Of a stretch of DNA of 64,000 nucleotides, positions 1 to 64,000 are shown piece by piece. Location of the stretch: positions 1,746,633 to 1,810,632 of the forward strand of contig CAVZZO010000003.1 in the NCBI GenBank assembly GCA_963779755.1, read 5' to 3'. This stretch comes from an uncultured Gemmatimonadales bacterium. GTDB lineage: Bacteria; Gemmatimonadota; Gemmatimonadetes; Gemmatimonadales; GWC2-71-9. The notes below the pieces were generated by a model that did no database searches, had not been told where the DNA came from, and saw nothing but the letters and a program-made list of their open reading frames with translations. Within the stretch, counting starts at the first letter, position 1. Each line of letters opens with the position of its first letter. Made by a program: the position numbers and the translations under genes.

Positions 1-1152
1 AAATATCCGGATGCCGCCGATATCTGGTATGAGCTGGGCGAGGCCTATCTGCATGATGCGGTGGCAATGAGTGGCCCGGAGCAGGCCGAGGAGGCCTTCC
101 GGAAAGCGGCCGGGCTCCAGCCCACCATGGCGCCATACCGTATGCACCTACTCGACTTGGCGTTCAACTGGCACGCCGATAGCGCGCAGGTTGCGCGGGA
201 GCTCGAAGCCGATGCCCGGCTTGCCCCCGACGCCCCCAGGACCCGGGGTGGCCGGATCGCATTTGCGCTGGCCTTCGGTGACAGCGGCGCCCGCGCCCGC
301 GCCCGCGCCGAGGTCCTCACGCTGGATAGCGAATCCGCGGCACAGGTGTATTTCTTCCTCGCCCACCCGAGGTTTGCCCAACTGCGCGACGCGGTCTACC
401 GGACCATCCTCCCGCGTCTGGACGAAAGCGACCGAATGGCAGTTCAGGAGACGCGCTTCAGGGTCCTCGGCCTCATGGACGGACGCGTTCACGACGCCCT
501 CGCGACACTGGATGAGCCCGGGACTCCTGGCTTTCTGCGCTACGTCGGCCCCCTCTACCTCTCCATGCGGGGTATGCCCGTACCGGAAGAACTTCTGAAG
601 CGGACGCTCGCCGCCGCGCGGAAAGACAGTTCCCTCTTCTCGACCCGGACCGCGGCGATGTTTGCTGCCGGGACGGCCGCCCGCCTGGGCGATTGGAGCG
701 GATACAACGACCTGGTTTCCCGCATGCGTGAACTCGCCGCGCGGGGCCGGGCTGCCGGCGACACGGCGAGCGCCGGGTATTGGGACTGGGCCGTCCAGGG
801 AACGGAGGCGCATGGGCTGTGGCGACAGGGCCGGAAGGAGGAGGCCCTGCAGGCATTCGAGAGCACCCTTCCATTCGGTCAGGGTTGGTTCACGCTCTGG
901 AACGTCGGACAGCTTTCGCTCGAGCTCGGCCGCCTGGATCAGGCGGAGCGCGCCTTCCGGGCGCTCTGGGGCCAGGACGCGACGCCGGCCTATCTGCAAC
1001 TGGCTCGAATCCTGGAACGAACCGGACGGCTGCCCGAGGCACGCGAGGCCTACCAGTTCGTCGCCTACGCCTGGCGCCATGCGGACCCGGAGCTTCAACC
1101 GCTGGTCGAGGAGACGCGCCAGGTGCTGCTGCGGCTGCCGAAGCCGGACTAG
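1..1152 (+). CDS. TPR-like helical repeat protein, 5'-truncated by the window edge (possibly the C-terminal sensor part of another Ser/Thr kinase paralogue)
   Basis: Frame 1 is open from base 1 (KYPDAADIWYELGEAYL...) to TAG 1150-1152. The A/L/E/R-rich repeats resemble the C-terminal regions of the kinases at 12040, 37209 and 51095. Confidence 0.6.
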   Translation, partial: KYPDAADIWYELGEAYLHDAVAMSGPEQAEEAFRKAAGLQPTMAPYRMHLLDLAFNWHADSAQVARELEADARLAPDAPRTRGGRIAFALAFGDSGARARARAEVLTLDSESAAQVYFFLAHPRFAQLRDAVYRTILPRLDESDRMAVQETRFRVLGLMDGRVHDALATLDEPGTPGFLRYVGPLYLSMRGMPVPEELLKRTLAAARKDSSLFSTRTAAMFAAGTAARLGDWSGYNDLVSRMRELAARGRAAGDTASAGYWDWAVQGTEAHGLWRQGRKEEALQAFESTLPFGQGWFTLWNVGQLSLELGRLDQAERAFRALWGQDATPAYLQLARILERTGRLPEAREAYQFVAYAWRHADPELQPLVEETRQVLLRLPKPD

Positions 1153-1236
1153 ACCCCATCCGAAGGGTATAAGACCGATCGGCAGCCCGGTCAGCGCGAT
1201 ATGCCGGTGCGGCAGACCCCTGGGCCGTCCTGGGCT

Positions 1237-1779
1237 TCAGGGCACCGGACAGTCGGGAACACTCCCGTGGGTCTGCTCCACGTAGACCAGAGCGAAGGGG
1301 CCCAGGCCGTGGACCTGGACCTCGGTGCGGCCGCGGGCTTCCACGTAGTGAGGCGCGTACGCGGGCGCAGTCACGAAGCCGTCCTTGCCATACGCGGTCA
1401 TGCTGCTCTCGTCGAAGTGGTCTCCCAGGCCGAACAGGAGCGTCCCGCTCAGGACGGTCACGTTCTCGTCGGTGGGATGCCAGTGCGGGTCGACCACATA
1501 GCCGTCCGGGAACAGCAGTCGGACGGTCCAGACGCCTCCGGCTTCCGCGGGATTGCCCCCGATCAGGGCCAGATCCGCTCCTGGCAGGAAGCAGGGAAGC
1601 GCGGGTCCCCACTGAATCTGCTTGCCGTTGATGAGCGAGTGGTCGCCCCCGCTGCTGGCCGCCGCGTCGGCGCGCGGAGACTCCCCGGCGGGCGCCTCCG
1701 GCGTCGTGGTGTCCTCGCAGGCCACCAGGGCCAGCAGGAGGGCCAGCGTTGTGGTCGCGGCGCGTGCATGCATGGACAT
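1237..1779 (-). CDS. cupin-domain lipoprotein
   Basis: 180 aa. Lipoprotein signal with lipobox LALVAC, then a cupin-like core (VVDPHWHPTDENVTVLSG ... APHYVEA). Confidence 0.7.
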   Translation of the reverse strand: MSMHARAATTTLALLLALVACEDTTTPEAPAGESPRADAAASSGGDHSLINGKQIQWGPALPCFLPGADLALIGGNPAEAGGVWTVRLLFPDGYVVDPHWHPTDENVTVLSGTLLFGLGDHFDESSMTAYGKDGFVTAPAYAPHYVEARGRTEVQVHGLGPFALVYVEQTHGSVPDCPVP

Positions 1780-2237
1780 TCGGACCTCCCTCTGCTCTCG
1801 GGAGCATGCTCCCTCGGTTCGCGTGACGGACCGATACGGAGCGAGGCCGCCTGGCCCTCGCCCGCGGTCCGTGTCTTCACCTGCCCCATCCCGAGGGTGG
1901 CCATCGCCCGGAGAGCCACAGTCAGGAGCAGCGCATCCAATGGAAGGCCCCTCGAGCGGCGTGCCCGAACACCCAGAGTCCTCGGGCCTGGGCGCTCCGG
2001 GAGGGACGCCAGCGACTCGGGTGGAGCACCACCGGCCCAGTGGTAAAACCCGGTGGTGAGGTTCCCGGCCTGAATGTGCTGTATCTCTTATACGAGAAAG
2101 CGGGTCGGACAGGGCTCATGGCGCCGGTGGTGGACCCGGGAGGGAAGGGGTCCGACCACACCGCCACGGTGGCCTGACGAATCGGGAGGGGAGGAGCGAG
2201 TCAACCGCGGCGAGGCTCTACCGGGGCTTCAGCCGAC

Positions 2238-2759
2238 TCACACGGCATACTTCTCCCGCAGCATCCGCAGATGGTGCCGCTCATGCCCCGCCATGATGTA
2301 CACCAGCGCGCGAGCGCTCACCGGATACCCGCTGGCCGTGCCCTGCCGCGCCAGTGCCTCGGCCGACAGGCTCCCGGCCAGAGTCAGGGTGGCCGCACGC
2401 ACCGCGTGATATTCCGCCAGGATGTCGGCCAGGGAGCGGCGGTCGGCCTCGGAGGCGGGCGCGTAGCTATCCTGCTCGAAGCCGGCCAGCGGGGTGGTAT
2501 CGCCCCGGGCGATCCGCAACAGCCGATAGGCAAAGATGCGCTCGGTATCGATGACGTGGACGACCAACTCCTTGATGCTCCACTTCCCGGGCGCATAGCG
2601 GTGGCGCGCCCGCTCGTCGCCCAGCGGGCTCAGCAGATCGTGAATCTCCCGCTCCCCGCGCTCCAGCAGGTCGACCGGATCGGCGCCGCCGGGGAGCTGA
2701 TCGAGGTAGCGGCCATAGTACGGGTTGTACTCGGAAGGGTCGGGGCGGGCGATGGCCAT
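2238..2759 (-). CDS. DinB-family (DinB_2-like) protein
   Basis: 173 aa. Four-helix-bundle DinB pattern with conserved His contexts (LVVHVIDTERIF, MAGHERHHLRML). Confidence 0.75.
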   Translation of the reverse strand: MAIARPDPSEYNPYYGRYLDQLPGGADPVDLLERGEREIHDLLSPLGDERARHRYAPGKWSIKELVVHVIDTERIFAYRLLRIARGDTTPLAGFEQDSYAPASEADRRSLADILAEYHAVRAATLTLAGSLSAEALARQGTASGYPVSARALVYIMAGHERHHLRMLREKYAV

Positions 2760-2780
2760 GGGAGGCTCCGGAAAAAGGCA

Positions 2781-3731
2781 CTACGGCAGCGGAATCTCTC
2801 CCTTGTGCTTCCCCAGCCACGCGTCGAAACTCTGCAGCTCGGGATTGAGCTTCCGGGCGAAGGCCACATCCCGCGTGCGCTGGAAGTGGTCCTCGAAATC
2901 ACGATAGAACTGGAACATGTTGCCCAGGTCATCGGCACCGGGGAAGCCAAGCCCGCGGTAGAACTCGGGGGTCACGGCGTTGTATCCGATCTTCTGGCCC
3001 AGGGCCTTGCTGAGATCGGCGGCCATTTCGGCGCCGGAGAGGTGCTCGCCGGCGATGCCCACGGTCTTGCCGATATACTCCTTGCCGGCCTTGAAGATGC
3101 CGTAAGCGCACTTGCCGATGTCGACCACGGCGATCCCGGCCATCCGCTTGTCGCCCAGAGGGAACACCAGCGCCAGCGAGCCGTCGGGCAGGCGCTGCGG
3201 GCCGGAGCCGAAATGGATGAAATTGTCCCAGTAGAACGTGGTGAGCAGGAAGGTGGTGGGGACGCCGGCATCGGTGAAGAAATGATCGGCCTCGCCCTTG
3301 GCGTCGAAGTGCGGCACCTTCCACTTGCCGTGCAGCGTAGGCATCTGGTCCGAGTCGAGCGGGACGAACTTGCGGGTATCGTCCAGGGTGGACCAGATCA
3401 CGTGCTGGAGCTTCGCCGCCGCGGCCGCGCGGGCAAGGTTGGCCGCCTGGGCCAGCTCCTTCTCCGGCGAGAAATGCTCCCAGAAGTTGGTGACGCAATA
3501 GGCGCCGTACGCCCCCGCAAAGGCCCGCTCCAGGCTCTGCTCGTCGTTCAGATCGGCCTGCACCACTTCGGCGCCCGCCGCCGCCAGCGCCCGGGCCTGA
3601 TCCGATCCGGGGTTCCGGGTGATCGCCCGGGCGGCGAAGCCCCCCCGCTGGTCCGCCAGAATAGCGCCTACCAGCCCTCCACCCTGGGCGCCGGTAGCGC
3701 CGGTGACGGCGATGATCCTGGTCGCGGGCAT
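2781..3731 (-). CDS. NmrA-family NAD(P)-binding protein
   Basis: Start placed at internal ATG 3731, with GGAGGTGG just upstream. Rossmann motif IIAVTGATGAQGG. NmrA-like body (KVPHFDAKGE, TTFYWDNF). Confidence 0.75.
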   Translation of the reverse strand: MPATRIIAVTGATGAQGGGLVGAILADQRGGFAARAITRNPGSDQARALAAAGAEVVQADLNDEQSLERAFAGAYGAYCVTNFWEHFSPEKELAQAANLARAAAAAKLQHVIWSTLDDTRKFVPLDSDQMPTLHGKWKVPHFDAKGEADHFFTDAGVPTTFLLTTFYWDNFIHFGSGPQRLPDGSLALVFPLGDKRMAGIAVVDIGKCAYGIFKAGKEYIGKTVGIAGEHLSGAEMAADLSKALGQKIGYNAVTPEFYRGLGFPGADDLGNMFQFYRDFEDHFQRTRDVAFARKLNPELQSFDAWLGKHKGEIPLP

Positions 3732-3909
3732 ATCCACCTCCGGGGCTGAAGGGAACAGGGGAGGTAACATAGGCGGGAAGTCGGGAAGGCGGAAAGTACT
3801 CCGAGCCTGGGGCCGGGCCGCTTCGGCTGGGCGACACCCGGGAAGCGGCCGTCTATGGCGCCCGGCGGTCCCGATTCCTAGCTTCAGGGGATACCCTGGA
3901 GGACGACGC

Positions 3910-6084
3910 ATGGCCGAAGCCCCCCCGCCCATGCCCGACCTGGTCGACCCGTTGCTGGAATCGCTGCGGGAGGCGACCATCGGCGATTATGAAGTCCTGG
4001 CCGAGCTCGGCCGGGGCGGCATGGCTGTGGTGTACCTGGCGCACGACCTGGCGCTCGACCGCAAGGTGGCCATAAAGGTCATGCTGCCGGCCCTGGTGCA
4101 GAGCGAAGGTTCCGCCGAGCGCTTCAAGCGCGAAGCCCGCACCGCAGCCTCGCTGACCCATCCGAACATCATTCCCATCTACGCGGTCCGGCACCAGGAC
4201 GTGCTGCTCTACTTCGTCATGCAGTTCGTGGCCGGGCGCACGCTCGATTCAATCATCGAGGAGCGGGGGCAGCTGCCGGTGGCCATGGTGCAGGACATCC
4301 TCACCCAGGTGGGCGACGCGCTGGCCTACGCGCACCGGCGCGGGGTCATTCACCGGGATGTGAAGCCGGGCAACATCCTGCTGGATGAAGACGGCCGAGC
4401 CATCGTGACCGATTTCGGCATTGCCAAGGTCAGTTCGGCCGAGAGCCTCACCCAGACCGGCGGCGTGGTCGGCACCCCTTCCTATATGAGTCCGGAACAG
4501 TGTACCGCCTCGACGGTCACCGGGGCGTCCGATCAGTACTGCCTCGGGCTCATCGGCTACGAGATGCTCACCGGGAAGCAGCCCTTTACCGGCGCCACCG
4601 CGGTCCAGCTCATGTTCAGCCGCTGCACCGAAGACCCACCGCCTCTCGAGAAGGCGCGGCCTGATTGCCCCCACCATATCACCGAGGCGATCACCCGGAT
4701 GCTGGCCCGGGAAGCGGCGGATCGCTGGCCTCACATGGCCGACGCGGTGGCGGCGGTCGGCAGCCCGTCCACCGGGGAACGCGAGCCCATTCGCCAGGAG
4801 ATGGCGACGCTGGCCCGTACCGGAACCTCCGCGCGGATCTTCAAGGCCATGCGGACGCCCACCAGCCCGATCCCGGCCGCGCGCGCGACCAGCAGCAGCC
4901 CGGCCGTTCCCGCAACCAGCACCGCGGCCGTGGCTGTCCCCCGGGCCCTGCTGTATGCGTTTCCGGCCGTACTGCTCCTGGCCGTTGCCGGGTGGGTCCT
5001 GCTGCGGGGGCGCGCGCCGGCCCCGGTGCAGGCGCCCGCCCCGGCGGTGGCCGCCGATACTTCCGACCCTGCCCCTGCCCCTGCCCCGGCAGCGGCGGTG
5101 GCGCGTGTCCGCCTCTCGCCCGCCGGGGCAGTGGCACTCGAGGCCGGAGGCACCGTCCAATTGTCCGCTACCGCCCTGGATGCTTCAGGGAAGCCGGTTC
5201 CGGACGCGGGCATCGAGTGGGGATCGAGCGATTCGTCGGTCGCGGTCGTGTCGCCGGCGGGTGTGGTGCGGGGAACAGGTCCCGGCATAGCTACGCTGAC
5301 GGCGCAAAGCCGCGGGAGCATCAGCGCAACGGCGGTCACGGTCCGCGGGCCGCCGGCTCCGCCGCCGGCGGCCCGCCAGGCGCCGGCGCGCCCGGCAGCT
5401 TCCACCGTGGCGGCGCTGAGCCTGGTCGCGCCGGCGGAAACGCTGGGAATCGGGGGCGTAATCCGACTGCGGGCCACCCCCGAGGACGAGGCGGGCCGCG
5501 CCCTCGAGGGGCAGGAGTTCTTCTGGTCCTCCAGCGCGCCACGGGTCGCCAGCGTGGGCGAGGACGGCACCGTGACTGCGCAGGGCGCGGGCAGCGCCAC
5601 CATCACGGCCACCACGGGCGGCGTCTCCCGCAGTGTGAAGCTGACCGTGCTTCCGGGCGCGGCCCCGGCGAAGCCGGCGCCGGATACCGCCACTTCAGCA
5701 CCCGTGGCGGCCGCGACGCCGCCGCCAGCCGCTCCCCCTGTGGCCACCGCGGAGGAAAACCGCCGGGCCATCGCCACCGTTCTCGCCGCCTTCAGGACGG
5801 CCGTGGTCTCCCGTGACATTACCCGGCTGCGGCGAGCCTATCCCGGCATGACCCAGCCGGAAGAACAAGCCTATCGCGAGCTGTTCCAGAGCGGCGGCCA
5901 GTTCGATCTCGAGCTGGCGTCGGAGACGCCCGACATTCAGGGCACGACCGCGGTGGTGACCGGCACCGCCCAGTACCACTATACCGAGCCGCGGAAGCTG
6001 GAACAGGCGTTCAGCTACCGGGCGGTACTCGACGGCTCTTCCGGAAACTGGCGACTGACCTCGATCGTTTTCGCCCAGCAGTAG
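3910..6084 (+). CDS. Ser/Thr protein kinase with one TM segment, two Big_2-like Ig domains and a C-terminal NTF2/SnoaL-like domain
   Basis: Start at ATG 3910. Hanks motifs GRGGMAVVYLA, VAIKVM, HRDVKPGNILL, DFGIAKV, GTPSYMSPEQ. TM segment LLYAFPAVLLLAVAGWVLL. Two Ig-like repeats (VQLSATALDASGKPV..., IRLRATPEDEAGRAL...). Confidence 0.85.
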   Translation: MAEAPPPMPDLVDPLLESLREATIGDYEVLAELGRGGMAVVYLAHDLALDRKVAIKVMLPALVQSEGSAERFKREARTAASLTHPNIIPIYAVRHQDVLLYFVMQFVAGRTLDSIIEERGQLPVAMVQDILTQVGDALAYAHRRGVIHRDVKPGNILLDEDGRAIVTDFGIAKVSSAESLTQTGGVVGTPSYMSPEQCTASTVTGASDQYCLGLIGYEMLTGKQPFTGATAVQLMFSRCTEDPPPLEKARPDCPHHITEAITRMLAREAADRWPHMADAVAAVGSPSTGEREPIRQEMATLARTGTSARIFKAMRTPTSPIPAARATSSSPAVPATSTAAVAVPRALLYAFPAVLLLAVAGWVLLRGRAPAPVQAPAPAVAADTSDPAPAPAPAAAVARVRLSPAGAVALEAGGTVQLSATALDASGKPVPDAGIEWGSSDSSVAVVSPAGVVRGTGPGIATLTAQSRGSISATAVTVRGPPAPPPAARQAPARPAASTVAALSLVAPAETLGIGGVIRLRATPEDEAGRALEGQEFFWSSSAPRVASVGEDGTVTAQGAGSATITATTGGVSRSVKLTVLPGAAPAKPAPDTATSAPVAAATPPPAAPPVATAEENRRAIATVLAAFRTAVVSRDITRLRRAYPGMTQPEEQAYRELFQSGGQFDLELASETPDIQGTTAVVTGTAQYHYTEPRKLEQAFSYRAVLDGSSGNWRLTSIVFAQQ

Positions 6085-6105
6085 CCACTCTCAAGCGGGG
6101 GGTAC

Positions 6106-7443
6106 ATGCGCCGTCCAGCGCTCGTCCTGTTCATCCTGCTCTCTGCGGCAGCAGGCCTCCACGCCCAGGATCAGACTCTGCGGGATCGTATCACCGGGTT
6201 GTTCATCTTCGGGCCCGGTGAAGACCCGCTCTTTCTGGCCGGCACCGCCGATCCGGACAATCCCGCCTCCATTCAGGCGCACGGGAGCCATTTCGTTCCC
6301 TCGGCGGTCAGCGCCAACGGCAGCCTGATCCTCTTCCTGGGCAGCGCCATCGGCGCCAATATCGGGAACCTGCCCATCAGCGCCACCAGCAGCGGCACCA
6401 CCTTCCGCCTTCAGGCCGGGGTTCCCGTGCCCACCAGCACCTCGGCGGGCCCGATCTTCGCCGAGCGGGCGCAGACCATGGGCCGGGGGCGGGTGTTCGT
6501 GGGCGCCGGCGTCAGCGTGTTTCATTTCAAGAGCCTGCGGGGCGTGCCGCTGGACAACGTGCACCTCAACTTCACGCACGTGAATGCCGACTTTCCAGGT
6601 TGCGACAGCGTCTTCGGCGGGGACTGCTCCAGGATGGGTATCCCCCAGTTGGAGAACGATGTCATCGGGCTCGACCTCAACCTCGGCGTCAATGTCCGGG
6701 CCACCACTCTGGCGCTGACCTACGGCCTCACCGACCGGATCGATATCGGCGTGGCGCTGCCGCTGGTGACCGTTTCGGTTCAGGGGGTCAGCAACGCCCA
6801 GGTTATTCCCTTCGGCCCCAACATCGCCCACTTCTTTGCCGGTACCGTGGACAATCCGGTATTGACGGCGAGCCGGTTCGAAGAGGGATCGGCCACCGGC
6901 CTGGGAGACGTGGCGGTGCGGGCGAAGCTCGGGGTGAGCGAGTCGGCCCGGGCGCGCTTCGCCATCCTGGCCGACGCCCGGCTTCCCACCGGCAACAAGG
7001 ACAATTTTCTCGGATCGGGGAACTACGCCCTGCGGGGGGTGGGCATCGTGTCGGCCCAGTTCGGCAACTTCTCCCCGCACGCCAATGTGGGCTACCTCTA
7101 CCGCTCGGGGGCCCTCAACAACGACTACTTCCTGGCGACCGCCGGTTTCGACCATCTGCTCGCCCCCTGGGCGACGCTGGCGGTGGATCTCGTCTCCGAG
7201 CTCCAGGTCGGCGTGAACCGCCTGCGGTTACCGGGGCCGGTGGTCTACGATGCGCCATTTCACCGGACGGTGCAGCCCAGCTCCATTCCCAACAGCCCGG
7301 ACGACCTGATCAACGGTGCCGTGGGGTTCAAGTTTCTCACCGGGCCGGGCCTCACCATCGTGACCAACGCCCTCATCCCGCTCAACCGGGGCGGGCTCCG
7401 GCCCGACGTGGCCTGGACCGCCAGCCTGGAATACAACTTCTGA
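6106..7443 (+). CDS. outer-membrane beta-barrel protein (MetA-pathway/transporter-like OMP)
   Basis: Signal peptide MRRPALVLFILLSAAAGLHAQ. Alternating beta-strand pattern. Aromatic C-terminus ...ASLEYNF. Confidence 0.6.
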   Translation: MRRPALVLFILLSAAAGLHAQDQTLRDRITGLFIFGPGEDPLFLAGTADPDNPASIQAHGSHFVPSAVSANGSLILFLGSAIGANIGNLPISATSSGTTFRLQAGVPVPTSTSAGPIFAERAQTMGRGRVFVGAGVSVFHFKSLRGVPLDNVHLNFTHVNADFPGCDSVFGGDCSRMGIPQLENDVIGLDLNLGVNVRATTLALTYGLTDRIDIGVALPLVTVSVQGVSNAQVIPFGPNIAHFFAGTVDNPVLTASRFEEGSATGLGDVAVRAKLGVSESARARFAILADARLPTGNKDNFLGSGNYALRGVGIVSAQFGNFSPHANVGYLYRSGALNNDYFLATAGFDHLLAPWATLAVDLVSELQVGVNRLRLPGPVVYDAPFHRTVQPSSIPNSPDDLINGAVGFKFLTGPGLTIVTNALIPLNRGGLRPDVAWTASLEYNF

Positions 7444-7889
7444 TGACCGACACCTCCAGGAAACCGCGAGTCAGCGCCGAGGTACCGCGCGACCAGTCCG
7501 AGGCAGCCCGGGCCAGCTTCGAGCGGTGCTGCGCGTCGCCCGATTTCATCCCGACCTTCTATCACCTCTTCTTCACCGCGTGCCCCGAGGCAAAGGCACG
7601 GTTCGAAGCGACGGATTTCTTCCGCCAGCATCAGCTGCTGCGCCACGCCCTGCGGCTGCTGCTGCTCTACCCCAACCGCCCCGAAGCGGAAGGCCACGAC
7701 CTGCTCCGGCGGGTCGCCGAGCGGCACAGCCGCCGCGACCTGGATATCCCACCGGAGCTCTACCCGCCCTTCGTGGACAGCCTGATCCGGGCCGTGGCGC
7801 GGTACGATCCGGAGTGCAACGAGGGTATCGAGGCAGCCTGGCGGGCAACCATCCGCGGTGGGGTGGAGTACATGAAATCGCGGTACTAG
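7443..7889 (+). CDS. single-domain globin-like protein
   Basis: 148 aa. ATG 7443 overlaps the upstream stop (TGATG). Globin landmarks are TFYHLFFTACPEAKARF, FFRQHQ and the proximal-His context VAERHSRRDL. Confidence 0.6.
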   Translation: MTDTSRKPRVSAEVPRDQSEAARASFERCCASPDFIPTFYHLFFTACPEAKARFEATDFFRQHQLLRHALRLLLLYPNRPEAEGHDLLRRVAERHSRRDLDIPPELYPPFVDSLIRAVARYDPECNEGIEAAWRATIRGGVEYMKSRY

Positions 7890-9169
7890 TCCGCGCTCCT
7901 CAGTTCCTGCAATCGCTCCTCCAGGAACCGGCGCTCCGGTTCCTGTGCCGCAAGATCCAGGGCCCGCTGGAACGCGGCGGCCGCTTCGTTCCTGCGACCC
8001 AGCCGGCGGAGCAGCTCTCCCCGGGCGGAGTGGGCCAGATGATAGGCGCCGAGCTCCCCCCGGTCCAGGATGCCGTCAATGAGCCCGAGCCCCGCTCCTG
8101 GCCCGTCGCGCATGGCGATGGCCACCGCCCGGTTGAGCTCGACCACCGGCGTGGGCTCCACCCGGAGCAGCACATCGTACAGACCGGCGATCTGCGGCCA
8201 GTCGGTAGCATCCGGTGTCGCGGCCTCCGCGTGCAGCGCCGCGATCGCCGCCTGCAAGGCATAGGGCCCCGCCCGTCCCGACCGCAGCGCCCGCTCGACC
8301 AGCGACGTACCTTCGGCAATCTGCTCCCGGCTCCAGAGGGTGCGGTCCTGGTCTTCCAGAAGCACGATGGTGCCGTCGCCGCTCGTGCGCGCCGGTCTCC
8401 GGGAATCGTGCAGCAGCATGAGCGCCAGGAGACCCAGGGTCTCCGTGTCGGGCAGCAATTCGACCATCTCCCGCCCCAGCCGGATCGCCTCCACCGCAAG
8501 GTCGGTTCGCGTCACCGCATCTCCTGCGGTGGCGGCGTAGCCCTCGTTGAAGACGAGATAGATCACCTGGAGGACCGCGTCGAGTCGCTCCGGCAGTTCG
8601 GCCCGCGAGGGGACCTCATAAGGAATGCCCGCATCACGAATCTTGGCCTTGGCCCGGACGATCCGCTGGGCGATGGCCGGCGTCCGGCTGAGATAGGCCC
8701 GGGCGATTTCCTCGGTCCGGAGCCCGCAGACCTCCCGGAGCGTGAGCGCGACTCGCGCCTCGGGCGACAGGGCCGGATGGCAGCAGGTGAAGATGAGGCG
8801 GAGCTGGTCGTCCCGCACCGCCTCATCGTCCACCTCCGGCGGCGGCCCGGCTTCGCTACCCAGGCGATCGGCGATCGCCCCCCGGGCGGCATCGAACCGC
8901 GCCGCCCGTCGCAACCGGTCGATCGCACGGAACCGCCCGGCGGACACCAGCCAGGCGCGGGGGTGGGCCGGCACGCCCTCGGCCGGCCACCGCTCCACCG
9001 CGGCGGCAAAGGCTTCCGCGAGCGCCTCTTCGGCCAGATCAAAATCGCCGAGCAGGCGGATGAGGGTCGCCAGGATCCGCCGGGACTCGGACCGGTAGAG
9101 CGCACCGATCCGCTCGGTCAGGTCACTCCCGGGACACCGGCCCGGGCCGCGAAGGGAGACAGACGGCAC
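7886..9169 (-). CDS. ECF sigma factor with C-terminal TPR-like extension (ECF42-type architecture)
   Basis: 427 aa, GTG start. Sigma-70 region 2 and region 4 motifs (LAEEALAEAFAAAVERWP; LTLREVCGLRTEEIARAYLSRTPAIAQRIVRAK) plus an extension of ~230 aa. A YciI/DGPF gene lies 2 nt upstream. Confidence 0.85.
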   Translation of the reverse strand: MPSVSLRGPGRCPGSDLTERIGALYRSESRRILATLIRLLGDFDLAEEALAEAFAAAVERWPAEGVPAHPRAWLVSAGRFRAIDRLRRAARFDAARGAIADRLGSEAGPPPEVDDEAVRDDQLRLIFTCCHPALSPEARVALTLREVCGLRTEEIARAYLSRTPAIAQRIVRAKAKIRDAGIPYEVPSRAELPERLDAVLQVIYLVFNEGYAATAGDAVTRTDLAVEAIRLGREMVELLPDTETLGLLALMLLHDSRRPARTSGDGTIVLLEDQDRTLWSREQIAEGTSLVERALRSGRAGPYALQAAIAALHAEAATPDATDWPQIAGLYDVLLRVEPTPVVELNRAVAIAMRDGPGAGLGLIDGILDRGELGAYHLAHSARGELLRRLGRRNEAAAAFQRALDLAAQEPERRFLEERLQELRSAD

Positions 9170-9171
9170 GG

Positions 9172-9528
9172 CTACTCCACGCTGAACTCCCGGATCGGCC
9201 GCACCTCGACACTCCCGAAGCGGGCGGACGGGATGCGCGACGCGACCTGGATGGCATCGTTCAGGTCCCGCGCCTCGATCAAGTAGAAACCGCCGAGCTG
9301 CTCCCGGGTCTCCGCGTAGGGACCGTCAGTGGTGGTCGCCTTCCCGTTTCGCACCCGGATGGTGGTCGCCGTCTGGACCGGCTGGAGGGCCTCACCACCC
9401 AGATGGTGGCCGCTCTTCATGATGTCCTTCGTGTAGGCCACGTACTCCTGGTGTATCGCCTCCCGGTCGGGCCCGGACATTCCGTTGATCGTCGCTTCGT
9501 TGTCATAGATCAGGCACAGGTATTTCAT
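9172..9528 (-). CDS. YciI/DGPF-family protein
   Basis: ATG 9528 preceded by GGAGG. MKYLCLIYDNE...TTDGPYAETREQLGGFYLIEA is typical of the YCII family. Confidence 0.8.
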   Translation of the reverse strand: MKYLCLIYDNEATINGMSGPDREAIHQEYVAYTKDIMKSGHHLGGEALQPVQTATTIRVRNGKATTTDGPYAETREQLGGFYLIEARDLNDAIQVASRIPSARFGSVEVRPIREFSVE

Positions 9529-9572
9529 GGTGTCCTCCAGAGGAGAGATCAGGAACCGTCGGACACCAGCTA

Positions 9573-9599
9573 GTCGACTGGCGAGCCACCATTTCGACA
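9573..9599 (-). promoter_or_regulatory. candidate ECF-type promoter TGTCGA-N16-TCGAC upstream of the YciI-sigma operon
   Basis: Minus-strand TGTCGA (9599-9594), a 16-nt spacer, then TCGAC (9577-9573). It lies 44 nt upstream of ATG 9528. Confidence 0.6.
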
Positions 9600-9693
9600 C
9601 ACCGGCTCCAGGAATTCCCGCCAGCCTGGAACGGCTCCGATACTGCAATGGGCTAGAGCGTTCCCCTGATTCCCGGTTCCCGATTCCTGATCC

Positions 9694-10188
9694 CTATCCA
9701 CCCCACCCCTCATCCGCGGTCGGACCGTACATCGACGGCACCGGTATATCCAGCAGCCGCAGATACATGCCGAGCTGGGCCCGGTGGTGCACCAGGTGGC
9801 TGATGTGGTTGCGCACGATGACGGCTCGCGGCGCCGAGAAGAGCACCTTGTCACCATGCCTGAGCGACCAGGTCACGCCGTAATCGCCGTCCGCCGTCGA
9901 GGCGATCGCCTCCCTGGCTTCCCGTACGTTCTGGTCGAACCCGGCCAGCAGCGTCTCCGTCTCCTCCATGCTGTACCCGGCCGCCTTCGCCAGATCGAGC
10001 GAGGTCTCCTTCAGCGCGTTGGCGATCCAGCCCGGCATCCAGCTGACCAGCTGCGCCAGGTGGGCCAGGCAGAACGACTTGGAGTGCGGCTTCCACTCTC
10101 CCTTGTCGCTGGGCACCCGTTCCAGCACCCGGCGGGTGGTGGCCATTTCCTGGTCGAATTCGGGGAGGAGGGTCTGGGAGAAGGGCAT
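9694..10188 (-). CDS. DinB-family protein
   Basis: 164 aa from ATG 10188, with GGAGG upstream. It is the C-terminal part of a long spurious ORF. A paralogue lies at 16601-17095 (HLVHHRAQLGMYLRLLDIPVPSMYGP). Confidence 0.8.
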   Translation of the reverse strand: MPFSQTLLPEFDQEMATTRRVLERVPSDKGEWKPHSKSFCLAHLAQLVSWMPGWIANALKETSLDLAKAAGYSMEETETLLAGFDQNVREAREAIASTADGDYGVTWSLRHGDKVLFSAPRAVIVRNHISHLVHHRAQLGMYLRLLDIPVPSMYGPTADEGWGG

Positions 10189-10204
10189 GGAGCCTCCATT
10201 CAAA

Positions 10205-10350
10205 GGCGGTATGGCGGTATGAGGCGGTACGGCGGTACGGCGGTACGGCGGTACGGCGGTACGGCGGTACGGCGGTACGGCGGTACGGCGGTACGGCGGT
10301 ACGGCGGTACGGCGGTACGGCGGTACGGCGGTACGGCGGTACGGCGGTAA
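10205..10350. repeat. 8-bp microsatellite (GGCGGTAC)n, 18 units
   Basis: 15 perfect GGCGGTAC units (10223-10342), two GGCGGTAT variants (10205-10220) and one GGCGGTAA (10343-10350). The array starts 17 nt upstream of the DinB start codon. Confidence 0.95.
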
Positions 10351-10428
10351 ATGAGTACAGATCGGGGCATACCGGGGCAAGGTACCCCGGTTCTGGTCCC
10401 TGATTCCTGACTCCTGATCCCTGCGGCA

Positions 10429-10455
10429 TGTCGATTTCCGCCCTCCCGGTTCGAC
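10429..10455 (+). promoter_or_regulatory. candidate ECF-type promoter TGTCGA-N16-TCGAC upstream of the BNR-MoaD operon
   Basis: TGTCGA 10429-10434, a 16-nt spacer, TCGAC 10451-10455. It lies 36 nt upstream of ATG 10492. Confidence 0.55.
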
Positions 10456-10491
10456 GATATATTGAGACCCCCCAACCCCGAGGAGCGTACC

Positions 10492-11607
10492 ATGGCCGGA
10501 GTCCGGGTACTGGTCGGCACGCGCAAAGGCGCGTTCATCCTGACCTCCGACGCGAAACGTGCAAAGTGGAACATCAGCGGGCCGGAATTCGCCGGCTGGG
10601 AGCTGTACCACCTCAAGGGCTCGCCGGCCGACCCCGACCGGATCTACGCCTCCCAATCGAGCGGCTGGTTCGGCCAGACGATGCAGCGATCCTGCGACGG
10701 GGGGAAAACCTGGGAAACGGTGGGCAACAAGTTCGTCTACGACGGGGTGCCCGGCACCCACCAGTGGTACGACGGCACCGCGCATCCCTGGGAGTTCAAG
10801 CGGGTCTGGCACCTGGAGCCTTCGCTCACCGATCCGGACACCGTCTACGCCGGGATCGAGGACGCGGCCCTGTTCAAGTCCACCGATGGCGGCCAGAACT
10901 GGGAGGAGGTCTCCGGCCTCCGGAAGCACAGCACCGGCTCGGCCTGGTCGCCGGGTGCGGGGGGCATGTGCCTGCATACCATCATCCTCGATCCGGTGAA
11001 CCCCGGGCGGATCTTTACCGCCATCAGCGCGGCGGGTGCCTTTCGCTCGGACGACGGAGGCGACACCTGGAAACCCATTACCAGAGGACTGGTTTCCAGT
11101 TTTCTGCCGAACCCCACCGCCGAGGTAGGCCATTGCGTGCACCGGATCGCGCAGCATCCCTCGCGGCCCGACACGCTGTTCATGCAGAAGCACTGGGACG
11201 TCATGCGCAGCGATGACGCGGGCGACAACTGGCACGAGGTGAGCGGCAACCTGCCGACGGACTTCGGCTTTGCCATCGATGTGCACGCCCACGAGCCGGA
11301 GACCATCTACGTGGTCCCCATCAAGAGCGACGCCGAGCACTTCCCGCTGGAGGGCAAGCTCCAGGTGTTCCGGAGCCGGAGCGGCGGCAACGAATGGGAG
11401 CCGCTCACCCGGGGCCTGCCCCAGCGTAACTGCTACGTCAACGTGCTGCGCGATGCCATGGCGGTAGACCGGCTGGACGACTGCGGCATCTATTTCGGCA
11501 CCACCGGCGGGCAGGTGTACGCCTCGGCCGATTCGGGCGACAGCTGGACGCCGATCGCCGAGCACCTGCCGCCGGTCTTGTCGGTCGAGGTTCAGACACT
11601 GCAATGA
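10492..11607 (+). CDS. BNR/Asp-box repeat beta-propeller protein (sialidase-like fold), no signal peptide
   Basis: ATG 10492 after GAGGAG. Six Asp-box-like motifs: [54 protein letters not shown]. Confidence 0.8.
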
Positions 11608-11900
11608 TCCACGTGGTTCTGCCGGAGCCGCTCCGCAACCTGGCGCGGATCGAGAGCGAAGTCACCGTCGAGGCCGACGGTCCGGTTACCCAGCACACGG
11701 TGCTCTCCGCGCTGGAAGCGCGCTACCCCGCCCTGCGCGGCACCATGCGCGACCAGGTCACCAGGAAGCGCCGGGCCTTTCTCCGCTTCTTCGCCTGCGG
11801 CCAGGACCTCTCGCACGAGGATCCGGACGCGCCGCTGCCGGAGGCGGTGGCCAGGGGCGAGGAGCCCTATCTGGTCGTGGGGGCCACGGCCGGAGGCTAG
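11604..11900 (+). CDS. MoaD/ThiS-family ubiquitin-like beta-grasp protein ending in Gly-Gly
   Basis: 98 aa. ATGA overlap with the BNR gene. The C-terminus ...[10 protein letters not shown] is typical of sulfur-carrier/Ubl proteins. Confidence 0.75.
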
Positions 11901-11923
11901 CCCGGAAGAACGGAAACATGAAG

Positions 11924-11961
11924 AAAGGACTGAGAGAGGGCGCTTCTCTCTCAGTCCTTTT
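11924..11961 (+). terminator. intrinsic-terminator-like hairpin
   Basis: Perfect 15-bp stem AAAGGACTGAGAGAG / CTCTCTCAGTCCTTT with a 7-nt loop and a T-rich tail. Confidence 0.7.
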
Positions 11962-12039
11962 GCCTTCTCTCTCCCTTGCTATACCGGTGCCGCCCCCCGA
12001 GATTTCGGTTTCTCCCCACATCCCCTAGAGGTCGGCAGG

Positions 12040-14988
12040 ATGGAAGCCGCAATGCGCACCTGTCCCTCCTGTAGCTCCTCGTTGCCCGACGAGGCGCAAT
12101 TCTGTATGAAGTGCGGCTTCGCCACACCCACCGATCCCGGCGTCCCGCCGCGGACCCAGGCAACGGGCGCCTTCGAGGTCGGGCGGGTGAAACGCGCGCT
12201 GGGCGACCCATACCGGGTGGACCGGATTCTGGGCGAAGGGGGAATGGCCACGGTCTACCTGGCCGAAGACCTCAAGCACCGGCGCAAGGTGGCGGTGAAG
12301 GTCATGCGTCCCGAACTGGCCGCCACCCTGGGCGCCGACCGGTTCCTTCGTGAAGTCGAAATCGCCGCCCAGCTGAGCCATCCCCACATCCTGGCGGTGT
12401 ACGATTCGGGCGAGGCCGAGGGCGTGCTCTACTACGTGATGCCCTACGTGGAGGAGGGCAGTCTGCGCGAGCGGCTGGAGCGCGAGGGCCAGCTGCCGGT
12501 AAAGGAAGCGCTCCGGCTGGCCCGGGAGGTCGCCGAGGCGCTGGCCTATGCCCAGGCGCGCGGCATCATCCATCGCGACATCAAGCCGGGCAACATCCTG
12601 CTGGGCGCCGGCCACGCCCAGATCGCGGACTTCGGCATCGCGCGGGCCCTCGACAGCGCCGGGGAAGCGATCACCCGGACGGGGCTCGCGGTGGGAACGC
12701 CGCAATACATGGCGCCGGAGCAGGCCATGGGCGACCGGGACGTGGATGGCCGCGCGGACGTCTATGCCCTGGGTGCGGTGCTCTACGAGATGCTGGCCGG
12801 CGAAGCGCCCTATACCGGTCCTACCGCCCGCGCCATCATGACCCGCAGCATGACCGAAAGGCCCCGCCCCCTCTCCAGCGCCCGGATGGGCCTGCCGCCC
12901 ACGGTGGACTCCACCGTTACCCGGGCACTCGCCCGCAACCCGGTGGACCGCTATCCCACGGCGGCCGCCCTGGCCGAAGCGCTGGAGAACGCGCAGGATA
13001 CCAGCCAGAGCGGCGCGATGCAGGCCGCGGCCGGGGCGGGGCCGTCGCCGCTGGCGGTGTGGGGCCTTTTCGGCGCCGGCTCGGTGGCCATGCTGGCGAT
13101 AGTCTACAGTCTCACCCGGCGGTGGAACCTGCCGGTCTGGACACTCGGGCTCGCGGTGCTCCTCCTGGCCGTCGGCGCCGGCGTGCTGGTGCTCACGGGG
13201 AAGATCGAGCGCCGCCGGCGGGCGGGCGCCGGCACCGGCGGAATCACCGGCCTCTTCACCTGGCGCAACGCCACGCTGGGCGGCGTGGGCGCGCTGGTCC
13301 TGTGGGCCGTCATGGCCAGCGTGATGGCCGTCCGCGCACCGGCCGGCGCCGCGGGAGCCGGGGGGACGCGCGTGGCGGTGCTCCCGTTCGAGAACCAGGG
13401 GCCGGCGGCGGATGCCTACTTCGCCGACGGGATCTCCGACGAAGTCCGGGGCAAGCTGGCCCAGATCAACGGGCTCATGGTCATCGCCTCGACCAGCGCG
13501 GGCCAGTACCGGTCCACCACCAAGAGCCCCCAGGAGATCGCGCGCGAGCTGGGAGTGAACTATCTCCTGGTAGGGAAGGTGCGCTGGGCCGACTCGGCGG
13601 GCGGACACCGCCGGGTGCAGGTGGTGCCGGAGCTGATTGATGGACGGACGGGGGCGATGACCTGGCAGCAGTCGTTCGATAACGACCTGACCGACGTGTT
13701 CCAGGTCCAGTCGGACATCGCCACCCAGGTGGCCGGCGCGCTGGGCGCCCGGCTCGGCACCCAGGAGAAGAACGAACTGACCAGGCGGCCTACGCAGAAC
13801 GTGGCGGCCTACGATCTCTATCTGAAGGCCAAGGCGCTCACCGGCCGCGATCCGGCGACGCAGCGCCTGGCCGGGTCTTACCTGGAACAAGCGGTGGCGC
13901 TGGATTCGAATTTCACCGACGCCTGGGCCCTGCTGTCCACCGCGATGACGCTTACCTATACCAATGGAGGGCGGGACCCGCTCGCCTCGAAGCGCGCCCG
14001 CGAGGCAATGCAGCGGGCGCTGGTATTGGATCCGCGGTCGGTGGCCGCCAATCTGGCCGCGGCGCGATACTACCGCCTGGTCGCCAGCGACCCTGCCCGA
14101 GCCGACAGCCAGATTGCCGTCGCGCTCGAGGTCGCGCCCAATGATGCCGACGTACTCAGCACCGCGGCCGGATCGGATCTGACCGCGCTCCGCTACGATG
14201 CCGGGCTGGCCAAGCTGGAGCGGGCACGCCAGCTCGATCCGCGGTCGGAGCAGACCCTGACGGCTCTCCTCCCGGCCTATGTCTCGATGCGCCGCTTCGC
14301 CGAGGCGCTCACGGCGGGAGAGACGGCGCTATCGTTGTCGCCCGGCAACGTCAACACCATCGAGTGGATGGCGATTGCCCATGTGGCGCAAGGTGATCTG
14401 TCGGAGGCCCGGCAGGTGATCAGGGATGCGCTCGGTCGCGGGGTGACGGCACCGGAGCTGGCCGCCTACTTCGGGGGATACCAGGAGCTCTCCTGGGTGC
14501 TGGAGCTGCCACAGCGGCAACTCCTCTTCCGGCTGACCCCCGCCGCCTTCGACAACGACCGCGGCTGGTGGGGCCAGACCATGGCCACGGCCTATTTCCA
14601 GCAGGGTAATCGGGCGATGGCGCGCGCCTACGCCGATTCCGGCCTGGCTGCCACCCGGGCGCAGTCGGCGGCGAATCCGCGCGACGACCAGAATCACGTG
14701 CTCTATGGCCTGCTGCTGGCCTACCTCGGCCGCCGGGGCGAGGCACTGGCTCAGGCCGATACCGCGATGGCGCTGCTCACCTCCACCACGGTGCAGCCGC
14801 AGTACACCCGGCTCCAGGTGGTGCGCATCCACCTGGCGCTGGGCAATACGGACGCCGCCCTGGACGAGCTCCAGAAGCTGCTCAACAGCCACTACTACAT
14901 CACGCCGGCCTGGCTCCGGATCGATCCGACCTTCGCGTCGCTGCGCGACAATCCCCGGTTCAAGAAGCTGGCGCAGGGAAATAACTGA
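12040..14988 (+). CDS. Ser/Thr protein kinase with N-terminal zinc ribbon, TM region, TolB-N-like domain and TPR repeats
   Basis: 982 aa. CPSCSSSLPDEAQFCMKCG, kinase motifs (HRDIKPGNILL, DFGIARA), VAVLPFENQG...FADGISDEV, then a long TPR-like C-terminus ending IDPTFASLRDNPRFKKL. Confidence 0.85.
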   Translation: MEAAMRTCPSCSSSLPDEAQFCMKCGFATPTDPGVPPRTQATGAFEVGRVKRALGDPYRVDRILGEGGMATVYLAEDLKHRRKVAVKVMRPELAATLGADRFLREVEIAAQLSHPHILAVYDSGEAEGVLYYVMPYVEEGSLRERLEREGQLPVKEALRLAREVAEALAYAQARGIIHRDIKPGNILLGAGHAQIADFGIARALDSAGEAITRTGLAVGTPQYMAPEQAMGDRDVDGRADVYALGAVLYEMLAGEAPYTGPTARAIMTRSMTERPRPLSSARMGLPPTVDSTVTRALARNPVDRYPTAAALAEALENAQDTSQSGAMQAAAGAGPSPLAVWGLFGAGSVAMLAIVYSLTRRWNLPVWTLGLAVLLLAVGAGVLVLTGKIERRRRAGAGTGGITGLFTWRNATLGGVGALVLWAVMASVMAVRAPAGAAGAGGTRVAVLPFENQGPAADAYFADGISDEVRGKLAQINGLMVIASTSAGQYRSTTKSPQEIARELGVNYLLVGKVRWADSAGGHRRVQVVPELIDGRTGAMTWQQSFDNDLTDVFQVQSDIATQVAGALGARLGTQEKNELTRRPTQNVAAYDLYLKAKALTGRDPATQRLAGSYLEQAVALDSNFTDAWALLSTAMTLTYTNGGRDPLASKRAREAMQRALVLDPRSVAANLAAARYYRLVASDPARADSQIAVALEVAPNDADVLSTAAGSDLTALRYDAGLAKLERARQLDPRSEQTLTALLPAYVSMRRFAEALTAGETALSLSPGNVNTIEWMAIAHVAQGDLSEARQVIRDALGRGVTAPELAAYFGGYQELSWVLELPQRQLLFRLTPAAFDNDRGWWGQTMATAYFQQGNRAMARAYADSGLAATRAQSAANPRDDQNHVLYGLLLAYLGRRGEALAQADTAMALLTSTTVQPQYTRLQVVRIHLALGNTDAALDELQKLLNSHYYITPAWLRIDPTFASLRDNPRFKKLAQGNN

Positions 14989-15057
14989 GGACTGAGTAAG
15001 GCGGCAGGACGGCAGCCCGCGGCGCGCCGCGTGAGCCGCGGAGGGGCCATCGAGCCC

Positions 15058-15126
15058 CGCTGCATCCCGACCTTCGCGCCGCTCAGGGGGCCTCCGCGGT
15101 TCGAGAAGCTGGCGAGACAGGACTGA
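15058..15126 (+). pseudogene. relic of a kinase C-terminus
   Basis: It translates to RCIPTFAPLRGPPRFEKLARQD*. Compare the C-terminus of the 37209 kinase, RIDPTFAPLRGNPRFERLVGGK. Confidence 0.5.
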
Positions 15127-15170
15127 GAGCAAAGGGCTGGGAGAAAAGCGCTTTTCTCTCAGTCCTTTTG
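15119..15170. terminator. bidirectional terminator-like palindrome between convergent genes
   Basis: Inner palindrome GAGAAAAGC/GCTTTTCTC and outer GGACTGAGAG/CTCTCAGTCC. It shares a ~25-nt tail (TCTCTCAGTCCTTTTG.CCTT.CTC) with the hairpin at 11924. Confidence 0.6.
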
Positions 15171-16439
15171 TCCTTTCTCCCTATTCCGGCATTCCGTGGC
15201 GCGCTGGAGCAGGAGCCGCCGCTCCCGCTCATTTTTCGTCAGCTTCGCCGCCCGCTCGAATTCCTCACTCGCCTCGACATTCCGCCCCAGCTTCTGCAGC
15301 AGGTCGCCGCGCACGCTGGGGAGCAGGTGATAGTTCCGTAGCGATTTCTGCTTCGTGAGCGGTTCCACCAGCGCGAGCGCGGCCTCCGGGCCTTCGGCCA
15401 TACTCACCGCCACCGCGCGATTGAGCTCGACCACGGGGGAGGGCATGAGCTGCGCCAGGGCGCCGTAGAGCATCGCGATTCTGGCCCAGTCCGTTTCCTG
15501 CGCCGAGCGCGCCCGCGCGTGGCAGGCGGCGATGGCCGCCTGGAGTGCGTAGGGGCCGGCAGCGCCGCCCAGCGCGTCCACCCGCTCCAGCGCCGCCAGA
15601 CCACGCTGGATGAGCAGGCGGTCCCAGCGGCCCCGGTCCTGATCCAGCAGCAGTACCGGCTCGCCGTCGGGGCCCACTCGCGCTCGGAGACGGGAGGCCT
15701 GAATCTCCATCAGGGCGATGAGCCCGTGTACCTCTGGCTCCTCCGGCGCCAGGGTCGCCAGGATGCGCCCCAGCCGCATCGCATCTTCGCAGAGGCCGGG
15801 CCGGACCCAGTCGTCACCCGCGGTCGCGGCATACCCCTCGTTGAAGATGAGATAGATCACCTCGAGCACCGAGGCGAGCCGCTCACTCAGGTCGTCCCCG
15901 CGCGGCACCTCGAAGGGCACCTTCGCGTCCGCCAGCGTCTTCTTGGCCCGGACGATCCGCTGCTGCAGGGTGGGAACGGGAATCAGAAACGCGCGCGCGA
16001 TCTCCTCGGTGGTGAGGCCACCCACCAGCCGCAGTGTCAGGGCGACCCGGGCTTCGGCGGAGAGCAGCGGGTGACAGGCGGTAAAGATCAGGCTCAGGAG
16101 ATCGTCACCGATGGCGTCGTCCAGCGCCGCCGCCGTCTCGACCTCCCGCTGCTGCTCCTCCTGCAGCTCGCCGCCCAGCTGCTGGTGCTTGCGATCCAGC
16201 ATCTGGTGGCGCCGGAGCTGGTCGATCCCCCGGCGCTTGGCCGCGGTCATGAGCCAGGCACCGGGGTTGTCGGGAATGCCCGATGCCGGCCACTGCTCCA
16301 GCGCAGCCAGCAGCGCGTCCTGGGCCAGATCCTCGGCCTGGCCCACGTCGCCTACCATGCGCGCCAGCCGGGCAATGATCTTCGCCGATTCCATGCGCCA
16401 GACGGCGTCGATGGTGGCGTGGATATGCGCGACCGTCAT
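15159..16439 (-). CDS. ECF sigma factor with C-terminal TPR-like extension (second ECF42-type paralogue)
   Basis: 426 aa, clearly paralogous to 7886-9169 (LTLRLVGGLTTEEIARAFLIPVPTLQQRIVRAK, AGPYALQAAIAACHA). Confidence 0.85.
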   Translation of the reverse strand: MTVAHIHATIDAVWRMESAKIIARLARMVGDVGQAEDLAQDALLAALEQWPASGIPDNPGAWLMTAAKRRGIDQLRRHQMLDRKHQQLGGELQEEQQREVETAAALDDAIGDDLLSLIFTACHPLLSAEARVALTLRLVGGLTTEEIARAFLIPVPTLQQRIVRAKKTLADAKVPFEVPRGDDLSERLASVLEVIYLIFNEGYAATAGDDWVRPGLCEDAMRLGRILATLAPEEPEVHGLIALMEIQASRLRARVGPDGEPVLLLDQDRGRWDRLLIQRGLAALERVDALGGAAGPYALQAAIAACHARARSAQETDWARIAMLYGALAQLMPSPVVELNRAVAVSMAEGPEAALALVEPLTKQKSLRNYHLLPSVRGDLLQKLGRNVEASEEFERAAKLTKNERERRLLLQRATECRNREKGQKD

Positions 16440-16494
16440 AGGTCACGATTAGACCATGGCGGCGCTCGCAACGCAAGGGAGGGACAGGCGGTAC

Positions 16495-16592
16495 GGCACA
16501 AGGGACAAGGGACAGGGGACCCGATTAAGGACTACGCAGCCTATCCCTGTCCCGATCCCCGCTGCGACCCCTTGTCCCTTGTCCCCTGTGCC
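16495..16592 (-). promoter_or_regulatory. long imperfect hairpin built from GGGACA(A/G)G words, between DinB and the sigma gene
   Basis: Arms 16495-16519 and 16568-16592 pair at about 23 of 25 positions by hand. The loop is ~48 nt. Confidence 0.55.
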
Positions 16593-16600
16593 TGTCGGCC

Positions 16601-17095
16601 TTACATCCCCGCCTCATCCGCACTCGGACCGTAGACCGACGGAAGGGGGACATTCAGCAGCCGCAGGTAAACGGTGAGCTGCCCGCGATGGTGGTACCAG
16701 TGGTTGAACAGGATGGTGCGGAGGACACCGCTCCGGGGGAGGGCCATGACCTCCCTCTCGCCGTCCACCATGCGCCAGGGCAACGCCAGGTCGGAGTCCT
16801 TCATGGCCCCGAGCAGCGTCCGGGCCTTCTCCACGCTCTGGTCGTAGGTGCTCATGAGCTCGTCCGCGCCGCCCGGGCTGGGCCGCGGGATCCGCGTCTT
16901 GACGTCGAACGTGGGCTTCCCCGCCATTTCGCTGATGGCGCCCGGCAGCATGGCCACATGCATGGCAAGCTGCCCCAGGGTGAACGATTTCTCGTGGGGG
17001 CGCCAGTCGTAGCGGTCCGGCGGTACCCGCTCCAGCACGCGCCGGGTCGCCTTCGCTTCCTGGTCCAGCTCCTGCATCAGCTCGGCGATAGTCAC
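16601..17095 (-). CDS. DinB-family protein
   Basis: 164 aa, a paralogue of 9694-10188 (FNHWYHHRGQLTVYLRLLNVPLPSVYGP). Confidence 0.8.
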   Translation of the reverse strand: MTIAELMQELDQEAKATRRVLERVPPDRYDWRPHEKSFTLGQLAMHVAMLPGAISEMAGKPTFDVKTRIPRPSPGGADELMSTYDQSVEKARTLLGAMKDSDLALPWRMVDGEREVMALPRSGVLRTILFNHWYHHRGQLTVYLRLLNVPLPSVYGPSADEAGM

Positions 17096-17158
17096 TGTGT
17101 GGCCTTTCGTAGCGGACGTTTGGACCCGGTCAAGAGGGTCGAGGGACAGCGATCGTGG

Positions 17159-17572
17159 TCATCCGGGTGCCCGCTCATACAACAACATCCACGAGGTCCC
17201 GAACCGGTCGCGGAGCATCGCGAAGCGGTGGGCGAAGAACGTCTCCGCCATGGGCATGAAGATCTCGCCCCCTTCCCGCAGGAGCGCATAGACCCGCTCC
17301 GCCTCCTCCACGCTGGACAGCGAGAGGCTGAGATAGGCGCTGCGCATCGGCTGGAAACGGTCCGGGGGGATATCCGCTCCGAACAGACTCGTGCCTCCCA
17401 GTTCGATCCGGGCGTGCAGCACTGCGTTCCGCCATTCCGGCGGGACCTTGTCTGCCTCCGGTTGCTCGGCATGGGTCGCCAGCATGGTGATGCGACCGCC
17501 CAGGCGCTCGGCGTAGAACTCGAACGCCTCCCGGCAGTTGCCGCCGTAGTTGAGATAGGTATTGAGCTGCAT
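17159..17572 (-). CDS. VOC/glyoxalase-fold protein (PhnB/YjdN-like)
   Basis: 137 aa. MQLNTYLNYGGNCREAFEFY... and ...FAHRFAMLRDRFGTSWML are typical of this family. Confidence 0.7.
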   Translation of the reverse strand: MQLNTYLNYGGNCREAFEFYAERLGGRITMLATHAEQPEADKVPPEWRNAVLHARIELGGTSLFGADIPPDRFQPMRSAYLSLSLSSVEEAERVYALLREGGEIFMPMAETFFAHRFAMLRDRFGTSWMLLYERAPG

Positions 17573-17665
17573 CGTATTCCCCGATACTGGTCTTCGGTCA
17601 TTGAAGGCGCGACACGGGCGGCGGCCCTCGTCTCAATATGTCGCGGAGCTGCCCGTACCGGCGAC

Positions 17666-18109
17666 TCAGAAGGTAGAACCCGTGGGCACCCTGAGATCGA
17701 GATTCAGTGGCAGGGTGATGCCGGACCAGGAGCGCCGGCCGCGAATCACCACCATCAGCAGGACACCCACCACGAAAGGCGTGGCGGCCATGGCGGGCCC
17801 CATCCGCAGAATTGTCGTCACGACGGCGCCGATCATGATGATGACGAGTCCGGCCGCCGCCAGCGGAGTAAGGCCCCGGCGAACGCGGAAGATACCGGGG
17901 AGAATGAGGCCCAGGGCCCCCAGGCCCTCACACACGGCGATGAAGCGCATGAACCCCGCGGAGAGGCCTGACTGCTGGACCAGCGCCTGGGCAGGCATGG
18001 TCAGCTTGGCGAAGGAGGCGAAGAGAAAGAGGGCGGCGAGCAGGCCCTGGATCGTCCAGAGCAACACGTTGCCGATCTTGCGGTTACGGCTCCGGGTGGG
18101 GGAAGACAT
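17666..18109 (-). CDS. DoxX-family membrane protein
   Basis: Start at ATG 18109, with GAGGAG upstream. Four hydrophobic segments. The FLFASFAKL... and FIAVCEGLGALGLILP pattern is DoxX-like. Confidence 0.7.
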   Translation of the reverse strand: MSSPTRSRNRKIGNVLLWTIQGLLAALFLFASFAKLTMPAQALVQQSGLSAGFMRFIAVCEGLGALGLILPGIFRVRRGLTPLAAAGLVIIMIGAVVTTILRMGPAMAATPFVVGVLLMVVIRGRRSWSGITLPLNLDLRVPTGSTF

Positions 18110-18171
18110 GGTCGGGCTCCTCTCGGTTCGGGTTCTGGTGCCGGGAGCCTGTCTCCCGGCTTCACAGAAGC

Positions 18172-18198
18172 GTCGACCGGGGAGGGGCGGGATCGACA
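18172..18198 (-). promoter_or_regulatory. candidate ECF-type promoter TGTCGA-N16-TCGAC upstream of DoxX
   Basis: Minus-strand TGTCGA (18198-18193), a 16-nt spacer, TCGAC (18176-18172). It is followed by GTGAAGCCGGGA and a leader hairpin, as at 18780. Confidence 0.55.
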
Positions 18199-18207
18199 TC
18201 AAGCAGA

Positions 18208-18284
18208 CCTCGACCCTCTCGACACTCTCGACCCCCTCGACCTCTTCAGTGGTCGAGAGGGTCGAGGGGGTCAAGAGAGTCGAG
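18208..18284 (-). promoter_or_regulatory. long imperfect hairpin built from CTCGACC-type words
   Basis: Arms 18208-18242 and 18251-18284 with an 8-nt loop. About 29 of 34 positions pair by hand. Confidence 0.5.
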
Positions 18285-18305
18285 AAAACCCTGGGCGCCG
18301 TCGAC

Positions 18306-18716
18306 TTACTTCAACCGCTCCCGCAGCTTTGCCTCCCGCTCCTGCAGCTCGGGCGTAAACTCCTCGCCGAAATCCTCGAGTTCGAAGAAGGGGCGGATTT
18401 CCACCGTCTCCCCCTCTTCGAACGGCGCCCGCTTGAGCCATTCCACCGCTTCATCCACGGACTTGACCTGCCAGATCCAGAATCCGGCGACCAGCTCTTT
18501 GGTCTCCGCGAAGGGGCCGTCGATCACCCGCGGCTTCCCCGAACCGAACCGGACTCGTTTGCCCTTCGAGCTGGGTTGCAGACCGTCGCCCGCCAGCATG
18601 ATGCCGGCCTGGACCAGCTTCTCGTTGAACGTCCCCATCTTCTCCAGCAGTTCCCGCTTCGGCATTGCGCCGGCTTCGTATTCCTTGTTGGCCTTGACCA
18701 GCACGATGACTCGCAT
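18306..18716 (-). CDS. YciI/DGPF-family protein
   Basis: Start at ATG 18716, with AAGGAG upstream. MRVIVLVKANKEYE...VIDGPFAETKELVAGFWIWQV. Confidence 0.8.
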   Translation of the reverse strand: MRVIVLVKANKEYEAGAMPKRELLEKMGTFNEKLVQAGIMLAGDGLQPSSKGKRVRFGSGKPRVIDGPFAETKELVAGFWIWQVKSVDEAVEWLKRAPFEEGETVEIRPFFELEDFGEEFTPELQEREAKLRERLK

Positions 18717-18779
18717 GATGCGGTCTCCTTGCAGCAGGTCGCTTTCCCGGCCGGGATATCTTCCCGGCTTCACTCCTGC

Positions 18780-18806
18780 GTCGATCGGGCGGGAGCGGAA
18801 TCGACA
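18780..18806 (-). promoter_or_regulatory. candidate ECF-type promoter TGTCGA-N16-TCGAC upstream of the second YciI gene
   Basis: Minus-strand TGTCGA (18806-18801), a 16-nt spacer, TCGAC (18784-18780). It lies 63 nt upstream of ATG 18716. Confidence 0.6.
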
Positions 18807-19159
18807 TCCCCGCCGGGGAGCGGACACCGTCTTGTCCGGTCTCTTCATCCCGGGTTCCCGCTCTCTTCACGTTCCCGCCGGTAAGTTTAGCCCTGTCGTT
18901 CCGTCGCCGTGCACGGCGGCGGGCGGCCGGTGGGGGAGTTTCGCAGAACCCCACCCGCATCAGGCCGGCGTGCTGATGCGCCCTATCGGATCCAGGATGC
19001 GACCTGGCGACCGACAGCGCCCGCAACGGAACCCCGTGTACCGTAAGGTCAACGCGGGAACCGGTGCCTCCAAAGCCCACCGACGGATCCTGTACGGGGT
19101 CCGGCGAAGCGGAGGAGAGAAGAACGGAGCCCAAACCTCCGACCCGGATGACCGATGCG

Positions 19160-19196
19160 CATCGGGGCGGCCCGTCAGAGACGAGCCGCCCCGATG
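19160..19196 (+). terminator. strong isolated hairpin (12-bp perfect stem) in a gene-free region
   Basis: CATCGGGGCGGC / GCCGCCCCGATG with a 13-nt loop, followed by ATTTAT. Confidence 0.45.
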
Positions 19197-19353
19197 ATTT
19201 ATGTCCGCAGATTACACAGAAATCGGTCCCACAGATTACGGGATTGATTCCGCCCAGCGGTCGTCTCCGATGCGGCCCGCGGCCGGCCCTCCTGGGGGGT
19301 GGACTCATGTTTCGCCCTTCGGCCGCTGAGCGAAGCCGCGACAGACTCCTCCC

Positions 19354-19838
19354 GAAGATGATCCGGTATGGGGCGCAGCTCTGCGGAGCGAAGAACGAGG
19401 CTCGGAGCAATCTGTGTAATCCGTGGATCACACATGATAAACTGTCTTCTCAGAAGATGATCCCGGTGTGGGGCGCAGCTCTGCGGAGCACGAACGAGGC
19501 TCGGAGCAATCTGTGTAATCCGTGGATCACACATGATAAACTGTCTTCTCATAAGATGATCCGGTATGGGGCGCAGCTCTGCGGAGCACGAACGAGGCTC
19601 GGAGCAATCTGTGTAATCTGTGGATCACACATGATAAACTGTCTTCTCAGAAGATGATCCGGTATGGGGCGCAGCTCTGCGGAGCACGAACGAGGCTCGG
19701 AGCAATCTGTGTAATCTGTGGATCACACATGATAAACTGTCTTCTCAGAAGATGATCCGGTATGGGGCGCAGCTCTGCGGAGCACGAACGAGGCTCGGAG
19801 CAATCTGTGTAATCTGTGGATCACACATGATAAACTGT
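19354..19838. repeat. tandem repeat, 5 copies of a 98-99 bp unit
   Basis: Units start at 19354, 19453, 19552, 19650 and 19748 and are nearly identical. Each contains TGTGTAATC-N4-GATCACACA. The unit is about 52% G+C by hand count. Confidence 0.95.
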
Positions 19839-19984
19839 GATCTCACACCGGACCCATCCTTCAAGTCACCGGACTGCCCGCCCACCCCAGGACAACAGCA
19901 ACGGATCACCCGGAGAAACCCGGGTGACCCGTCCAGAGGTGAAGCAATCCAGATATCCGGGGATTGCTCCGGCAGAGCTCTGTT

Positions 19985-20710
19985 TTACATCTTCTTCGGC
20001 GGCAACAGCACCGCGTCAATCACGTGAATGATGCCGTTACTGGCCGGCACGTCGGCGGCGATCACGTTGGCGGACTTGTCGCCCACATGGACCTTGTCAC
20101 CCGCCAGGTGAATCCGCAGATCACTCCCCTGCACCGTCTTGAGCGTCACGTACCCGTCCTTGTCTGCCCGGGTCTTGAGGTCGGCGGCGGTGAGGCGGCC
20201 GGCCACTACATGATAGGTCAGCACTGAAGTCAGCGCGGCCTTGTCCTGGAGCAGCCCGGCCAGAGTGCCTTCCGGCAGCTTCGCAAAGGCGGAGTCGGTC
20301 GGCGCAAAAACGGTGAACGGTCCGGCGCTGTTAAGCGTCTCCACCAGGCCGGCCGCGGTCACCGCGGTCACCAGCGTATTGAACTGGCCCGCCCCCACCG
20401 CGGTCTCTACGATCGTTCCGGGCGGCGCCATGTCCGGCATCTGCGCCTGCGCCGGCGTCACTGCAACCAGCGCCAGCAGGGCCGCGGCTGCCATCGCTGG
20501 GGCGCGTCTCATCCAGCGCTGCTGAATCGCCTTCCACTGGAACACCTGCCAGACCGCCGAAACACCCACCAGCAGATACACGACCCGGCTCAGGGCGCTG
20601 CCGGTGCCGAAGAGCGCGCCCACCACATCAGGCCCGCCCGCCCCGATCAGCCCCCAGTTCAGACCGCCAATCACTAACAGCACGGCGGCCAGGATATCGA
20701 GCTTCTTCAT
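19985..20710 (-). CDS. DUF378-like membrane domain fused in frame to a fasciclin (FAS1) domain
   Basis: The N-terminus [23 protein letters not shown] is DUF378-like. An internal [24 protein letters not shown] looks like a signal peptide. A FAS1 body follows ([26 protein letters not shown]). Confidence 0.75.
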
Positions 20711-20730
20711 GATTACAGCCCCCTTTTTGT

Positions 20731-20838
20731 GGTAAACGTTCGTCTAGCTCCTGTCCAAGAAACTAAGCCGAGTAGCTGGTAATGTCAAGCATTTGTTTAA
20801 CTATTTAGCTTGACATGAGTTAGACGGCAGCGTATTAT
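20731..20838. promoter_or_regulatory. divergent promoter/operator region
   Basis: Plus strand: TTGACA 20810-20815, 17-nt spacer, TATTAT 20833-20838, then 7 nt to ATG 20846. Inverted repeat ATGTCAAGC (20782-20790) / GCTTGACAT (20808-20816). Outer pair CGTCTA (20731) / TAGACG (20821). Confidence 0.7.
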
Positions 20839-20845
20839 TGCCACC

Positions 20846-21790
20846 ATGAACGACATGCCAACATCCGACCGTCTGTTGCCCCGGCATCCCGTCCGCGTGG
20901 TGGCCAACCGCAGCGGCCTCTCACCCCACGTGCTCCGGGCCTGGGAGCGGCGCTATGGCGTGGTCGTGCCGACCCGCAGCGAGGGAGGGCAGCGGCTCTA
21001 TAGTGATGAGGACCTCGAGCGGCTCACCCTGCTCCACGGCCTCACCGCCGACGGCGCCGCCATCAGCCAGGTGGCCCGACTCCCCCTGGCCGAGCTGCGC
21101 CGGCTGGCCCTGGCGCGCCCGGCCCATGAGGCCGCGACCGATGGCGAGGACCTGGCCGCGGCGCGCACGGCTGCGCTTGAAGCGGCGCAGGCACTCGACG
21201 CCGCCCGGCTCCGGCGCATGCTGGAGCGGGGCGCCGTCGTGCTGGGAGTCCCCACGTTGCTGGAAGAGGTGGTGGGTCCGCTGCTGGTGCAGATCGGTGA
21301 GCTGTGGCATGCCGGCCGGATGACCATCGCCCAGGAGCACTTCGCAACCGCGGTGGTGCGCCGGATGCTGGGCTGGATCTTCGAAATGGCCCAACCCGAC
21401 ACCTCGGCACCGGTGCTGCTATCGGCGACGCCCGAGGGCCAGATCCACGAGGGTGGAGCCCTGCTCGCCGCCGCCACGGCGGCCGGAGCGGGGTGGCGGG
21501 TGATCTACCTGGGCGCCGCGCTCCCCGCCGCCGAAATCGCCCGGGCCGCGGCAGGCACCGCGGCGCGGGTGGTGGCGCTGAGTCTGGTCTATCCTGCTGC
21601 TCTCCCGGAGACCGCCCGGGAGATTCGTGCCTTGCGTGCGGCCCTCCCCGCCGGCACCATCCTGCTGGTGGGCGGCAGCGCCGCCCCCGGGTATGCCGAA
21701 GAGATCGCGGAAGCCGGGGGGCAGGTCATCGCCGACCTGCCCGGCCTGCGCGCCGCGCTGCATACGCTGCGGAATGGCGCGCGGCCGTGA
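20846..21790 (+). CDS. MerR-family regulator with C-terminal B12-binding domain (CarH/LitR-like)
   Basis: MerR HTH (VRVVANRSGLSPHVLRAWERRYGVV). Wx9EH motif (WHAGRMTIAQEH). B12-loop-like QIHEGG. Rossmann-like LSLVYP...LVGG. Confidence 0.8.
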   Translation: MNDMPTSDRLLPRHPVRVVANRSGLSPHVLRAWERRYGVVVPTRSEGGQRLYSDEDLERLTLLHGLTADGAAISQVARLPLAELRRLALARPAHEAATDGEDLAAARTAALEAAQALDAARLRRMLERGAVVLGVPTLLEEVVGPLLVQIGELWHAGRMTIAQEHFATAVVRRMLGWIFEMAQPDTSAPVLLSATPEGQIHEGGALLAAATAAGAGWRVIYLGAALPAAEIARAAAGTAARVVALSLVYPAALPETAREIRALRAALPAGTILLVGGSAAPGYAEEIAEAGGQVIADLPGLRAALHTLRNGARP

Positions 21791-23253
21791 CCACTTCCCG
21801 CCTGGTCCTGCTCACCGGTGCCACCGGTTACGTGGGCGGCCGGCTGCGCGCCGCACTCGAAACGCAGGGGCGCCCGCTCCGGTGCATGACCCGCCGTCCG
21901 GAACACCTGCGCCCCAGGGTGGCAGCGGCTACCGAGGTGGTGGCCGGCGATGTCCTGAACCCCTCCTCGTTGCCGGCCGCCCTGGCGGGGGTGGATACGG
22001 CGTACTACCTGGTCCACTCGATGGAGACGGCCGGCTCGTTCAGCGAGGCCGACCGCGCCGGCGCTCGCAACTTCGCGCAGGCCGCCCGCAACGCCGGCGT
22101 GCGGCGCGTGATCTATCTGGGAGGACTGGGCCGGGGCGAGGCGCTCTCCACTCACCTGGACAGCCGGCAGGAGGTGGGCCGCATTCTGCGGGACGAGGGC
22201 GTGGACACGATCGAGCTGCGCGCCTCGATCATCATCGGCTCCGGGAGCGTCTCGTTCGAGATGATCCGCGCGCTGGTGGAGACGCTGCCGGTCATGGTGA
22301 CGCCCCGCTGGGTGGGGACCCTCACCCAGCCCATCGCGATCGAAGACGTGATCGCCTATCTGATCGAGGCGCTGGGTCTGGAGCGCGCCGGGAGCACCAT
22401 CTTCGAGATCGGGGGCCCCGACCGGGTGTCCTACGGCGGCCTGATGCGGGAGTACGCCCGGCAGCGGGGGCTCACCCGGTACTTCATTCCCGTCCCCGTG
22501 TTGACCCCGCGCCTCTCCAGCCTCTGGCTCCGGCTGGTAACGCCGCTCTACGCCCGGGTGGGTCGCGCGCTGATCGAGGGGCTGCGCAACGAGACGGTGG
22601 TGCACGACGAGGCCGGGCTGCGCACCTTCAGTATCACGCCGCTGGGGATGGCCGCCGCCGTCGCCCGGGCCTTGGTGAACGAGGACCAGGCCTTCGCCGC
22701 CACCCGCTGGTCGGATGCGTGGCCGGCAGCCGGCTTCCGCCGTGGCTGGGGCGGCGTGCGCTTCGGCACCCGGCTGGTGGATTCCCGGTGTGCCGCCGTG
22801 GCGTGCGATCCCGCCGCTGCCTTTGCGCCGGTCCGGCGGATCGGCGGCGACACCGGCTGGTATAACGCCGGCTTTCTCTGGCGACTGCGCGGCTGGCTCG
22901 ACCTGCTGGTGGGCGGTCCCGGCATGCGCCGCGGCCGGCGCGATCCGGAGCACCTGCAGCCCGGCGACACCCTGGACTTCTGGCGGGTGGAGACCTGCGA
23001 ACCCGACCGGCTGCTAAGGCTCGCCGCCGAGATGCGGCTGCCGGGCCGGGCGTGGCTGCAGTTCGAGGTGAGCCCGAACGGCCGGGGCAGTACCATCCGC
23101 CAGACCGCCATCTTCGATCCCGCCGGGCTGGCGGGGCAGCTCTACTGGTACGGGCTCTGGCCGCTGCACCAGCTGGTGTTCGGGGGAATGCTGAAGGCGG
23201 TGGCCCGGGAGGCGATGGCTCAGGCCGTTCCCGCCGCCGGATCCTGCCGGTAG
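21787..23253 (+). CDS. NAD(P)-binding SDR/NmrA-like domain fused to a DUF2867-like C-terminal domain
   Basis: GTG 21787 overlaps the regulator stop (GTGA). LLTGATGYVGGRL Rossmann motif. C-terminal region with ...FWRVE...LRLAAEMRLPGRAWLQFEV. Confidence 0.7.
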   Translation: MTTSRLVLLTGATGYVGGRLRAALETQGRPLRCMTRRPEHLRPRVAAATEVVAGDVLNPSSLPAALAGVDTAYYLVHSMETAGSFSEADRAGARNFAQAARNAGVRRVIYLGGLGRGEALSTHLDSRQEVGRILRDEGVDTIELRASIIIGSGSVSFEMIRALVETLPVMVTPRWVGTLTQPIAIEDVIAYLIEALGLERAGSTIFEIGGPDRVSYGGLMREYARQRGLTRYFIPVPVLTPRLSSLWLRLVTPLYARVGRALIEGLRNETVVHDEAGLRTFSITPLGMAAAVARALVNEDQAFAATRWSDAWPAAGFRRGWGGVRFGTRLVDSRCAAVACDPAAAFAPVRRIGGDTGWYNAGFLWRLRGWLDLLVGGPGMRRGRRDPEHLQPGDTLDFWRVETCEPDRLLRLAAEMRLPGRAWLQFEVSPNGRGSTIRQTAIFDPAGLAGQLYWYGLWPLHQLVFGGMLKAVAREAMAQAVPAAGSCR

Positions 23254-24071
23254 ATCCCACGCAACTGGCGGTACAGTTCCTCGTACTCCGCTTTCAGCTC
23301 CTTCGGCCGTTCGAAGAACGCCTCGGTGGCCACCGCGAAGAACTCCGAGGGGTTGGTGGCGCCATACGGGTCGAGCACCGAGTCCGCATGGCCGGCCACC
23401 GCAATACAGTGCCGGTCATAACTCTCTCCCAGGATGCGCCGCCACTCCGGCCGGTCGGCCCCGCTTGAGGGCGCCAGCAGGCTTCCCTGCTCCGTCAGAT
23501 GAAGCTGGAAGTTGATGAGATGGGCAAACTCGTGGATCACCACATTGTGCCCGTCGGAGGAATCTCCCCCTCCCAGCATGGCGGCATCCCAGGCGATCAC
23601 CACGTTGCCGTTGTTCCATGCTTCGCCCAGTTCGCCCAGCGGCGGCTCCGGGACGCTGCCGCCGTGCCACTTGCGGGGGTCGGGTGCGCGTTCCGCGAGG
23701 AACGCCGAAGGATAGACCAGCACCGTCCGCAGCCCCGGGTAGGCCTCGCCCGGCATCTCCAGGGTGAGCAGACACGCCTGAGTGGCGATAACCAGCTGCA
23801 TATCCCGGGTGAGGGTGAGCCCGCCGGCGCCCGCCCAGTCGCACCCCGCCATCAGATCGCGCGCCGCCTGCAGCAGCCGTTCCCGCTGGCCGGCGGAGAG
23901 CGCCCGCACCGCGGCCACCTTCTCCCCCACACCGCTGATCCATGCCTGGGGCATCGGTTCGCGGTATTCGCGCACAGCTCGCCGGACCACCAACCGGCGG
24001 ATCGGCGGGCCCAGGAGATACAGAGCGGCGCCGAAGAAGAGGGCGACGAGAAGGGCGAGGAACCAGGCCAT
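23220..24071 (-). CDS. MtfA-like (M90) zinc-dependent peptidase with an N-terminal TM anchor
   Basis: 283 aa. HEFAH motif (VVIHEFAHLINF) and ...EFFAVATEAFFERP are typical of MtfA/DUF980. Confidence 0.7.
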   Translation of the reverse strand: MAWFLALLVALFFGAALYLLGPPIRRLVVRRAVREYREPMPQAWISGVGEKVAAVRALSAGQRERLLQAARDLMAGCDWAGAGGLTLTRDMQLVIATQACLLTLEMPGEAYPGLRTVLVYPSAFLAERAPDPRKWHGGSVPEPPLGELGEAWNNGNVVIAWDAAMLGGGDSSDGHNVVIHEFAHLINFQLHLTEQGSLLAPSSGADRPEWRRILGESYDRHCIAVAGHADSVLDPYGATNPSEFFAVATEAFFERPKELKAEYEELYRQLRGIYRQDPAAGTA

Positions 24072-24138
24072 GGAGAGGAGCCGGGAGCCGGGAGTCGGGA
24101 GTGAAGGGTTTCAGTCCAGGGCCGGCAAGGACGCCGGC

Positions 24139-24438
24139 TCAGCGATACAGTATGCTCACGCTTTCGATGTGTTCCGACAGATGGCGGTCCAGGTATCCGA
24201 TGAACGACTGCAGCAACTGCCACTCCGACTCCTCCGGACTGACCACCTCGGCGACGAGAATGCCTCCGGGCACCGACTCCCACTTGATCGAGCCTTTGTA
24301 GGTCTTGTGCTGCCACCTGCCCGGTGCTTTCCGGAAGAAGGTCGTCCGGGACCCGCGCAGTTCTCTTTCCTTGGCATTGAGCAGGGACTTGAGTCGCCCT
24401 TCGATGTCCCGGCGAGGTACCACCTGCAAGATCTTCAT
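24139..24438 (-). CDS. hypothetical protein (99 aa)
   Basis: ATG 24438 preceded by AAGGAG. It lies upstream of the MtfA-like gene on the same strand. No family recognised. Confidence 0.5.
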   Translation of the reverse strand: MKILQVVPRRDIEGRLKSLLNAKERELRGSRTTFFRKAPGRWQHKTYKGSIKWESVPGGILVAEVVSPEESEWQLLQSFIGYLDRHLSEHIESVSILYR

Positions 24439-24624
24439 TCGGAAGCTCCTTTGCAGTACGGGTGACCCGGGTATTCCGGCGGCGGCATGGGATTGCTCAA
24501 GTCTTTCACGGAAATCCTGTTGCGCAAGCACCTTTCGGGTCATATTCGGCATGCGGTGGAGCCTCTGATCCGGTGCTCGGGCCGTTCCGTTTCTATTATC
24601 ATTAGCCCCAACCCCCGGCCATCC

Positions 24625-25446
24625 ATGCCTGCTGATCAAGCCACCAGGGCGCTGCGCTTCCAGGCGCTCCATGCCCGCCCCGCCGCGTTCATCATCCCCA
24701 ACCCCTGGGACGCCGGGTCGGCCCGGATTCTCCAGTCCCTGGGATTCGAAGCGCTCACCACCACCAGCGCCGGAGCGGCCTTCGCGCTGGGAAAGCGGGA
24801 CGGGGAGATGACCCGGGCCGAAGCACTGGCCAACGCGAAGATGATCGTAGACGCCACCGACCTGCCGGTCGCGGCCGACCTGGAAAACGGCTACGGCGAT
24901 ACGCCCGGCGACGCGGCCGATACGATCCGCCGGGCGGCCCAGGCCGGGCTGGTGGGAGGGTCGATCGAGGACTTCAGCCGCGACCGGGCCCGGCCGATCT
25001 ATGATCTCCAGCATGCCACGGAGCGCATCGCCGCCGCCGCCGAGGCGGCGCACGCGTTGCCTTTCCCCTTCATGCTGGTGGGGCGGGCGGAGAACTTCCT
25101 GCACGGCCGGCCCGATCTGGACGACACTATCCGGCGGCTCCAGGCGTACGAAGCCGCCGGCGCCGACGCGCTCTTCGCTCCCGGCCTCACTACGGAAGCA
25201 CAGATTCGTACGGTCTGTGCGTCGGTGACCAGGCCGGTGAACGTGGTCATGGGCCTGCGCGGCTCGCCCCTCTCGGTTGCCCGGCTCGCCGAGCTGGGCG
25301 TGCGGCGGATCAGCCTGGGCTCGACCCTGGCCCGAGCGGCCCTCGGCGCCCTCATTGGTGCGGGGCGTGAAATGATGGACGAGGGAACGTTCACCTTTGC
25401 CGAAGCGGCGCTGCCATTCGCTGAGGCGAGCGCGCTCATGGCCTGA
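24625..25446 (+). CDS. isocitrate lyase / PEP mutase superfamily protein (2-methylisocitrate-lyase-like)
   Basis: Start at ATG 24625. FIIPNPWDAGSARI, TTSAG, DLENGYGD, GGSIED motifs. Confidence 0.75.
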   Translation: MPADQATRALRFQALHARPAAFIIPNPWDAGSARILQSLGFEALTTTSAGAAFALGKRDGEMTRAEALANAKMIVDATDLPVAADLENGYGDTPGDAADTIRRAAQAGLVGGSIEDFSRDRARPIYDLQHATERIAAAAEAAHALPFPFMLVGRAENFLHGRPDLDDTIRRLQAYEAAGADALFAPGLTTEAQIRTVCASVTRPVNVVMGLRGSPLSVARLAELGVRRISLGSTLARAALGALIGAGREMMDEGTFTFAEAALPFAEASALMA

Positions 25447-25513
25447 GGCGCGAATTGTTCGCCTGCGCGAGGGGCATTATGCTCCACCCGACTTGCCCCT
25501 GCGAACGAACACC

Positions 25514-27535
25514 GTGAATCCCTCTGCCCTGCGCTCCTCCCGCATCTGGCTTCCGGCCGCCCTGGCCCAATTCATCGTCGCTATCCCCGCCCTGGGGCAG
25601 TCCTCTGCCCCGTACCCGTTGGGCGAAATCGTCGTCTCGGCCGAGCGCCCGGTGTCGGAAGCGGCCAGCACGGTGCGGACCATCAGCCAGGCTGAGATCG
25701 AGGCGCTGGGTGCCCGCAACCTGGACGAGGCGCTGCGGCTGGTGCCCGGCCTGATCGTCCGCCACGGCGCCGACGGCACGCCGAGGGTGGACATGCGCGG
25801 GTTCCGCACCCGGCAGGTCACCCTGCTCCTCAACGGGATCCCGTTCAACGCCACGGACGACGGACAGTTCGACCCCGGCCTCATCCCGGTGGAAGAGATC
25901 GCGGCCATCAAGGTGACGGGCGGCACCGGATCGGTCCTTTACGGCCAGGGCGGGCTGGGTGGAGTGATCAACGTGATCACTCCCGGGGGTGGCGGCCCTT
26001 CCCACGCCTCGCTCCGCGCGGAGGCGCGCCAGACGGGCAGCCAACTGGCCCGGGGAACCGTGTCCACCGGCCATGGCCGGCTGTCGTTCTTCGCCTCGGG
26101 CAGCGTGCTGCACTCGAACCTCTATCCTTCCTGGAACGCCTCGCCCACACTCGAACCGGTGTCGCCGGTCCGACGGATCAACAGCGACCGCGAGCGTACC
26201 AACGGCTTCCTCCAGGCCGGCTACGAGCTGGGGCATCGCGGCAGGCTCGGGCTCACGCTCAACTCGGTTACCGGCTATCAGGGAAAGCCGCCCAGCATCG
26301 TTGACGATCCCGCCGACCCGTTTGCCAACCGGGTGGTGTATGATCGGATCGGTCGTCTGACGGGATTTGCCGCCCAGGTGGGCGGGAGCTATGACTTCTC
26401 CCCCGGCTGGGGCGTCCGCGCCTGGGCCTTCCGCAATCTCCAGCGCGACACCACGACCCGCTACGCTGATGCAACCCTGGACCCGGCCACGGTCCTCGCC
26501 GCCGCGGGCACCTCCCGCGATTTTACCCGCACCGTGCTCGCCGGCGGCGGCGCCCAGATCCGTCTGGGCATCGTTCCCCTGGGCCGCCTCACCCTCGGGC
26601 TCAACGCCGAACACGACGGCTGGCAACAGGAATCGCAGGCTGCGACCAGCGGCGGGGGCGGGGGCGGCGGTGGTGGTGGTGGGAGCGGCTCCGTCACCAT
26701 TCAGAACACCGCCACCAGCGAGACGCTGGCCCATTACGGAGTGGCGCTGGAGTATCAGATACATCCCGTCCCGCGACTCGGTCTGGTGGCCGGAGCGCTG
26801 CACGGCTGGCTGGCGAGCGGCGGCGTCCGCCAGGAGGCGAACGGGTACTCGCTGGGGGCGGCGTATCAGCTCTCCCGCAACGATCGCCTCCGCGCCGATG
26901 TGGCTCACCGGTTTCGCTTTCCCACCCTGCGCCAGCTGTACGACCGCTCCTTCGGCAATCCGGCGCTGCGTGCGGAGGAGGCCGGCCTGTACGAGCTGGG
27001 TGCGGAACACCGGGTGGGCCGGGCCGGCTTTCTGGGACTGACGCTGTTCCAGACCGATGCCCGTGACTTCATCGAGCGCCTCGGGAGCGGCGGCTACGCC
27101 AATGCGGAACGCTATCGCTTCCGCGGGGTGGAGCTGACGGGCACGATACAGCCGGTGCGGCGTGGTATTCTACGAGTGAGCTACGCCTTTCTCGATGCCG
27201 ACAACCAGTCCGCCGGGGCCGGCGGCGCGACCCTGCAATACCGGCCCCGCCACCGGGTCACCGCCCTGGCGCGATATTCCGCGCCTTGGGGTAGCGCCGC
27301 CGCCCTCGATCTGGAATACGTGGCGGGAGAGGTCTATCTCCCGAGGCGGGGCTCGTTCGCCGCGCGCAATCTGCCGGACTTCGCCGTCGTGGGTATCCGG
27401 GTGGAGCAGCGGATCAGGCGCGTGCTCGGCATCTACGGCGGCGTGAATAATCTGCTGGATCAGGCCTACGAAGAGGCCTACGGCTTCCCCGCGTCGCGGC
27501 GCACCGCCTATCTCGGGCTCGACGCCCGGATCTGA
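25514..27535 (+). CDS. TonB-dependent receptor
   Basis: GTG 25514. Signal peptide, then a plug domain (LDEALRLVPGLIV, RGFRTRQVTLLLNGIPFN, IKVTGGTGSVLYGQGGLGGVINVIT) and a long beta-barrel. There is an internal poly-Gly tract. Confidence 0.8.
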   Translation: MNPSALRSSRIWLPAALAQFIVAIPALGQSSAPYPLGEIVVSAERPVSEAASTVRTISQAEIEALGARNLDEALRLVPGLIVRHGADGTPRVDMRGFRTRQVTLLLNGIPFNATDDGQFDPGLIPVEEIAAIKVTGGTGSVLYGQGGLGGVINVITPGGGGPSHASLRAEARQTGSQLARGTVSTGHGRLSFFASGSVLHSNLYPSWNASPTLEPVSPVRRINSDRERTNGFLQAGYELGHRGRLGLTLNSVTGYQGKPPSIVDDPADPFANRVVYDRIGRLTGFAAQVGGSYDFSPGWGVRAWAFRNLQRDTTTRYADATLDPATVLAAAGTSRDFTRTVLAGGGAQIRLGIVPLGRLTLGLNAEHDGWQQESQAATSGGGGGGGGGGGSGSVTIQNTATSETLAHYGVALEYQIHPVPRLGLVAGALHGWLASGGVRQEANGYSLGAAYQLSRNDRLRADVAHRFRFPTLRQLYDRSFGNPALRAEEAGLYELGAEHRVGRAGFLGLTLFQTDARDFIERLGSGGYANAERYRFRGVELTGTIQPVRRGILRVSYAFLDADNQSAGAGGATLQYRPRHRVTALARYSAPWGSAAALDLEYVAGEVYLPRRGSFAARNLPDFAVVGIRVEQRIRRVLGIYGGVNNLLDQAYEEAYGFPASRRTAYLGLDARI

Positions 27536-27549
27536 GCCCGTCTCTCCTG

Positions 27550-28173
27550 ATGCCTACCCGGCCTCCCCACTCCCGCTCACTGGCGATTGACCCGCGGCTG
27601 CAGCAGGCGGCGCGGCTGCCTTCGCTGACCAAACATGCCGCGTCGCCGATCTCGCTGATCGAGGCCGCGATTCTCTTCCTGGCCGGGAGCGCCGCCTCCG
27701 CCCTGACCAACCTGCTCCGGCTCCATCTGGGAGTTCCGGGAAGCAGCATCGTGTACGCCGCCTTCCCGCTGGCGCTGGGGTTCGCCCTGGTGCCGCGTCG
27801 TGGAGCCGGATCGGTAATGACCGCCGCCGCCCTGCTGGCCAATGTGGCGTTTGCCCTGGCGGGCGCCCGGCTCGACGGTGTCGGCGCCCAGACCAGCCTG
27901 CTGCTCACCGGCCCGCTCCTCGATCTGGCGCTCCGCCGTTCCGCCGGCGGCTGGCGTCTCTATGCCGCGTTCATTGCCGCCTGCACCGGCAGTAACGCCG
28001 CGGCCTTCGTAGTGCGCGCCATGGCGCGGGCAGCGGGCCTGCACGGCACCGGTATGGGAGGTGGGACTCTCGCTACCTGGTGGCCCCACGCGATCTGGAC
28101 CTATGCCGCGGCCGGCCTGCTGGCGGGGCTCATCAGCGTAGCGGCCTGGTTTCAGCTCCGGCCTGCCCGGTGA
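27550..28173 (+). CDS. polytopic membrane protein, unknown family
   Basis: 207 aa with about 5 hydrophobic segments. It starts 14 nt after the receptor stop. Confidence 0.55.
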   Translation: MPTRPPHSRSLAIDPRLQQAARLPSLTKHAASPISLIEAAILFLAGSAASALTNLLRLHLGVPGSSIVYAAFPLALGFALVPRRGAGSVMTAAALLANVAFALAGARLDGVGAQTSLLLTGPLLDLALRRSAGGWRLYAAFIAACTGSNAAAFVVRAMARAAGLHGTGMGGGTLATWWPHAIWTYAAAGLLAGLISVAAWFQLRPAR

Positions 28174-28874
28174 TTTTTCTGGGCATTGACGACACCGACA
28201 TGCCCGGTACGCCCGGCACCAACCAGCTGGCCCGCCGCCTCGCGGCGGTTCTCCCGGGCGGCTTCACCTGCAGCATGATTCTGCGGCACCAGCTGCTGGA
28301 TGATCCGCGGGTGCCCTGTACCAGCAGGAACGGCTCCGCTTCGCTCGCGATCATGCACCAGACAGGACGCGAACCCGATGAGCTGCTTCCCCTGGTCCGG
28401 GACACCATGCGGGAGTGGCTGGTGCCCGGGAGCGACCCGGGGTTCTGCCTGGGAACGGTGGTCCCCGCGATGGTGACCGCGTTCGGGCTCCGGTGCCAGC
28501 GGGAGCTGGTGACGCGGGAAGAGGCACGCGCGCTCGGCCGTGAAGCGGGACTGCGTCTGGAAGGCCTGGGCGGCACCGAAGGCGGTGTCATCGGCGCACT
28601 CGCCGCCGTGGGGCTCCTGGCGGGAGGAAACGATGGGCGGGTGGTACACCTGCCAGGATGGACCTGGCCGGACACTTTTGCGGGCTGGCAGCATTACGAG
28701 GATGTGAAGGAGCGGGGAGTGGAGGAGGTCCGTACCGGTGAAGGGGACACGACGGTATTCGCCGGCATGATCCACATCGGCAAGCACCTGCGACCGAACT
28801 ATCGCGACGGGCGGGTTGTGCTGTTCGTGGAGCCGGCGGGCGAAGGAAGGTGGCGGGCAGTCAGGAAACTCTAG
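28170..28874 (+). CDS. stand-alone protein resembling the N-terminal kinase (TCKD) domain of archaeal TiaS
   Basis: GTG 28170 overlaps the upstream stop (GTGA). Motifs FLGIDDTD, SRNGSASLAI, DPGFCLG and EGGVIGALAAVGLL match my recollection of the TiaS N-terminal domain. Not verified by search. Confidence 0.45.
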   Translation: MIFLGIDDTDMPGTPGTNQLARRLAAVLPGGFTCSMILRHQLLDDPRVPCTSRNGSASLAIMHQTGREPDELLPLVRDTMREWLVPGSDPGFCLGTVVPAMVTAFGLRCQRELVTREEARALGREAGLRLEGLGGTEGGVIGALAAVGLLAGGNDGRVVHLPGWTWPDTFAGWQHYEDVKERGVEEVRTGEGDTTVFAGMIHIGKHLRPNYRDGRVVLFVEPAGEGRWRAVRKL

Positions 28875-29083
28875 ACCGAGCCGCTCACCACCCCGGCGCA
28901 TGCCGGGGCGGTGGTGTGTCGGAGTTTCTGCCACACTGTGGCGCAATCACACGCTTGCGCTGCCGCCGGGTGCGCCTCACTTTATTGACACTACTCTCAC
29001 CCCGACCCAGGTCTGTTTGCGGCAGCCATGGCCCTTGAGCCCAGGCTGTCTGCCTGCAGGCTTTTCCCTTGGTGCCGAGAGCC

Positions 29084-32000
29084 ATGTTCGCTGCGGTCCG
29101 CCGCTTACGCGGCATGCCGCCACCCGCCATCGTCCTTCTCGCGGCGGGCCTGGCGGTGGCGTGTCACTCCGATTCTCCCACCGGCCCCGGCCCCCAGCCG
29201 GAGGTTGCCGGCGTGGTGGTGACCGCCCTCCGCCAGCTGCTGGCGCCGGGAGATACCCTACAACTGGTTGCGCAGGTAATGGACTCGGCCGGCCGGGTGC
29301 TCCCCACCGAACCGGTGTCCTGGACGTCCAGCGATCCGGGCGTGATTCAGGTGGACGGGCAAGGGATGGCCACGGCCCAGTCGGTGGGCAAGGCCATCAT
29401 TACCGCCAGCTCCGGCAGTCACACGGGAGCGGTGAGTCTCGAGGTCGGCGTCTCCCAGTTGTGCCCCTGCACCAGAATCATCGACTCGACGTCGGTCGCG
29501 CTGGAGTCGCGCGACGACTCCACCGGCGTCTACGTCTTCCGCATTCTGCGCGGCCCGCCACCCGACGTGGATTCGGGCTCCATCCTGGTCGGCGCCGAGG
29601 GCGAGGGGTACATCCGCCGGGTGCAGCATGCGTCCCTGGCGGGCGACGTGCTGACGGTCCAGACTACGCAGGCGTACGTGGAAGAAGCGGTGCAGGAGGG
29701 CGGTTTCTCCACGACCGCGTTCAGCGATTCCTCCGAAGGCGTGCCGGCGCCCGGGGGCGGCGCGTGGCTGGGACCGTGGAAGACGGTCTACATGGCGCCG
29801 GGCGTCAGCCTCAACCGGGCCGGGCTCTGCTGTACGCTGGACGGCCTCTCGTTCTCCATCAAGGTCACGCCGTCGGCGAGTGCACCGGTCTCCGGCCAGG
29901 TGGACTTCACTATTGACAAGGGCGACATCGATTTCTCCCCCCGGACCTCGATGGTGACGAAGGTCCACCTGAGCAAACTGGTGAAGTTCCAGCACGTGCT
30001 CCGCGGGAATCTTGCCCTCAACATCGATCAATACACGCTCAAGGTCGGTGTTACCGGCAGCCAGGGGCTGACCGTCCTCAAGAAGGAAAGCCAGAACTTC
30101 ATCATCCAGCAGCGGCCCTATGCCACCTTCATCGGCCCCATGCCGGTGCTGGTCATCTTCACCAAGAAGATCTCGCTCGACATCACGCCCAGCGTGGGCG
30201 CCAGTGTCACGTTCACCGGCTCCTACCACGCCTCGCTGGGGATCGAGGCGGGCGCGCGGTGGACCGACCCCGGCGGCTGGAAGCCGGTCTTCAGCGCGAC
30301 CTCGTCACGCGACGCCACCGCGCCGAAGATCGCCGGAGTGGAAGGCACCGCGGCGGTCAAGATCGCCGTGGTGCCGGAGTTCAACATCCTGCTCTACGGT
30401 GTCGTGGGCCCGTACATCAACCTGGAGCCCTATGCCAACGCCTCGGCGTCCAGCGTGCTGGGGCTCTCGGGCGGAACGCCCACCGGCCTGGATTGGGAAA
30501 CCGCGATCGACCTCGGGCTCAATCTCAATGGTGGCGCCAAGCTCTCCGTGATGGGACGGAAGGACCTGTTCGAGTTCGGCTACACCGTGCCCCTGATCAA
30601 GCCGAAACGCCTGGTGCGGGACTTCAGCGACGGCCAGCTCACCATCCGCAGCATCACTTCCGGCCAGGATACCCCATCCACCTTCGGGGTCCAGCTCCGG
30701 CCGGCGTTCGTGGACCAACTGCCGCTCCTGGGGATCCGCGATCTCCAGTACGACTCGGTGGACAGCACCATCGCGCCCAACGGGACCCTGGTGCTGGACA
30801 AGATCCGCTCGGGCACGGGCTATCCCCACCGGCTGGCGCTCACCCAGATCGCCGGGAACTGCTATGACAGTCTGCCCAACCCGGATACGGTCGCCATCGG
30901 CTCGCATGCCTTCATTGCGCTGGGCGGCGCCGCGACCGACACCCTGTTCCGGGTGAACTGTATCCCGCTGGGCGATCTCGATGTCCAGACCAGCGTCAGC
31001 GGCCCCAGCCCGCCCCCGCGCTTCCGGGTGATTCTGCTGCGGCGGGACACCGTCGGAGTGGGCCGGGCGGACACGCCCGATACGGTGGACATCCCCGGAG
31101 GCCACGCGCCGGCGGATACGGTGCTGGAGAAGTTCATCCCGGTCAATCCCCGCCGGGGGGAACCGGCCGGCTGGACGCGACGCTGGAAACCACCCGGCGC
31201 AACTGCGCCGTCGCGCGCCCGTCCACCAGCCAGCTGGTGATCCAGTCCGGGGATACGGTCGCCACCCAGTACCTGGTGACCTGCGTCCCGCTGGGGAGCA
31301 TCATGATGTCGGCGGCCACCTTCGACCCGGATCCGCCACCCGGGCAGAGCAGCCTGGTGTACCAGCCACAGGTGGCGCCGCTGGCCGTGCAGGACAGCGT
31401 GGCGCTGCCGCCCGGTCCGCTCACGGCCGGCGACAGTACCATGGTGGACAGCCTGGTACCGCTCTACAACGCCAGCGGCGCGCCCGGGAAGTACACCACC
31501 CAGCTCACCGGGGCGCCGAACCGGTGTTCCGATCCCCAGGGGCTGGCCCGCTCGGTCACGGTGCTGCCGGGCGACACGGCCATCACCGCCTATTCCCTGC
31601 ATTGCGTCGAGCGGCTCCATGTCGTCACCACGACCCTGGGCCCCGGCACCGATGCCAACGGCTATAGCATCGTCATCCTGCACCCCGGCGGTACGGTGGA
31701 CACGCTGGCCGCCGGCCCCGACGATACCGTGCCTGTGGCCGGCCTGGCGCCGGGCCAGCATATCCTCAAGCTGGCGGATGTCGAGCCCAGCTGCATCGCC
31801 CCGGCGGCCGATACCGTGATGGTGAGCGCCACCGATTCGACCCTGGCCCGGTTCTTCGTCTCCTGTCCGGCACCGCCGCCGCCCTCCGGGCTGATGGCGA
31901 CCACCGTCACGACCTCGCAGATCGACCTGGCCTGGCGACCGGCCGGACCGGACAGCGTGATCGCGAGCTATCGCCTCTATCGCAACGGCGCGCAGTACGA

Positions 32001-32679
32001 CTCCACCGCCGATACCACCTTCAGCGATGCCGGCCTGGCACCGTACACCCAGTTCACCTACCAGGTGGCATCGGTGAACCATGCCGGCCTGGAAGGGCCC
32101 CTGAGCGGGCCGCTGGCCGTCCGGACGCTCGATGCCACGCCGCCCACCGCACCGCAGAATCTCTCGGCGGCGGCGGCCGGCGGGTTCCAGGCCAACCTCA
32201 CCTGGAGCGCGGCGACGGATCCCGAAACCGGCATCGCAGGCTACCGGATCTATCGTGGCGGGGTGCTGGTAGACAGCACCTCCGGCACCGCGTACGCGGA
32301 CACCAGTCTGGCGCCCAATACCACCTACAGTTGGGAAGTGTCGGCGGTGAACGGGCAGGGACAGGAGGGTCCCCGCAGTACGCCCGCATCGGCCACTACC
32401 GCTTCCCTCACAACCACGGGTGAGATCCGCGTCACCGTGGTCACCTCGGGCGTTATTCCGCAGTCGCCGTTCGAGGTACTGCTGGAAGGGCCGGACCGGC
32501 TCACCGGGCCGGTAGCGCCGAACGGAAACGCGATCTTCACCGATCTCACACCCGGCTCGTACAGCGTCCTGTTGCGAGGGACGCCCGTGACCTGCACTAT
32601 CACGGAGCCCAATCCCCGGACCCTGGGGGTCGTGGCCGGCCAGCAGGCGCAGACCAGCTTCACGGTGGTATGCCAGTGA
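29084..32679 (+). CDS. giant surface lipoprotein: Big_2 domain, unknown beta-rich domain, repeated Cys-pair modules, two FN3 domains, CarboxypepD_reg-like end; interrupted by one frameshift
   Basis: Lipobox LAVAC. Two ORFs (29069-31240 frame 2, 31237-32679 frame 1) join into a continuous repeat pattern (...FIPVNP / GGTGRLDATLETTRRNC...) across the C4/G6 run at 31148-31160. FN3 pattern: SQIDLAWRP...YRLYRNG, ANLTWSAA...YRIYRGG. Confidence 0.7.
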
Positions 32680-35619
32680 TGGACAGACGCCGCCGGCGGC
32701 CTCGTCTCTGGGCCGCCCTCGCCTTCCTCGCGGCGGTGGCCTGCCACTCCGATACCACCGGACCGGCCGGACCGCCGTCCGCATCGCGCTCGTTGGTCGA
32801 GGTGACCAACGGCGTGGTCGCCTCGGGGGAAACCACCAGCGTGCAGCTCGTCCTGATGGACGCCGGCGGAAACCGGGTGGAAGCAGGCGGCAATACGGTG
32901 GCCTTCGGATTGATGGCCGGCACCAGCGGTGGGACGATGGGGCCGGCCCTCGATCTGGGTAACGGCACCTATACGACGACCTTTACCGGCATCGTCGCCG
33001 GCACGCCGGCCACCGTGACCGCTTCAATTGACGGTTCGCCCGTTACCAGTCCGCTGCCGACCATCCAGGTAGTGCCGGGCCCCGTTTCGCTCGCGGTATC
33101 GGTGATTGACGTCTCACCCGGCACGGTGACCCGCGGCGGTCAGGCAACGATCACGCTGGACACGCGCGACGCCGCGGGCAATCCGCTGGGGAAGGGCGGT
33201 CTCGGCGTGGCCTTTGCCGCCGGCGGAGGCACCGCGACCGGCACCATGAGCCCGGTGACCGATCAGGGCGACGGGCATTACACCGCCGTCTTCACCGGCA
33301 CCGGCCTGGGGAGCCCCCTGACCATCGGCGGCACGGTGGACGGCATGCCGCTCACCAGCGCATTGCCCACCCTGTCCGTGGCCTACGGCGTCGCGGGCGA
33401 TTCGTCGGTCATCTCCGTTTCGTCCGACACCGTCTCCGTCAACCAGGGCATCACCCTGACGCTCCAGGTACGGGACTCGGCCGGGGTCGCCAGAACGTCG
33501 GGCGGCGATACCGTCGCCTTCAGCTTCCAGAACACCGGAGCCGGCGACGGTACCATCGACAGCACCACCGACCTGGGCGATGGGAGCTATACCGCCAGCT
33601 TCACCGCCTCGCAGGCGGGGGCGGTCATTATCGGCGCGACGCTCAACGGCCGGGCGGTAGGCGGCACCCAGCCGATGGTGAGCATCCTCGGCGCGTCGGT
33701 CAACCCGCAGAACTCCGGCGTCAGTGTCTCCCGCGATACCGTCGCGGCCGGCGACAGCGCCACACTGACCCTGACGGTCCGGGATCTCGACAGCAACCAG
33801 ACCGCCGCCGCCGGGCTCAGCATCGTCTTCACCGCCGGGGACGGCACTACCGGCGGCGGCACCATCGGGCCGGTGACCGACCACGGCGACGGCACCTATA
33901 CGGCGCAGTTCACCGGCATGCGCGCCGGACCGGCGGCGGAAATCGGGGCGGTGATCAACGACACCGGCCAGGTGCAGATGCTGGATTCCACGGGCGCCTC
34001 GCAGCTGCCTACGATTACCGTCATCCCGGGGCCGGTGGCGCCGGATTCGTCGGTCTTCAGTGCCAGCCCGTCCCGGGTGAATGTGGGGGATTCCGCGCTC
34101 CTGCGGCTGGACACGCGAGACGGCTACGGAAATGCGCTCCGGCAAGGCGGCCTGGCGGTGAGCTTCCAGCGTACCGGCGGCGCCGGCGTCAGCGTGGGCC
34201 ACCTGGGCGCGGTGGCGGACCAGGGCGACGGGACCTACCTGGCGCATTACTTCGCCGATACCGCCGGCGTGGGCGACACGCTGAGCGCCCTGATCGGCGG
34301 GGTGCCGGTCACGACCGCCATGCCGGTCATCGAGGTGACCTGCACGGCGGGCCCGGTGAACCTGCAGCAGTCCGTCATCACCGTCAACGACACCACGTCC
34401 CTGCAGTCGCCGTCAAGCCAGGTCGCCCTTCCCTCCGGGGTGACCACGACCATCACGCTCCAGCTGCGGGACGACCACGGGTGTGCCGTCACCGCGAGCC
34501 ATAGCGTGAGCTTCAGTGCGACCGGGGGGACCAGCACCGGCCAGCTGGGAGCGACGGTGGACCAGGGCGACGGCAGCTATACCGCCACCTTCACCGGCAT
34601 GCCCTGGCGGGGACCGCGCTGGACAGTGCGGGGCCACCGTGGACGGCAATGCGGTGACCTCGACTTCACCCACCATCACCGTGATTCCGGGCGATATCTC
34701 GGCGCAGACCTCGTTCGTCACGCTTACACCTGCGGCACTGGATTCCGGCGCGCACAGCGCCGCCACACTCCATGCGCGGGACGCCGCCGGGAATGTCCTG
34801 GTGACGGGTGGGCGGAACGTGGTCTTCAGTGTGGCCGGCACCCCGGCGCACGGGTCGGTAGGGCCCGCGACCGATCCGGGGAACGGCACCTACGTCGCCG
34901 TCTATACCGCCACCGCGGTGGACCCCGCCACCCCCGACTCGGTGACCGCCTTCATCGAAGGCACGCCACTCCAGATGACGCCCCCCACGGTCCTGGTGGT
35001 GGCGGGTACTATCTCGCCCGATCAATCGCTGGTATCGCTGGGAGGGACGACCGTCGCGGCGGGGGATTCGGTGCTGCTTACCCTGACCGGCAAGGACGCG
35101 GCCGGACGAGCACTGGTCACGGGCGACCGGACCACGGCGATCGCCTTTACCCAGGCCGGGCCGGGCACCGGCGTGGTGGGAACGTTGCAGAACCCGGACG
35201 ACGGTAGTTATCACGCCTGGTTCTACGGCCGCAGCGCCGGCGGGCCGACCACCATCGGCGCCCTGATCGGCGCCGCCGCGGTCACCACCCCCCTGCCCAC
35301 GCTGAGCGTGGTAGCCGGCCCCGCCTCCCCGGCGACCTCAACCGTCACCGCCGCGACGGACAGCCTCGACGTGGGCCAGACAACCACCGTCGAGCTGCAG
35401 GTGTCCGATGCCTACGGGAATCCGGTGAACAATGCCGGGCTCTCGGTGGCGTTCACCGTCAGCCCCGGCACGGTGGGGACGGTCGGTGCCGCATCGTACG
35501 TGACGGGCAACACCTGGTCCGCCACCTTCACCGCGGCCGGATCGGGGACCGCGGATGTGGGCGCGACGATCAACGGGGTGGCGGTGACGACGCCGCCGGC
35601 GGTGATCGGGGTGCCCTGA
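32670..35619 (+). CDS. giant lipoprotein of ~10 invasin/intimin-like Big_1 Ig repeats; interrupted by frameshift(s) near 34600-34640
   Basis: Lipobox AAVAC. Repeats of ~95 aa follow the pattern ...RD.AGN...G..V.F...G..G...D.GDG.YTA.FTG. The reading continues from ORF 32670-35207 (frame 3) into ORF 34516-35619 (frame 1). Confidence 0.7.
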
Positions 35620-35626
35620 CCCCGCA

Positions 35627-35676
35627 GGGCGACGCGCAGGGGCGACGCATGCGTCGCCCCTGCATGCGTCGCCCCC
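35627..35676. repeat. REP-like nested palindromes
   Basis: GGGCGACGC gca GGGGCGACGCATGCGTCGCCCC tgcat GCGTCGCCCCC. The central 22-mer is a perfect palindrome. It sits between convergent gene ends, 9 nt from the RAYT stop. Confidence 0.8.
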
Positions 35677-35684
35677 GACGCGGT

Positions 35685-36237
35685 TCATAACCGCCGCGGG
35701 TTTTCCCGGATATACCGCCGGACCCGGTCCAGCATCCGGTCATCCCGGATGATCCATTCGTGGTAATTCCGCTGCCATAACCTGGCCCCTGGCGTCCCGC
35801 ACCATTGGTTGACCCGCCTGGTCACGGCGGATTTGTACGATCCGACGATGGCCCCGACGGATCCCGGCGGCGCACCGGATGGTCGGGACCGCAGGGGCGA
35901 CGCATGCGCGCGCCGCGGGGGCATGCCTCGCCCCCGCGGCGTCCGGAGCCATCCATCCCCCGCCAACCAAAATGATCCCGTGCACATGGTCCGGCATCAC
36001 CACGAATTCGTCCAATGTCACGCGCGGGAAATGGTGGGGGATCTGATGCCACACGTTCAGCGCGATTCGGCCGGCGGCGCTCAACACCACCCTACCCGGA
36101 ACGCGGTGTCCGAACAGCCGGCGGCGGCCATGCAGGCAGATGGTCACGAAATATCCGCCCGGCCGCGTGTAATCGTATCCCTTCAACCGGGTGGACCGGC
36201 GGTGATATCGCTGGCGGGCATAGCGGTCGTACACCAT
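35685..36237 (-). CDS. REP-associated tyrosine transposase (RAYT / IS200-like Y1 family), one frameshift
   Basis: The N-terminal ORF has the HUH motif (VMPDHVHGIILV). The C-terminal ORF has GAIVGSYKSAVTRRVN and LWQRNYHEWIIRD (catalytic Tyr region). The frames switch near the C5/G5 run at 35957-35961. Confidence 0.75.
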
Positions 36238-36346
36238 GACGGAGCATCATGGCGAAAGACCGTGCCCTCGGGATCCGAAAGTCGCGGAGAGGAGCGGAAT
36301 CGCCCAACAGGGCATCGCCAACCCGCAACGCAGTTATCATCGGGAC

Positions 36347-37189
36347 ATGATCGTCCACCTGATCGACGGCACCTACGAGCTGTTTCGCCATTTCTACGGC
36401 CTGCGCCGCTTTACCAAGGGCAAGGACCGGCCCTTTGGCGGCGTCATCGGCGTGCTCCATACCGTCTTCCAGATCCTCGAGGGCGGCGGCACCCACCTGG
36501 GTGTCGCCACCGACCACGTGATCGAATCCTTCCGCAACGAGCTGTATCCGCGGCTACAAGACGGGCGAAGGGATCGAGCCGGCCCTGTGGGCGCAGTTCC
36601 ATCCGCTGGAGGAGGCGCTCCGAGGCGCTCGGCATAGTGGTCTGGCCCATGGTGGAACTGGAGGCGGACGACGGTCTCGCCTCGGCCGCCTCCATCGCCG
36701 AACGGGACCCGCGGGTGGAGAAGATCTGCATCTGGACTCCGGACAAGGATCTGGGTCAATGCGTACGGGACGGTCGCGTGGTCCAGATAGACCGGCGGGG
36801 CAAGAAGATCCTGGACGAGGAAGGGATCCGGAAGAAGTTCGGCGTGCTGCCGACTCTCATTCCCGATTATCTCGCCCTGGTAGGCGATGCGCAGGACGGC
36901 TATCCCGGTGTTTCCGGCATCGGAGCGGTCACGGCCGCCCGGCTGCTGAACCGGTATGGCCCGATCGAGCAGTTCCCGGCGGAGGTGCTGGGAGGCAGGA
37001 GTAAGGAGGCGCTGCTGTTCAAGCGCCTGGCGACATTGCGGACCGACGCGAAGCTCTTCCGGAACGTGGATGAGCTGGAGTGGAAGGGGCCGACGCCGGT
37101 ATTTCGCGGAGTGGGCGAAGAAGATGGGACAGGAGCGGATGGTGGATCGGGCGAAGAAGGCGGCGGTGCGGAAAGAAGGTGATGAGTAA
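36347..37189 (+). pseudogene. 5'-3' exonuclease (FEN/PIN + H3TH, Pol I N-terminal-like) with three frame disruptions
   Basis: MIVHLIDGTYELFRH..., then SFRNELYP|(G)YKTGEGIEP..., VELEADDGLASAA, PDYLALVGDAQDGYPGVSGIGAVTAARLL. The frame changes at ~36550, ~36625 and ~37103. Confidence 0.7.
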
Positions 37190-37208
37190 GGATCGGACGC
37201 CTTACGTC

Positions 37209-39971
37209 CTATTTACCGCCCACCAGCCGCTCGAATCGTGGGTTACCCCTGAGCGGCGCAAACGTCGGGTCGATCCGCAGCCAGCCGGGCGAGAGATAGT
37301 ACGGCATCTTGAGCAGCGGCTCCAGCAGGTCCAGCGCCTTTTCCGGTTCACCCACGAGCAAGTAGATGCGAACCAGCTGGTGCTGGTTGTAGGTGCCGCC
37401 AAACGCTTCCTGACTGGGCGGCGAAAGCGCGAGTCCGCGTTTGCCTTCGGCGATCGCCTCCGCCTTCCGGCCGAGATAGGCCAGCGCCAGTCCCAGGAAC
37501 ATGTGTCGCTGGGCATTGTCCGGCGTTGCCTGCAGCTGCTCCACGAAGGCCTGCCGGGCAGAGTCGGCGTAGATCCTGGCCTTCCCGAGGTTCCCCCGGA
37601 CATACTCGGTCTCGGCCCGGACGATGCCCCAGGTGGCCCGGTCGTTGTCAAAGGCGCTCGGGGACAGAGTGAGGAGTTGCTGCTGCTGGGCATCGTCCAG
37701 CACCCAGTAGAGATCCCAGAAGTTGCCGAAGACGACGAGCAGAGAGGCAGAATCGGTGGTGGTCAGGGCCGAGCGCACTATCTCCCGGGCACCGGGAAGG
37801 TCGCCCTGGGCCAGGTCCAACATCGCCCGGTTCTCGATGACCGCCAGGTTGGCCGGGGCAAGCGCAAGAGCCCGATCCATCCAGGACCTGGCCTCGTCGT
37901 AGCGGCGCAGCCAGAGCAGCGTAAACCCGGTACGCCGTACCGTGACGGCCGAGCGCGGGTCGAGGGTTCCTGCCCTGATGAAGTGCTCCCGCGCCGATTC
38001 CCAGCGACCCAGACTCTGCTCCGCCAATGCCGCGCTTCCCAGCAAATCCACATTCGCGGGCGCCAGCTTGAGCCCAGCCTCAAATGCCTGGAGGGCGCGC
38101 CGGCTGTCGCCCGACACGAAGGCATAGTAGCTCCCGAGCGCCAGTTGTCCCTCAGGACGGGCGGGCCCGAGCTGCTGCGCCCGCTCGGCCGCGTTCCGGG
38201 CTTGCTCCGCCAGCGCCGGCAGGGGCGTGCTGTTGGTGTAGAGGAGCGATCTTGCCCGGGCCAGTTGAGCCCAGGCCGGAACGAACGACGGGTCGAGGTT
38301 CACCGCCTGCTCGTAGGAGGCAATCGCTCGCCGCAGGCTCGGCACATCGCTGGCCGACATGGCCTGTGAAGCCGCTTCACCTTTGAGGAACGCATCGTAG
38401 GCGGCGAGATTCGCCGTGGGCTTGGCCGCCAGCTCCTCCCGCACGCTGTCGCCCAGCGCCACATTGAGCGCACTTGCTACCCGGCCGGCGATGTCGGCCT
38501 GCACCTGAAACACGTCGGTGAGCGAGGCGTCGAATGCCTGTTGCCACTTGGTGGTGGGCGTCGCCCCCGGCTCGACCTGCACCAGTTCCGGACTCACCCG
38601 CACCCGGCTCGGACCATCGGCCGGCTTCTCCCAACGCACCGTCGCGGTCAGAAGGTACTCCGCGCCCAGCTCCCGTGCGATATCCTGGGGGGACTTGCCG
38701 CTATGCCGGTATTCGTTGGAGCTGGCCCGCGCGATCACGGCCAGACCAGCGAGCTGAGAAAGCTTCCCCCGCACCTCGTCGGTGATCCCGTCGGCAAAGT
38801 AGGCGTCGGCCGAATCGCCCATATTATCGAAAGGCAGCACGGCGATCCGCTTCGGCCCCAGCGCGCTGCTCGAGCCGCCCCGGCTGCTGCGCCAGGCGAA
38901 GAGCACGCCCACGCCAATCAGAAAGCCGAGCAGGAGCAGCATCGCCGCGGTGGGCAGGCGTCGCTGTCGGCCCTGGCCTGGTGCGGAGACCGGCACGGGA
39001 GCGGCGGCCTTCGGGACCGTGCCGGCGGGGAGCCGGAGTGCGCGGGCCAACTCCCCGGCGCTGGCAAACCGGTCGGCGGGAAGCGTCGCCAGCGCCCGCT
39101 GAATCGCCTGATCCACCGCCTCGGGCACGCTGGCGCGCAAGCTGTGCACGCTCGGCGCCTCCTCGGTCAACCGCCGGGCGATGATCGCCTGGACGGTGGG
39201 GCCGCTGAACGGCGGCTCGCCCACCAGCATTTCATAGAGCACACAGCCCAGGGAGTAGATATCGGTCCGGACATCCAGCGCATGCTCGCCGCTCGCCTGC
39301 TCCGGGCTCATGTAGGCCGGGGTGCCGATGCTGATGCCCGTTTCGGTCAGCCGCTCTCCACCCGCCACCGCCCGGGCAATCCCGAAATCGGCCACCAGAG
39401 TGGATCCGTCCCGGGTGAGCAGGAGGTTCTCCGGCTTGATATCCCGATGTACCACCCCGTGCTCGTGGGCGTACTGCAGCCCCTGGGCCGCCTCCCGGGT
39501 GATCCGCAGGGCTTCCTCCACGGAAAGCTGACGCTCCCGGTGCAGCCGGTCCCGCAGCGATTCACCCTCCACGAACGGCATGGTGAACCAGAGATAGCCT
39601 GCCGTCTCCCCCGAATCGTGAACCGCAAGGATATGGGGGTGCTGCAGCCGGGCGGCCAGCCGGATCTCCTGCTGGAACCGCTCGGGCCCCAGGGTGGCGG
39701 CGAGCTCGGGGTGCAGGACCTTGAGGGCGACCGGGCGGTCATGCTTCAGGTCGTGGGCGAGATAGACCGTGGCCATCCCCCCGCGCCCAAGCTCACGCTC
39801 GAGGCGGTAACGGTCGCGAAGACCCTCGGCCAGTGCCGCAGGTAGCTCGTTCAAGGGGAAGAGGTGGAGATGACTGGAATATGCACGCAGCCCATGGCCC
39901 GCCGCCACTTTGGGCTGGACAGCGGCAGGCGGGGGAACACCCGGTTCGTAGCCGCCTGGCCCGCCGGCCAC
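37209..39971 (-). CDS. Ser/Thr protein kinase with TM, TolB-N-like domain and TPR repeats
   Basis: 920 aa, GTG start. GRGGMATVYLAHD, HRDIKPENLLL, DFGIARA, IAVLPFDNMG...FADGITDEV, TPR-like C-terminus. Confidence 0.85.
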   Translation of the reverse strand: MAGGPGGYEPGVPPPAAVQPKVAAGHGLRAYSSHLHLFPLNELPAALAEGLRDRYRLERELGRGGMATVYLAHDLKHDRPVALKVLHPELAATLGPERFQQEIRLAARLQHPHILAVHDSGETAGYLWFTMPFVEGESLRDRLHRERQLSVEEALRITREAAQGLQYAHEHGVVHRDIKPENLLLTRDGSTLVADFGIARAVAGGERLTETGISIGTPAYMSPEQASGEHALDVRTDIYSLGCVLYEMLVGEPPFSGPTVQAIIARRLTEEAPSVHSLRASVPEAVDQAIQRALATLPADRFASAGELARALRLPAGTVPKAAAPVPVSAPGQGRQRRLPTAAMLLLLGFLIGVGVLFAWRSSRGGSSSALGPKRIAVLPFDNMGDSADAYFADGITDEVRGKLSQLAGLAVIARASSNEYRHSGKSPQDIARELGAEYLLTATVRWEKPADGPSRVRVSPELVQVEPGATPTTKWQQAFDASLTDVFQVQADIAGRVASALNVALGDSVREELAAKPTANLAAYDAFLKGEAASQAMSASDVPSLRRAIASYEQAVNLDPSFVPAWAQLARARSLLYTNSTPLPALAEQARNAAERAQQLGPARPEGQLALGSYYAFVSGDSRRALQAFEAGLKLAPANVDLLGSAALAEQSLGRWESAREHFIRAGTLDPRSAVTVRRTGFTLLWLRRYDEARSWMDRALALAPANLAVIENRAMLDLAQGDLPGAREIVRSALTTTDSASLLVVFGNFWDLYWVLDDAQQQQLLTLSPSAFDNDRATWGIVRAETEYVRGNLGKARIYADSARQAFVEQLQATPDNAQRHMFLGLALAYLGRKAEAIAEGKRGLALSPPSQEAFGGTYNQHQLVRIYLLVGEPEKALDLLEPLLKMPYYLSPGWLRIDPTFAPLRGNPRFERLVGGK

Positions 39972-40086
39972 GAGGATTCACCAGTGTGCGGGGATCATCA
40001 TACCGGTTTGCAGGTGGCGTTGGACTGAACACCCCTCACCCCGGCGGGGGGTTGTCCGGCCACCTGGTCCGTCGCCATGCAGCCGC

Positions 40087-43069
40087 CTACCAGCTCTTGT
40101 CCGCGCACGCCACCTTCACGCCGGCCGGCTGCTGCCCCGCCAGCGTGGTGCAGGACCCCCACCCGATCACCTTCCAGTCGTCGTAGTTCCGGTAAGGCAG
40201 ATCGGCGATGCCGTCGGCATGGGGGCGCACCGTCACCTGGTACAGCGAGTTGGGATGATCGCCCGCGTTGGGAATGGCATAGGATTGGGCGGCGCGCAAC
40301 GCGACCTCGCCCGGTTGGAGCAGATCCACCCCGAAGGCAAAAGACCAGATGTTGTCGAACCACGAATCGAGCCCGATGCGCAGGGTACCCGCGGCGTCCA
40401 CATAGGACATCTCCATGCGTACCGGATCGGGATTGCTCGCGCCCTCCACCGGATCCGCGTAGCGGATATAGAGGATGTAGAGCCGTCCGTAGGTCGAGGG
40501 CACTGCGGTGGAGAGGGGTGAGGCAAGCACAGCCGGGCTCACGGGGCGCGGCCGGTCCGCCGCCCGGTGCGCCGAGTCTGGGGGTGCGGCAGCCGGCCGT
40601 CCGGCGCCTGGGGCGACGGCGAGATCGCCAGTCGACGAAAGCGTGTTGCCCGGAGCCGCGCCCACCCAGGCCAGCGCCGGCCTGCCGGTGGCGCCCCACA
40701 TGGGGCCGTAGGGAATGCCGAGGCGCGCCCACCCGTGCGCCGGCAGCTGGCCCGGCGCGTAGAGCTGGACGTACCGGTTGGTGTCGATCACCGCTGCCAC
40801 CAGATGCTCCCGCCCGGCCGCCAGCCCGATGGGAAGCCAGGTGAACGCCAGGGCGGGCGAGGCGGTGGGCGACATTACCAGCGGCTGCCCGCCCACCGTC
40901 ATGGTCTGCTCGGCCTGGAAGGTGGCGGGCGAGCGGTAGCGATAGCGCACCACGTTGTCCTGACCCCGATAGGCCAGCACCACGGTCTTGCCGTCCGCCG
41001 AGACGGCAAGCGACGGCTCGCCCGCGGCCGGAGCGGCGGGAATGGAGTCCACCGCTCCCCAGACGAAGAGCCCGCCCTGTTCCTCCACCCAGGTTTCGAA
41101 GAGCGATCCGTTGGGCCGGATGCCCACGATGAGAATGAGCGGGCGGTTGTTCACCCGGATGGTGGCGGCATCCACCGCGGTCATCGCACCCAGGTCGCGC
41201 ACGCCGGGCGTCACGAAGGAAAGGTTGGGGCAATCGTCCACTGCATTGCAGGTATAGGGGGTGGGCGTGTAGCTGAACGCCAGCTTGCCGGCCAGCGTCA
41301 CCGAGAATACCCAGAGATGGTCCCGGAACCGCACCAGCGCCGGGCCGGCCTGGCTCAGCATCCCCACCTGCGTCTCGCCTTCGCGGGTGAATTCGCAGCC
41401 GCCGCCGTTCCCCGGCTGCAGGTTGGCGTAGGCCCGCACCGTAGCGCCGGCCGGCGCGAATTGGTTGTCGCGGTTCCAGTCCACGCTCCCGGTGGCCGAG
41501 TCCACCTTGTAGTAATATTGCTGCACCAGGGTACGGAGCAGCCCGCCGTAGGCGGCGTCGATCGCGCCGGTCTCCGTCAGGGCATGGTTGTTGAGGGTGG
41601 GGAACTTGCTGCCGTCCGAGAACTGCCACAGTCCCGAATTGAGGTAGGCGTAGTTCATCAGGCTGGGGTAGTTCGGCTTGCAGTTGGGCTCGTGCAGGCC
41701 GTTGGGCCCGTTGTGATCGAGGCCCAGCGTGTGGCCGAACTCGTGCGCCGAATTGCCGGCGTTCGCCATGTTGAACCCGCAGGCGATGCCGTAGCCGCAG
41801 GAGCCGCCGCCGGTGGTGTAACCCAGCACATAGTGGAACATGCCCCAGCGCCCGGGGCTCATCTCCCGGGGCCAGGCGCCGCCCGGCGTCTGCGGCTGGT
41901 AGTTCCCCTGGGCATCGGGCACCGCGTCAACCGCGGTATATCCGCCCCAGTCGCCGTAGATCGTGGCATCGGCCGGCGTGAGCGGCGGCACGCCGGTATC
42001 GAGGTGCAGGCTCACCCCGGGCCGGCGGTCGGGGTTGTTGACGCTGAGGGAGTGTACCACCTGGAGCAGCGGATCGGTGGTGGCGGTATCGGCGTAGATC
42101 CCGGCCATCTGCCGAGCCACCATGGGGCTCATGTGCTCCGCCACGCCGTTGATGCTGTCTGCCTGGGTCAGGCGGCGGAAATCCACCTCGGCGAAGATGT
42201 CCTTGTGCCGGGGATCGGCGCCCCAGGCGGGGAGCGCTACGTCTTCGTGAACCCGGGCCCCGGCGGGATTGGTGTATACGGTATCCCGGCCCAGGACCTC
42301 CCAGCCGTCCCACAGGCCGTCGCCGTCGGTGTCGCGCGGATCGGGGATATCCCTGCACTCCACCCCGGCCACCGAGCCGCTGGTCGAGCCGCAGGTACCC
42401 AGGGCAAACTCGAGTGCGTCCCCCAGGCCGTCGCCGTCGCTGTCGTGGCCGGCGTCGTTGCGGTAGACCGTGATGGGCGCGTCGGCGGCCGGGAGGCGGG
42501 TTCCGTACACCAGTTGCACGTTCCGGCCCTGGGGGAGGGGCAGCCGAGTCGTGCGGCCGGCCGCGCGGGAGAGAATGTCCAGCCCATCCGCGCTGGTCAG
42601 GTATGCCAGGTGGCTGGGCGACCCGTTGGGCGGCTCGATGCCCCGCGCCTCCTCGCCCGACGCGATGCCGGTCAGGGCGATCACCGCGCCGGAGGAGAAG
42701 GGCAGCGCGGCCTGGATCCGCCGGCCGTCCAACCAGACGTCGCCGGTCTGCACCGCGTCCGGCGTGCGCGAGCGCACCACGATGGTCACCGTCCCGGTGG
42801 TGCTTCCGGGGAAGGAAACGCTCAGTTGCCCGTTGCTCGCGACGCCGCGCGCCAGTTGCGCGCCGGAACCGGCCAGAGGAGTTGAGCACCGGATCGGCCG
42901 CCGCGGTGAAGTTGCGCAACTCCACCAGGTGCTGCCCGGACTTCGCATGGAGGGTTGGCCATACTTCGCCCACGGGCGGAAGGGGCGAGACATTGAAGAT
43001 CCTCGTCTGGGCCGCCAGCGGCGACACGGCGGCGGCCAGCAGGAGAAGAAGCGGAAACGTGCGCGGCAT
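40087..43069 (-). CDS. secreted metzincin-type zinc metalloprotease with thrombospondin-type-3-like Ca-binding repeats and a large C-terminal beta-rich domain; one frameshift near 42865
   Basis: HEFGHTLGLDH plus Met-turn SLMNY. DSDGDGLGD and DTDGDGLWDGWE repeats. The signal peptide MPRTFPLLLLLAAAVSPLAAQ (ATG 43069) lies in a different frame from the main ORF 40087-42993. Confidence 0.7.
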
Positions 43070-43272
43070 GACTTCTCCCGGGCAGGCGGTGTTGTTCGCG
43101 GCAGGAAAGCCGATCCAACTGGGAAGAGTGGCTCTAATCTTCAATCGGAAACGGGGGGCGCAAGGGGCCAGGGAATGTGACCGTCGCATTTCCCGGCCGG
43201 AGGCCTGCGAGCCGGTTGCTCCCCGGTTGAAATAGATGTCGTGCGCCGCTGCCTGTTCGGGGAGGCGCATCT

Positions 43273-45318
43273 CTACCGTGCCGTTTCCTTTCCGGCCTGC
43301 CGCGCCGCCCGCCATTCGTCCCGGGCGAGACGTTTCACGTCAATCCCGTGCTTCAGTTTCAGCGTGGCCTCGGTCATGAACAGGGCGGCGTCCACTCCCG
43401 TCTCCACCGCCAGGTAGTCGTCGATCCATTGCTGGCGTTCGGGGTACTCGGCGGTCAGGATCACGTTGAGCAACGCGACCTGCAGGAACCCGATCTGGGT
43501 GGAGGTCGGCGGGTACTCGGTGACCGCCCGATCCAGGTAGAGCCCCCGGCGCCTGGCCATCCGCAGTTCCGACCGGCGGATCATGAGGTCGTCCCGGCTG
43601 TCGTCGTCCGCCTCGCAGGGGAGCGGATCCGGATTCGGAGCCGGATCGGGCAGCGAGAGCGGCGCGTCGCTGCGGGGGGCTGTGAGCGGCAGCAGCTTCA
43701 GGAAATCCGCGGCGGCCTGATCCCGGTCGGTGAGATGCCCGATCCCACACAGGGTCTCCACCGTTTTCAGCATGGAGGTGTGATCGTAGGTGGTGTGGTC
43801 GATCACGCCCCGGCGGGTATAGGGCGAGATCACCAGGGCGGGCACGCGGACGCCGAGCTGGTCGAACTGGAAGCCGAACTGCGAGTAGGCCGCCGTCTCC
43901 AGGTCGCCCGGGGGCACCGCCGGCCCCGGCGGGGCATGATCGAAAAACCCTCCGTGCTCATCGAAGGTGACCAGCAGGAGGCTGTGCTCCCAGTGCGGCG
44001 AATTGCGGATCGCCTCGTAGACGTCCTTGATGAGGCGCTCGCCCCGGGTCACATCGTCCAGCGGGTGCATCGAGTTGCCGCAGGCAAAGTCGCCCGGGCC
44101 GGTGACGTCGAACTTGTGGGCCCCGTACTTCGGCTCGATAAAGACGAACTTGTAGCCGAAGGCCTCCGACTGGACCTCGGACGCGAAATCCTCGAAGTCC
44201 TTGAAGCGCCCCTGGAGCCGGTTCAGGTTCATGCCCTTCATGGCGAAACTGACCGGGAAATCGTCCCCCTCATAGATCCGCCAGGGAATGCAGTTGGCGT
44301 CCAGCAGGTCGAAGATGTTGCCGTTTTCGAACCGGTACCCTTCCACCGTGGTGGAGGTCACCACGTCCCACTTGTCCGGACTCCCGTCCAGGCCGCCCGA
44401 GGTGCCTGCCAGCAGAAAGAAGCGGTTGGGCCAGGTGGGCCCGGGCAGCGAGGAGAACCACTGGTCGCACACCGCGAACTCCCGGGCCAGGCGGTTGAGC
44501 ACCGGCAGCTGCTCGGGGGAGAAGCAGCGCATGATCCGTTCGGGGGTGGGCGATCCGTTGTCCCGGTAGTTGGCGATGAACCCGGAGTTGTTCACCGGAG
44601 GATACCCGCCAGGCACCGGGTTGTAGACGGCCCCCTCCCCGCACAGCGCCACCACCGTCTCCTTGAACTCGTGGCCCGGATCCTTGTCCACCCCTTTCAG
44701 CTGAAAATCGGCCGGGCTGCTGACCAGCACCGGCAGCCCCGTGATGGGGTTGATGTTGCTGGTGGCGAGCGGGTCGAACCCGGGGTTGAATACGGTGGGA
44801 TTGCCGTCGGGATCCACTCCGGCGATGCCGCTGAAGCCCAGCATGTGATCGAAGCTCCGGTTCTCCAGCATCAGGACAAAGACGTGCTCGATGCGCGGCG
44901 GCCTCCCTTTCCCCCGTCCGAAGAGCGACCCGATCGCGCGGATCAGTCCGAGCAGGGCGCACCGCAGCGTGTCCCACGCCACGCAGACCAGCTGCAGCGC
45001 CCACGAGAAGACGACGCAGAACGCCTTCACCACCCAGGCGAAGGCCTTGCAGACCCACTTCGCCACCCAGTACCAGGCCTTGCACACCCACTTGGCCACC
45101 CAGTAGTACGCCCGGCAGAAGAACCCGGCGATACAGTTCCACGGCGTGTACCAGTGGCACTTCTCCCAGGACGTACAGTGACTCGACCCCTCGTCGGCCC
45201 ATTCCGAGCACTGATTCGACCCTTCGTCGGCCCAGCTGGTGCACTCGTAATCGACCTGCGAACTCCAGTTCTTGCAGGTAATGACGAAGGTGTCGACCCA
45301 TTTGGTGCAGGTGGCCAT
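43273..45318 (-). CDS. phosphoesterase-family protein (phospholipase C / acid phosphatase AcpA family) with a novel Cys/Trp-rich N-terminal module
   Basis: 681 aa. VLMLENRSFDHMLG and TFDEHGGFFDH motifs. ATG 45318 is preceded by GGAAGGAGAG. N-terminal residues 1-120 are described in the findings. Confidence 0.8.
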   Translation of the reverse strand: MATCTKWVDTFVITCKNWSSQVDYECTSWADEGSNQCSEWADEGSSHCTSWEKCHWYTPWNCIAGFFCRAYYWVAKWVCKAWYWVAKWVCKAFAWVVKAFCVVFSWALQLVCVAWDTLRCALLGLIRAIGSLFGRGKGRPPRIEHVFVLMLENRSFDHMLGFSGIAGVDPDGNPTVFNPGFDPLATSNINPITGLPVLVSSPADFQLKGVDKDPGHEFKETVVALCGEGAVYNPVPGGYPPVNNSGFIANYRDNGSPTPERIMRCFSPEQLPVLNRLAREFAVCDQWFSSLPGPTWPNRFFLLAGTSGGLDGSPDKWDVVTSTTVEGYRFENGNIFDLLDANCIPWRIYEGDDFPVSFAMKGMNLNRLQGRFKDFEDFASEVQSEAFGYKFVFIEPKYGAHKFDVTGPGDFACGNSMHPLDDVTRGERLIKDVYEAIRNSPHWEHSLLLVTFDEHGGFFDHAPPGPAVPPGDLETAAYSQFGFQFDQLGVRVPALVISPYTRRGVIDHTTYDHTSMLKTVETLCGIGHLTDRDQAAADFLKLLPLTAPRSDAPLSLPDPAPNPDPLPCEADDDSRDDLMIRRSELRMARRRGLYLDRAVTEYPPTSTQIGFLQVALLNVILTAEYPERQQWIDDYLAVETGVDAALFMTEATLKLKHGIDVKRLARDEWRAARQAGKETAR

Positions 45319-45321
45319 GGG

Positions 45322-45666
45322 CTACTCTCCTTCCGGAGCGAATCGGAGACGCAGGCGGCGATAGAGCAGGGCCAGGCGAAGGCGGGCAAGCGCGATCCCG
45401 GTCAGCTTGCCGGCGATGCCGGCGCCGAAGATCAGGGCCAGGCCGCGCAGCAGGACGCCGGCGAGATGGGCGGTAGGGAACCCGCGCAGCATCAGCGTGA
45501 ATACGCAGAAGCCCAGAGCCGCTGCCAGGAAGACGCCGCCCATCCGGCAGCCGCATTCGGTGCGATAGGCTTCCGCGCGCCGGACGTAGGGCAACAGGCG
45601 GTGCCGCTCGTCCGGAAGGGAACGGAGCAGACGGTCGAGGACGGGCTCGCCGCGCCGGGCCGTCAC
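45322..45666 (-). CDS. small membrane protein, unknown
   Basis: 114 aa with 2-3 hydrophobic segments. GTG 45666 overlaps the upstream stop (GTGA). The stop lies 3 nt before the phosphoesterase ATG. Confidence 0.55.
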   Translation of the reverse strand: MTARRGEPVLDRLLRSLPDERHRLLPYVRRAEAYRTECGCRMGGVFLAAALGFCVFTLMLRGFPTAHLAGVLLRGLALIFGAGIAGKLTGIALARLRLALLYRRLRLRFAPEGE

Positions 45667-46034
45667 GGATAGACCGGGAGGCCGGGTGAGACGATACCGA
45701 GGTGCGCCACCCGCGCCAGCAGTTCCGCCGCCTGGCTGGCCACCGGTGTATCGACGAGGCCCTCCGTGCTCCCGAACTCCAGCAGCTCCCGCAACCCGGC
45801 AAAATTCCGTGCGGCCGCATGCCGGCGCAGGCCCATCGCGAACAGCAGGCCGGCGAGACTGTCGCGCTCCCTGTCGGTGACCGACTCCATCTCGGTGCGC
45901 CAGTGCGCCGATTTCCCGTCCCCATCCAGCCGCCAGGGGCGCATATTGAAATCGCTGACGAAGATCATCGCGTGGGTGAAGGCGTAGAAATCATCGCTTC
46001 CGCCGTTCAGCCGATCCATGGGCCGGCACAGCAC
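45663..46034 (-). CDS. hypothetical protein (start uncertain; possibly the 3' part of a disrupted larger gene)
   Basis: The 123-aa ORF contains ...DDFYAFTHAMIFVSDFN... No family recognised. Upstream ORFs in other frames suggest disruption. Confidence 0.4.
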   Translation of the reverse strand: MLCRPMDRLNGGSDDFYAFTHAMIFVSDFNMRPWRLDGDGKSAHWRTEMESVTDRERDSLAGLLFAMGLRRHAAARNFAGLRELLEFGSTEGLVDTPVASQAAELLARVAHLGIVSPGLPVYP

Positions 46035-46216
46035 CGACTCGCGTGCCTCGCGTGGCGCGGAGGGACGGCGTCGTGGTGCGATGGGCGTCGGGTGGGACTG
46101 CAGACCGCGCCAGCGGCGAGATGCTGGATGGCACGTCCCGCCAGGTCGAGCGCGTCACCCAGCCGCCGCGCCAGATCCGCCTTCGCCCAGCGTCGTGGCT
46201 GGGCGGCCATAACCGC

Positions 46217-46354
46217 TCAGGCGCCGCCTGCGGCCCCTCGGAGTTCTCCAGACAACTGGCTCAGTCGGGAGAGGTTCGCCACCGATGAGCCGAACGGTCC
46301 TATTTCGATGGTGGGATGAGGGACGATCTCTTGATGCGTGACGCGGGTGGCCAT
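46217..46354 (-). CDS. 45-codon ORF with a strong SD (not in the supplied track)
   Basis: AGGAGGAG tt ATG at 46354, encoding MATRVTHQEIVPHPTIEIGPFGSSVANLSRLSQLSGELRGAAGGA*. The TGA is in frame with the next ORF (ATG 46210). Confidence 0.3.
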   Translation of the reverse strand: MATRVTHQEIVPHPTIEIGPFGSSVANLSRLSQLSGELRGAAGGA

Positions 46355-46702
46355 AACTCCTCCTGGGTCGGGGGACTGCCGCTGTGATTAGGTCAGTTCA
46401 TCGCCATGGTGACGAGACATTGCTGCCTGCTCCTCCCGAAAGACGGAAGGTGCTCAGATTGCCACGGTACGAACCGACACCACAGTGGTCAAGACCGTCC
46501 GAATCCCGGACACCCGTGGCTGCCGGCCACACGTGCCCAGCCCGGAGACGCCATTTGCACCGGCAGGCGGCAGGCACGACAGCAATCGGGCCCGCGGTGT
46601 CGCATCCACGACCGGGGATTCGGCCAGGCGTCACGCTTGACCGCCCCGGCGGCCGCCGGGATCTCGCGCACGTGCCGCTACCTCCCGGGCCTATCGGAGT
46701 GA

Positions 46703-47308
46703 TTAGTGCCTCGCTGCAATCCTCGCCGTCCTGCTACCCACTGTTGGTCTGCCCGCATCCTTCTCCAATGGTCGGTGTGTTGCCCTCCCGCCCGTTGTCC
46801 CCGCCGCGCCCGCGGTCAGGACATCGAGGTTCCGTGCAGGGAGGAAGAGAGCATCCAGCCGCCGGTAGCTTGCCTCCATGCCATGTTCCATGCCGATCGC
46901 CAGTATGGCGGCCCGGGCGCCGGCATCCGGCAGGGTCATCCGCAGGGTCATCAGGGTCCCGGAAGCATCGGGCTCGAATCGCGTTTCGATGTGATTATCC
47001 GGCGTAGGATCGGGCAGGAACATCCGCTCCACGTGCACGATCTTCCGGTGGGGCTCCAGCTCGAGATACTCCCCCGTGAGGTAGAACTCCTGGCCCTCAT
47101 CGTTCCTCCATTCGTAGCGGATCGTGCCGCCGGGCCGGGCCTCACTGATACAGATCGGCATGGTCCAGCCATCCGGGCCAAGACACCACTGCCGGACGAA
47201 CTCGGGATCGGTGTGGGCCTGGTACACCGCCTGGGGCGAGGCGGCAAAGCGCCTGGTCATCACCATGTGGGTTTCGCCTTCGGTCTTCAGCGTCAGACCG
47301 CCCATCAT
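46703..47308 (-). CDS. AHSA1/SRPBCC-family protein (copy 1, with a ~50-aa C-terminal extension relative to copy 2)
   Basis: Start at MMGGLTLKTEGETHMV. Highly similar to 49089-49556 (RMFLPDPTPDNHIETRFEPD). Confidence 0.75.
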   Translation of the reverse strand: MMGGLTLKTEGETHMVMTRRFAASPQAVYQAHTDPEFVRQWCLGPDGWTMPICISEARPGGTIRYEWRNDEGQEFYLTGEYLELEPHRKIVHVERMFLPDPTPDNHIETRFEPDASGTLMTLRMTLPDAGARAAILAIGMEHGMEASYRRLDALFLPARNLDVLTAGAAGTTGGRATHRPLEKDAGRPTVGSRTARIAARH

Positions 47309-47430
47309 CGGCCTCGCTTTCCTGTGGCTGGCTGTTCCGGGGCCGCGAGAACCCGGTCCAGCCGGTTGTAGTCCTGCTCCAGGGCGTTGCGCAGCAGGGC
47401 CGGCCACTGGCTCATGGTCCAGGGGTCCAC
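47305..47430 (-). pseudogene. 3' remnant of an ArsR-family gene
   Basis: It translates to ...SQWPALLRNALEQDYNRLDRVLAAPEQPATGKRGR*, matching the last ~38 codons of ArsR 49553-49903. The N-terminal HTH part is absent. Confidence 0.7.
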
Positions 47431-47497
47431 TTCCTCCCGATCCGGGCACGTCTGGTCTCCCGGTGCGGGGGATTGTCGACCCTGCTCTCTCCTTTAT

Positions 47498-47524
47498 GTC
47501 GAATCAGGCAACGGGGGATCGACA
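47498..47524 (-). promoter_or_regulatory. candidate ECF-type promoter TGTCGA-N16-TCGAC upstream of the arsR remnant and AHSA1 copy 1
   Basis: Minus-strand TGTCGA (47524-47519), a 16-nt spacer, TCGAC (47502-47498). Confidence 0.5.
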
Positions 47525-47695
47525 TCCAGCCTCGCCCTTCATCGCCCCCCCCTGCTCTCAGCAGATCGCCGCCGTATTGCCGGGTTCACCTCGAGACCGG
47601 GGGCCGGCCGGCACGGAGATGGCAGGTGCGGGACACGGAGCGGCAGACGGCGACGGCGCCCTCCGGAGAGAGCGCCGCGCCGGGACTGCGAAAGC

Positions 47696-48295
47696 TCAGA
47701 ATGGGGCGCGGTAGGAAACCCCTCCGCTCCAGCTCATCTCGACCTGCGTCTTGTCGTAGCCCGCGAGGAAGCCCTTCAGGTCTTTCGCCTGATAGACCCA
47801 GCCCTGCCCTTCCAGGAAGAACCCGAGCCCGGTCCGGGGGAGTGCGTAGTTCACTCCCAGGCCGAAGGTGCCGGTTCCCTTGGTCGTGTTCAGCCCGCTG
47901 GTGCCGACAGGGTGCAGGGTTACCGCCCCGCCGCCGGCGAACACATAGGGCATGAGCCCGATGCGCGTGGGGTACTGCACCTGAATGACCGCATCATAGA
48001 AGAATCGGTTCAACCGGTCTCCCGTCGCCCCGCCGTTGGCCTGCAGCTCGTTCCGCCCGAAGCTGAAGTTGCCGCGCAGGGCCACGTAGCGGTGCAGCTG
48101 AACCGCCACGGCGCCGCCCAGGTTGTAACCCACCTTCTTGAGGTCGGCAGTGCCGGCATCGTTGAGGCTGGTCACCCCGTTGAAACCGCCGGATTTAGCC
48201 ATGAACCACACGGCCCGGTCCTGGGCCGCCCCGGTTCCCGCCAGCACCGCCGAAAGGGCGATGGCGGCGAAGATGCTGCGTGTAAACAACGACAT
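47696..48295 (-). CDS. small outer-membrane beta-barrel protein (OmpA-like barrel / OmpW-like size)
   Basis: Start at MSLFTRSIFAAIALSAVLAGTGAAQ. Alternating beta pattern. C-terminus ...GGVSYRAPF. Confidence 0.65.
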   Translation of the reverse strand: MSLFTRSIFAAIALSAVLAGTGAAQDRAVWFMAKSGGFNGVTSLNDAGTADLKKVGYNLGGAVAVQLHRYVALRGNFSFGRNELQANGGATGDRLNRFFYDAVIQVQYPTRIGLMPYVFAGGGAVTLHPVGTSGLNTTKGTGTFGLGVNYALPRTGLGFFLEGQGWVYQAKDLKGFLAGYDKTQVEMSWSGGVSYRAPF

Positions 48296-48469
48296 ATCCT
48301 TGTCCTTTCCGCGATGGCCCAGGACATGCTTCCGCCCGGCCATGGATCGCATCGTGATACCTTGCGGCCGCCGTATCGCATACGGCCGTGCCGCGCTCGC
48401 AGTTCAAAGACACGCCATCGGGGAGGTTTGTGACAGGGAATCCGGGATCCGCCCCGGATGCACGAAAGG

Positions 48470-48660
48470 CTCTCCCCCGTGCTTCCGGGGAGAGCCCTTT
48501 CGTAGATCCGGGTCGAGTCGATGTCGCAGGCGGCTTGGAGCGCGGCGATCAGGTCGGCGATGAAGCGGATGCCCCGCTCCAGCGCCGCGCCGGCATGAAC
48601 GTGTTCCAGATTCTGGCCACCCCCAGGAACTGCGGCGTGCCAGCCGGGTACACCACGATG
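48470..48660 (-). pseudogene. fragment of a PHB-depolymerase/LpqC-family esterase gene
   Basis: It translates in parts to ...IVVYPAGTPQF... and ...GIRFIADLIAALQAACDIDSTRIY, matching IRFIADLVDTLQAAYKIDSARIY of 59666-60235. The remainder of the gene is absent. Confidence 0.55.
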
Positions 48661-48663
48661 GTC

Positions 48664-49053
48664 CTACTTCAGACGTTCCAGCCGCCCCTTTCGCCGGATC
48701 AGGTTCCGGTAGTCCCATTGAACGTCTCGGGCCTCGGCCAGCCAGCGGCCCAGCTGCCCGGTGTCCACTTCTTCGACCCTGGTGTATCGCGCCTCGGCGG
48801 CCTTGAAGCTCCCTTCCGTTGCCAGCCCTTTCTCCTTGAAGGACTGACCGCTCCAGAAGAGCAGGCGTATGCAGTTCTTGAGTTTGGCGTATCCGACGAT
48901 GGGGTTCCCGTCCAGGAACCAGACCGGATGCGCGTGCCAGATCCGGTTCTCCGCCTCGGGCAGTCCGCGATCGATCTGCTCCGCCAGCAGTTCACAGACG
49001 GCCCGGGCGGTGGGCTCCTGGGCCAGGTTGTATTTCCTGGTGTCCGGATTCAT
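48664..49053 (-). CDS. DUF1801 (YdhG-like) domain protein
   Basis: 129 aa. ...HPVWFLDGNPIVGYAKLKNCIRLLFWSG... is typical of DUF1801. Confidence 0.65.
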   Translation of the reverse strand: MNPDTRKYNLAQEPTARAVCELLAEQIDRGLPEAENRIWHAHPVWFLDGNPIVGYAKLKNCIRLLFWSGQSFKEKGLATEGSFKAAEARYTRVEEVDTGQLGRWLAEARDVQWDYRNLIRRKGRLERLK

Positions 49054-49088
49054 CGCGATGTCCTCGTGCTCGGATAGTCCGGTGCTCG

Positions 49089-49556
49089 TCAGAGCATCTT
49101 CTCCAGCCGCTGGTAACTCGCTTCCATGCCGTGCTCCATGCCGGTCTCCAGCATTGCCTTGCGTGTCCCGGCATCGGGCAGTGTCATCCGCATGGTCATG
49201 AGCGTGCCGCTGCCGTCGGGCTCGAAGCGCGTCTCGATATGGTTATCCGGCGTCGGATCGGGCAGGAACATCCGTTCGATATGGACCAGTCTGCGGTTGG
49301 CCTCCACCTCGAGATATTCCCCGGTGAGATAAAAGCCGTTGCCCTGGCCGTCCGACCACTCGTAGCGGATCTTGCCGCCGGGGCGCACCTCGTTGGTGCA
49401 GACCGGCATGGTCCAGCCTTCGGGGCCGAGCAGCCACTGCTGGAGCAGTTCGGGATCGGTGTGAGCCCGATACACCGCCTCGGGCGGCGCGGCGAAACGC
49501 CTGGTCACGATCACGTGGGTGTCGCCTTCGGTCTTTAGCGTCAGACTGGCCATCAT
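49089..49556 (-). CDS. AHSA1/SRPBCC-family protein (copy 2)
   Basis: Start at MMASLTLKTEGDTHVIV. ATGA overlap with the ArsR stop. Confidence 0.8.
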   Translation of the reverse strand: MMASLTLKTEGDTHVIVTRRFAAPPEAVYRAHTDPELLQQWLLGPEGWTMPVCTNEVRPGGKIRYEWSDGQGNGFYLTGEYLEVEANRRLVHIERMFLPDPTPDNHIETRFEPDGSGTLMTMRMTLPDAGTRKAMLETGMEHGMEASYQRLEKML

Positions 49557-49903
49557 CGGCCTCTCTTTCCCGTTGCAGGCTGTTCCAGGTTCGCGAGGAT
49601 CCGGTCCAGCCGGTTGTAGTTCTGCTCCAGGGCCTTTCTCAGCATTGCCAGCCACTGGTCCATGGCTTCAACCCCGGCCTTGGCCAGACGGCGCGGCCGC
49701 CTGTTGCCTTCCACCCGGCTCACGATCAGCCCCGCGTCTTCCAGCACCTTCAGATGCTGGGAGATGGCGGGCTGGCTCATCTCGAACGGCTGCGCCAGAT
49801 CCTTCACGGTGGCTTCCCCGCGCGCCAGACGGGCCAGGATGGCCCGGCGGGTGGGGTCGGCCAGGGCCGCAAAGGCGGCGTCGAGGTTGGGCGCGGCTTT
49901 CAT
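49553..49903 (-). CDS. ArsR/SmtB-family transcriptional regulator
   Basis: 116 aa. FAALADPTRRAILARL...VKDLAQPFEMSQPAISQHLKVLEDAGLI. Confidence 0.85.
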   Translation of the reverse strand: MKAAPNLDAAFAALADPTRRAILARLARGEATVKDLAQPFEMSQPAISQHLKVLEDAGLIVSRVEGNRRPRRLAKAGVEAMDQWLAMLRKALEQNYNRLDRILANLEQPATGKRGR

Positions 49904-49910
49904 GGTTTAT

Positions 49911-49939
49911 AGCTTATATAAGACGTCTCTTATTGTCAA
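49911..49939 (-). promoter_or_regulatory. sigma-70-like promoter giving a leaderless arsR mRNA
   Basis: Minus strand: TTGACA (49939-49934), 17-nt spacer, TAAGCT (49916-49911), then 7 nt to ATG 49903. The imperfect palindrome GACGTCTCTT/AAGAGCGTC overlaps the spacer. Confidence 0.6.
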
Positions 49940-50034
49940 GAGCGTCTAAAGAGTAGCGACGGATCCCCTTCCGCCATCGCCGCCTGGCGCACCTGCGGCC
50001 GCCTGCGGGCCAGACGCGGAGCCCGGCCCGTCCC

Positions 50035-50822
50035 CTAACCCGGCTTGACCGCCGTCATCATCACCGCCTTCACACCGTACGACTCCGCGGCGTCCTGGGT
50101 CGAGGCCTTGCGGAAGCGGAAGCCTGGTACCACCGCCGAGCGCACCTTCGTCAGGCCGGCCTGCTCCAGGAGCGCAAACATCTCTCCCTCCGGGAGAGCG
50201 CCTCCGATTCAGCTGGCCCAGAGCTTGGGATCATTGACGATGGACTGCGACAGCTGCTTCGCGCTCACGATATCGGTGATGGAGATCCTGCCGCCGGGCT
50301 TCAGCACCCGGGCCATTTCCTGAGTGACCCGCCGCTTCCGGAGCGAGAGGTTGATCACGCCGTTGGAGATGATCACGTCCACCGAGGCATCCGGCAGCGG
50401 GATCTGTTCCATGCTACCCGCTCGGCATTCGAAGCGCTCGTCGCCGGCGCCCACGTGATCCCGGGCCTTGGCGCACATCCCGGGTTCAGGTCCACCCCGA
50501 TCACCTTGCCCCCGGGGCCGACCTGCCAGGACGCGATGAGCGCGTCGAGCCCCGCCCCGCTGCCGAGGTCGAGCACCACTTCACCGGGCTGAAGGGCGGA
50601 GCGGAGGTGCGGATTGCCCACACCGGCAAACGAAGCCACCGCCCCATCGGGCGCACGGTCCAGCCAGGAGCGATCGTACCCGAAGAGTTCGGCCGCCTCC
50701 CGTCCGTGGAAGAAATGAAATTCCCCCTCAGGATGTTCGGCGACCTCCTGATACATGCGGAGGATCTCATCCTTGAGGGTAGCCTCGAGAGATTCCCGGG
50801 TTGGGGTGGTGGTGGACATCAT
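50035..50822 (-). pseudogene. ArsM-like SAM-dependent methyltransferase with one frameshift (~50480) and one in-frame TGA (50209-50211)
   Basis: VVLDLGSGAGLDAL (motif I), KVIGVDLNPG|MCAKARDH, SVDVIISNGVINLS, VLKPGGRISITDIV, then ...NDPKLWAS[TGA]IGGALPEGEMFALLEQAGL... The same frame continues to TAG 50035. Confidence 0.65.
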
Positions 50823-51094
50823 GCCTCCTGCTGAGGGCGTTTTACCTGACGACCTGTTGGAAGGGTCCTGGCGCATAATGAGGCCTGTGCACGCGTCCGT
50901 CCACCCCGGATTTGTTCGAAGCGTCTACTCACCCGGAGGACGCAGGAGGCGCCGAGGTGCGCGGCCGAGCCCGGCTTCAGCCGGGGGGCCCTAGCACTCG
51001 CGCGCTGCAGGGATAAGCTCTACAGATAGCCGATCCGATGTGGTCTCTCAGTCGCCCCGCCAGAGATTCGGCCGCCGCATCGCGGCGACCCCCA

Positions 51095-53413
51095 TCAGGT
51101 CCCGGTCAACCGACTGGCCAATGCGAGAAACCGGGGTTCCTTCCGGAGCGGCGCCAGTCGGGGATCGATCAGCAGGTACGCCAGCACCGTCGAACGCTCC
51201 TCGTACGCCCGTTCCAGCCCGCGCAGCGCCATGTCCCGCTCGCCCAGGCCGGCGTAGACCAGGGCGACAAAGTAGGACGACACGTAGCTCGTGTCGGACT
51301 GCGCCTGCAGATCGGCGAGCATCTGGCGCGCGCGTGCCGGCTGTCCAGCTACCCCGTAGGCATGCGCCAGCGATGACCGCCGATTGGGGCTGTCGCCGCC
51401 GAGCCGCTCGAGGATCGCGATCGCGTCCGCCATCCGGCCCTGCTGTTCCTCCACCAGGGCGAGTCCCCACAGAGCCAGGGTGTTACTCGAGTCTCCCCGC
51501 AGCACCGCGCGCAGCGACCGCTCGGCGTCATCGTACCGGCCGGCGAAGTAGTCGAGAAGCGCGCGATTCGGCGGCAGCGAGGTGTCCAGCGGATCCAGCT
51601 CCTCGGCGCGGCCAACCTCCGCAATAGCCTCGTCCAGCCGGCGGCGAGACGCGAGGAAGCGACCGTACGACATGTAGGCATCGGCGTAGCTGGGCTGCAG
51701 CTCGAGCGCCCGCCGGAACTCGGCCTCGGCGGCGCGCCAGTCCCAATCGAAGTATGCCTGCAGGTATGCGTTGATCGCGTGGGCCTCGGCCAGGCCATCG
51801 TCCAGTTCCAGCGCACGCGCCAGCGCGGCGCGGGCCTGAGGCAACACGGCGGCCGGCGCGACATCGGTCGCGAACGGCAGGGTGACGTAGTAGTTCGCCA
51901 CCCCGACATAGGGCGGCGCCCAGTCCGGCGCCAGGCGGCTGGCTTCCTCGAACAGCGTGTGCGCCCGCTCGAGCTCGCCCTGCCCGAGGGAGAACCGGCC
52001 GCGCAGATAGGCCTCGTAGGCGCGCTGGTCCACCGGTTGGCGGACGGCGAGCCGGCGGCGTTCGCCGCTGGCCAGCCGCGCGCCCAGGGCCCGGCCGACA
52101 TCCGTGGTGATCTGCCGCTGAAGATCCGGAAGCTCGCCCAGACGGCGCCGGTAGTCCCGTGCGAAGATCTGCTTCTCCTCCGGGACGCGCTGCAGCCGCA
52201 CCGTAACCAGCACGCTGTCGCCCGAGCGGCTGACGGATCCCTGCAGCACCGCCTGCACGCCGAGCGCTCCCGCGATCTCGGCGGGGGAACGGGTCATCTG
52301 CTGTACCGTGGCGGCCGACGCGCGGGAGATCACCTTCAGGGTTCCGATCGCCGCGAGGTCGGTCACCAGGCCGTCCGTCACTCCGTCCGCCAGGTACGAG
52401 GAGTCGGGACTGGCACCGGGATCCTGGAAGGGCAGCACCGCGACGGCGGAGATGCCATGAGACGCGCTGAAAAGAGTCCGTCCCCGCGCGACGCCCCACA
52501 ACACCGCCACCGCCAGCGCCACCGCCACCACGGCAGTGGCCCACCGCGGCCAGAGAACCCGGCGGTCGCCGCGGGCGGGCGGCGGACCCGCACCCTCGAG
52601 CGCCTCCAGGAACTGCTGCATTGTCGCAAAGCGCAGGGACGGGTCCTTGGCCATGCCGCGCGCAACGGCCCCGTCCACCACGCGCGGCACCTCGGGCCGC
52701 GTGGCGATCAGGCTCGGCACCGGGTCAACCGAATGCTGGGCGATGAGCGCCAGCGCGGTCTCGCCAGTATACGGCGGCCGCCCGCTCAAGGCCTCATACA
52801 GAGTGCAGGCAAGGCTGTACTGGTCGCAGCGGCCGTCGAGCGCCGTACCGGTCGCCTGCTCCGGACTCATGTATTGCGGCGTGCCGATGGCGAGGCCGGT
52901 CTGGGTGAGCCGGTCAGCACCCGCCGCCTGGACCGCGCGGGCGATGCCGAAGTCGGCGACCAGGGCCTGGTCGCCCACCAGCATCACATTCTCTGGTTTG
53001 ATGTCCCGGTGGATGATGCCACGCTCGTGGGAATACTGGAGCGCCGAGGCCACGTCGCGGCCGATGCCCAGCGCAACCGCGAGCGGCAGCCTGGTCTCGC
53101 GCTGGAGGCGCTGCCGCAGGGATTCGCCCTCGACGAACGCCATCACATAGTACAGCAGCCCGTTCCCCTCGCCCGAGTCGTAGAGCGGCACGATATGGGG
53201 ATGCTGGAGGCCGGCGGCGATGCGGATCTCACGCAGGAAGCGGTCTCCGCCCAGAACGGCCGACAGCTCGGGGCGCAGAACCTTCACCGCCACCCGCCGG
53301 TCGTGTTTCAGGTCCTGGGCGAGGAAAACGACCGCCATGCCTCCCTGGCCGAGCTCACGCTCGACCCGGTACCGGCCGGTAAGGGCCGCAGCCAGCTGCT
53401 GGTGCAGGTCCAT
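51095..53413 (-). CDS. Ser/Thr protein kinase with TM, TolB-N-like domain and TPR repeats
   Basis: 772 aa. GQGGMAVVFLAQD, HRDIKPENVML, DFGIARA, VAVLPFQDPG...LADGVTDGL, TPR-like C-terminus. Confidence 0.85.
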   Translation of the reverse strand: MDLHQQLAAALTGRYRVERELGQGGMAVVFLAQDLKHDRRVAVKVLRPELSAVLGGDRFLREIRIAAGLQHPHIVPLYDSGEGNGLLYYVMAFVEGESLRQRLQRETRLPLAVALGIGRDVASALQYSHERGIIHRDIKPENVMLVGDQALVADFGIARAVQAAGADRLTQTGLAIGTPQYMSPEQATGTALDGRCDQYSLACTLYEALSGRPPYTGETALALIAQHSVDPVPSLIATRPEVPRVVDGAVARGMAKDPSLRFATMQQFLEALEGAGPPPARGDRRVLWPRWATAVVAVALAVAVLWGVARGRTLFSASHGISAVAVLPFQDPGASPDSSYLADGVTDGLVTDLAAIGTLKVISRASAATVQQMTRSPAEIAGALGVQAVLQGSVSRSGDSVLVTVRLQRVPEEKQIFARDYRRRLGELPDLQRQITTDVGRALGARLASGERRRLAVRQPVDQRAYEAYLRGRFSLGQGELERAHTLFEEASRLAPDWAPPYVGVANYYVTLPFATDVAPAAVLPQARAALARALELDDGLAEAHAINAYLQAYFDWDWRAAEAEFRRALELQPSYADAYMSYGRFLASRRRLDEAIAEVGRAEELDPLDTSLPPNRALLDYFAGRYDDAERSLRAVLRGDSSNTLALWGLALVEEQQGRMADAIAILERLGGDSPNRRSSLAHAYGVAGQPARARQMLADLQAQSDTSYVSSYFVALVYAGLGERDMALRGLERAYEERSTVLAYLLIDPRLAPLRKEPRFLALASRLTGT

Positions 53414-53532
53414 GATGACGGGGACGGGTTGGTCCAGCCATGACCTGGAAACGATCCCACGGCTCGGGCCGGGGGAACACGTCCTCTATGGTATGTCCCG
53501 ACCCGGGACTGCGCCACGGGGACGGCCCGAGA

Positions 53533-53646
53533 CTACCCCCTGGGTGCTGGTTGCTGGGCCCGGGCAACCATCGTCATGGAGGAAAGAAGGACGAGCAGGG
53601 CCGCCGTCAGGGCGCGGGGTGGCGAAATATCGCGCACATACCGCAT
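53533..53646 (-). pseudogene. orphan 5' end (signal peptide only) of a paralogue of gene 57877-59547
   Basis: MRYVRDISPPRALTAALLVLLSSMTMVARAQQPAPRG*. Compare MRHVREIPSSAAAGMALLFLLSLVPAGARAQQP. The 5' UTR (CCGGGGAG...) is also similar. Confidence 0.45.
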
Positions 53647-53733
53647 GGCATCTCCCCGGAACGGGTCGGATTGGATCGTGCGGAAAGCTCTACCGCCGAG
53701 CCGTGTCTGATTATACGGGGGAGACCGGCCGCG

Positions 53734-55410
53734 CTACTGCGCCAGCACCTGGTGCACCGCGGCGATTGCCACGGATCCTTCGCCCACGGCGGACGCCACC
53801 CGCTTCACGCTCCCTGCGCGGACATCGCCCACGGCGAAGACGCCGGGACGGCTGGTCTCGAGCAGGTGTGGCGGGCGCGCCAGCGGCCACCCCGCGACCG
53901 CGAGATCTTCCGGCTTCAGGTCCGCTCCCGTCTTGAGGAACCCCTTCTCGTCCAGCGCCAGGCATTGCCCCAGCCAGCCCGTGCCCGGCACCGCGCCGGT
54001 CATGGAGAACACATGCCGGACGGGTTGCGTTTCGACCTGCCCCGTCGCTTTGTCCCGCCAGGCGAGGCTCTCGAGATGATGGTCGCCGTGGAGGGTCACG
54101 ACCTCGGTGTGCGGGTGCCGCTCGATCCGGGGATGATCCTCGATACGGCGGACCAGATAGCGGGACATCGTCTCGCTCAGACCGGCAGAACGGATAACCA
54201 TGTGCACCCGCCGGGCGGTCTCCGCGAGAAACACGGCCGCCTGCCCGGCGGAGTTGCCGCCGCCAATCACCACAACCTCCTCGCCGGAACAGAGCTGGGC
54301 TTCCATGGGGGTAGCCGCGTAGTAGACGCCGGTGCCTTCGAACCGCTGGAGCCCCTCCAGGGGAAGACGACGGTACTGGGCCCCGCTGGCAATGACGACC
54401 GACCGGGTGGAGATGGAGCGCCCGTCCCCGATCTCCGGCGTATAGGGCTGCCGCGAACAGTCCAGCCGGGAGGCACTGGAGGCGATCATGAACTGGGCAC
54501 CGAATCGAAGCGCCTGGTTGTGTGCGCGCGCCGCAAGCTCCTGACCGGAGATCCCGGTGGGAAAGCCCAGGTAGTTTTCGATGCGTGAGCTGGTGCCCGC
54601 CTGCCCGCCCGCCGCGGTCGCCTCCAGCACCAGCACGTCGAGTCCTTCGGACGCGGAATACACCGCGGCCGCGAGACCAGCCGGCCCGGCCCCCACGACG
54701 ATCACATCCCAGGTTCGTGAGGGCTCGATCACGTCGTTCAGGCCCAGGCAGTCGGCGATCTGCCCATTGCCGGGGTTCCGCAGGACGGTGATACCGTAGC
54801 AGATGATCACGGGGATATCCTCGGCGCCGACCTGGAAGCGGTCGAGCATTTCCTGCACCCCGGCATCCCGGTCGAGGTCGAGCATGGTGTAGGGATAGCC
54901 GTTCCGCGTGAGGAACTCCCGCACGCGCAGCGTGCCCTGGCAGTGTGTCGAGCCCAGCAGCACCAGGTCGCCCGCCCGGTTGGCGACCGCCCGGGCGCGC
55001 CGTAGCACGAAGGCGCGCATCAGCAGCTCGCTCAGCTCCCCGTCCATCTGAATCAGCCGCAGCAGCTCGGCGCGGCTGACTTCGATGACCTCGCCCGGCT
55101 GGGCCACCCGGAGGTCCACCAGGGCGCGCCCGCCGGTGAGCATCGTGGCCTCGCCGGTGAACATCCCGGGGCCGACCTCCAGCACCAGCGCGGGCGTCCC
55201 CGGCGACCCGAAGGTCGCCCCGATACGTCCGCTCACCACGACATGGAAAAATGCCGGACGGTCTCCTGCCTGCTGCAGAACCTCACCCCGCTGTACCGGC
55301 CGCCGGTTTCCCAGCTCGGCGATGCGCTGGATCTGCGCGGCGGTCAGCACCGGGAAGGCGGGATCAACCGGCGCCGGGAGCGCATTCAGATCGGGGGGTT
55401 CGGCGGGCAC
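53734..55410 (-). CDS. cyclic-nucleotide-binding domain fused to a thioredoxin-reductase-like FAD/NAD(P) oxidoreductase
   Basis: 558 aa. N-terminal cNMP-binding-like beta-barrel (FFHVVVSGRI...FTGEATMLTG). Then DVIVVGAGPAGLAAAVY, VVVIGGGNSAGQAA, GVFAVGDVR. Confidence 0.8.
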   Translation of the reverse strand: MPAEPPDLNALPAPVDPAFPVLTAAQIQRIAELGNRRPVQRGEVLQQAGDRPAFFHVVVSGRIGATFGSPGTPALVLEVGPGMFTGEATMLTGGRALVDLRVAQPGEVIEVSRAELLRLIQMDGELSELLMRAFVLRRARAVANRAGDLVLLGSTHCQGTLRVREFLTRNGYPYTMLDLDRDAGVQEMLDRFQVGAEDIPVIICYGITVLRNPGNGQIADCLGLNDVIEPSRTWDVIVVGAGPAGLAAAVYSASEGLDVLVLEATAAGGQAGTSSRIENYLGFPTGISGQELAARAHNQALRFGAQFMIASSASRLDCSRQPYTPEIGDGRSISTRSVVIASGAQYRRLPLEGLQRFEGTGVYYAATPMEAQLCSGEEVVVIGGGNSAGQAAVFLAETARRVHMVIRSAGLSETMSRYLVRRIEDHPRIERHPHTEVVTLHGDHHLESLAWRDKATGQVETQPVRHVFSMTGAVPGTGWLGQCLALDEKGFLKTGADLKPEDLAVAGWPLARPPHLLETSRPGVFAVGDVRAGSVKRVASAVGEGSVAIAAVHQVLAQ

Positions 55411-55469
55411 CTTGTCTTCTCCTTATGGAGTTCTACCGCCAGTGCACCACGGCCCGGGCATCCGGTTCC

Positions 55470-55838
55470 TCAGGCGCCCGCCTGCGCGCAGGTGCGCGCC
55501 CACGGAACGATCTCCAGCCGCTCCAGGGGAATCGGCCGGCCGGTATCCTCGCAGATGCCGAAGCGTTCGGGGTGCCGGTACAGCCGGTCCAGCGCCGCAT
55601 CGATCTCGTCCAGCTCGCGCGACATGCGGTCGGCATTGGCCGTTTCCACCTCGTCCTCGAACGTGTCGGTCCCCCGGTCGGCCATGTGAGACGGGAAGGC
55701 GGACAGGTCGCCCGCGCGTTCCTGCTCATCCGCTCCCGATTGGTCGGCGACGGCGAGGCCCAGGTCGCGCCGCAGGCGATCGCGTTCCTCCTGAAGCCGG
55801 TGCTCGAAATGGCGGCGTTGTGCTTCGCTGAGCGGCAT
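55470..55838 (-). CDS. TraR/DksA-family protein with a two-Cys (CxxT-x17-CxxA) finger
   Basis: Start at ATG 55838. ...ADRGTDTFEDEVE...LDEIDAALDRL...GICEDTGRPIPLERLEIVPWARTCAQA. Confidence 0.65.
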   Translation of the reverse strand: MPLSEAQRRHFEHRLQEERDRLRRDLGLAVADQSGADEQERAGDLSAFPSHMADRGTDTFEDEVETANADRMSRELDEIDAALDRLYRHPERFGICEDTGRPIPLERLEIVPWARTCAQAGA

Positions 55839-55987
55839 GAGTCCCCCTCGCGGTGGGTGGCGATACTGGAACAATACCCGGCCCGCCGGCCACCAGGAAC
55901 AGCGGCCCGCCTTGCCCCACCAAGGATTGACCCTGGCCGAGGCGTCATCCCAGATTCGCGGGGACATCACCCCGGATCTCCGGTCCC

Positions 55988-57847
55988 ATGCACAGCGACG
56001 CGCCCGGCCCCCGCCTGTCCCCTCCGGTCGACACCACCCGGGACCATATCTCGGGGCCGGTGGAGGCGCCGGCCACGCTGGTCGAGTTCGGCGATTACGA
56101 GTGCCCCTACTGCGGCCGGGCGCATCGCGGCATCATCCGCCTGCGGGACGAACGCCTGCCGGGGCAGCTGCGCTATGTCTTCCGCCACCTGCCCCATCCC
56201 CGCATCCATCCCCACGCCCAGCTTGCCGCGGAAGCGGCGGAAGCCGCGGCGGCGCAGGGCAAGTTCTGGGAAATGCACGACTGGCTCTTCACCCACCAGA
56301 ACGACCTTCACCGGGAAGGTCTGATCGCGGGCGCCGGCGCGATCGGCCTCGATGTCGCGCGATTCACCGGCGATCTCGACACCCACCGCTTCGGGGACCG
56401 CGTCCGGGAAGATGTGGACAGCGCGGCCCGGAGCGGCGCCCGGGCGACCCCGACGTTCTACGTGGAGGACCGGCGCTACGACGGTCCCTGGGATGCCGAG
56501 TCCGTACTCGAGGCCATCCGCAAACCGCTGGGCTGGCGGCTGCGCTTCCTCGCGCAGCAGTTCGCCGGACTCTCGATTTCGAGCGGGTTGCTCATGCTGC
56601 TCGCTGTCCTGCTGGCGCTGGGATGGGCGAACTCGCCCTGGGGCGACAGCTATCATCGCCTGTGGGCCACCGTCGCCGGCACCAGGATGGGCGGGCTGAA
56701 CCTGGCCCTCCCGCTGCGCGAGTGGGTCAACGACGGGCTCATCGTCATCTTCTTCCTGGTGGTGGCGCTGGAGATCCGGCAGGAAATCACCGCCGGCGAG
56801 CTGCGCACCGCGCGCCGGGCGGCGCTGCCGATCGCGGCGGCGCTCCTGGGCATGCTCTTCCCCGGGCTCATCTACCTCCTCTTCAATCACGGCGACCCCG
56901 CAGCCCACGGCTGGGGCGTCCCGATCGGGACCGACACCGCACTCGCCCTGGGCATCATGGCGATCCTGGGATCCCGCGTGCCGCTGGCCGTTGCGCGTGT
57001 TCGTCGCCGCGGCGGCGGTGGTGGACGACGTCGGTTCGCTCCTGGTCATCGCGGTGTTCTATACCGGGCATGTCGCGATCGCCCGGCTCCTCATTGCCCT
57101 CGCGCTGTGGCTGCTGGCGCTTGGCCTCAACCGCGCGCGGGTGTACCGGACGCTGCCCTACGCCGTGATTGGGGTGCTCCTCTGGCTGGCGGTGCTGGGC
57201 TCCGGCGTCCACCCGACGCTGGCGGGCGTGCTGATGGCGTTCGTGATCCCCAGCCGCCGGCCACCCAATACCGGCACCCTGCTGGAACAGTCGCAGTCCC
57301 TGCTAGCTGAGCATGGAGGCGCCCACCATGGGAAAACCGAGCCCGGCAACATACACGGGCCGCCGTGCGTGCGCTGGAAGAGGTGGTTGACCGCCTGCTG
57401 TCTCCCGCGCAGCGGCTCACCCGGAACGTGCAGCCGTGGTCGGCCTATCTGGTGCTGCCGGTGTTCGCCTTCGCGAATGCGGGGATCGCGCTGCGGCTCC
57501 ATGTCCAGGAGCTGCTCCAGCCAATCAGCCTCGGCATCTTCCTGGGCCTGGTCGTGGGAAAACCACTGGGGATCTCGCTCGGCGCCTGGCTGGCGACCCG
57601 GCTTGGCGTCGCCACCAAGCCCGACGAGATCGCCTGGCAGCAGCTGGTGGGCGCGTCGGTGCTCTGCGGCATCGGGTTCACCGTCGCGTTCTTCGTGGCG
57701 GACATCACGTTCCAGGACCCGCCCACGCTGGCGCTGGTCAAGACCAGTGTGCTGGTGGCGTCGCTGGTGGCGGGTGTAGCGGGGTGGCTGATCCTGCGCT
57801 CGGCGTGGGGACGGGGTTCGAGCGAGCGGACGGCGCCGGCGGAGTAG
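55988..57847 (+). pseudogene. nhaA: DsbA-like thioredoxin domain fused to Na+/H+ antiporter NhaA; two frame disruptions
   Basis: FGDYECPYCGRA (CxxC) is DsbA-like. The NhaA body is split over three ORFs: ...GTDTALALGIMAILGSRVPLAV | RVFVAAAAVVDDVGSLLVIAVFYT...GVHPTLAGV | ...QPWSAYLVLPVFAFANAG...CGIGFTVAFF. The shifts are at ~56988 and ~57335. Confidence 0.75.
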
Positions 57848-57876
57848 CCTCTGGCAGCAGGGGAACAGCAGGTTCC

Positions 57877-59547
57877 TCACGGCCTCCGCCGGAGGGTGAC
57901 CGTCCAGAGCGGCGCCCACTCTCCCGAGGAGGATCGAACGGCCGTCTCGAACTCCACGCTATCTCCGGCTATCCGGCTCCAGCGAGTCCGCACCCGGCGG
58001 CTGGTCGAGTCGGCGCTTTCCGTGGTCTCCAGCAGGGCGGTAGTGCCGTCCACCGATCCCTCGAGTCGCTCGATGATCCCCTGCCGGTTGTCGAGCCGGT
58101 ACTCCACCCAGCGGCGCAGATCGGGCTGGAAGGTCCGGACCCGGTAGACCTTCACGGCCCGAGCCCCCTCGCCCAGGGTGAGGAAATCCATCTGGCCGCA
58201 GCCATTCAGGATCTCGTAGGATCGAGCCCGGGCGGGCACCGTATCTCCCGCGGCCAGGATCGCCTCTCCCTGCCACTCGCCCAGCCAGGCGTCCATCCCG
58301 TGGATTTCAGGATATGTGCAGCGGTCCCGCAGTTGGGTGGGGCCGTTCAGCAACGGGTCGGCCAGGGAGTCCCTCCGGGTGAACTCCATGATCCAGCTGC
58401 CGGCCCAGGTCTGTCCTCTGTCCCGGGAGACGCCGTCGTTCCAGCGGAGGGAATTGGGCGTGATGTCAGAAAAGCTGAAACGGACCTGCACCGGGTTCCC
58501 GGCCGTATCGGTGAAGGTGCGGAGGAAGTCGCCCCGGCCGTCGCGGAAGTCGCCCTCCAGGGTGAAGAAGCGGGGCTGCTCCGGTCGAGGCCAGAGGAGC
58601 ACCAGGTCCCACTTGTGCTTGTGCGGATTCCAGACCCGCAGACTGTAGCCGAGTACCTGGCCCTGGGCCGCGGTGCCAAGCCAATGCTCCACCATCCCGC
58701 ACCCGTCCGCCACCGGATAGACCCGGTCGGTGGCATGCCCCGTGATCCCCCATTCGGTTCCCTGGGGGCGGCGCTGGCGGTTCACCACATCCCATTGGCC
58801 GATCCAGAAATCGAACTGCCGGTAGGCGGGATCCCGGCAGGGAGCGGCGGTGGAAGACGCAGGCGCATTCCTCAGGGAATCCGCCCGCCGCCGCTTCAGC
58901 CACGCCGCCACCGACACCTCGGGCGACGCCAGCATGATCATGTAGGCCTGGGGTCCCTGGTAGGCGATGAAGGGCAGGCCGCTGGAAAAGTCGCCGTTGT
59001 AGCCGATGTCCTCGTTGGTGAGGTTGGGCGCGTAGAACATCACGTGGGGTGGGAACGGCGCCAGCTTGCCGGTCCGGTAGACGTACTGCTCGGTGCTGTC
59101 GGACAGCATGTAGGCGATACCGGGGCGGCGGGGCGAGATGTAGGTGCCGTCCCGGAACCCCCGGGCGATGATCCTGCTGATGGAATCCGGGGTGATGCCT
59201 TGCAGCAGCAGCTCGCCCCAGCGCCGCACCACCGGCAAGATGGTCGCCGTGCCCTCGGCGTCCCAGCAGGTGGGTTTGCGGGCCAGCGGGTGATCCCGGT
59301 TCACGGCGCAGGTGAAGCCGTTGGACGAGTTGCGTACTTCCACCCAGCCGCTGGACTGGAGCGCCCATACGCCGGCGCCGTCCCGCAGGTTGGGTGGCGC
59401 CGCGCTCAGGGCGAGGGCGACCTCGGCCTGGAGCGGGAGGAGGCGCACCGGCTGCTGGGCTCGGGCGCCGGCGGGTACAAGGGAAAGAAGGAAGAGAAGG
59501 GCCATCCCCGCCGCGGCAGAGGACGGTATCTCGCGCACGTGCCGCAT
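57877..59547 (-). CDS. secreted protein of unknown function with two DUF1579-like C-terminal repeats
   Basis: 556 aa with a signal peptide. Repeated motifs are FDFWIGQWDV and MDAWLGEWQGEA. Confidence 0.55.
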   Translation of the reverse strand: MRHVREIPSSAAAGMALLFLLSLVPAGARAQQPVRLLPLQAEVALALSAAPPNLRDGAGVWALQSSGWVEVRNSSNGFTCAVNRDHPLARKPTCWDAEGTATILPVVRRWGELLLQGITPDSISRIIARGFRDGTYISPRRPGIAYMLSDSTEQYVYRTGKLAPFPPHVMFYAPNLTNEDIGYNGDFSSGLPFIAYQGPQAYMIMLASPEVSVAAWLKRRRADSLRNAPASSTAAPCRDPAYRQFDFWIGQWDVVNRQRRPQGTEWGITGHATDRVYPVADGCGMVEHWLGTAAQGQVLGYSLRVWNPHKHKWDLVLLWPRPEQPRFFTLEGDFRDGRGDFLRTFTDTAGNPVQVRFSFSDITPNSLRWNDGVSRDRGQTWAGSWIMEFTRRDSLADPLLNGPTQLRDRCTYPEIHGMDAWLGEWQGEAILAAGDTVPARARSYEILNGCGQMDFLTLGEGARAVKVYRVRTFQPDLRRWVEYRLDNRQGIIERLEGSVDGTTALLETTESADSTSRRVRTRWSRIAGDSVEFETAVRSSSGEWAPLWTVTLRRRP

Positions 59548-59665
59548 GATGCCTCCCCGGACGTGTCGAAATGCACCAAACAGGTGGCTCAGCTCAGTCC
59601 TACTCTACGCGGGAGATCCGGGAGAGATTCGACGGGGAGGCAGTCTTGCCCGAGATCGCCAGATC

Positions 59666-60235
59666 CTAACGAAGCGAGCGTGCTTCGAAGAACACCCACA
59701 TTTCCCGCGTCGCGTCGATGCTCGCGCTGGTGCGGCCGACATACCACTTCGGCATCGGCTTGCCGCCGGGCCAGGTGTGCCCGCCGCCCTCGATTGTGTT
59801 CAGCACGACGGAAGCGCCTTCGGAGCAATCGGCGTACTCCAGCCGTGAGACATCCGGTGCCAGGGTGGATTCGACCGGGCTTTCCCCGCAGCTGTTCCTC
59901 GCGGCCCAGCTCGCCATAAAGTCGCGGATAGCGGGGAACACCGGCTTCACCGGATTGAACGGATCGCCCAGCCGGCCGCCGGCGTAGGGCACCATCGGGT
60001 CGGCGGTGCCGTGGAAGGCGATCACCGGCACCGGCCGGGTGCTTCTGCACCAGTCTGCCGGCAGCGCCTGCGCCGGGGCCACCATCCCCACCGCCGCGAT
60101 CCGGCCGGCCATGGTGCAGGAGAGCACGTACGCCATCCCGCCGCCGTTGGAGATCCCGTTGGCGTAGATCCGCGCCGAGTCGATCTTGTAGGCGGCCTGG
60201 AGCGTGTCTACCAGGTCGGCGATGAAGCGGATGGT
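59666..60235 (-). pseudogene. 5'-truncated PHB-depolymerase/LpqC-family esterase
   Basis: Homology starts abruptly at IRFIADLVDTLQAAYKIDSARIYANGISNGGGMAY (Ser nucleophile GISNGG). The upstream part is replaced by (GTACCGCC)3. Confidence 0.6.
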
Positions 60236-60258
60236 AAGTTGGCGGCCCGGAGCGAACC

Positions 60259-60281
60259 TACCGCCGTACCGCCGTACCGCC
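60259..60281. repeat. short (GTACCGCC)n tract, the inverse orientation of the 10205 microsatellite
   Basis: TACCGCC GTACCGCC GTACCGCC at the truncation point of the esterase gene. Confidence 0.85.
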
Positions 60282-60329
60282 GGCGGCCGGACGAACCACC
60301 AGCTATGCCAGATGCGGAGAGAGCACGCA

Positions 60330-60641
60330 TCAGCTCTCCAGCCGGTACACCTCGCGCCGGCCCGATTCCACCAGGTCATGATAGTCCTTCATGATGGCCT
60401 CCATTTCCTTCATGACGCCCTCATCCTGCCCGCCGCCCCGCATCATCCGTTCGAACTCATCCATGCTCTCCACCTCTATTTCGGCCACCACGGTCCAGAA
60501 TCGTTCGGCCGAGAAGTCGGTCATGACCCGCATCGCCGGCATGCCCATCTTGGGACCGAGCTTGTTCATGGCCAGGAACTTGTCCACCATCGGGCGCACC
60601 TTGCCCGGCTTGCAGAACATGATGTCGCGAACGAGCAGCAT
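60330..60641 (-). CDS. small alpha/beta protein (Dabb/ferredoxin-like fold?), unknown
   Basis: 103 aa from ATG 60641, with GGAGG upstream. MLLVRDIMFCKPGKVRPMVDKF... Confidence 0.5.
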   Translation of the reverse strand: MLLVRDIMFCKPGKVRPMVDKFLAMNKLGPKMGMPAMRVMTDFSAERFWTVVAEIEVESMDEFERMMRGGGQDEGVMKEMEAIMKDYHDLVESGRREVYRLES

Positions 60642-60825
60642 AAGGCCTCCGGGGTTCCGGGTTGGCAGGAATGGGTCTCGATCGGGCGGCCTGGCGATGA
60701 TCCCAATCGAGGCGCGGCACCTCGGTAGTCTAGCCCCTCTCCCTGAAACCGATCCACCAAGGGTTCCCTGAGCAGGAAAGGCCCGGGTATCCCCGGTGCC
60801 CTGCGTCGCTCTGACAACCATCCGG

Positions 60826-60854
60826 TTGACAAATCTTCCCGGCCATGGTAACGT
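60826..60854 (+). promoter_or_regulatory. sigma-70-like promoter giving a leaderless arsR mRNA
   Basis: TTGACA 60826-60831, 17-nt spacer, TAACGT 60849-60854, then 7 nt to ATG 60862. Confidence 0.55.
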
Positions 60855-60861
60855 AAACCAT

Positions 60862-61200
60862 ATGGTTGACGCCAAAGCCCATCTCGACTCGGTATTTCAT
60901 GCCCTCGCCGACCCTACCCGGCGCAGCATGCTGCGCCGGCTCGCCGGCGGGGGTGCCCTGGTCAAGGACCTGGCGGAGCCGTTCGCCATGAGCAAGCAGG
61001 CGGTCTCCAAGCACCTGCACGTGCTGGAAGAGGCCGGACTGGTGGAGAAGGTGGCGGAAGGAAGGTCAACCCGGGTCAGGCTGCGGCCGGGCCCGCTGCG
61101 AGAGGTGGAAGACTGGATCTCGTTCTACAGCGGCTTCTGGACCGGAAGTCTGGTAGCGCTGGGCGACATCGTTGACGGAGAAGAGGAGAAAGGCGAATGA
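60862..61200 (+). CDS. ArsR/SmtB-family transcriptional regulator
   Basis: FHALADPTRRSMLRRL...VKDLAEPFAMSKQAVSKHLHVLEEAGLV. Confidence 0.85.
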   Translation: MVDAKAHLDSVFHALADPTRRSMLRRLAGGGALVKDLAEPFAMSKQAVSKHLHVLEEAGLVEKVAEGRSTRVRLRPGPLREVEDWISFYSGFWTGSLVALGDIVDGEEEKGE

Positions 61201-61628
61201 CGGTTTCCAACGCAGTCATAGTCACGCGGACCTTCCAGGCGCCGCCGGAGCGGGTGTTCGCCGCGTTCGAGAACCCGGCGGAGATGGGGAAGTGGATGGG
61301 CGGGCACGGGGCCAGAACTGAAGTGCACACGCTGGAGGTGCACGAGGGCGGCGCGGTGCTGGTGCAGATGAGCTGGGACAACGGCATGTCCATCAAGCTC
61401 TACGGCACCTTCCAGCGAGTGAAAAAGCCCTCACTGCTTCAGTTCACCTGGGCGATGGAGGGCGACGACGCCAACAAGGGCGTCGTGACGGTGGAGTTCC
61501 GACCCCAGGGAACCGGGACCGAGCTGACCCTGACCCACGAAGGCCTCACCGGCCGGGCGCAGGCCCAGTCGAAGGCGGGCTGGAACGGATGGTTTGATCA
61601 GCTGCAGCGCCTGGTGGAGGCGGCATAG
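61197..61628 (+). CDS. AHSA1/SRPBCC-family protein
   Basis: 143 aa. ATGA overlap with arsR. VTRTFQAPPERVFAAFENPAEMGKW. Confidence 0.8.
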   Translation: MTVSNAVIVTRTFQAPPERVFAAFENPAEMGKWMGGHGARTEVHTLEVHEGGAVLVQMSWDNGMSIKLYGTFQRVKKPSLLQFTWAMEGDDANKGVVTVEFRPQGTGTELTLTHEGLTGRAQAQSKAGWNGWFDQLQRLVEAA

Positions 61629-61677
61629 CCCTGCCGAGCGGCGAAGCGGCGACGGACTTGGTCAGAGGAGGGTCACG

Positions 61678-61914
61678 ATGAACGGAAACAAGTGGGTCCG
61701 GCAGATTCACCGCTGGCTGTCCCTGGCCTTTACGGTGGCCGTCGTCGTCAACATCGTCGAGCGGGGACGGCAGCCTCCCGTCTGGGTCTATCTTCTGGCG
61801 CTGGTCGCGCTCGGCCTGCTCCTGCTCACCGGCCTGTACCTGTTCATCCTGCCGTATCTCAGCCGGTCGCGCAGCGGGCGGCGTGCGGGTAGGGTGACCC
61901 CGGTCCTGGAGTGA
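61678..61914 (+). CDS. small two-TM membrane protein
   Basis: 78 aa from ATG 61678, with GAGGAGGG upstream. Two hydrophobic segments. Confidence 0.5.
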   Translation: MNGNKWVRQIHRWLSLAFTVAVVVNIVERGRQPPVWVYLLALVALGLLLLTGLYLFILPYLSRSRSGRRAGRVTPVLE

Positions 61915-62040
61915 ACATGACGGTTCGCCGGACGTCGAGGCAACCGGCCAGGCGCGGGGACGCGCCCGATCAGGGCGCCGGAGGTCACAGGCGCGAACGC
62001 AGGGTGGCGGGGGTGAACACCTCCGCCTTGGGCGCCCGGC

Positions 62041-63459
62041 TCAGCGGGATGGGGCCGCGGGGTTTCCCGCGAGATTGGGCTCCATCACCCGGATAAAGAA
62101 CATGGCATCCATCACGTCGGGCCAGACGGCTCGCATGCCCTGGTTCCCCAGCGGCCTGCTGACGATGGGCTCCCTGAGCCAACCGCCCTGGGCGGCGGGG
62201 GTGCGAAAGTCCAGCAGCGCGTAATCGAAACGAGCGGCGTTGAGCAGTTCCTCCAGCTCGATGGAGGGATCCTGGTCTTTTTCCGTGACGCTCAGGAAGC
62301 TGCCATCGTTGCCCTTCGGATCGCCGATGCCGTGGCTCCCTTCATAGGACGTGAAGCCGATCGTGTACGCTTGCCGGCCTGACCTCCCCCACACTCCGTC
62401 GCCTACGGTCGCGATACCGGCATAGCTCTGGCGTGGCTCGGCCGGGTTGATGGTGGCCTCGATGGTTGACGCCTGACGCACCAGGTGCATGGAGGCTCCC
62501 CAGACGATGACCTTCCGGCCGCGGTACTGGTGATCGGTCAGCCAGAGCAGGTTATCGGCGCCCTGCCGGTCACGCAGATTGAACGCCGTCCAGTTGCGCT
62601 CGTCGGGAGTGCCCGGAAAACCGTGCTCCCGTACCCACCACGTCAGCTCGCCACAGGATTCGAGGCTGCTCAAAACCACCTGTCGCCAGAAGCTCGTCCG
62701 GGCTTCGTTGCCAGGAGTCGTGGCCGCAGCCAGCCGGTCCCGCAGCAGCTCGAGGCCGTCATGGAAGGCCTTGCGCGTGGCGGAGTCCGGGGCCGGCAGC
62801 CCGTTGGGGCCGTACTTGTGCCCGAACAGGTTCAGGGCGAGCGTCCTGGCTTCGGTTCCCGGCGTCGTCACGTCGGAGGTGATGCCGAGCCCGGCCACGA
62901 GCGTGTCCAGCTCGTTGAGCAGGCCCCGGGACGTGATCGACGTGAACTGCAGGTCGAAGCCGGCCAGTTCCAGCGGACGCGCGGACCTCGCCGAGCGTCC
63001 GATGTAGTCGAACAGCTCGTAGACCTGGGGACTGCGCGACCACACCGGGAACATCCCGCGCTGCACCGCCGCACGGGGCTCCTCACCCCGGGCGATCGAC
63101 TCCCACACCTTCGCCATATCGTAGAAGGGGCTCTCGAAGACCAGCACGTCGAAACCCATCTGCTCGTGGAGGAACTGCACCAGCCGCGACTTGGCCAGCA
63201 TGGTCGTGCCGTCGCCGTGGCTGATCTCGCCGAGCATGACGATCCGTGAGTCGCCGATCATTGCCTTGAGCGGCTGAAGATCGCGATAGTCCCGGTCGGC
63301 CGGGTCAACGGTGCGGACCTGGACGGCGTGGGTTCGCAGCCACTTCACCCGCGGATCGGAAGAAAGTGCCGCGGAGTCGGGGCTCTGGATCGCGGGGCCC
63401 TGTGCCTGCGGACCAGCCGCGAGGAACAGGGACAGCAGAGCTGCCACGGAGATGAACAT
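62041..63459 (-). CDS. erythromycin-esterase-family (EreA/ChaN-like) secreted protein
   Basis: 472 aa. ...IVMLGEISHGDGTTM..., ...RDRQGADNLLWL..., ...VIVWGASMHL... Confidence 0.6.
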   Translation of the reverse strand: MFISVAALLSLFLAAGPQAQGPAIQSPDSAALSSDPRVKWLRTHAVQVRTVDPADRDYRDLQPLKAMIGDSRIVMLGEISHGDGTTMLAKSRLVQFLHEQMGFDVLVFESPFYDMAKVWESIARGEEPRAAVQRGMFPVWSRSPQVYELFDYIGRSARSARPLELAGFDLQFTSITSRGLLNELDTLVAGLGITSDVTTPGTEARTLALNLFGHKYGPNGLPAPDSATRKAFHDGLELLRDRLAAATTPGNEARTSFWRQVVLSSLESCGELTWWVREHGFPGTPDERNWTAFNLRDRQGADNLLWLTDHQYRGRKVIVWGASMHLVRQASTIEATINPAEPRQSYAGIATVGDGVWGRSGRQAYTIGFTSYEGSHGIGDPKGNDGSFLSVTEKDQDPSIELEELLNAARFDYALLDFRTPAAQGGWLREPIVSRPLGNQGMRAVWPDVMDAMFFIRVMEPNLAGNPAAPSR

Positions 63460-63595
63460 GGGGCCTTGTGCGCGGACGGCGCAGTGGACTGCCGGCGACG
63501 GGGCGGGGACTCATCAGGTCGGCGGACAGGCTGAAGGACGGTACCGCCCCTCACCGTCGAAGTCAAGCAGCCTCGCTCCCTGCGCAATGCCTCGT

Positions 63596-64000
63596 CTATC
63601 TCCGGGAGACTTCCGTGACTTCGTGCCTCCGTGTCGCGGTTTCTTGAGGAAGCGAGTGGGCTTCGAAGAACGCCCACATCTCCCGCCTCGCGTCAATACT
63701 CGCGCTGGTGTGTCCCACGTACCACTCCGGCATTGGTTTCCCGCGGGGGCCAGGTGTGGCCGCCGTTCTGGATGGTATTGAGCACCACGGCCGCGTCGCC
63801 CTCGCAGCCCGTGTATTCCAGGCGTGAGACGTCCGGGGCTACGGTAGATTCGGCCGGCGTCTCCCCGCAGCCGTTTCTCGCGGCCCAGCTCGCCATGAAG
63901 TCGCGGATGGCGGGGAACACCGGCTTCACCGGATTGAACGGATCGCCCAGCGGGCCGCCGGCGTAGGGCACCATCGGGTCGGCGGTGCCGTGGAAGGCGA
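63596..64000 (-). pseudogene. second PHB-depolymerase/LpqC-family esterase copy, 5' end beyond the window, frameshift at the G5 run 63745-63749
   Basis: ...VPYAGGPLGDPFNPVKPVFPAIRDFMASWAARNGCGE...NGGHTWP then shifts frame to GKPMPEWYVGHTSASIDARREMWAFFEAHS. The DNA is highly similar to 59666-60010. Confidence 0.6.

Follow-up and report, generated by a model that had tools for sequence, protein, structure and literature searches.

A 64,000-nucleotide stretch of DNA from an uncultured Gemmatimonadales soil bacterium (the window) carries five copies of the motif TGTCGA-N16-TCGAC, and these very likely serve as promoters for RNA polymerase equipped with an ECF42-group sigma factor. What the sequence shows is the motif itself, where it lies, how well it is conserved and that it occurs together with sigma genes; from these features we infer sigma binding at the five sites, the transcription start sites, the split of the sites between two sigma factors and any role of the leader hairpins. 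In the mechanism that we propose, sigma region 4 would bind the −35 element TGTCGA(T) and region 2 the −10 element (T)CGAC, 17 nt downstream of the −35, with transcription beginning at a purine 9 nt after the box.

The window encodes two sigma factors of ECF42-type architecture

The two sigma genes, sigma1 (7886..9169; translation may really begin ~20 codons into this ORF) and sigma2 (15159..16439), are both on the minus strand, and no further sigma gene was found in the 64-kb window. The proteins are 50% identical to each other; the nearest relatives of sigma1 reach 76% identity (94–96% query cover), while homologues of sigma2, 59–74% identical, are found in many phyla. In Pfam searches both match Sigma70_r2, Sigma70_r4_2 and DUF6596 (E = 1e-37 in both), with no region 1 or 3 match, and their PDB sequence matches are confined to ECF sigma cores (residues ~14–175). 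NCBIfam returned only generic ECF matches for both, below its cut-offs. The ECF42 group carries a C-terminal extension of ~200 aa with TPR-like repeats (PMC8999054, PMC6180224). The extensions of the window sigmas are ~245 and ~255 aa long; TPR_2 is matched at residues 378–407 of sigma1, and the domain search returned no TPR model match for sigma2. The initial annotation had assigned ECF42-group architecture to both proteins, and regions 2 and 4, DUF6596 and a ~250-aa extension are indeed present in each, with the TPR match in sigma1 only. That DUF6596 corresponds to the ECF42 extension is suggested by its domain distribution and by an S. venezuelae r2-r4-DUF6596 sigma; we found no published statement equating the two.

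The sigma neighbours encode YCII, DinB, VOC, DoxX and BNR proteins and a Ser/Thr kinase; domain searches of these neighbours detected no zinc-binding anti-sigma domain and no transmembrane anti-sigma gene. The linkage to YciI/DGPF genes pointed out earlier is real: YciI-1 (9172..9528, minus strand; 118 aa, YCII family, Pfam YCII E = 3e-24) opens the sigma1 operon and stops 3 nt short of the sigma1 ORF, and YciI-2 (18306..18716, minus strand; 136 aa, YCII/DGPF type) belongs to the sigma2 cluster. A 118-aa YCII-sigma pair is likewise present in loci orthologous to YciI-1/sigma1. By tblastn, 70 of 80 sigma2-homologue loci have a YciI-2 homologue, and the N-terminus of YciI-2, MR(F/V)xVxVKA...EAG, is that of the YCII genes upstream of sigma2 homologues.

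The motif is rare by chance, gene-proximal and conserved across phyla

An exact search of both strands returned TGTCGA-N16-TCGAC at exactly the five places first found by hand (six matches, site 5 being counted on both strands), against 0.05 expected by chance; dinucleotide shuffles gave at most one match each. Widening the spacer to 15–17 nt or the −10 box to CGWC added no site in the window. As described in the initial annotation, all five sites are intergenic and on the same strand as the downstream gene; the ATG follows 44, 36, 62, 63 and 82 nt downstream of sites 1–5, respectively, and four of the five ATGs have a GGAGG-type ribosome-binding site. The first reading did not mention that GTCGA and TCGAC are reverse complements, so that each window site is a perfect 5-bp inverted repeat with half-sites 21 bp, or about two helical turns, apart.

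For comparison we used 80 loci from many phyla that encode relatives of sigma2. In 33 of these loci we found the strict motif, 38 copies in all where shuffles give 0.8; every copy lies on the same strand as the sigma gene, and most precede YCII genes. Weight-matrix matches are present in 65 of the 80 loci, 74 of 77 being on the sigma strand, and 71 of the 72 sites scoring at least 15 have an ORF start within 220 nt downstream. The comparison across genomes suggested by the initial annotation reveals a strongly conserved, strand-specific, gene-proximal motif next to sigma homologues in many phyla. Among 71 motif sites elsewhere, the first downstream gene encodes YCII (57), DUF998 (6), DoxX/DoxX_2 (4), SRPBCC (2), RibD_C (1) or DUF1801 (1); DoxX, AHSA1 and DUF1801 recur as genes downstream of the motif in other genomes. 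Applied to the window, a matrix derived from these foreign copies alone recovered exactly the five sites and nothing else. The extended consensus is GTTCGACGT-N5-TAGAG.

Genes preceded by the five sites

Site 1 (9573..9599, minus strand), an exact match, is the putative promoter of YciI-1 and sigma1, and sigma1 would probably autoregulate through this operon. Its −10 flank, CGAC-TAGCTGGTGTCC, is of the sigma1-clade type, and with the sigma2-type matrix its score of 9.9 is barely above noise (shuffle maximum 8.9). The flank TAGCTGG(C/T)GTCC upstream of the YCII-sigma pair is kept in three distinct contexts of sigma1 orthologues (L161/L162, L163 and L165–L170), whose sigmas are 73–74% identical to sigma1.

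Site 2 (10429..10455, plus strand; exact match, matrix score 28.4) has the −10 flank CGAC-G and is followed, 36 nt downstream, by an ATG with a GAGGAG ribosome-binding site. It would bring into the regulon the gene for a BNR/Sortilin-Vps10 repeat protein (10492..11607, plus strand; 371 aa, domain match) and that for a 98-aa protein ending in Gly-Gly (11604..11900, plus strand). BNR homologues 75–82% identical occur in 80 metagenome loci; a homologue of the 98-aa protein was detected in 73 of them, directly after BNR wherever coordinates are listed, and 37 homologues all keep the C-terminal GG. The MoaD/ThiS ubiquitin-like sulfur carriers are marked by a beta-grasp fold and a C-terminal Gly-Gly. 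The 98-aa protein has no Pfam match, and a profile search reached SAMP1 at only E = 0.9; NCBI and JGI name its relatives MoaD/ThiS family or molybdopterin synthase sulfur carrier subunit, in keeping with the MoaD-like label first given to it. A Binatia MAG has this same arrangement, with a sense-oriented motif before BNR. Near ECF42 genes the BNR-MoaD/ThiS pair is recurrent, but it is a minority neighbour; if it does belong to the regulon, it could connect the ECF42 response with ubiquitin-like or sulfur-carrier chemistry.

Site 3 (18172..18198, minus strand; exact match, matrix score 32.6) precedes three genes identified by domain match, all on the minus strand – DoxX_2 membrane protein (17666..18109), VOC/glyoxalase-fold protein (17159..17572; 3-dmu-9_3-mt, YjdN-like) and DinB2 of the DinB family (16601..17095) – and could possibly also serve sigma2. 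Site 4 (18780..18806, minus strand; exact match) precedes YciI-2 and has the best matrix score in the window, 34.5. The shared flanks that had been described for sites 3 and 4 are present, ~47 nt being common to the two, and the GTGAAGCC flank turns out to be partly the family-wide start-region element TAGAGC and partly the product of a local promoter duplication. Sites 4 and 3 appear to be a duplicated promoter whose copies would now drive YciI-2 and, upstream of sigma2, an inserted DoxX-VOC-DinB cassette. An exact search found no motif site directly upstream of sigma2, a point absent from the first reading. Autoregulation of sigma2 is uncertain, because it has no site of its own and because a long stable hairpin (16470..16600, minus strand; −69 kcal/mol, z = −3.4) lies in the DinB2-sigma2 gap and may limit read-through from site 3. 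A second such hairpin, formed by 9-mer repeats, lies in the gap between YciI-2 and site 3 (18200..18305, minus strand; −66 kcal/mol, z = −5.8).

Site 5 (47498..47524, minus strand), an exact match, reads TGTCGA...TCGACA and so also matches the plus strand at 47497–47523. The matrix favours the minus strand (score 21.8) over the plus strand (below 6), the extended model fits the minus strand only, and the only gene to the right of the site is on the minus strand. Site 5 precedes an arsR 3′ remnant (47305..47415, minus strand; a 36-codon ORF encoding 36 aa) whose stop overlaps the start of AHSA1/SRPBCC copy 1 (46703..47308, minus strand). The remnant can be aligned with the C-terminal end of the intact ArsR (49553–49903), and copy 1 is 72% identical to copy 2 (49089–49556); the arsR remnant and the AHSA1 duplication are both genuine. 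Copy 1 has lost the helix-turn-helix part of arsR, and the putative ECF42-type promoter stands in that place. Site 5 would have replaced the arsR 5′ part, and the second AHSA1 copy would therefore be expressed without the repressor. In a Bacteroidota MAG, ArsR-AHSA1 lies directly upstream of an ECF42 sigma, followed by three YCII genes, DUF1801, VOC and DoxX_2.

Alternative readings of the motif

The sites could be promoters read by another ECF sigma encoded outside the window, for instance one of ECF41 type recognising TGTCACA-N16-CGTC, with the local sigmas serving other targets. The ECF41 and ECF42 motifs are only a few bases apart (the promoter of Sinorhizobium meliloti RpoE9 is TGTCACA-N16-TCGTC; PMC6180224), so another sigma could read the window sites, and the window covers just 64 kb of a contig that is at least 1.8 Mb long. 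We nevertheless regard this as improbable: the window itself has no further sigma gene, the TGTCGA motif accompanies sigmas of the DUF6596 type in 65 of 80 loci across phyla, and the base that follows the −10 box varies along with the clade of the neighbouring sigma (see below), which is hard to explain unless that sigma is the reader.

Marginally less probable still is that the sites are operators of a dimeric transcription factor (e.g. an ArsR, HxlR or MarR-type repressor) acting on GTCGA-N16-TCGAC, and no sigma promoters at all. Such a factor would suit the 21-bp spacing of the perfect 5-bp inverted repeats at five of five sites, the match of site 5 on both strands and the presence of ArsR and HxlR genes near such clusters. 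However, the palindromic core has asymmetric flanks: T always precedes GTCGA, G follows TCGAC in 38 of 38 foreign sites and TAGAG is found on the downstream side only. The strand bias (74/77) and the nearby ORF starts (71/72) likewise speak against it, as does the −10 box TCGTC, which is non-palindromic with the −35 and is found at many sites of other genomes, proteobacterial included, and in mapped S. meliloti promoters. Moreover, the motif accompanies the sigma gene and no single regulator family.

Least likely of all is that the similarity is a mere remnant of a recent local duplication or dispersed repeat without a common regulatory role: sites 3 and 4 do have their ~47 nt in common and the region is repeat-rich (an 8-mer array, 9-mer arrays, long hairpins), but sites 1, 2 and 5 are alike only in their −35/−10 boxes and have completely different spacers, a search for extended flank homology among sites other than 3/4 found none, and identical boxes and spacing stand beside homologous genes in distant phyla, the motif not being absent from related genomes.

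Proposed division of the sites between the two sigmas

Under the sigma-promoter reading, the base after CGAC offers a clue to which sigma reads which site. G follows CGAC at 0 of 15 sites in sigma1-like loci as compared to 65 of 71 in sigma2-like loci (Fisher p = 2.5e-12, a value that ignores phylogeny, the sigma1-like side being 15 sites from 9 related loci); elsewhere, then, sigma2-like sigmas are accompanied by G and sigma1-like sigmas by T, C or A. In the window the flank is CGAC-G at sites 2–4, CGAC-T at site 1 and CGAC-A at site 5. Because this base tracks the sigma clade, sites 2–4 would chiefly be read by sigma2 and sites 1 and 5 chiefly by sigma1, though some cross-talk may occur. More speculatively, and as a tentative proposal that we would not yet expect to hold in full, at least two ECF42 clades would tell promoters apart by the base after CGAC (G versus T/C/A), letting paralogues run insulated regulons; the transcripts would share a TAGAG/stem-loop leader; and the BNR + MoaD/ThiS-like pair would repeatedly be part of the regulon in soil bacteria. 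If the clade-specific base is real, two ECF42 paralogues of one genome could have insulated regulons.

Predicted start sites and leaders

Transcription probably starts at the ninth nucleotide after the TCGAC box, which is G at all five sites (9564, 10464, 18163, 18771 and 47489 for sites 1–5, respectively). The initial annotation had placed the starts ~7 nt after the boxes; the ninth position is the likelier, as in the mapped promoters of S. meliloti RpoE10 (PMC6180224). The small hairpins noted after the DoxX and YciI-2 sites are both there. That of site 3 (18140..18160, minus strand), GCCGGGAG-ACAGG-CTCCCGGC, begins at +4 of the predicted transcript (−18.4 kcal/mol, z = −2.3); that of site 4 (18750..18768, minus strand), GCCGGGA-AGATA-TCCCGGC, has an identical stem and a different loop (whole leader −19.8 kcal/mol, z = −1.7). 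Across the family, leaders tend to carry such a stem-loop at their 5′ end. ECF42 transcripts may share a conserved TAGAG start region and a 5′-terminal stem-loop, the latter governing how stable the mRNA is or acting as a further point of control.

Comparison with known ECF systems

Mapped promoters of the S. meliloti ECF42 factor RpoE10 read TGTCGG-N16-TCGTC and serve VOC and SRPBCC-type targets; RpoE10 had no activating effect on its own YCII operon (PMC6180224). The initial annotation gave TGTCGA as the predicted ECF42 −35; the −35/−10 pair of the window matches the mapped RpoE10 promoters, whose −35 reads TGTCGG. The window sites conform to an ECF42 −35 TGTCG(A/G) and −10 CG(A/T)C, agreeing with the RpoE10 promoters and with the cross-phylum consensus; taken together, the S. 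meliloti data and the comparison made here suggest TGTCGA/CGAC as a group consensus. Of the proposed new link between ECF42 and VOC/DoxX/AHSA1 proteins, DoxX and AHSA1 do recur elsewhere, while the VOC/SRPBCC link was already published.

ECF41 systems (M. tuberculosis SigJ, S. meliloti RpoE9) resemble the window sigmas in their control via a fused C-terminal domain, their small local regulons and a very similar promoter, TGTCACA-N16-(T)CGTC. The ECF41 extension, however, is SnoaL/NTF2-like and inhibitory, whereas the window sigmas carry DUF6596, plus the TPR match in sigma1; ECF41 targets are carboxymuconolactone decarboxylase-type genes, and the window −35 is TGTCGA instead. As for ArsR-SRPBCC(AHSA1)-DUF1801 cassettes, copy 2 of the window (48664–49903) is an intact example, from which copy 1 differs by the promoter replacing the helix-turn-helix part of arsR.

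The closest likeness is to the ECF42 systems (S. meliloti RpoE10/SMc01150; S. venezuelae SVEN_0747, 4377 and 7131; P. putida ECF-10), which are alike in their sigma2/sigma4 core with a long C-terminal extension, in having a YCII/DGPF gene, usually directly upstream, and no neighbouring anti-sigma gene, in the −35 TGTCG(A/G) and −10 (T)CG(A/T)C separated by a 16-nt spacer, and in small regulons of VOC, SRPBCC and YCII-type proteins. Unlike these, the window has two paralogues 6 kb apart, an ancestral YCII-sigma operon apparently split by the DoxX-VOC-DinB cassette with its duplicated promoter, and a recruited BNR + MoaD/ThiS pair and arsR-truncated AHSA1 copy; its −10 box is CGAC, that of rhizobia CGTC. 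The locus is a good new case of an already known type of gene switch, not a new type.

Results

An exact search of the window for TGTCGA-N16-TCGAC (the strict motif) returned five sites: 9573-9599 (site 1, minus strand), 10429-10455 (site 2, plus), 18172-18198 (site 3, minus), 18780-18806 (site 4, minus) and 47498-47524 (site 5, minus), the last of which also reads as a match on the plus strand, one base to the left. The search, together with gene calls based on GC3 and Pfam, agrees with the initial annotation in all coordinates, orientations and gene names. As that annotation had also held, the five sites are real and far in excess of chance: dinucleotide shuffles of this sequence (68% G+C) averaged 0.05 matches per window, with a maximum of one. 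Allowing a spacer of 15-17 nt or a CGWC -10 box produced zero extra sites in the window. All five are intergenic, with a same-strand ATG 44, 36, 62, 63 and 82 nt downstream of sites 1 to 5, respectively, and a GGAGG-type ribosome-binding site at four of these start codons.

The interpretation of the sites as ECF42-type promoters adjoining two ECF42-type sigma factor genes is essentially right. Sigma1 (7886-9169, minus) and sigma2 (15159-16439, minus), which are 50% identical over 410 residues, both match the Pfam models Sigma70_r2, Sigma70_r4_2 and DUF6596, and TPR models match near the C-terminus of sigma1; no further sigma genes were found within the window. Site 1 is followed by YciI-1 (118 aa) and then sigma1, site 4 by YciI-2 (136 aa), and site 3 by DoxX_2, a VOC/YjdN-like protein and DinB, with sigma2 beyond a 160-nt gap. 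Downstream of site 2 lies a BNR/Sortilin-type repeat protein of 371 aa, whose gene overlaps by 4 nt that of a 98-aa protein ending in Gly-Gly. The 98-aa protein has no Pfam match and gave no significant match in a PDB profile search; its relatives are named MoaD/ThiS family or molybdopterin synthase sulfur carrier subunit by NCBI and JGI. For several proteins of the window the closest named relatives come from Gemmatimonadales MAGs, which makes Gemmatimonadota the probable phylum of the host. Just past the YciI-2 promoter region lies a DUF378 and Fasciclin-domain fusion protein (19985-20710, minus).

Site 5 precedes a 36-codon ORF that aligns to the C-terminus of an intact ArsR (49553-49903) and whose stop codon runs into the start of AHSA1 copy 1; this gene is 72% identical to copy 2, which lies behind the intact ArsR. 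Since the two copies become homologous at the nucleotide level from the ATG of the arsR remnant onward, the site 5 promoter occupies the former place of the helix-turn-helix part of arsR, and we count capture of an ECF42-type promoter by a truncated arsR-AHSA1 copy among the new points. AHSA1 copy 1 (46703-47308, minus) extends about 47 codons beyond the stop of copy 2, so its stop codon has apparently been lost; in the region downstream of it (45.7-46.7 kb), the GC3-based coding filter accepts no ORF. A third AHSA1-like gene (61197-61628, plus), 32% identical to copy 2 and preceded by a 134-aa ORF (60796-61628 region), has no ECF42-type motif upstream.

We compared the motif across 80 loci from species-representative genomes encoding sigma2 relatives (59-74% identical), spanning Acidobacteriota, Gemmatimonadota, Actinomycetota, Pseudomonadota, Myxococcota, Chloroflexota and others. 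This comparison, which the initial annotation had proposed, bore the motif out: the strict 11-base form occurs 38 times in 33 of the 80 loci versus 0.8 in shuffles, in all 38 cases on the sigma strand, and mostly about 0.5-0.9 kb upstream of the sigma gene, directly before a YCII-type ORF. Both CGAC and CGTC versions of the -10 box are present in this set. Beyond the 11 selected bases, the consensus of these foreign sites is TGTCGATtt...CtcGTTCGACGT-N5-TAGAGcc, and we put forward this extended promoter model, with its apparently conserved start region, as a new point. A 40-nt weight matrix trained on foreign sites only, applied to the window at a score of at least 6, recovered exactly the five known sites (34.5, 32.6, 28.4, 21.8 and 9.9; shuffle maximum 8.9), scored site 5 in its minus orientation only, and gave no weaker motif before sigma2 or DinB1. 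At a threshold of 10, it found at least one match in 65 of the 80 loci, with 74 of 77 matches on the sigma strand.

Where the first downstream ORF could be called (71 matches scoring at least 15), it was YCII in 57 cases, DUF998 in six, DoxX or DoxX_2 in four, AHSA1/Polyketide_cyc2 in two, and RibD_C and DUF1801 in one each. DoxX and AHSA1 thus recur as motif-linked genes elsewhere, so that the ECF42 link drawn for them in the initial annotation stands, and its supposed novelty does not. One Bacteroidota MAG locus (DATJAN010000174.1, 2109-7254) clusters ArsR-AHSA1, an ECF42 sigma, three YCII genes, DUF1801, VOC and DoxX_2, nearly the complete gene set of the window, with motifs before two of its YCII genes; this cluster suggests that the ECF42-associated gene pool is conserved across phyla.

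Sites 3 and 4 had been credited with a conserved leader on account of a shared GTGAAGCCGGGA and hairpins. This resemblance is in part local and in part general: the two promoter regions align across about 47 nt, which fits a local duplication, and their TGAAGC is the counterpart of a family-wide TAGAGC element at the predicted start. Folded from the predicted starts, the leaders of sites 3, 4 and 5 gave z = -2.3, -1.7 and -3.0, and stable folding was not found at sites 1 and 2. For 58 foreign sites we compared the first 40 transcribed nt, counted from the predicted start, with dinucleotide shuffles: leaders averaged z = -0.99 (40% below -1.5), versus -0.24 (12%) for segments just 5' of the motif and +0.20 (0%) for ORF-internal segments (Mann-Whitney p = 2.5e-4 and 2e-7 against the control segments). 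A statistical tendency to 5' leader stem-loops across the family is therefore a further new point. The stems mostly start 1-4 nt from the predicted 5' end and lack a U-run after the stem. Rfam and tRNA scans of the window gave zero matches, leaving the leaders unexplained by any known RNA family. We favour a role in which the stem-loop at the 5' end would stabilise the transcript; alternatively, these sequences may form a DNA-level operator overlapping +1 rather than an RNA stem-loop.

Because GTCGA and TCGAC are mutually reverse complementary, each site as a whole could instead be a symmetric operator and no sigma promoter, but the flanks are conserved yet asymmetric (every site has a T before the left half, 38/38 foreign sites have a G after the right half, and TAGAG is confined to one side), the orientation relative to genes is almost always the same (74/77), and the palindrome is broken in the CGTC variants as it is in the mapped rhizobial promoters.

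Site 1 scores low (9.9) with the matrix, which is derived from sigma2-type loci. Loci encoding sigma1 relatives (70-74% identical; Gemmatimonadales, Binatia, Bacteroidota and metagenomes) that carry the pair of 118-aa YCII and sigma genes read TGTCGAT-N16-ACGAC-TA(G/T)CT(G/A)GCGTCC, and site 1 reads ...GTCGAC-TAGCTGGTGTCC; its flank is thus conserved among orthologues. When each fetched locus was classed by whether its sigma is nearer sigma1 or sigma2, G followed CG(A/T)C at 0/15 sites in sigma1-like loci vs 65/71 in sigma2-like loci (Fisher p = 2.5e-12, a value that ignores relatedness and involves a small sigma1 set). The base following the -10 box is thereby a candidate discriminator of the two sigma clades. 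Taken at face value, it would assign sites 2, 3 and 4 (CGAC-G) to sigma2 and sites 1 and 5 (CGAC-T and CGAC-A) to sigma1. Cross-talk is plausible, since the region 4 recognition helices are near-identical (QRIVRAK in both).

While in most related loci a promoter and a YCII gene stand immediately before the sigma gene, the sigma2 cluster runs YciI-2, hairpin, site 3 with DoxX-VOC-DinB, hairpin, sigma2. The two long hairpins flanking the DoxX-VOC-DinB2 cassette, one between YciI-2 and site 3 (18200-18305, minus; -66 kcal/mol; CTCGACCCT/GGTCGAGAG 9-mer repeats) and one between DinB2 and sigma2 (16470-16600, minus; -69 kcal/mol), both lack a U-tail and could be REP-like elements, processing sites or factor-independent terminators. 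In the simplest history, an ancestral YCII-sigma operon would have received an inserted cassette that carries a duplicated promoter. Continued autoregulation of sigma2 would depend on read-through of the 16470-16600 hairpin. We found neither a motif nor a Shine-Dalgarno sequence belonging to sigma2 itself, and a sigma-70 promoter scan of 15000-19100 returned no promoter and three terminator-like matches, within chance. Below the reporting level of that scan, a weak sigma-70-like pair, TTGCGT-N17-TCTAAT (within 16440-16480, minus), ends 8 nt before the sigma2 ATG; given this spacing and the missing Shine-Dalgarno sequence, the sigma2 mRNA could be leaderless.

The proposed ECF42 link to the BNR and MoaD/ThiS-like pair holds for a minority of loci. 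Among 80 metagenome loci with BNR homologues 75-82% identical to ours, 73 have a homologue of the 98-aa gene, directly after BNR wherever coordinates are listed and with an invariant terminal GG. A sense motif lies within 200 nt upstream of BNR in only 4/72 loci, and BNR as a universal ECF42 target is rejected; within 1.3 kb the count is 10/50, with YCII genes usually intervening. An ECF42-type sigma, nearer sigma1 where checked, lies at most 4 kb from BNR in 11/80 loci; by a rough estimate, less than 1% of randomly chosen genes would lie that close to one. These counts make the pair a recurrent yet minority neighbour and putative target of ECF42, and we propose it as a new, recurrent accessory target. 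In a Binatia MAG, motifs stand back to back, with YCII-sigma downstream in one direction and BNR, a 107-aa gene, YCII and VOC downstream in the opposite direction; in an Acidobacteriaceae MAG, the pair adjoins a promoter-YCII-promoter-YCII-sigma array and the motif before BNR is absent. The Gemmatimonadales contigs with the closest relatives end inside BNR, and two long contigs contain no E1-like or JAMM gene near the pair.

Between DinB1 and site 2 lies a non-coding, near-perfect tandem array of GGCGGTAC (10205-10349; 17.9 copies), which begins 17 nt ahead of the start codon of DinB1 (10188, minus); changes in copy number of this 8-nt unit could alter DinB1 promoter spacing. Short pyrimidine-rich repeats (GATTCCTGA/GATCCCTG) occur in both intergenic regions beside DinB1 (9650-9700 and 10380-10425). 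The gene immediately after the BNR pair (12040-14988, plus), in the stretch that separates the sigma clusters, encodes a Ser/Thr protein kinase of 982 aa with a zinc ribbon at its N-terminus and TPR repeats at its C-terminus. Phosphorylation controls some ECF groups; homologues of this kinase are present in only 4/80 BNR loci.

Discussion

The locus is a compact natural test case, with two paralogous sigmas and five clean promoters, and its targets would be small proteins of detoxification or ligand-binding type (YCII, DoxX, VOC, DinB, AHSA1) plus the BNR and MoaD/ThiS pair. Comparison across phyla adds three testable points: the extended promoter model, the single-base rule and the recurrent 5' leader hairpin.

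ECF42, with more than 10,000 members, ranks among the largest groups of ECF sigmas; a C-terminal TPR extension, about 200 aa long, is required for the activity of its sigmas, which lack an anti-sigma factor and have been studied in S. venezuelae, P. putida and S. meliloti (PMC8999054; PMC6180224), with ECF42_SMc01150 listed in PMC6426705. The S. meliloti member RpoE10 uses TGTCGG-N16-TCGTC at SMc01149 and TGTCGG-N17-CGTC at SMb20475, a near-identical motif precedes the YCII gene SMc01151, and the factor induces genes for glyoxalase-like (VOC) proteins and for a hydrophobic-ligand-binding protein (PMC6180224). The window motif differs from these promoters only in the last -35 base and one -10 base, and the TGTCGA -35 element given for ECF42 in the initial annotation gains indirect support, from RpoE10 and from the cross-genome motif. 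By both methods the RpoE10 start site is the 9th nt after TCGTC (PMC6180224); counted likewise from TCGAC, the 9th nt is G in each of the five window sites and, in foreign sites, the conserved A of TAGAG. The promoter type, YCII linkage and VOC/SRPBCC targets are already known for ECF42; the window locus, a good experimental system, leaves this picture unchanged and refines it.

Follow-up and report, generated by a model that had tools for sequence, protein, structure and literature searches.

The locus and its tandem array

The window analyzed here, a stretch of 64,000 nucleotides from an uncultured Gemmatimonadales bacterium, contains a gene-free gap that extends from the stop codon of a fasciclin gene at 19985 to the start codon of a YCII gene at 18716. 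In the present analysis its placement in Gemmatimonadota depends on one named homologue at 69% identity, and cluster names and tblastn with the ECF sigma factor were uninformative on taxonomy. The upstream gene (19985..20710, minus strand) encodes a protein assigned to DUF378 and fasciclin by Pfam, and the exact protein is on record. The downstream gene (18306..18716, minus strand) encodes a 136-aa YCII-domain protein, also assigned by Pfam, for which the start at 18716 was confirmed by look-up of the exact product, and it opens a YCII-DoxX-(unknown)-DinB-ECF sigma cluster. A preliminary description of this DNA had placed a repeat array in a gap without genes, and the ORFs between 19985 and 18716 are indeed mostly of low GC3, with values of 0.57-0.63 compared with 0.83-0.84 for the flanking genes. 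The exception, with a GC3 of 0.76, is an ORF at 18433-19197 that lies on the strand opposite to the YCII gene and overlaps it. A reading of the array as coding DNA was rejected on the low GC3 of the gap ORFs and on the interruption, in units 1 and 2, of the 33-codon ORF that the repeat unit holds.

The array itself occupies positions 19354-19845 and is resolved by Tandem Repeats Finder with a period of 98, 5.0 copies, 97% matches and a score of 917. It comprises unit 1 (19354-19452) and unit 2 (19453-19551), which are 99 nt long through a separate 1-nt insertion in each, and units 3 (19552-19649), 4 (19650-19747) and 5 (19748-19845), which are 98 nt long. These boundaries derive from Tandem Repeats Finder, repeat search, alignment and composition, and all five starts in the preliminary description (19354, 19453, 19552, 19650 and 19748) are reproduced by repeat search and alignment. 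Any two units differ at 1-5 positions in the alignment, the two outer units being the most diverged, and the mutual difference of only 1-3 positions among units 3-5 points to recent amplification events. The G+C content of the array is 0.524 compared with 0.681 for the window. That description had called the units almost identical, had noted 1-nt indels in units 1 and 2 and had put the unit at about 52% G+C against a higher background, and the present values agree with it on all three counts.

It had also named assembly collapse or expansion as a way in which the array might be spurious. We consider the probability that it is such an artefact to be close to nil. Short-read contigs do stop at both edges of the array, as an artefact would allow. 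However, the two independently assembled Logan contigs of ERR11718636 that are identical to the array flanks (L235 and L001) end 30 nt inside the first unit and ~37 nt inside the last, respectively, and a k=31 graph is expected to break in this way, 30-37 nt inside the array edges, where a repeat is real. These junctions therefore match a genuine repeat rather than an artefact. Moreover, substitutions and indels distinguish the units in a consistent pattern, and the array lies in a contig of 1.82 Mb. Assembly could have erred in the exact copy number and in no other part of the array.

The repeat element sits in the 3' region of the fasciclin gene. Along the minus strand, which is the direction of both flanking genes, the fasciclin stop is followed by a hairpin, five copies of a first arm, ~170 nt, a second arm at 19239-19204 and a set of older terminator hairpins. 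The first hairpin (19901..19932, minus strand), found by repeat search 53 nt past the fasciclin stop, has a 13-bp G+C-rich stem followed by TGCTGTTGT and from its sequence is a possible terminator of the fasciclin gene. Between the opposite arm and the first unit lies a unique spacer (19240..19353; 63% G+C) for which no relative was found. The older hairpins (19125..19196, minus strand) comprise a 17-bp hairpin at 19196-19160 and then a hairpin at 19141-19125 with TTCTTCTCTCCTC, include a terminator-like site, and appear to be the ancestral downstream module of the fasciclin gene. In the closest relative, L010, this module is kept immediately past the fasciclin stop, which lies 25 nt from the hairpin equivalent to window positions 19160-19196. 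The comparison is with one relative, whose fasciclin protein is 76% identical, no closer relative being on record. Missing from L010 are the ~790 bp at 19201..19984, which are thus lineage-specific DNA, and the whole repeat element falls inside them. A candidate origin of this block as a remnant of the HPF/CSD gene that L010 carries between the conserved region and the YCII genes was rejected on its different position and lack of similarity. A search of 18600-20100 for sigma-70-like promoters returned none, and of the terminator-like sites in that interval none falls in the array and two lie elsewhere. A canonical promoter, TTGACA-N17-TATTAT, is found at 20810-20838, 1 kb from the array.

The repeated core and its opposite arm

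What is conserved in the unit is a pair of head-to-tail 9-mers, AATCTGTGT-AATCTGYGG-AT. The five copies lie on the plus strand at 19409..19428, 19508..19527, 19606..19625, 19704..19723 and 19802..19821 in units 1 to 5, respectively. They read AATCTGTGT AATCCGTGG AT in units 1 and 2 and AATCTGTGT AATCTGTGG AT in unit 3, and those of units 4 and 5 were located by motif scan. The unit 1 copy fits the consensus of the viral and bacterial sites described below. Its T-to-C variant is present in a Bacteroides locus (L114) too.

The opposite arm (19204..19239, minus strand) has the form AATCTGTGG-gaccg-ATTTCTGTGT-AATCTGCGG-A, that is, three 9-mer-like repeats placed tail-to-tail with those of the units. 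It agrees with the unit at 16 of 17 positions in 19204-19220 and at 11 of 11 in 19229-19239, so that the partial inverted copies upstream of the array that had been reported before are the unit's motif in opposite orientation. The arm starts 4 nt from the end of homology to L010 and is separated from the first motif copy by ~170 nt. Matches to AATCTGTGK with at most one mismatch are concentrated here, 12 of the 17 in the window falling within 19205-19819.

The preliminary description had instead stressed a 9-bp inverted repeat in each unit. This palindrome, TGTGTAATC-N4-GATCACACA, is present in all five units and is complementary as DNA at 8 of 9 positions, but it is not a conserved feature elsewhere, and its GATCACACA half does not belong to what is conserved at other loci. 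The genome collection yielded four single chance matches to it and no array. With R/Y degeneracy the palindrome had no match in the viral collection and 51 single matches, again without an array, in the metagenome collection, of which only contig L017 was informative. The other half of the unit, GGAGCAATCTGTGTAATC, had no match among the viral contigs. Translations of the unit in all frames matched none of 5.8 billion proteins, and blastn of 19197-19985 against plasmid and phage collections returned no match. Apart from its ~20-nt core, the unit therefore has 78 nt with no relative in the collections searched, and the amplified segment is mostly anonymous DNA. That the unit might occur nowhere else, raised earlier as part of the grounds for dismissing the array, is true of the whole 98-bp unit and untrue of its core.

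Several known kinds of site were compared with the array and rejected. A CRISPR array does not fit, the whole 98-bp unit being repeated with no unique spacers between copies. The string TGTGGATCA agrees with the DnaA box in 8 of 9 positions, but in the family as a whole the sequence that follows GGAT is variable and CGCA often replaces CACA, and the GC skew is flat. A CarH operator was considered because a MerR-B12 regulator is encoded nearby, but the divergent promoter region of that regulator, at 20711-20845, does not contain the motif. Comparison by eye with the consensus sequences of CRP, NtcA, LexA, IHF, Fur and sigma-E sites gave no fit. The literature searched for the motif string held nothing relevant.

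A dispersed motif family of fixed polarity

Outside the window, the core belongs to a family of intergenic motifs that has a fixed polarity and is present sporadically at orthologous sites. The family motif usually consists of three tandem 9-mers, ATCTGYGNN x3, the final one ending in GGAT, compared with two clean 9-mers in each window unit; ATCTGYGNNATCTGYGNNATCTGYGG is the pattern given for genome-wide scanning, beside a form with two 9-mers. A 17-mer, TCTGTGTAATCTGYGGA, was found at 52 sites in 40 viral contigs compared with 5 contigs for the reversed-sequence control, and a third 9-mer, which was no part of the search pattern, precedes nearly all of these sites. The pattern of three 9-mers was found at 120 or more IMG/VR viral loci compared with 3 for the reversed control, where the viral matches are from IMG/VR contigs that may include host DNA. 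A 33-nt consensus matches Gemmatirosa plasmid 1 as well as 7 replicons of Persicobacter and 13 records of Bacteroides finegoldii. As many as 4 places in a B. finegoldii record carry the core motif, and in a single Persicobacter replicon of 1.07 Mb there are 7 such places. A tailed-phage contig of 29.7 kb has 11 copies of the 17-mer, besides further matches to the relaxed motif. There is one motif locus in the 1.1-Mb Gemmatirosa plasmid, as there is one in the 64-kb window.

The polarity is evident from neighboring sites on opposite strands less than 400 nt apart, of which 18 of 19 are tail-to-tail, and Gemmatirosa (L111), Bacteroides (L114) and the window all conform to it. The canonical form has two blocks arranged tail-to-tail, GGAT ends outward, around a spacer that varies from copy to copy in sequence and in length (2-325 nt); the ~170 nt between the window arms compare with 2-156 nt for most viral pairs. 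The Gemmatirosa element can form a ~100-nt hairpin (z = -8.7) and the Bacteroides one has perfect arms of 31 nt. The NN dinucleotides of paired arms mostly do not co-vary, which indicates that sequence and not pairing is conserved. Solo arms also occur in the family, as do both orientations relative to genes.

The positions of the sites relative to genes follow from a smaller number of mapped loci. In the two phage contigs that were mapped (L190 and L231), co-directional genes flank each pair, which begins 3-12 nt past a stop codon and finishes 25-45 nt before the next start codon, and one pair of L190 comes after the major head protein gene. In Bacteroides, motif sites are found in the carA/carB, alpha-2-macroglobulin/DUF1573 and rlmD/rluA spacers. 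The orthologous carA-carB spacer has no motif in Parabacteroides distasonis, nor is there one in the inspected part of the Phocaeicola massiliensis spacer. Segments that carry the motif are duplicated in tandem, as two copies with a period of 79-115 nt, at L116, L117, L119, L118/L120 and L090. Clustering of the ORFs within 7 kb of 40 viral sites returned no common protein family, and comparison of the L017 ORFs with those of the window returned no shared family.

Origin and possible role of the array

Our preferred explanation, to which we assign a probability of about 0.52, is that the array is neither a gene nor an RNA family and is instead a young five-fold amplification of one arm, with ~80 bp of flank, of a palindromic intergenic element. 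Such an element, similar to REP/BIME or MITE elements, would have inserted downstream of the fasciclin gene, as the comparison with one relative suggests, and one of its arms would then have been multiplied by unequal recombination or replication slippage. The 7-bp cores at 9-bp spacing would be read by a sequence-specific protein, either of DNA-binding or of transposase/recombinase type, in which case the locus would offer at least 10 core sites in 620 bp. By analogy with REP/BIME, the effect in the cell is likely that of a module, either bound by protein or able to fold into a hairpin, within the 3' region of a gene that is expressed, and the five-fold amplification itself may be neutral.

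How does this explanation compare with known mobile or extragenic repeats? The REP and BIME elements of enterobacteria, BIME-2 arrays in particular, and REPIN doublets are short extragenic repeats at many intergenic sites, often in operons just past a stop codon. Each REP is linked to a RAYT transposase. Some copies of these elements stand alone, others form inverted pairs that can fold into long hairpins, and at times there are local arrays of ~100 bp period; orthologous sites carry the elements sporadically. The ATCTGYG family resembles them in its many intergenic loci in B. finegoldii and Persicobacter, its sporadic placement, its inverted doublets, its long hairpins and its local clusters. 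It differs in that a REP, headed by GTAG or CGTC, is itself imperfectly palindromic, whereas the arms here are direct 9-mers with a 7-bp core, and in that REP sequences are lineage-specific, whereas the ATCTGYG arm is common to several phyla and phages. BIME-2 arrays also alternate in orientation, unlike the window array of one arm in a single orientation. A second resemblance is to MITEs and to multi-site transposon ends of the IS21, Tn7, Mu or Tn402 type, with terminal inverted repeats of ~17-30 nt, arms of repeated sub-sites, short non-coding or small cargo and insertion-like presence, and the inverted arm coincides with the left edge of the lineage-specific DNA. However, the internal sequence of the ATCTGYG element is not conserved between copies, no transposase is encoded in the window, no protein family is common to the viral loci, and the 5'-TG...CA-3' termini typical of Mu and Tn7 were not identified in the element. 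Inspection of the window, Gemmatirosa and Bacteroides copies revealed no recognizable target-site duplication.

The unlikely alternative of a neutral minisatellite or VNTR shares the origin of the array with this explanation, the one point of difference being whether the sites are in use. It takes the unit to be an arbitrary 98 bp of spacer, duplicated by slippage, and the likeness of the core to the motif to be without functional meaning here. The near-identity of the units with greatest divergence in the outer two, the lack of any homologue of the whole unit, a period that is not a multiple of 3 and the lack of a promoter, a terminator or a convincing structure in the units are all as expected of it. 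It does not account for a core that matches a motif enriched ~40-fold over the control in viral contigs, or for a second arm that has the family's canonical orientation and stands at the very edge of the lineage-specific DNA. The motif copies might instead be regulatory sites of phage type, either operators or promoter/terminator cassettes, which a prophage left behind or which were acquired from a phage and which perhaps serve as a chromosomal sink for a phage regulator. The 11 copies of the 17-mer in one tailed-phage contig, the frequent position of sites 5-45 nt upstream of start codons and the two-copy arrays in phages would all fit. This appears improbable, however, given that Pfam finds no phage gene in the 64-kb window, that the 790-bp block, motif aside, has no match to viral loci, that the Bacteroides copies lie between housekeeping genes and that about one third of the L103/L104 sites are oriented against the genes as called there.

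An element acting at the level of RNA, either as alternative hairpins formed by the arms in the 3' UTR of the fasciclin mRNA (for stabilization or RNase III processing) or as reiterated small RNAs, is somewhat more improbable again. On the minus strand each unit can form the hairpin UGUGUGAUC-CACA-GAUUACACA, fully paired by way of one G-U pair, the arms could pair with each other at 16 of 17 positions, and the phage pairs are internal to polycistronic operons, one of them following the major head gene. Yet folding of single units and of the whole array gave no support for RNA structure, with z-scores for single units of -0.1 to -1.4 that are not significant, and Rfam returned no match at gathering and E-value thresholds. 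The absence of co-variation at the NN positions of the arms, the existence of solo arms and of both orientations relative to genes, the terminator-like hairpin at 19901-19932 that separates the fasciclin gene from the array and the lack of a promoter in the units argue in the same direction. The earlier proposal of a tandem small RNA is thus not borne out, the units having no promoter or terminator of their own. Tandem sRNA gene arrays of the NsiR1, LhrC or CcsR type have a promoter and a terminator in every unit, or else a stable and conserved structure that is cut from a precursor, and the array shows neither. Nor is the proposal of a centromere like that of the F plasmid supported. A partition site of the sopC or parS type, or the iteron array of a replication origin, is very improbable, even if the array does consist of direct repeats of low G+C that each hold an inverted repeat and a motif cluster lies ~1.4 kb from parA/parB-like ORFs in metagenome contig L017. 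The parAB genes of L017 are an ordinary chromosomal pair of Bacteroidales; Pfam finds no ParA, ParB, HTH_ParB, Rep or DnaA among the ~40 ORFs of the 64-kb window; the source contig measures 1.82 Mb; the GC skew has no switch at the array and the cumulative skew no inflection at 19.5 kb; and the motif occurs at many loci per genome, between housekeeping genes of Bacteroides and between structural genes of phages. The likeness to sopC is limited to tandem direct repeats with an inverted repeat in each, since sopC is a single plasmid locus of 43-bp units adjoining sopAB, whereas the window has chromosomal 98-bp units without partition genes and a core that is dispersed genome-wide and in phages. 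Of the ideas in the preliminary description, an array of protein-binding sites comes closest to our preferred explanation of an amplified element arm, but the palindrome on which that idea was built is not the informative feature.

The array alone is a modest curiosity, and it is the core that leads to a wider 27-nt motif. This motif is nearly identical in gut Bacteroides, in a marine Cytophagales bacterium, in a soil Gemmatimonadota replicon and in more than 100 otherwise unrelated phage contigs, and in each of these it consists of 9-bp repeats and is paired with a single, fixed polarity. A sequence conserved in this way and placed sporadically implies that a reader protein is conserved or that machinery for mobilization is shared, and we know of neither for the ATCTGYG motif. 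We hypothesize, tentatively and with the odds against it, that the ATCTGYG triplet palindrome is an undescribed class of repeat that crosses phyla, with members in Bacteroidota, Gemmatimonadota and many tailed phages, is read by a conserved sequence-specific protein and acts as a mobile module at gene boundaries, either as a site of recombination and shuffling or as a protein-bound module for processing or termination. If so, no copy seen so far would be more amplified than that of the window, in which ten cores of the same orientation face one opposite arm. A reader, once identified, would explain a recurrent feature of phage operons and would show whether the elements move between phage and host, and genome annotation would gain a recognizable class of intergenic repeat that breaks short-read assemblies.

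Three further systems share parts of this architecture. MIRU-VNTR loci are marked by near-identical units of 40-100 bp that are repeated in tandem in intergenic DNA, and the window has five such units of 98-99 bp at 97% between co-directional genes. As in MIRUs, where the stop of an ORF overlaps the next ATG, the 98-nt unit holds the 33-codon ORF with a stop overlapping the next ATG (ATGA). It departs from MIRUs in that the complete unit was found at no other locus and in that the small ORF, with a GC3 of ~52%, lacks a ribosome-binding site and is interrupted in units 1 and 2, which are 99 nt long. PeSL, the 'mobile regulatory cassettes' of T4-type phages, are similar in being a conserved short module that recurs between co-directional phage genes, but the ATCTGYG element has no early-promoter consensus. 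The attC sites of integrons likewise have conserved outer ends, a variable center and hairpin potential, and the element, like them, begins just past a stop codon. It has none of the RYYYAAC/GTTRRRY core sites, ending instead in ATCC(R)CAGAT and ATCTG(Y)GGAT, and no integrase is encoded in the 64-kb window. The resemblance to PeSL and attC is architectural only.

The tandem array and its chromosomal setting

The array is resolved by Tandem Repeats Finder as a single element at 19354-19845 with a period of 98, 5.0 copies and 97% matches. Unit 1 (19354-19452) and unit 2 (19453-19551) measure 99 nt and carry one private 1-nt insertion apiece, and units 3 (19552-19649), 4 (19650-19747) and 5 (19748-19845) are 98 nt long; any two units differ at 1-5 positions, and units 3-5 form the closest set. 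Together with the unit alignment, these values bear out the five tandem units of the preliminary description, and its observation of low G+C holds as well (52.4% in the array versus 68.1% in the window). The sequence TGTGTAATC-N4-GATCACACA is found in all five units, and the inverted partial copies reported upstream are confirmed at 19204-19220 (16/17 positions) and 19229-19239 (11/11). Could the array be an assembly artefact, as had been considered? A separate assembly of run ERR11718636 contains two contigs identical to the array flanks that end inside the outermost units, one (L235) 30 nt into the first unit and the other (L001) ~37 nt into the last. Ends at 30-37 nt correspond to the branch point of a k=31 graph at a true repeat, which rules out such an artefact; this explanation is essentially excluded save for the exact copy number.

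The host is probably a member of Gemmatimonadota, as judged from a single named homologue at 69% identity. The window represents normal chromosomal sequence from a bacterium of high G+C, with genes for Ser/Thr kinases with TPR domains, TonB receptors and Ig-like surface proteins as well as two ECF sigma (DUF6596) and YCII clusters. The array lies in a 1,268-bp spacer bounded by two minus-strand genes. One (19985-20710) encodes a DUF378-fasciclin protein and the other a YCII protein, for which an exact-product look-up confirmed the start at 18716. The GC3 of spacer ORFs is 0.57-0.63 versus 0.83-0.84 for the flanking genes, with the exception of an ORF at 18433-19197 (GC3 0.76) that lies on the opposite strand and overlaps the YCII gene. 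Within each 98-nt unit, an ORF of 33 codons ends in a TGA that overlaps the following ATG; a coding array was rejected on the basis that this ORF has no ribosome-binding site, has a GC3 of ~52% and is broken in both 99-nt units.

A 9-mer motif family in phages and bacteria

The preliminary description stressed a 9-bp inverted repeat in each unit. This repeat is present in all units, but scans with the palindrome returned chance matches only in genome, viral and metagenome collections, and the one informative match was metagenome contig L017 (VOFC01004878.1, Bacteroidales-like), which matched at 26/27 bases. Over 150 nt of 36% G+C (positions 7078-7229), this contig carries AATCTGTGK eight times, with copies in either orientation, which pointed to the direct 9-mers as the real signal. 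The same stretch contains two ~80-nt repeats, is in part 80% identical to a Bacteroides finegoldii locus, and lies ~1.4 kb upstream of chromosomal-type parA/parB/DUF5683 genes.

The units have the 17-mer TCTGTGTAATCTGYGGA in common with the upstream arm. It matches 40 IMG/VR contigs exactly, versus 5 for its reversed-letter control, and a single 29.7-kb contig accounts for 11 of the matches. Nearly all true matches are preceded by a third 9-mer that the search did not demand, such that the consensus of the viral sites is (A)ATCTGYGNN-ATCTGTGTA-ATCTGYGGAT, and the three-9-mer pattern occurs at no fewer than 120 viral loci versus 3 for the reversed control. A 33-nt consensus is present in human-faecal phage contigs and matches 13 B. 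finegoldii records, 7 Persicobacter psychrovividus replicons and plasmid 1 of Gemmatirosa kalamazoonensis (Gemmatimonadota). No Rfam family covers the motif sites. The motif strings are absent from the papers searched, and on this basis the family may be undescribed so far. A giant-virus MAG contig of 29% G+C (L115) carries at 6088-6320 a 9-bp satellite (TAGAATCTG) x 26, with some units ATCTGTGGA; it fits the search pattern but looks like an unrelated simple satellite. Family membership therefore needs flanking architecture besides a pattern match.

Among the triple sites compared, 19 pairs of neighbours on opposite strands are separated by less than 400 nt, and 18 of them are arranged tail-to-tail with their GGAT ends outward. 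The spacers of 2-325 nt often enclose a G+C hairpin of their own; solo arms are also seen, in both orientations relative to genes. The Gemmatirosa copy is a tail-to-tail pair whose spacer measures 52 nt; this pair folds as a ~100-nt hairpin (z = -8.7) and occupies the gap from a stop codon to the following start. One Bacteroides copy has 31-nt perfect arms flanking a 20-nt A+T-rich spacer. Two phage contigs, L190 and L231, have their pairs between genes of the same direction, starting 3-12 nt past the stop codon and ending 25-45 nt before the next start; one L190 pair comes after the gene for the major head protein, and others come ahead of head-closure and tail genes. Contig L103/L104, which encodes a portal protein, a large terminase and a methyltransferase, is a genuine tailed phage, and one site is directly upstream of the terminase gene. 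Motif-bearing segments are tandemly duplicated in several phage contigs (two copies, periods 79-115 nt). The presence of the motif is sporadic: the carA-carB spacer contains it in B. finegoldii, the orthologous spacer of Parabacteroides distasonis has none, and the part of the Phocaeicola massiliensis spacer inspected has none. The P. distasonis spacer (L127, 425-542) carries a different repeat with several ACCCTAAA(C/T)G(A/G)G(T/G)GTTTAGG-like units, and short repeats appear to have landed in the carA-carB spacer more than once.

What, then, is conserved in these arms? The NN dinucleotides are mostly without co-variation between the two arms, which indicates that a 7-bp core at 9-bp spacing is conserved and not base pairing. 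This favours recognition of the cores by a putative reader protein. Across the viral loci, no shared protein family is encoded within 7 kb of the motif.

Origin of the array and alternative explanations

The closest relative on record (L010-L012; fasciclin protein 76% identical) shares the gene order of the window, namely epimerase-DUF2867, MerR-B12, fasciclin and, further on, YCII and DoxX. In this relative, a 17-bp G+C hairpin lies 25 nt after the fasciclin stop and is followed by a second hairpin with a T-rich tail; both hairpins and ~270 nt beyond align to window positions 19200-18844 at 73% identity. The window therefore has ~790 extra bases (19201-19984) separating the fasciclin gene from its old terminator module. 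In more distant relatives this position is taken by other genes, and an array of this kind is absent. On the minus strand, the fasciclin stop is followed by a 13-bp hairpin (19932-19901), five ATCCRCGGATTACACAGATT copies each within a 98-nt unit, ~170 nt of unique DNA, the opposite arm (19239-19204, AATCTGTGG-gaccg-ATTTCTGTGT-AATCTGCGGA) and the old terminator hairpins. The arm at 19204 lies 4 nt from the start of the extra DNA. The locus has the canonical tail-to-tail polarity of the family and its canonical place after a stop codon. In our preferred reading, a palindromic 9-mer-repeat element was inserted, with some anonymous DNA, downstream of the fasciclin gene, and a 98-bp segment with the gene-proximal arm was then multiplied by unequal recombination or slippage. 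REP/BIME/REPIN elements and MITEs are the known systems that the family most resembles in its behaviour, but it departs from defining features of both: its arms are not palindromic REPs, neither a recognisable target duplication nor a conserved interior was found, and no linked RAYT or transposase is known. We class the locus as a palindromic intergenic repeat of the interspersed type that has been amplified locally. The array shares the form of a MIRU-type minisatellite, and the likeness of the family to T4 PeSL cassettes and integron attC sites is in architecture only.

A purely neutral VNTR would share this origin and differ only in whether the sites are used, and we regard it as unlikely but not negligible. 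That a phage left operators or promoters of its own type here, or that the sites act as a sink for the regulator of a phage, is rather improbable given that no phage gene or other phage sequence is found at the locus. The 64-kb window contains no partition, replication, transposase or integrase gene. The earlier remark that no partner gene is obvious is thus correct for partition genes, and the proposed sopC-like centromere is not borne out, since the motif is dispersed and also occurs in Bacteroides, Persicobacter and Gemmatirosa; a centromere or replication origin is unsupported and very improbable.

A role at the RNA level is likewise doubtful. Rfam gives no match at gathering thresholds and only chance-level matches at E up to 10, no sigma-70-like promoter is found across 18600-20100 and no terminator-like site inside the units, and single units fold no better than shuffled sequence (z -0.1 to -1.4). 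A textbook TTGACA-N17-TATTAT promoter before the neighbouring carH-like gene indicates that the host uses sigma-70-like promoters. With the lack of NN co-variation, these results do not uphold the suggested tandem sRNA.

Other features of the window

The stretch at 18844-19200 is conserved and non-coding (73% identity over 369 nt to L010 3909-4272), as all six reading frames score alike, and has no Rfam match. Its hairpin at ~18911-18935 shows compensatory changes relative to L010 (cgccgccg-TGCA-cggcgacg versus cggtgtcg-TGCA-cggcacc). ATTTAT follows the 19160-19196 hairpin on the plus strand, and this hairpin could terminate a plus-strand RNA of ~300 nt. The YCII start at 18716 is preceded by an AGGAG ribosome-binding site and, at a distance of ~65 nt, by TGTCGA-N17-CGAC (18780-18806, minus strand), a sequence that resembles the ECF42-type promoter motif. 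This YCII cluster ends in an ECF sigma gene with DUF6596 (15159-16439), and a second YCII and ECF(DUF6596+TPR) pair is located at 7886-9648.

The divergent carH-like MerR-B12/fasciclin promoter region (20711-20845) combines two inverted GCTTGACAT copies with its canonical promoter. The MerR-B12, fasciclin-DUF378 and epimerase-DUF2867 trio is kept in all relatives compared (L008-L012, L064-L068) and sometimes adjoins a gene for a photolyase, which suggests that light regulates the cluster. At 55988-57847, the domain of an NhaA-type Na+/H+ antiporter is divided between two ORFs: ORF 55988-57310 matches profile positions 3-146 and carries a fused thioredoxin/DsbA domain, and ORF 57365-57847 matches positions 241-374. 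A pseudogene, a frameshift or a wrongly set ORF boundary could explain the split. At 10205-10349, GGCGGTAC is repeated 17.9 times with 95% identity; this 8-bp microsatellite lies just upstream of a BNR/sortilin-like gene (10462-11607) and is a candidate slippage tract. Finally, a 33-bp tandem repeat (45016-45105; 2-3 copies, 81-93% identity) lies in frame inside a phosphoesterase-family gene (43273-45318) and yields an 11-aa repeat.

What the first reader, a model, noticed from the sequence alone, without database searches (positions are those of the whole stretch)
43273..45318. Phosphoesterase (PLC/AcpA family) with an N-terminal 11-residue-periodic Cys-x-x-Trp ladder
The body of this 681-aa protein has phosphoesterase-family hallmarks (VLMLENRSFDHMLG, TFDEHGGFFDH). 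The first ~120 aa have no signal peptide and instead hold 14 Cys and 15 Trp in a strict hendecad register. Cys sits at 4, 15, 26, 37, 48 and again at 79, 90, 101, 112. Each is followed at +3 by Trp or Phe (CTKW, CKNW, CTSW, CSEW, CTSW ... VCKAW, VCKAF, FCVVF, VCVAW). The first block is acidic/polar (CTSWADEGSNQ CSEWADEGSSH). The second block is hydrophobic with regularly spaced Lys (YWVAKWVCKAW repeated) and is encoded by 33-bp tandem DNA repeats (~45005-45105). An 11-residue period (3 helical turns) would stack all Cys and Trp on one helical face. I do not recognise this module. It could be a membrane-insertion, metal- or lipid-binding, or acylation device that delivers a lipid phosphoesterase.
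Basis: partly seen in the sequence, partly recalled or inferred. Interest (0 to 1): 0.8.

Follow-up and report, generated by a model that had tools for sequence, protein, structure and literature searches.

The report
Cysteine-ladder helical hairpin with membrane partner
The odd N-terminus of this bacterial phospholipase C is real: it is an undescribed, widespread protein module, a long two-helix hairpin with one cysteine per 11-residue repeat, and it always comes with its own small membrane protein and is attached to many different enzymes.

Summary
In detail: 681-aa ORF, PF04185 body, 13 Cys (not 14) and 15 Trp in the first 120 residues, 33-bp DNA repeats.

Every Cys i faces Cys 116-i. The two blocks are therefore the arms of one antiparallel alpha-helical hairpin: an acidic arm and a Trp/Lys-rich hydrophobic arm.

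Main evidence:
- Arm repeat numbers match in 272 of 323 distinct modules, from 3/3 to 12/12.
- AlphaFold2 predicts helices 3-46 and 59-133.
- Amphipathicity peaks at 98 degrees, the 11/3 period.

The module has no match in Pfam, NCBIfam, PDB, PADLOC or PHROGs. It occurs in at least seven bacterial phyla. It is fused N-terminally, C-terminally or internally to phospholipases, lipases, proteases, glycosidases and oxidases, almost never with a signal peptide.

A 2-TM, ~115-aa protein with an invariant ECGC motif is encoded right next to the ladder-coding end of the gene (72 of 80 loci; here 45322-45666).

Best reading: a cross-linked Janus rod that holds enzymes at a membrane surface together with its partner. 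Cellular side, thiol state and partner role are inferred, not shown.

The parts
43273..45318 (-). Gene for the 681-aa ladder-PLC protein (stop codon included)
   Evidence: ORF list. An identical protein is on record (P0024). A gene is called on an independent contig (L002).
44920..45318 (-). Cys-ladder hairpin module, residues 1-133
   Evidence: AF2 helices 3-46 and 59-133. Palindromic Cys spacing. A profile of this region finds 223 clusters among 1.84e9 representative proteins. No Pfam or NCBIfam hit.
45175..45312 (-). Arm 1, residues 3-48. It is polar/acidic, with Cys at hendecad position a (4, 15, 26, 37, 48), Trp at d, and Ala/Gly at e/h in the two loop-proximal WADEGS repeats
   Evidence: Hendecad table, hydrophobic moment maximal at 98 degrees, Wimley-White interfacial dG +8.3 kcal/mol.
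45118..45174 (-). Hairpin tip, residues 49-67 (TSWEKCHWYTPWNCIAGFF), with the inner Cys pair 54/62. This is the most conserved stretch of the module
   Evidence: Invariant W51, C54, W56, P59, W60, C62, A64, G65, F66, F67 in alignment A1. Non-helical at 47-58 in AF2.
44980..45117 (-). Arm 2, residues 68-113. It is Trp/Val/Lys-rich and hydrophobic, with Cys at 68, 79, 90, 101, 112
   Evidence: Moment maximal at 98 degrees, interfacial dG -15.6 kcal/mol, Kyte-Doolittle 19-residue maximum 2.09 centred on residue 105.
45016..45105 (-). 33-bp tandem DNA repeat encoding the YWVAKWVCKAW units of arm 2
   Evidence: Tandem Repeats Finder. Units are 25-26/33 identical.
44920..44979 (-). Amphipathic helix that continues arm 2 past the end of arm 1, residues 114-133. 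It carries the unpaired Cys120
   Evidence: AF2 shows one continuous helix 59-133. C120 is present in 171 of 172 PLC-type ladder proteins.
44893..44919 (-). Basic Gly/Pro linker, residues 134-142 (GRGKGRPPR)
   Evidence: pLDDT below 50 at 135-137. Variable in the alignment.
43744..44892 (-). PF04185 phosphoesterase domain (NPC-type phospholipase C), residues 143-525
   Evidence: Pfam E 1.1e-69. phmmer against NPC4 8hav gives 2.5e-51. Foldseek against 8haw gives 8e-27. E152, N153, T295, D453, E454, H455 are invariant.
43276..43743 (-). C-terminal helical domain, residues 526-681. It holds the invariant Cys568
   Evidence: AF2 helices 575-680. C568 is invariant in 172 of 172.
45322..45666 (-). 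Partner gene: a 114-aa protein with two predicted TM helices, an invariant ECGC motif and a GK..G..AR.RL motif
   Evidence: 39% identical to the gene upstream of the Paraburkholderia homologue. Found next to the ladder-coding end in 72 of 80 loci, and downstream when the ladder is C-terminal. No hit in any family library.
45547..45555 (-). Codons of the invariant Cys-Gly-Cys of the partner (residues 38-40), at the start of the first hydrophobic segment
   Evidence: Alignments. Coordinates.
45325..45334 (-). Shine-Dalgarno-like GGAAGGAGAG inside the last codons of the partner gene. The partner stop is at 45322-45324 and the PLC ATG at 45316-45318, leaving a 3-nt gap
   Evidence: Sequence read directly. 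This suggests co-transcription and coupled translation, which is an inference.

Best explanation
Residues 1-133 are a self-contained domain: a long antiparallel alpha-helical hairpin built from 11-residue (hendecad) repeats.

Anatomy. Each repeat puts one Cys at core position a and an aromatic residue at d. The Cys of the two arms lie in register (i + j = 116). This gives five rungs plus one inner pair at the tip.

Cross-links. I infer that the rungs are covalent or near-covalent, most likely disulfides shielded by the flanking Trp.

Janus rod. Arm 1 is acidic and polar. Arm 2 is Trp/Val-rich with a narrow Lys stripe. The rod therefore has one water-facing side and one lipid-interface-facing side.

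Likely role. I propose that it lies on, or partly in, a membrane surface and works with the small 2-TM ECGC protein encoded immediately upstream. Together they would hold the attached enzyme at the membrane. In this gene the enzyme is an NPC-type phospholipase C, whose substrates are membrane phospholipids.

Shown:
- the periodicity and its conservation;
- equal repeat numbers in the two arms;
- helical prediction and 11/3 amphipathicity;
- portability of the module between enzyme families;
- strict gene adjacency of the partner.

Inferred:
- rung cross-linking;
- membrane binding;
- which side of the membrane;
- what the partner does (receptor/anchor, or a CXC thiol oxidase that closes the rungs).
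For: Hairpin geometry:
- The Cys spacing is palindromic, so every Cys i has a partner at 116-i.
- The number of 11-spaced Cys in arm 1 equals that in arm 2 in 272 of 323 distinct modules (r = 0.78). Counts run 3/3, 4/4, 5/5, 6/6, 7/7, 8/8 and 12/12, across at least six loop types, and loops always add an even number of Cys.
- AF2 gives helix 3-46, turn, helix 59-133, with pLDDT 70-90.
- The module model aligns best, though not significantly, with long antiparallel helical hairpins: chemoreceptor 3g67 (TMq 0.52), Vipp1, the colicin E3 R-domain and FliJ.
- Pairing arm segments in antiparallel order gives 40.0 bits of summed mutual information, against 15.5 +/- 0.24 for within-protein shuffles.

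Amphipathic character:
- The hydrophobic moment of both arms peaks at 98 degrees, with none at beta periodicity.
- Interfacial dG is +8.3 kcal/mol for arm 1 and -15.6 kcal/mol for arm 2.

Portable domain:
- 223 clusters match at E<=1e-3.
- Placement among parsed clusters is 64 N-terminal, 32 C-terminal and 10 internal.
- Fusion partners are PF04185, patatin, Lipase_3, GDSL, GDPD, S8, M12, M64, GH1, GH16, glyoxal/galactose-oxidase-like and FAD oxidase. Five of these act on lipids or phosphodiesters.

Membrane link:
- The 2-TM partner is adjacent in 72 of 80 loci, including non-PLC fusions. It lies downstream when the ladder is C-terminal.
- No other neighbouring gene is conserved.
- Several architectures place TM-like segments directly beside the ladder.

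Precedents:
- A membrane protein with a CGC active site that makes disulfides: MauE, preprint 10.64898/2026.03.05.709764.
- Plant NPC4, the closest solved relative of the body, is plasma-membrane associated through S-acylation. I know this from the literature; the paper that describes it was listed but not read.
Against: - No coordinates were available, so Cys-Cys distances in the models could not be measured.
- Mutual information does not fix the register. Restricted to loop-proximal repeats, the true pairing (28.4 bits) is no better than a shift of one rung (27.4 and 29.2).
- About 16% of modules have unequal arm counts. Some of these are fragments or have 10- or 12-residue spacings.
- Almost all ladder proteins lack a signal peptide: 40 of 42 C-terminal or internal types by a crude hydropathy test, and all N-terminal types inspected.
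- The positive-inside rule puts the partner's CGC at the cytoplasmic face, though weakly.
- The ladder-TM-Pro/Thr-rich protein in L080 also suggests a cytoplasmic ladder.
- Disulfides are not expected in the cytoplasm.
- Many fused enzymes (GH16, subtilase, M64, glyoxal oxidase) are of kinds that usually act outside the cell. A cytoplasmic-face anchor does not explain that.
- The partner has only two predicted TM helices and no detectable relation to MauE, DsbB or VKOR.
Confidence: 0.5

Rival explanations
1. Export or delivery device. The ladder hairpin is a non-classical secretion or targeting signal for enzymes that lack a signal peptide. These would be exoenzymes or inter-bacterial or anti-eukaryotic toxins. 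The small 2-TM partner is its dedicated translocator, or a holin-like release factor. The rungs become disulfides once outside the cell.
For: - The fused enzymes are mostly of kinds that act outside the cell or on other cells' envelopes: phospholipases, lipases, subtilase, M12/M64 peptidases, GH16, glyoxal oxidase.
- Nearly all lack a Sec-type signal.
- The partner resembles a class II holin in size, in having two TM segments and in its Arg-rich C-tail.
- A constant module with variable enzymatic heads is the pattern of polymorphic toxins (my own knowledge).
- The PLC body has invariant Cys (C413, C568) that cytosolic NPC4 lacks. This hints at an oxidising destination.
Against: - The partner has no PHROGs or Pfam holin match.
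- No secretion-system, immunity or peptidoglycan-hydrolase gene is conserved nearby.
- The family spans monoderm and diderm phyla that share no specialised secretion system.
- The invariant ECGC and GK motifs are not holin features.
- GH1 and FAD oxidases are usually intracellular.
Confidence: 0.2
2. Thiol-based metal site or redox switch. The paired Cys stay reduced in the cytoplasm. They either bind soft metal ions two-coordinately (Cu(I), Hg(II), Ag(I)), or close into disulfides only under oxidative conditions. That would change the rod's shape or membrane affinity and so switch the enzyme.
For: - The rung Cys are absolutely conserved, where packing alone would allow Ala, Ser or Gly.
- A cytoplasmic location is suggested by the lack of signal peptides and by the partner's likely topology.
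- Each rung offers exactly two thiols.
- The partner's CGC could exchange with them. CXC chemistry is described.
Against: - No His, Asp or Met ligands are conserved around the rungs.
- Rungs are about 16 A apart, so they cannot form clusters.
- No metal-homeostasis or redox-regulator genes are conserved nearby.
- This does not explain the extreme Trp content or the matching acidic and hydrophobic arms.
Confidence: 0.12
3. Soluble oligomerisation stalk. Several hairpins bundle through their hydrophobic arm 2, with the acidic arm 1 on the outside, as in a trimer-of-hairpins. This makes a rigid multi-headed enzyme of set length. The partner only nucleates or caps the bundle at the membrane.
For: - A two-helix hairpin cannot bury the exposed Trp/Val face of arm 2 on its own.
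- Hendecad repeats are typical of straight helical bundles (my own knowledge).
- Rod length varies from 3 to 12 rungs, like a spacer.
Against: - The enzyme is attached at the open end of the hairpin, next to the most hydrophobic stretch, not at the tip.
- Strict linkage to an integral membrane protein, and TM-like segments beside the ladder, point to a membrane.
- No oligomer prediction could be run.
Confidence: 0.1
4. S-acylation platform. The Cys ladder is a multi-site lipidation array, self-acylated or helped by the partner, that fixes the enzyme to the membrane.
For: - There are many conserved cytoplasm-side Cys next to hydrophobic sequence.
- Plant NPC4 uses S-acylation for membrane association, and bacterial gasdermins are palmitoylated on an N-terminal Cys (my own knowledge).
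Against: - The strict pairing of Cys across the two arms, the equal arm counts and the even Cys parity in loops are not needed for acylation.
- The Cys sit at buried core positions of the hairpin.
- No acyltransferase is conserved nearby.
Confidence: 0.05

Closest known systems
Plant and fungal non-specific phospholipase C (NPC4, PDB 8hav/8haw; RePLC 8k3g), Pfam PF04185
   Same: Residues 137-562 align with NPC4 (phmmer E 2.5e-51). The predicted fold matches 8haw at E 8e-27. The ENRSFDH, PGPTxPNR and DEHGG motifs are kept. Like NPC4, the protein has no secretion signal, and its substrate is expected to be membrane lipid.
   Different: NPC4 has no N-terminal ladder. It reaches the membrane by C-terminal S-acylation (my own knowledge). 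The bacterial body carries invariant Cys413 and Cys568 that NPC4 lacks, and a different helical C-terminal domain.
Bacterial PlcH/PlcN phospholipases C and AcpA acid phosphatase (TIGR03396, TIGR03397)
   Same: Same Pfam superfamily, with partial HMM matches. Structural matches to 9gy2, 9gye and 2d1g at E 1e-12 to 1e-15.
   Different: Scores are far below the family cut-offs: 120 against 580 and 90 against 363. The N-terminus (MATCTKW...) shows no Tat or Sec signal, and Pfam finds no domain other than PF04185. The protein is closer to the eukaryotic NPC type.
CHCH domain (twin Cx9C) proteins and their oxidase Mia40 (CPC motif) in mitochondria
   Same: Both are a helix-turn-helix hairpin whose antiparallel helices carry Cys about three turns apart on the facing sides. 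The candidate partner is a membrane-anchored protein with a Cys-X-Cys motif. This is a resemblance of principle only (my own knowledge, plus for CXC chemistry).
   Different: The spacing is Cx10C, not Cx9C. There are 4 to 13 or more rungs instead of 2. The composition is Trp-rich and hendecad-repeat based. The setting is bacterial. There is no sequence similarity, and Pfam finds no CHCH or Mia40 hit. Disulfides are not demonstrated here.
11-residue-repeat amphipathic lipid-surface helices (apolipoproteins, perilipins, alpha-synuclein)
   Same: Both have 11/3 periodicity that keeps a straight hydrophobic face. Both place Lys at the polar/non-polar boundary. Both have strongly favourable interfacial partitioning.
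   Different: Those are single, Cys-free helices that fold on binding. Here the acidic half of the polar face comes from a second helix tied on by a Cys ladder. There is no sequence similarity.
MauE/DsbB/VKOR membrane thiol oxidases (compared with the partner protein)
   Same: The partner is an integral membrane protein with a conserved CGC next to a TM helix, and with a conserved Glu and Lys. The MauE preprint shows a CGC active site that makes disulfides.
   Different: The partner has two predicted TM helices, not four. It has no Pfam or NCBIfam match. Its CGC probably faces the cytoplasm rather than the periplasm. No activity is known.

Membership tests
Pfam PF04185 phosphoesterase (NPC-type phospholipase C) | Profile match above the gathering score over the whole domain | tested here: met
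   235.8 bits against a cut-off of 23, covering profile positions 1-354 of 356.
Pfam PF04185 phosphoesterase (NPC-type phospholipase C) | Conserved active-site motifs: ENRSFDH, Thr in PGPTxPNR, DEHGG | tested here: met
   E152, N153, R154, D157, H158, T295, P297, N298, R299, D453, E454, H455, G456 and G457 are invariant in 65 homologues. They align with NPC4. Their assignment to catalytic roles comes from my own knowledge of the family.
Pfam PF04185 phosphoesterase (NPC-type phospholipase C) | Fold of a solved member | tested here: met
   Foldseek gives 8haw E 8e-27 (TMt 0.72) and 8hav TMt 0.79.
Pfam PF04185 phosphoesterase (NPC-type phospholipase C) | Phospholipase C or phosphatase activity, and substrate range | not testable with these tools
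   Needs an enzyme assay.
TIGR03396 phosphocholine-specific PLC (PlcH/PlcN type) | Score above the equivalog cut-off and full-length architecture | tested here: not met
   120.4 bits against a cut-off of 580.25. Only profile positions 42-248 of 688 are matched in the best stretch.
TIGR03397 AcpA-type acid phosphatase | Score above the subfamily cut-off | tested here: not met
   89.6 bits against a cut-off of 362.75.
CHCH / twin Cx9C helical hairpin | Two Cx9C motifs on antiparallel helices | tested here: not met
   The spacing is Cx10C (11-residue period), with five per arm. No Pfam hit.
CHCH / twin Cx9C helical hairpin | Inter-helix disulfides | not testable with these tools
Needs thiol-state chemistry or a structure.
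11-mer amphipathic lipid-binding repeat proteins | 11/3 periodic amphipathic helix | tested here: met
   Moment maximal at 98 degrees for both arms. This shows how the module may work. It is not homology.
11-mer amphipathic lipid-binding repeat proteins | Sequence relationship to apolipoprotein, perilipin or synuclein families | tested here: not met
   No Pfam hit at E<=1 for residues 1-144.
MauE/DsbB/VKOR thiol oxidases (partner protein) | Redox-active Cys pair beside the membrane | tested here: inconclusive
   An invariant CGC is present, but redox activity is unknown.
MauE/DsbB/VKOR thiol oxidases (partner protein) | Four-helix TM bundle and family profile match | tested here: not met
   About 44 residues lie between CGC and GK, enough for two TM helices. 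No Pfam or NCBIfam hit.
Phage-type class II holins (partner protein) | Family profile match | tested here: not met
   No PHROGs hit below E 0.06. Only the size, two TM segments and a basic tail resemble holins.
Known anti-phage defence systems | Match to a PADLOC model | tested here: not met
   No hit for the PLC, the partner or the upstream ORF at E<=0.1.

The most novel reading that the evidence does not exclude
The ladder domain and its ECGC partner form a new self-contained two-gene system.

In this reading, a minimal membrane-embedded Cys-X-Cys thiol oxidase or isomerase zips a multi-disulfide helical rod. This would be a bacterial counterpart of the Mia40/twin-Cx9C relay. It might act on the cytoplasmic face of the membrane, where disulfides are not expected.

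Alternatively, or in addition, the pair carries signal-less hydrolases and oxidases to or across the membrane by a route that uses none of the known secretion systems.
Probability: 0.22. Interest if true: 0.92.

Novelty: categorically new. Interest (0 to 1): 0.82.

Why it matters
The enzyme body is an ordinary new member of the NPC/PF04185 phospholipases. The ladder module and its partner are not described in any resource searched: Pfam-A 2025, NCBIfam 2026, PADLOC, PHROGs, PDB sequences and folds, or 8 million papers.

They are nevertheless common in soil bacteria. They occur in at least seven phyla and are attached to a dozen enzyme families.

If the reading is right, this is a general way in which bacteria place signal-less enzymes at a membrane. 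Phospholipases, lipases, proteases, glycosidases and oxidases are among the enzymes concerned.

It would also be an unusual protein design: a rod whose length is set in 11-residue steps that must be added to both arms together.

It also gives a testable candidate for a minimal CXC membrane oxidoreductase.

For annotation, it would explain why hundreds of 'alkaline phosphatase family' or 'phospholipase C' proteins have an unexplained Cys/Trp-rich end and an unannotated small gene beside them.

Tried and rejected
- Wrong start codon or spurious N-terminus: rejected. The same start and ladder are kept in more than 170 homologues.
- Known domain: rejected. No hit in Pfam, NCBIfam, PADLOC or PHROGs. 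In the PDB sequence search only the PF04185 body matched. Foldseek on the module alone found nothing below E 0.5.
- Beta-hairpin or beta-solenoid (antifreeze-like 11-12-residue coils): rejected. There is no amphipathic signal near 170 degrees, and AF2 gives helices.
- Simple signal-anchor or TM-hairpin topology: not supported. Only residues 96-114 pass a TM hydropathy threshold, basic residues flank it on both sides, and the N-terminal 20 residues are not TM-like. It is not fully excluded.
- Rung-level covariation to prove exact register: inconclusive. The strong signal against shuffles (40.0 against 15.5 bits) mostly reflects the gradient from the loop-proximal to the distal end, and a shift of one rung scores equally among repeat-type rungs.
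- Finding the disulfide partner of the odd Cys120 by co-loss of Cys in 172 PLCs: inconclusive. The Cys are too conserved, and the only strong correlation (C112/C343, phi 0.93) probably reflects a single clade.
- A third conserved gene (Dsb-like, transporter, immunity): none within 3 kb in 80 loci.
- Literature on the motif strings, Cx10C hairpins or cysteine ladders: nothing relevant.
- The first homologue search with the N-terminus alone returned only short fragments, many with frameshift-like tails. The full-length search showed that intact proteins are abundant, so this reflects how that search collects candidates.
Full report
**1. The observation**

The ORF at 43273..45318 on the minus strand encodes 681 aa from an ATG. 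Pfam places a complete PF04185 phosphoesterase domain at residues 143-525 (E 1.1e-69). The NCBIfam models for PlcH-type PLC and AcpA match only partly and far below their cut-offs. Residues 1-144 match nothing in Pfam or NCBIfam, even at E<=1.

Cys lie at 4, 15, 26, 37, 48, 54, 62, 68, 79, 90, 101, 112 and 120. That makes 13 Cys, not 14, with 15 Trp. The 33-bp tandem repeat is at 45016-45105. The window has 68% G+C. The closest copies of the module are in Gemmatimonadales MAGs, so the window is probably from Gemmatimonadota. That is an inference.

**2.

The gaps between successive Cys are 11,11,11,11,6,8,6,11,11,11,11 (then 8). Every Cys i therefore has a mate at 116-i, around a turn at Tyr57-Thr58-Pro59. 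That is the signature of an antiparallel hairpin with its Cys in register.

I tested this on relatives:
- The 120 best full-length homologues (60-80% identical, all 617-750 aa with PF04185) keep the N-terminus. Arm counts are 5/5, 6/6, 7/7 or 8/8 in all but a handful.
- A scan of 185,579 species-representative genomes gave 80 loci, with counts from 4/4 to 8/8.
- A profile search of 1.84 billion representative proteins gave 223 clusters, with counts from 3/3 to 12/12 and at least six loop types. Each loop type adds an even number of Cys.
- Over 323 distinct modules, the two arms have the same number of 11-spaced Cys in 272 (r = 0.78).

Repeats must therefore be gained or lost in both arms together. 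That is hard to explain unless the arms pair.

**3. Structure**

AlphaFold2 on the full protein (65-sequence alignment, mean pLDDT 77.5) gives helix 3-46, a non-helical tip and one long helix 59-133. The phosphoesterase body and a helical C-terminal domain follow. The module alone gives the same result, with pLDDT 83-90 over the rungs.

Foldseek finds no significant PDB match for the module. The best, non-significant alignments are to long antiparallel helical hairpins: chemoreceptor signalling domains, Vipp1/PspA, the colicin E3 receptor-binding hairpin and FliJ. This tells me the model is a hairpin.

The hydrophobic moment of both arms is maximal at 98 degrees, exactly 360 x 3/11, and negligible at beta periodicity. 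With Cys as hendecad position a:
- Arm 1 reads C-x-x-W-A-D-E-G-S-x-x, so the a, d, e, h core is C, W, A, G.
- Arm 2 reads C-K-A-W-Y-W-V-A-K-W-V, so the core is C, W, Y, A.

The outer face of arm 1 is acidic and polar. The outer face of arm 2 is Trp/Val with a narrow Lys stripe. Wimley-White interfacial energies are +8.3 kcal/mol for arm 1 and -15.6 kcal/mol for arm 2.

The rod is thus two-faced. Trp next to each Cys is what one expects for residues packing on a disulfide, as in immunoglobulin domains (my own knowledge).

**4. A covariation test, and its limit**

Pairing arm-1 and arm-2 inter-Cys segments in antiparallel order gives 40.0 bits of summed mutual information. Within-protein shuffles give 15.5 +/- 0.24 bits, shifted pairings 23-28 bits, and parallel pairing 24 bits.

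When only the repeat-type segments near the loop are used, the true pairing is no better than a one-rung shift. The test therefore supports antiparallel co-linearity but does not prove the exact register. The register rests on the palindromic spacing and the equal counts.

**5. The module is portable**

Among cluster representatives, 64 carry it at the N-terminus, 32 at the C-terminus and 10 internally. The attached domains include:
- lipid and phosphodiester enzymes: PF04185, patatin, class-3 and GDSL lipases, GDPD;
- peptidases: subtilase S8, M12, M64;
- glycosidases: GH1, GH16;
- oxidases: Kelch/glyoxal-oxidase/galactose-oxidase-like domains, FAD-binding/ALO oxidase.

Some proteins are just ladder plus TM-like segments. 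Of 42 proteins with a C-terminal or internal ladder, 40 have no signal-peptide-like N-terminus by a crude hydropathy test. The N-terminal type starts directly with the ladder.

**6. A dedicated partner**

The 114-aa ORF at 45322..45666 (-) ends 3 nt before the PLC start codon. It contains a GGAAGGAGAG Shine-Dalgarno-like sequence in its last codons. It is 39% identical to the gene in the same position in Paraburkholderia caballeronis.

A profile of it finds a homologue directly upstream of the ladder gene in 72 of 80 loci, including Kelch-type and other non-PLC fusions. Where the ladder is C-terminal, the partner lies immediately downstream. This held in two of the three such loci fetched with enough flanking DNA (L087 and L089; L092 has none). 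An internal-ladder locus has one directly upstream and two more copies nearby. The partner thus follows the ladder-coding end of the gene, not the enzyme. No other neighbour is conserved.

The partner has an invariant E-C-G-C at the start of a hydrophobic segment. About 44 mostly apolar residues follow, then G-K-x-x-G-x-x-x-A-R-x-R-L and a basic tail. I read this as two TM helices with both ends, and the CGC, on the cytoplasmic side. The charge bias behind that reading is modest. The partner has no match in Pfam, NCBIfam, PADLOC or PHROGs, and sources call it hypothetical.

A 2026 preprint shows that MauE, a four-TM protein with a CGC active site, can replace DsbB. A membrane CXC oxidase is therefore a real precedent, although the partner is not detectably related to MauE.

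**7. The enzyme**

The body aligns with Arabidopsis NPC4 over residues 137-562 (E 2.5e-51). The predicted fold matches NPC4 and a fungal NPC best. The metal-binding and nucleophile motifs are invariant.

Cys413 and Cys568 are invariant in all 172 PLC-type ladder proteins, and Cys120 is present in 171. NPC4 lacks Cys413; Cys568 and Cys120 lie outside the aligned region. This could mean extra disulfides, but I could not test it.

**8. Interpretation**

Firmly established:
- a new, widespread hendecad hairpin domain with in-register Cys;
- its fusion to many enzyme families;
- its genetic coupling to a small membrane protein.

The most economical mechanism is a cross-linked Janus rod that sits at a membrane interface with its partner and keeps the enzyme there. 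For a phospholipase C this makes sense, and five of the fused families act on lipids or phosphodiesters.

One tension remains unresolved. The chemistry (invariant, paired, Trp-shielded Cys with even parity) argues for disulfides. The lack of signal peptides, the partner's likely topology and the ladder-TM-Pro/Thr-rich protein in L080 argue for a cytoplasmic location.

Three readings would resolve it:
- the partner oxidises the ladder;
- the pair is an export route and the ladder is oxidised outside;
- the Cys are thiol or metal sites.

I rank these in the rival explanations and the novel case. None is shown.

**9. Novelty**

The PLC body is a new member of a known family. For the ladder domain plus partner I found no described counterpart in any library or in the literature searches.

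The nearest analogies are of principle only. They are twin-Cx9C CHCH hairpins with Mia40, 11-mer amphipathic lipid-binding helices, and MauE-type CXC oxidases. Each fails at least one defining feature when tested.

Noticed in passing
window 42860-43070 (-), upstream end of the 968-aa ORF 40087..42993: The downstream neighbour is a large HEFGH zinc-metalloprotease-like protein with a weak bacterial TSP3-repeat match (Pfam, below cut-off). It appears split by a frameshift. A good signal peptide (MPRTFPLLLLLAAAVSPLAAQ, from nt 43069) and about 65 plausible residues lie in another frame (ORF 41927..43315). They run out near 42872, where the long ORF's plausible sequence begins (about 42861). This is either a sequencing error or a pseudogene.
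   Followed up: partly
window 45663-46034 (-): A 123-aa ORF overlaps the partner gene's start by 4 nt, so this genome has a three-gene operon. It has only a weak, partial DUF6895 match (E 0.004, profile positions 154-193 of 289). It is not present at the other loci examined.
   Followed up: partly
L091 2263-2601 (+): A 112-aa ORF between two ladder/partner cassettes ends in an extraordinary Trp/Cys/Pro-rich tail (FIWWPWRPLWCWWWHLRWPWYRCCPYWWYRCHWWAA). The same 8.5-kb locus holds three partner homologues and two ladder enzymes, a PLC and a glyoxal-oxidase-like protein.
   Followed up: no
L004 8203-9651 (+); L003 13904-14076 (-): In one Chloroflexia MAG a 'Gasdermin_protease' (PF27061) gene directly follows the ladder-PLC. 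In an actinomycete MAG a gp25-like baseplate gene lies about 6 kb away. Neither association recurs in other loci.
   Followed up: partly
proteins P0003, P0004, P0008, P0009, P0010, P0022: Several database copies of the ladder-PLC are cut short soon after the ladder and end in frameshift-like tails. An example is ...VFVLMLKTVRSITCLVF in place of ...VFVLMLENRSFDHMLGF. Two of them lie on contigs of 68 and 103 kb. They may be assembly errors or real pseudogenes.
   Followed up: no
window 43615-43617 (Cys568) and 44080-44082 (Cys413), (-): Two Cys of the PLC body are invariant in all 172 ladder-PLCs. Cys413 sits in an insertion (GPGDFACGNSMHP) absent from NPC4, and Cys568 lies just past the end of the NPC4 alignment. 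They may form a domain-linking disulfide or a metal site.
   Followed up: partly
window 37209-39971 (-): A 920-aa Ser/Thr protein kinase with a long TPR array lies two genes downstream. There is no evident link to the finding.
   Followed up: no
ladder modules of P0142, P0199, P0214, P0259: A second 'flavour' of the repeat exists. Arm 1 is CxxxEDQGYxE, with no Trp. Arm 2 is CVAWTWVSNIV, uncharged and TM-like by hydropathy. In P0142 four such arm-1 repeats face four such arm-2 repeats, and the next rung switches flavour in both arms.
   Followed up: partly
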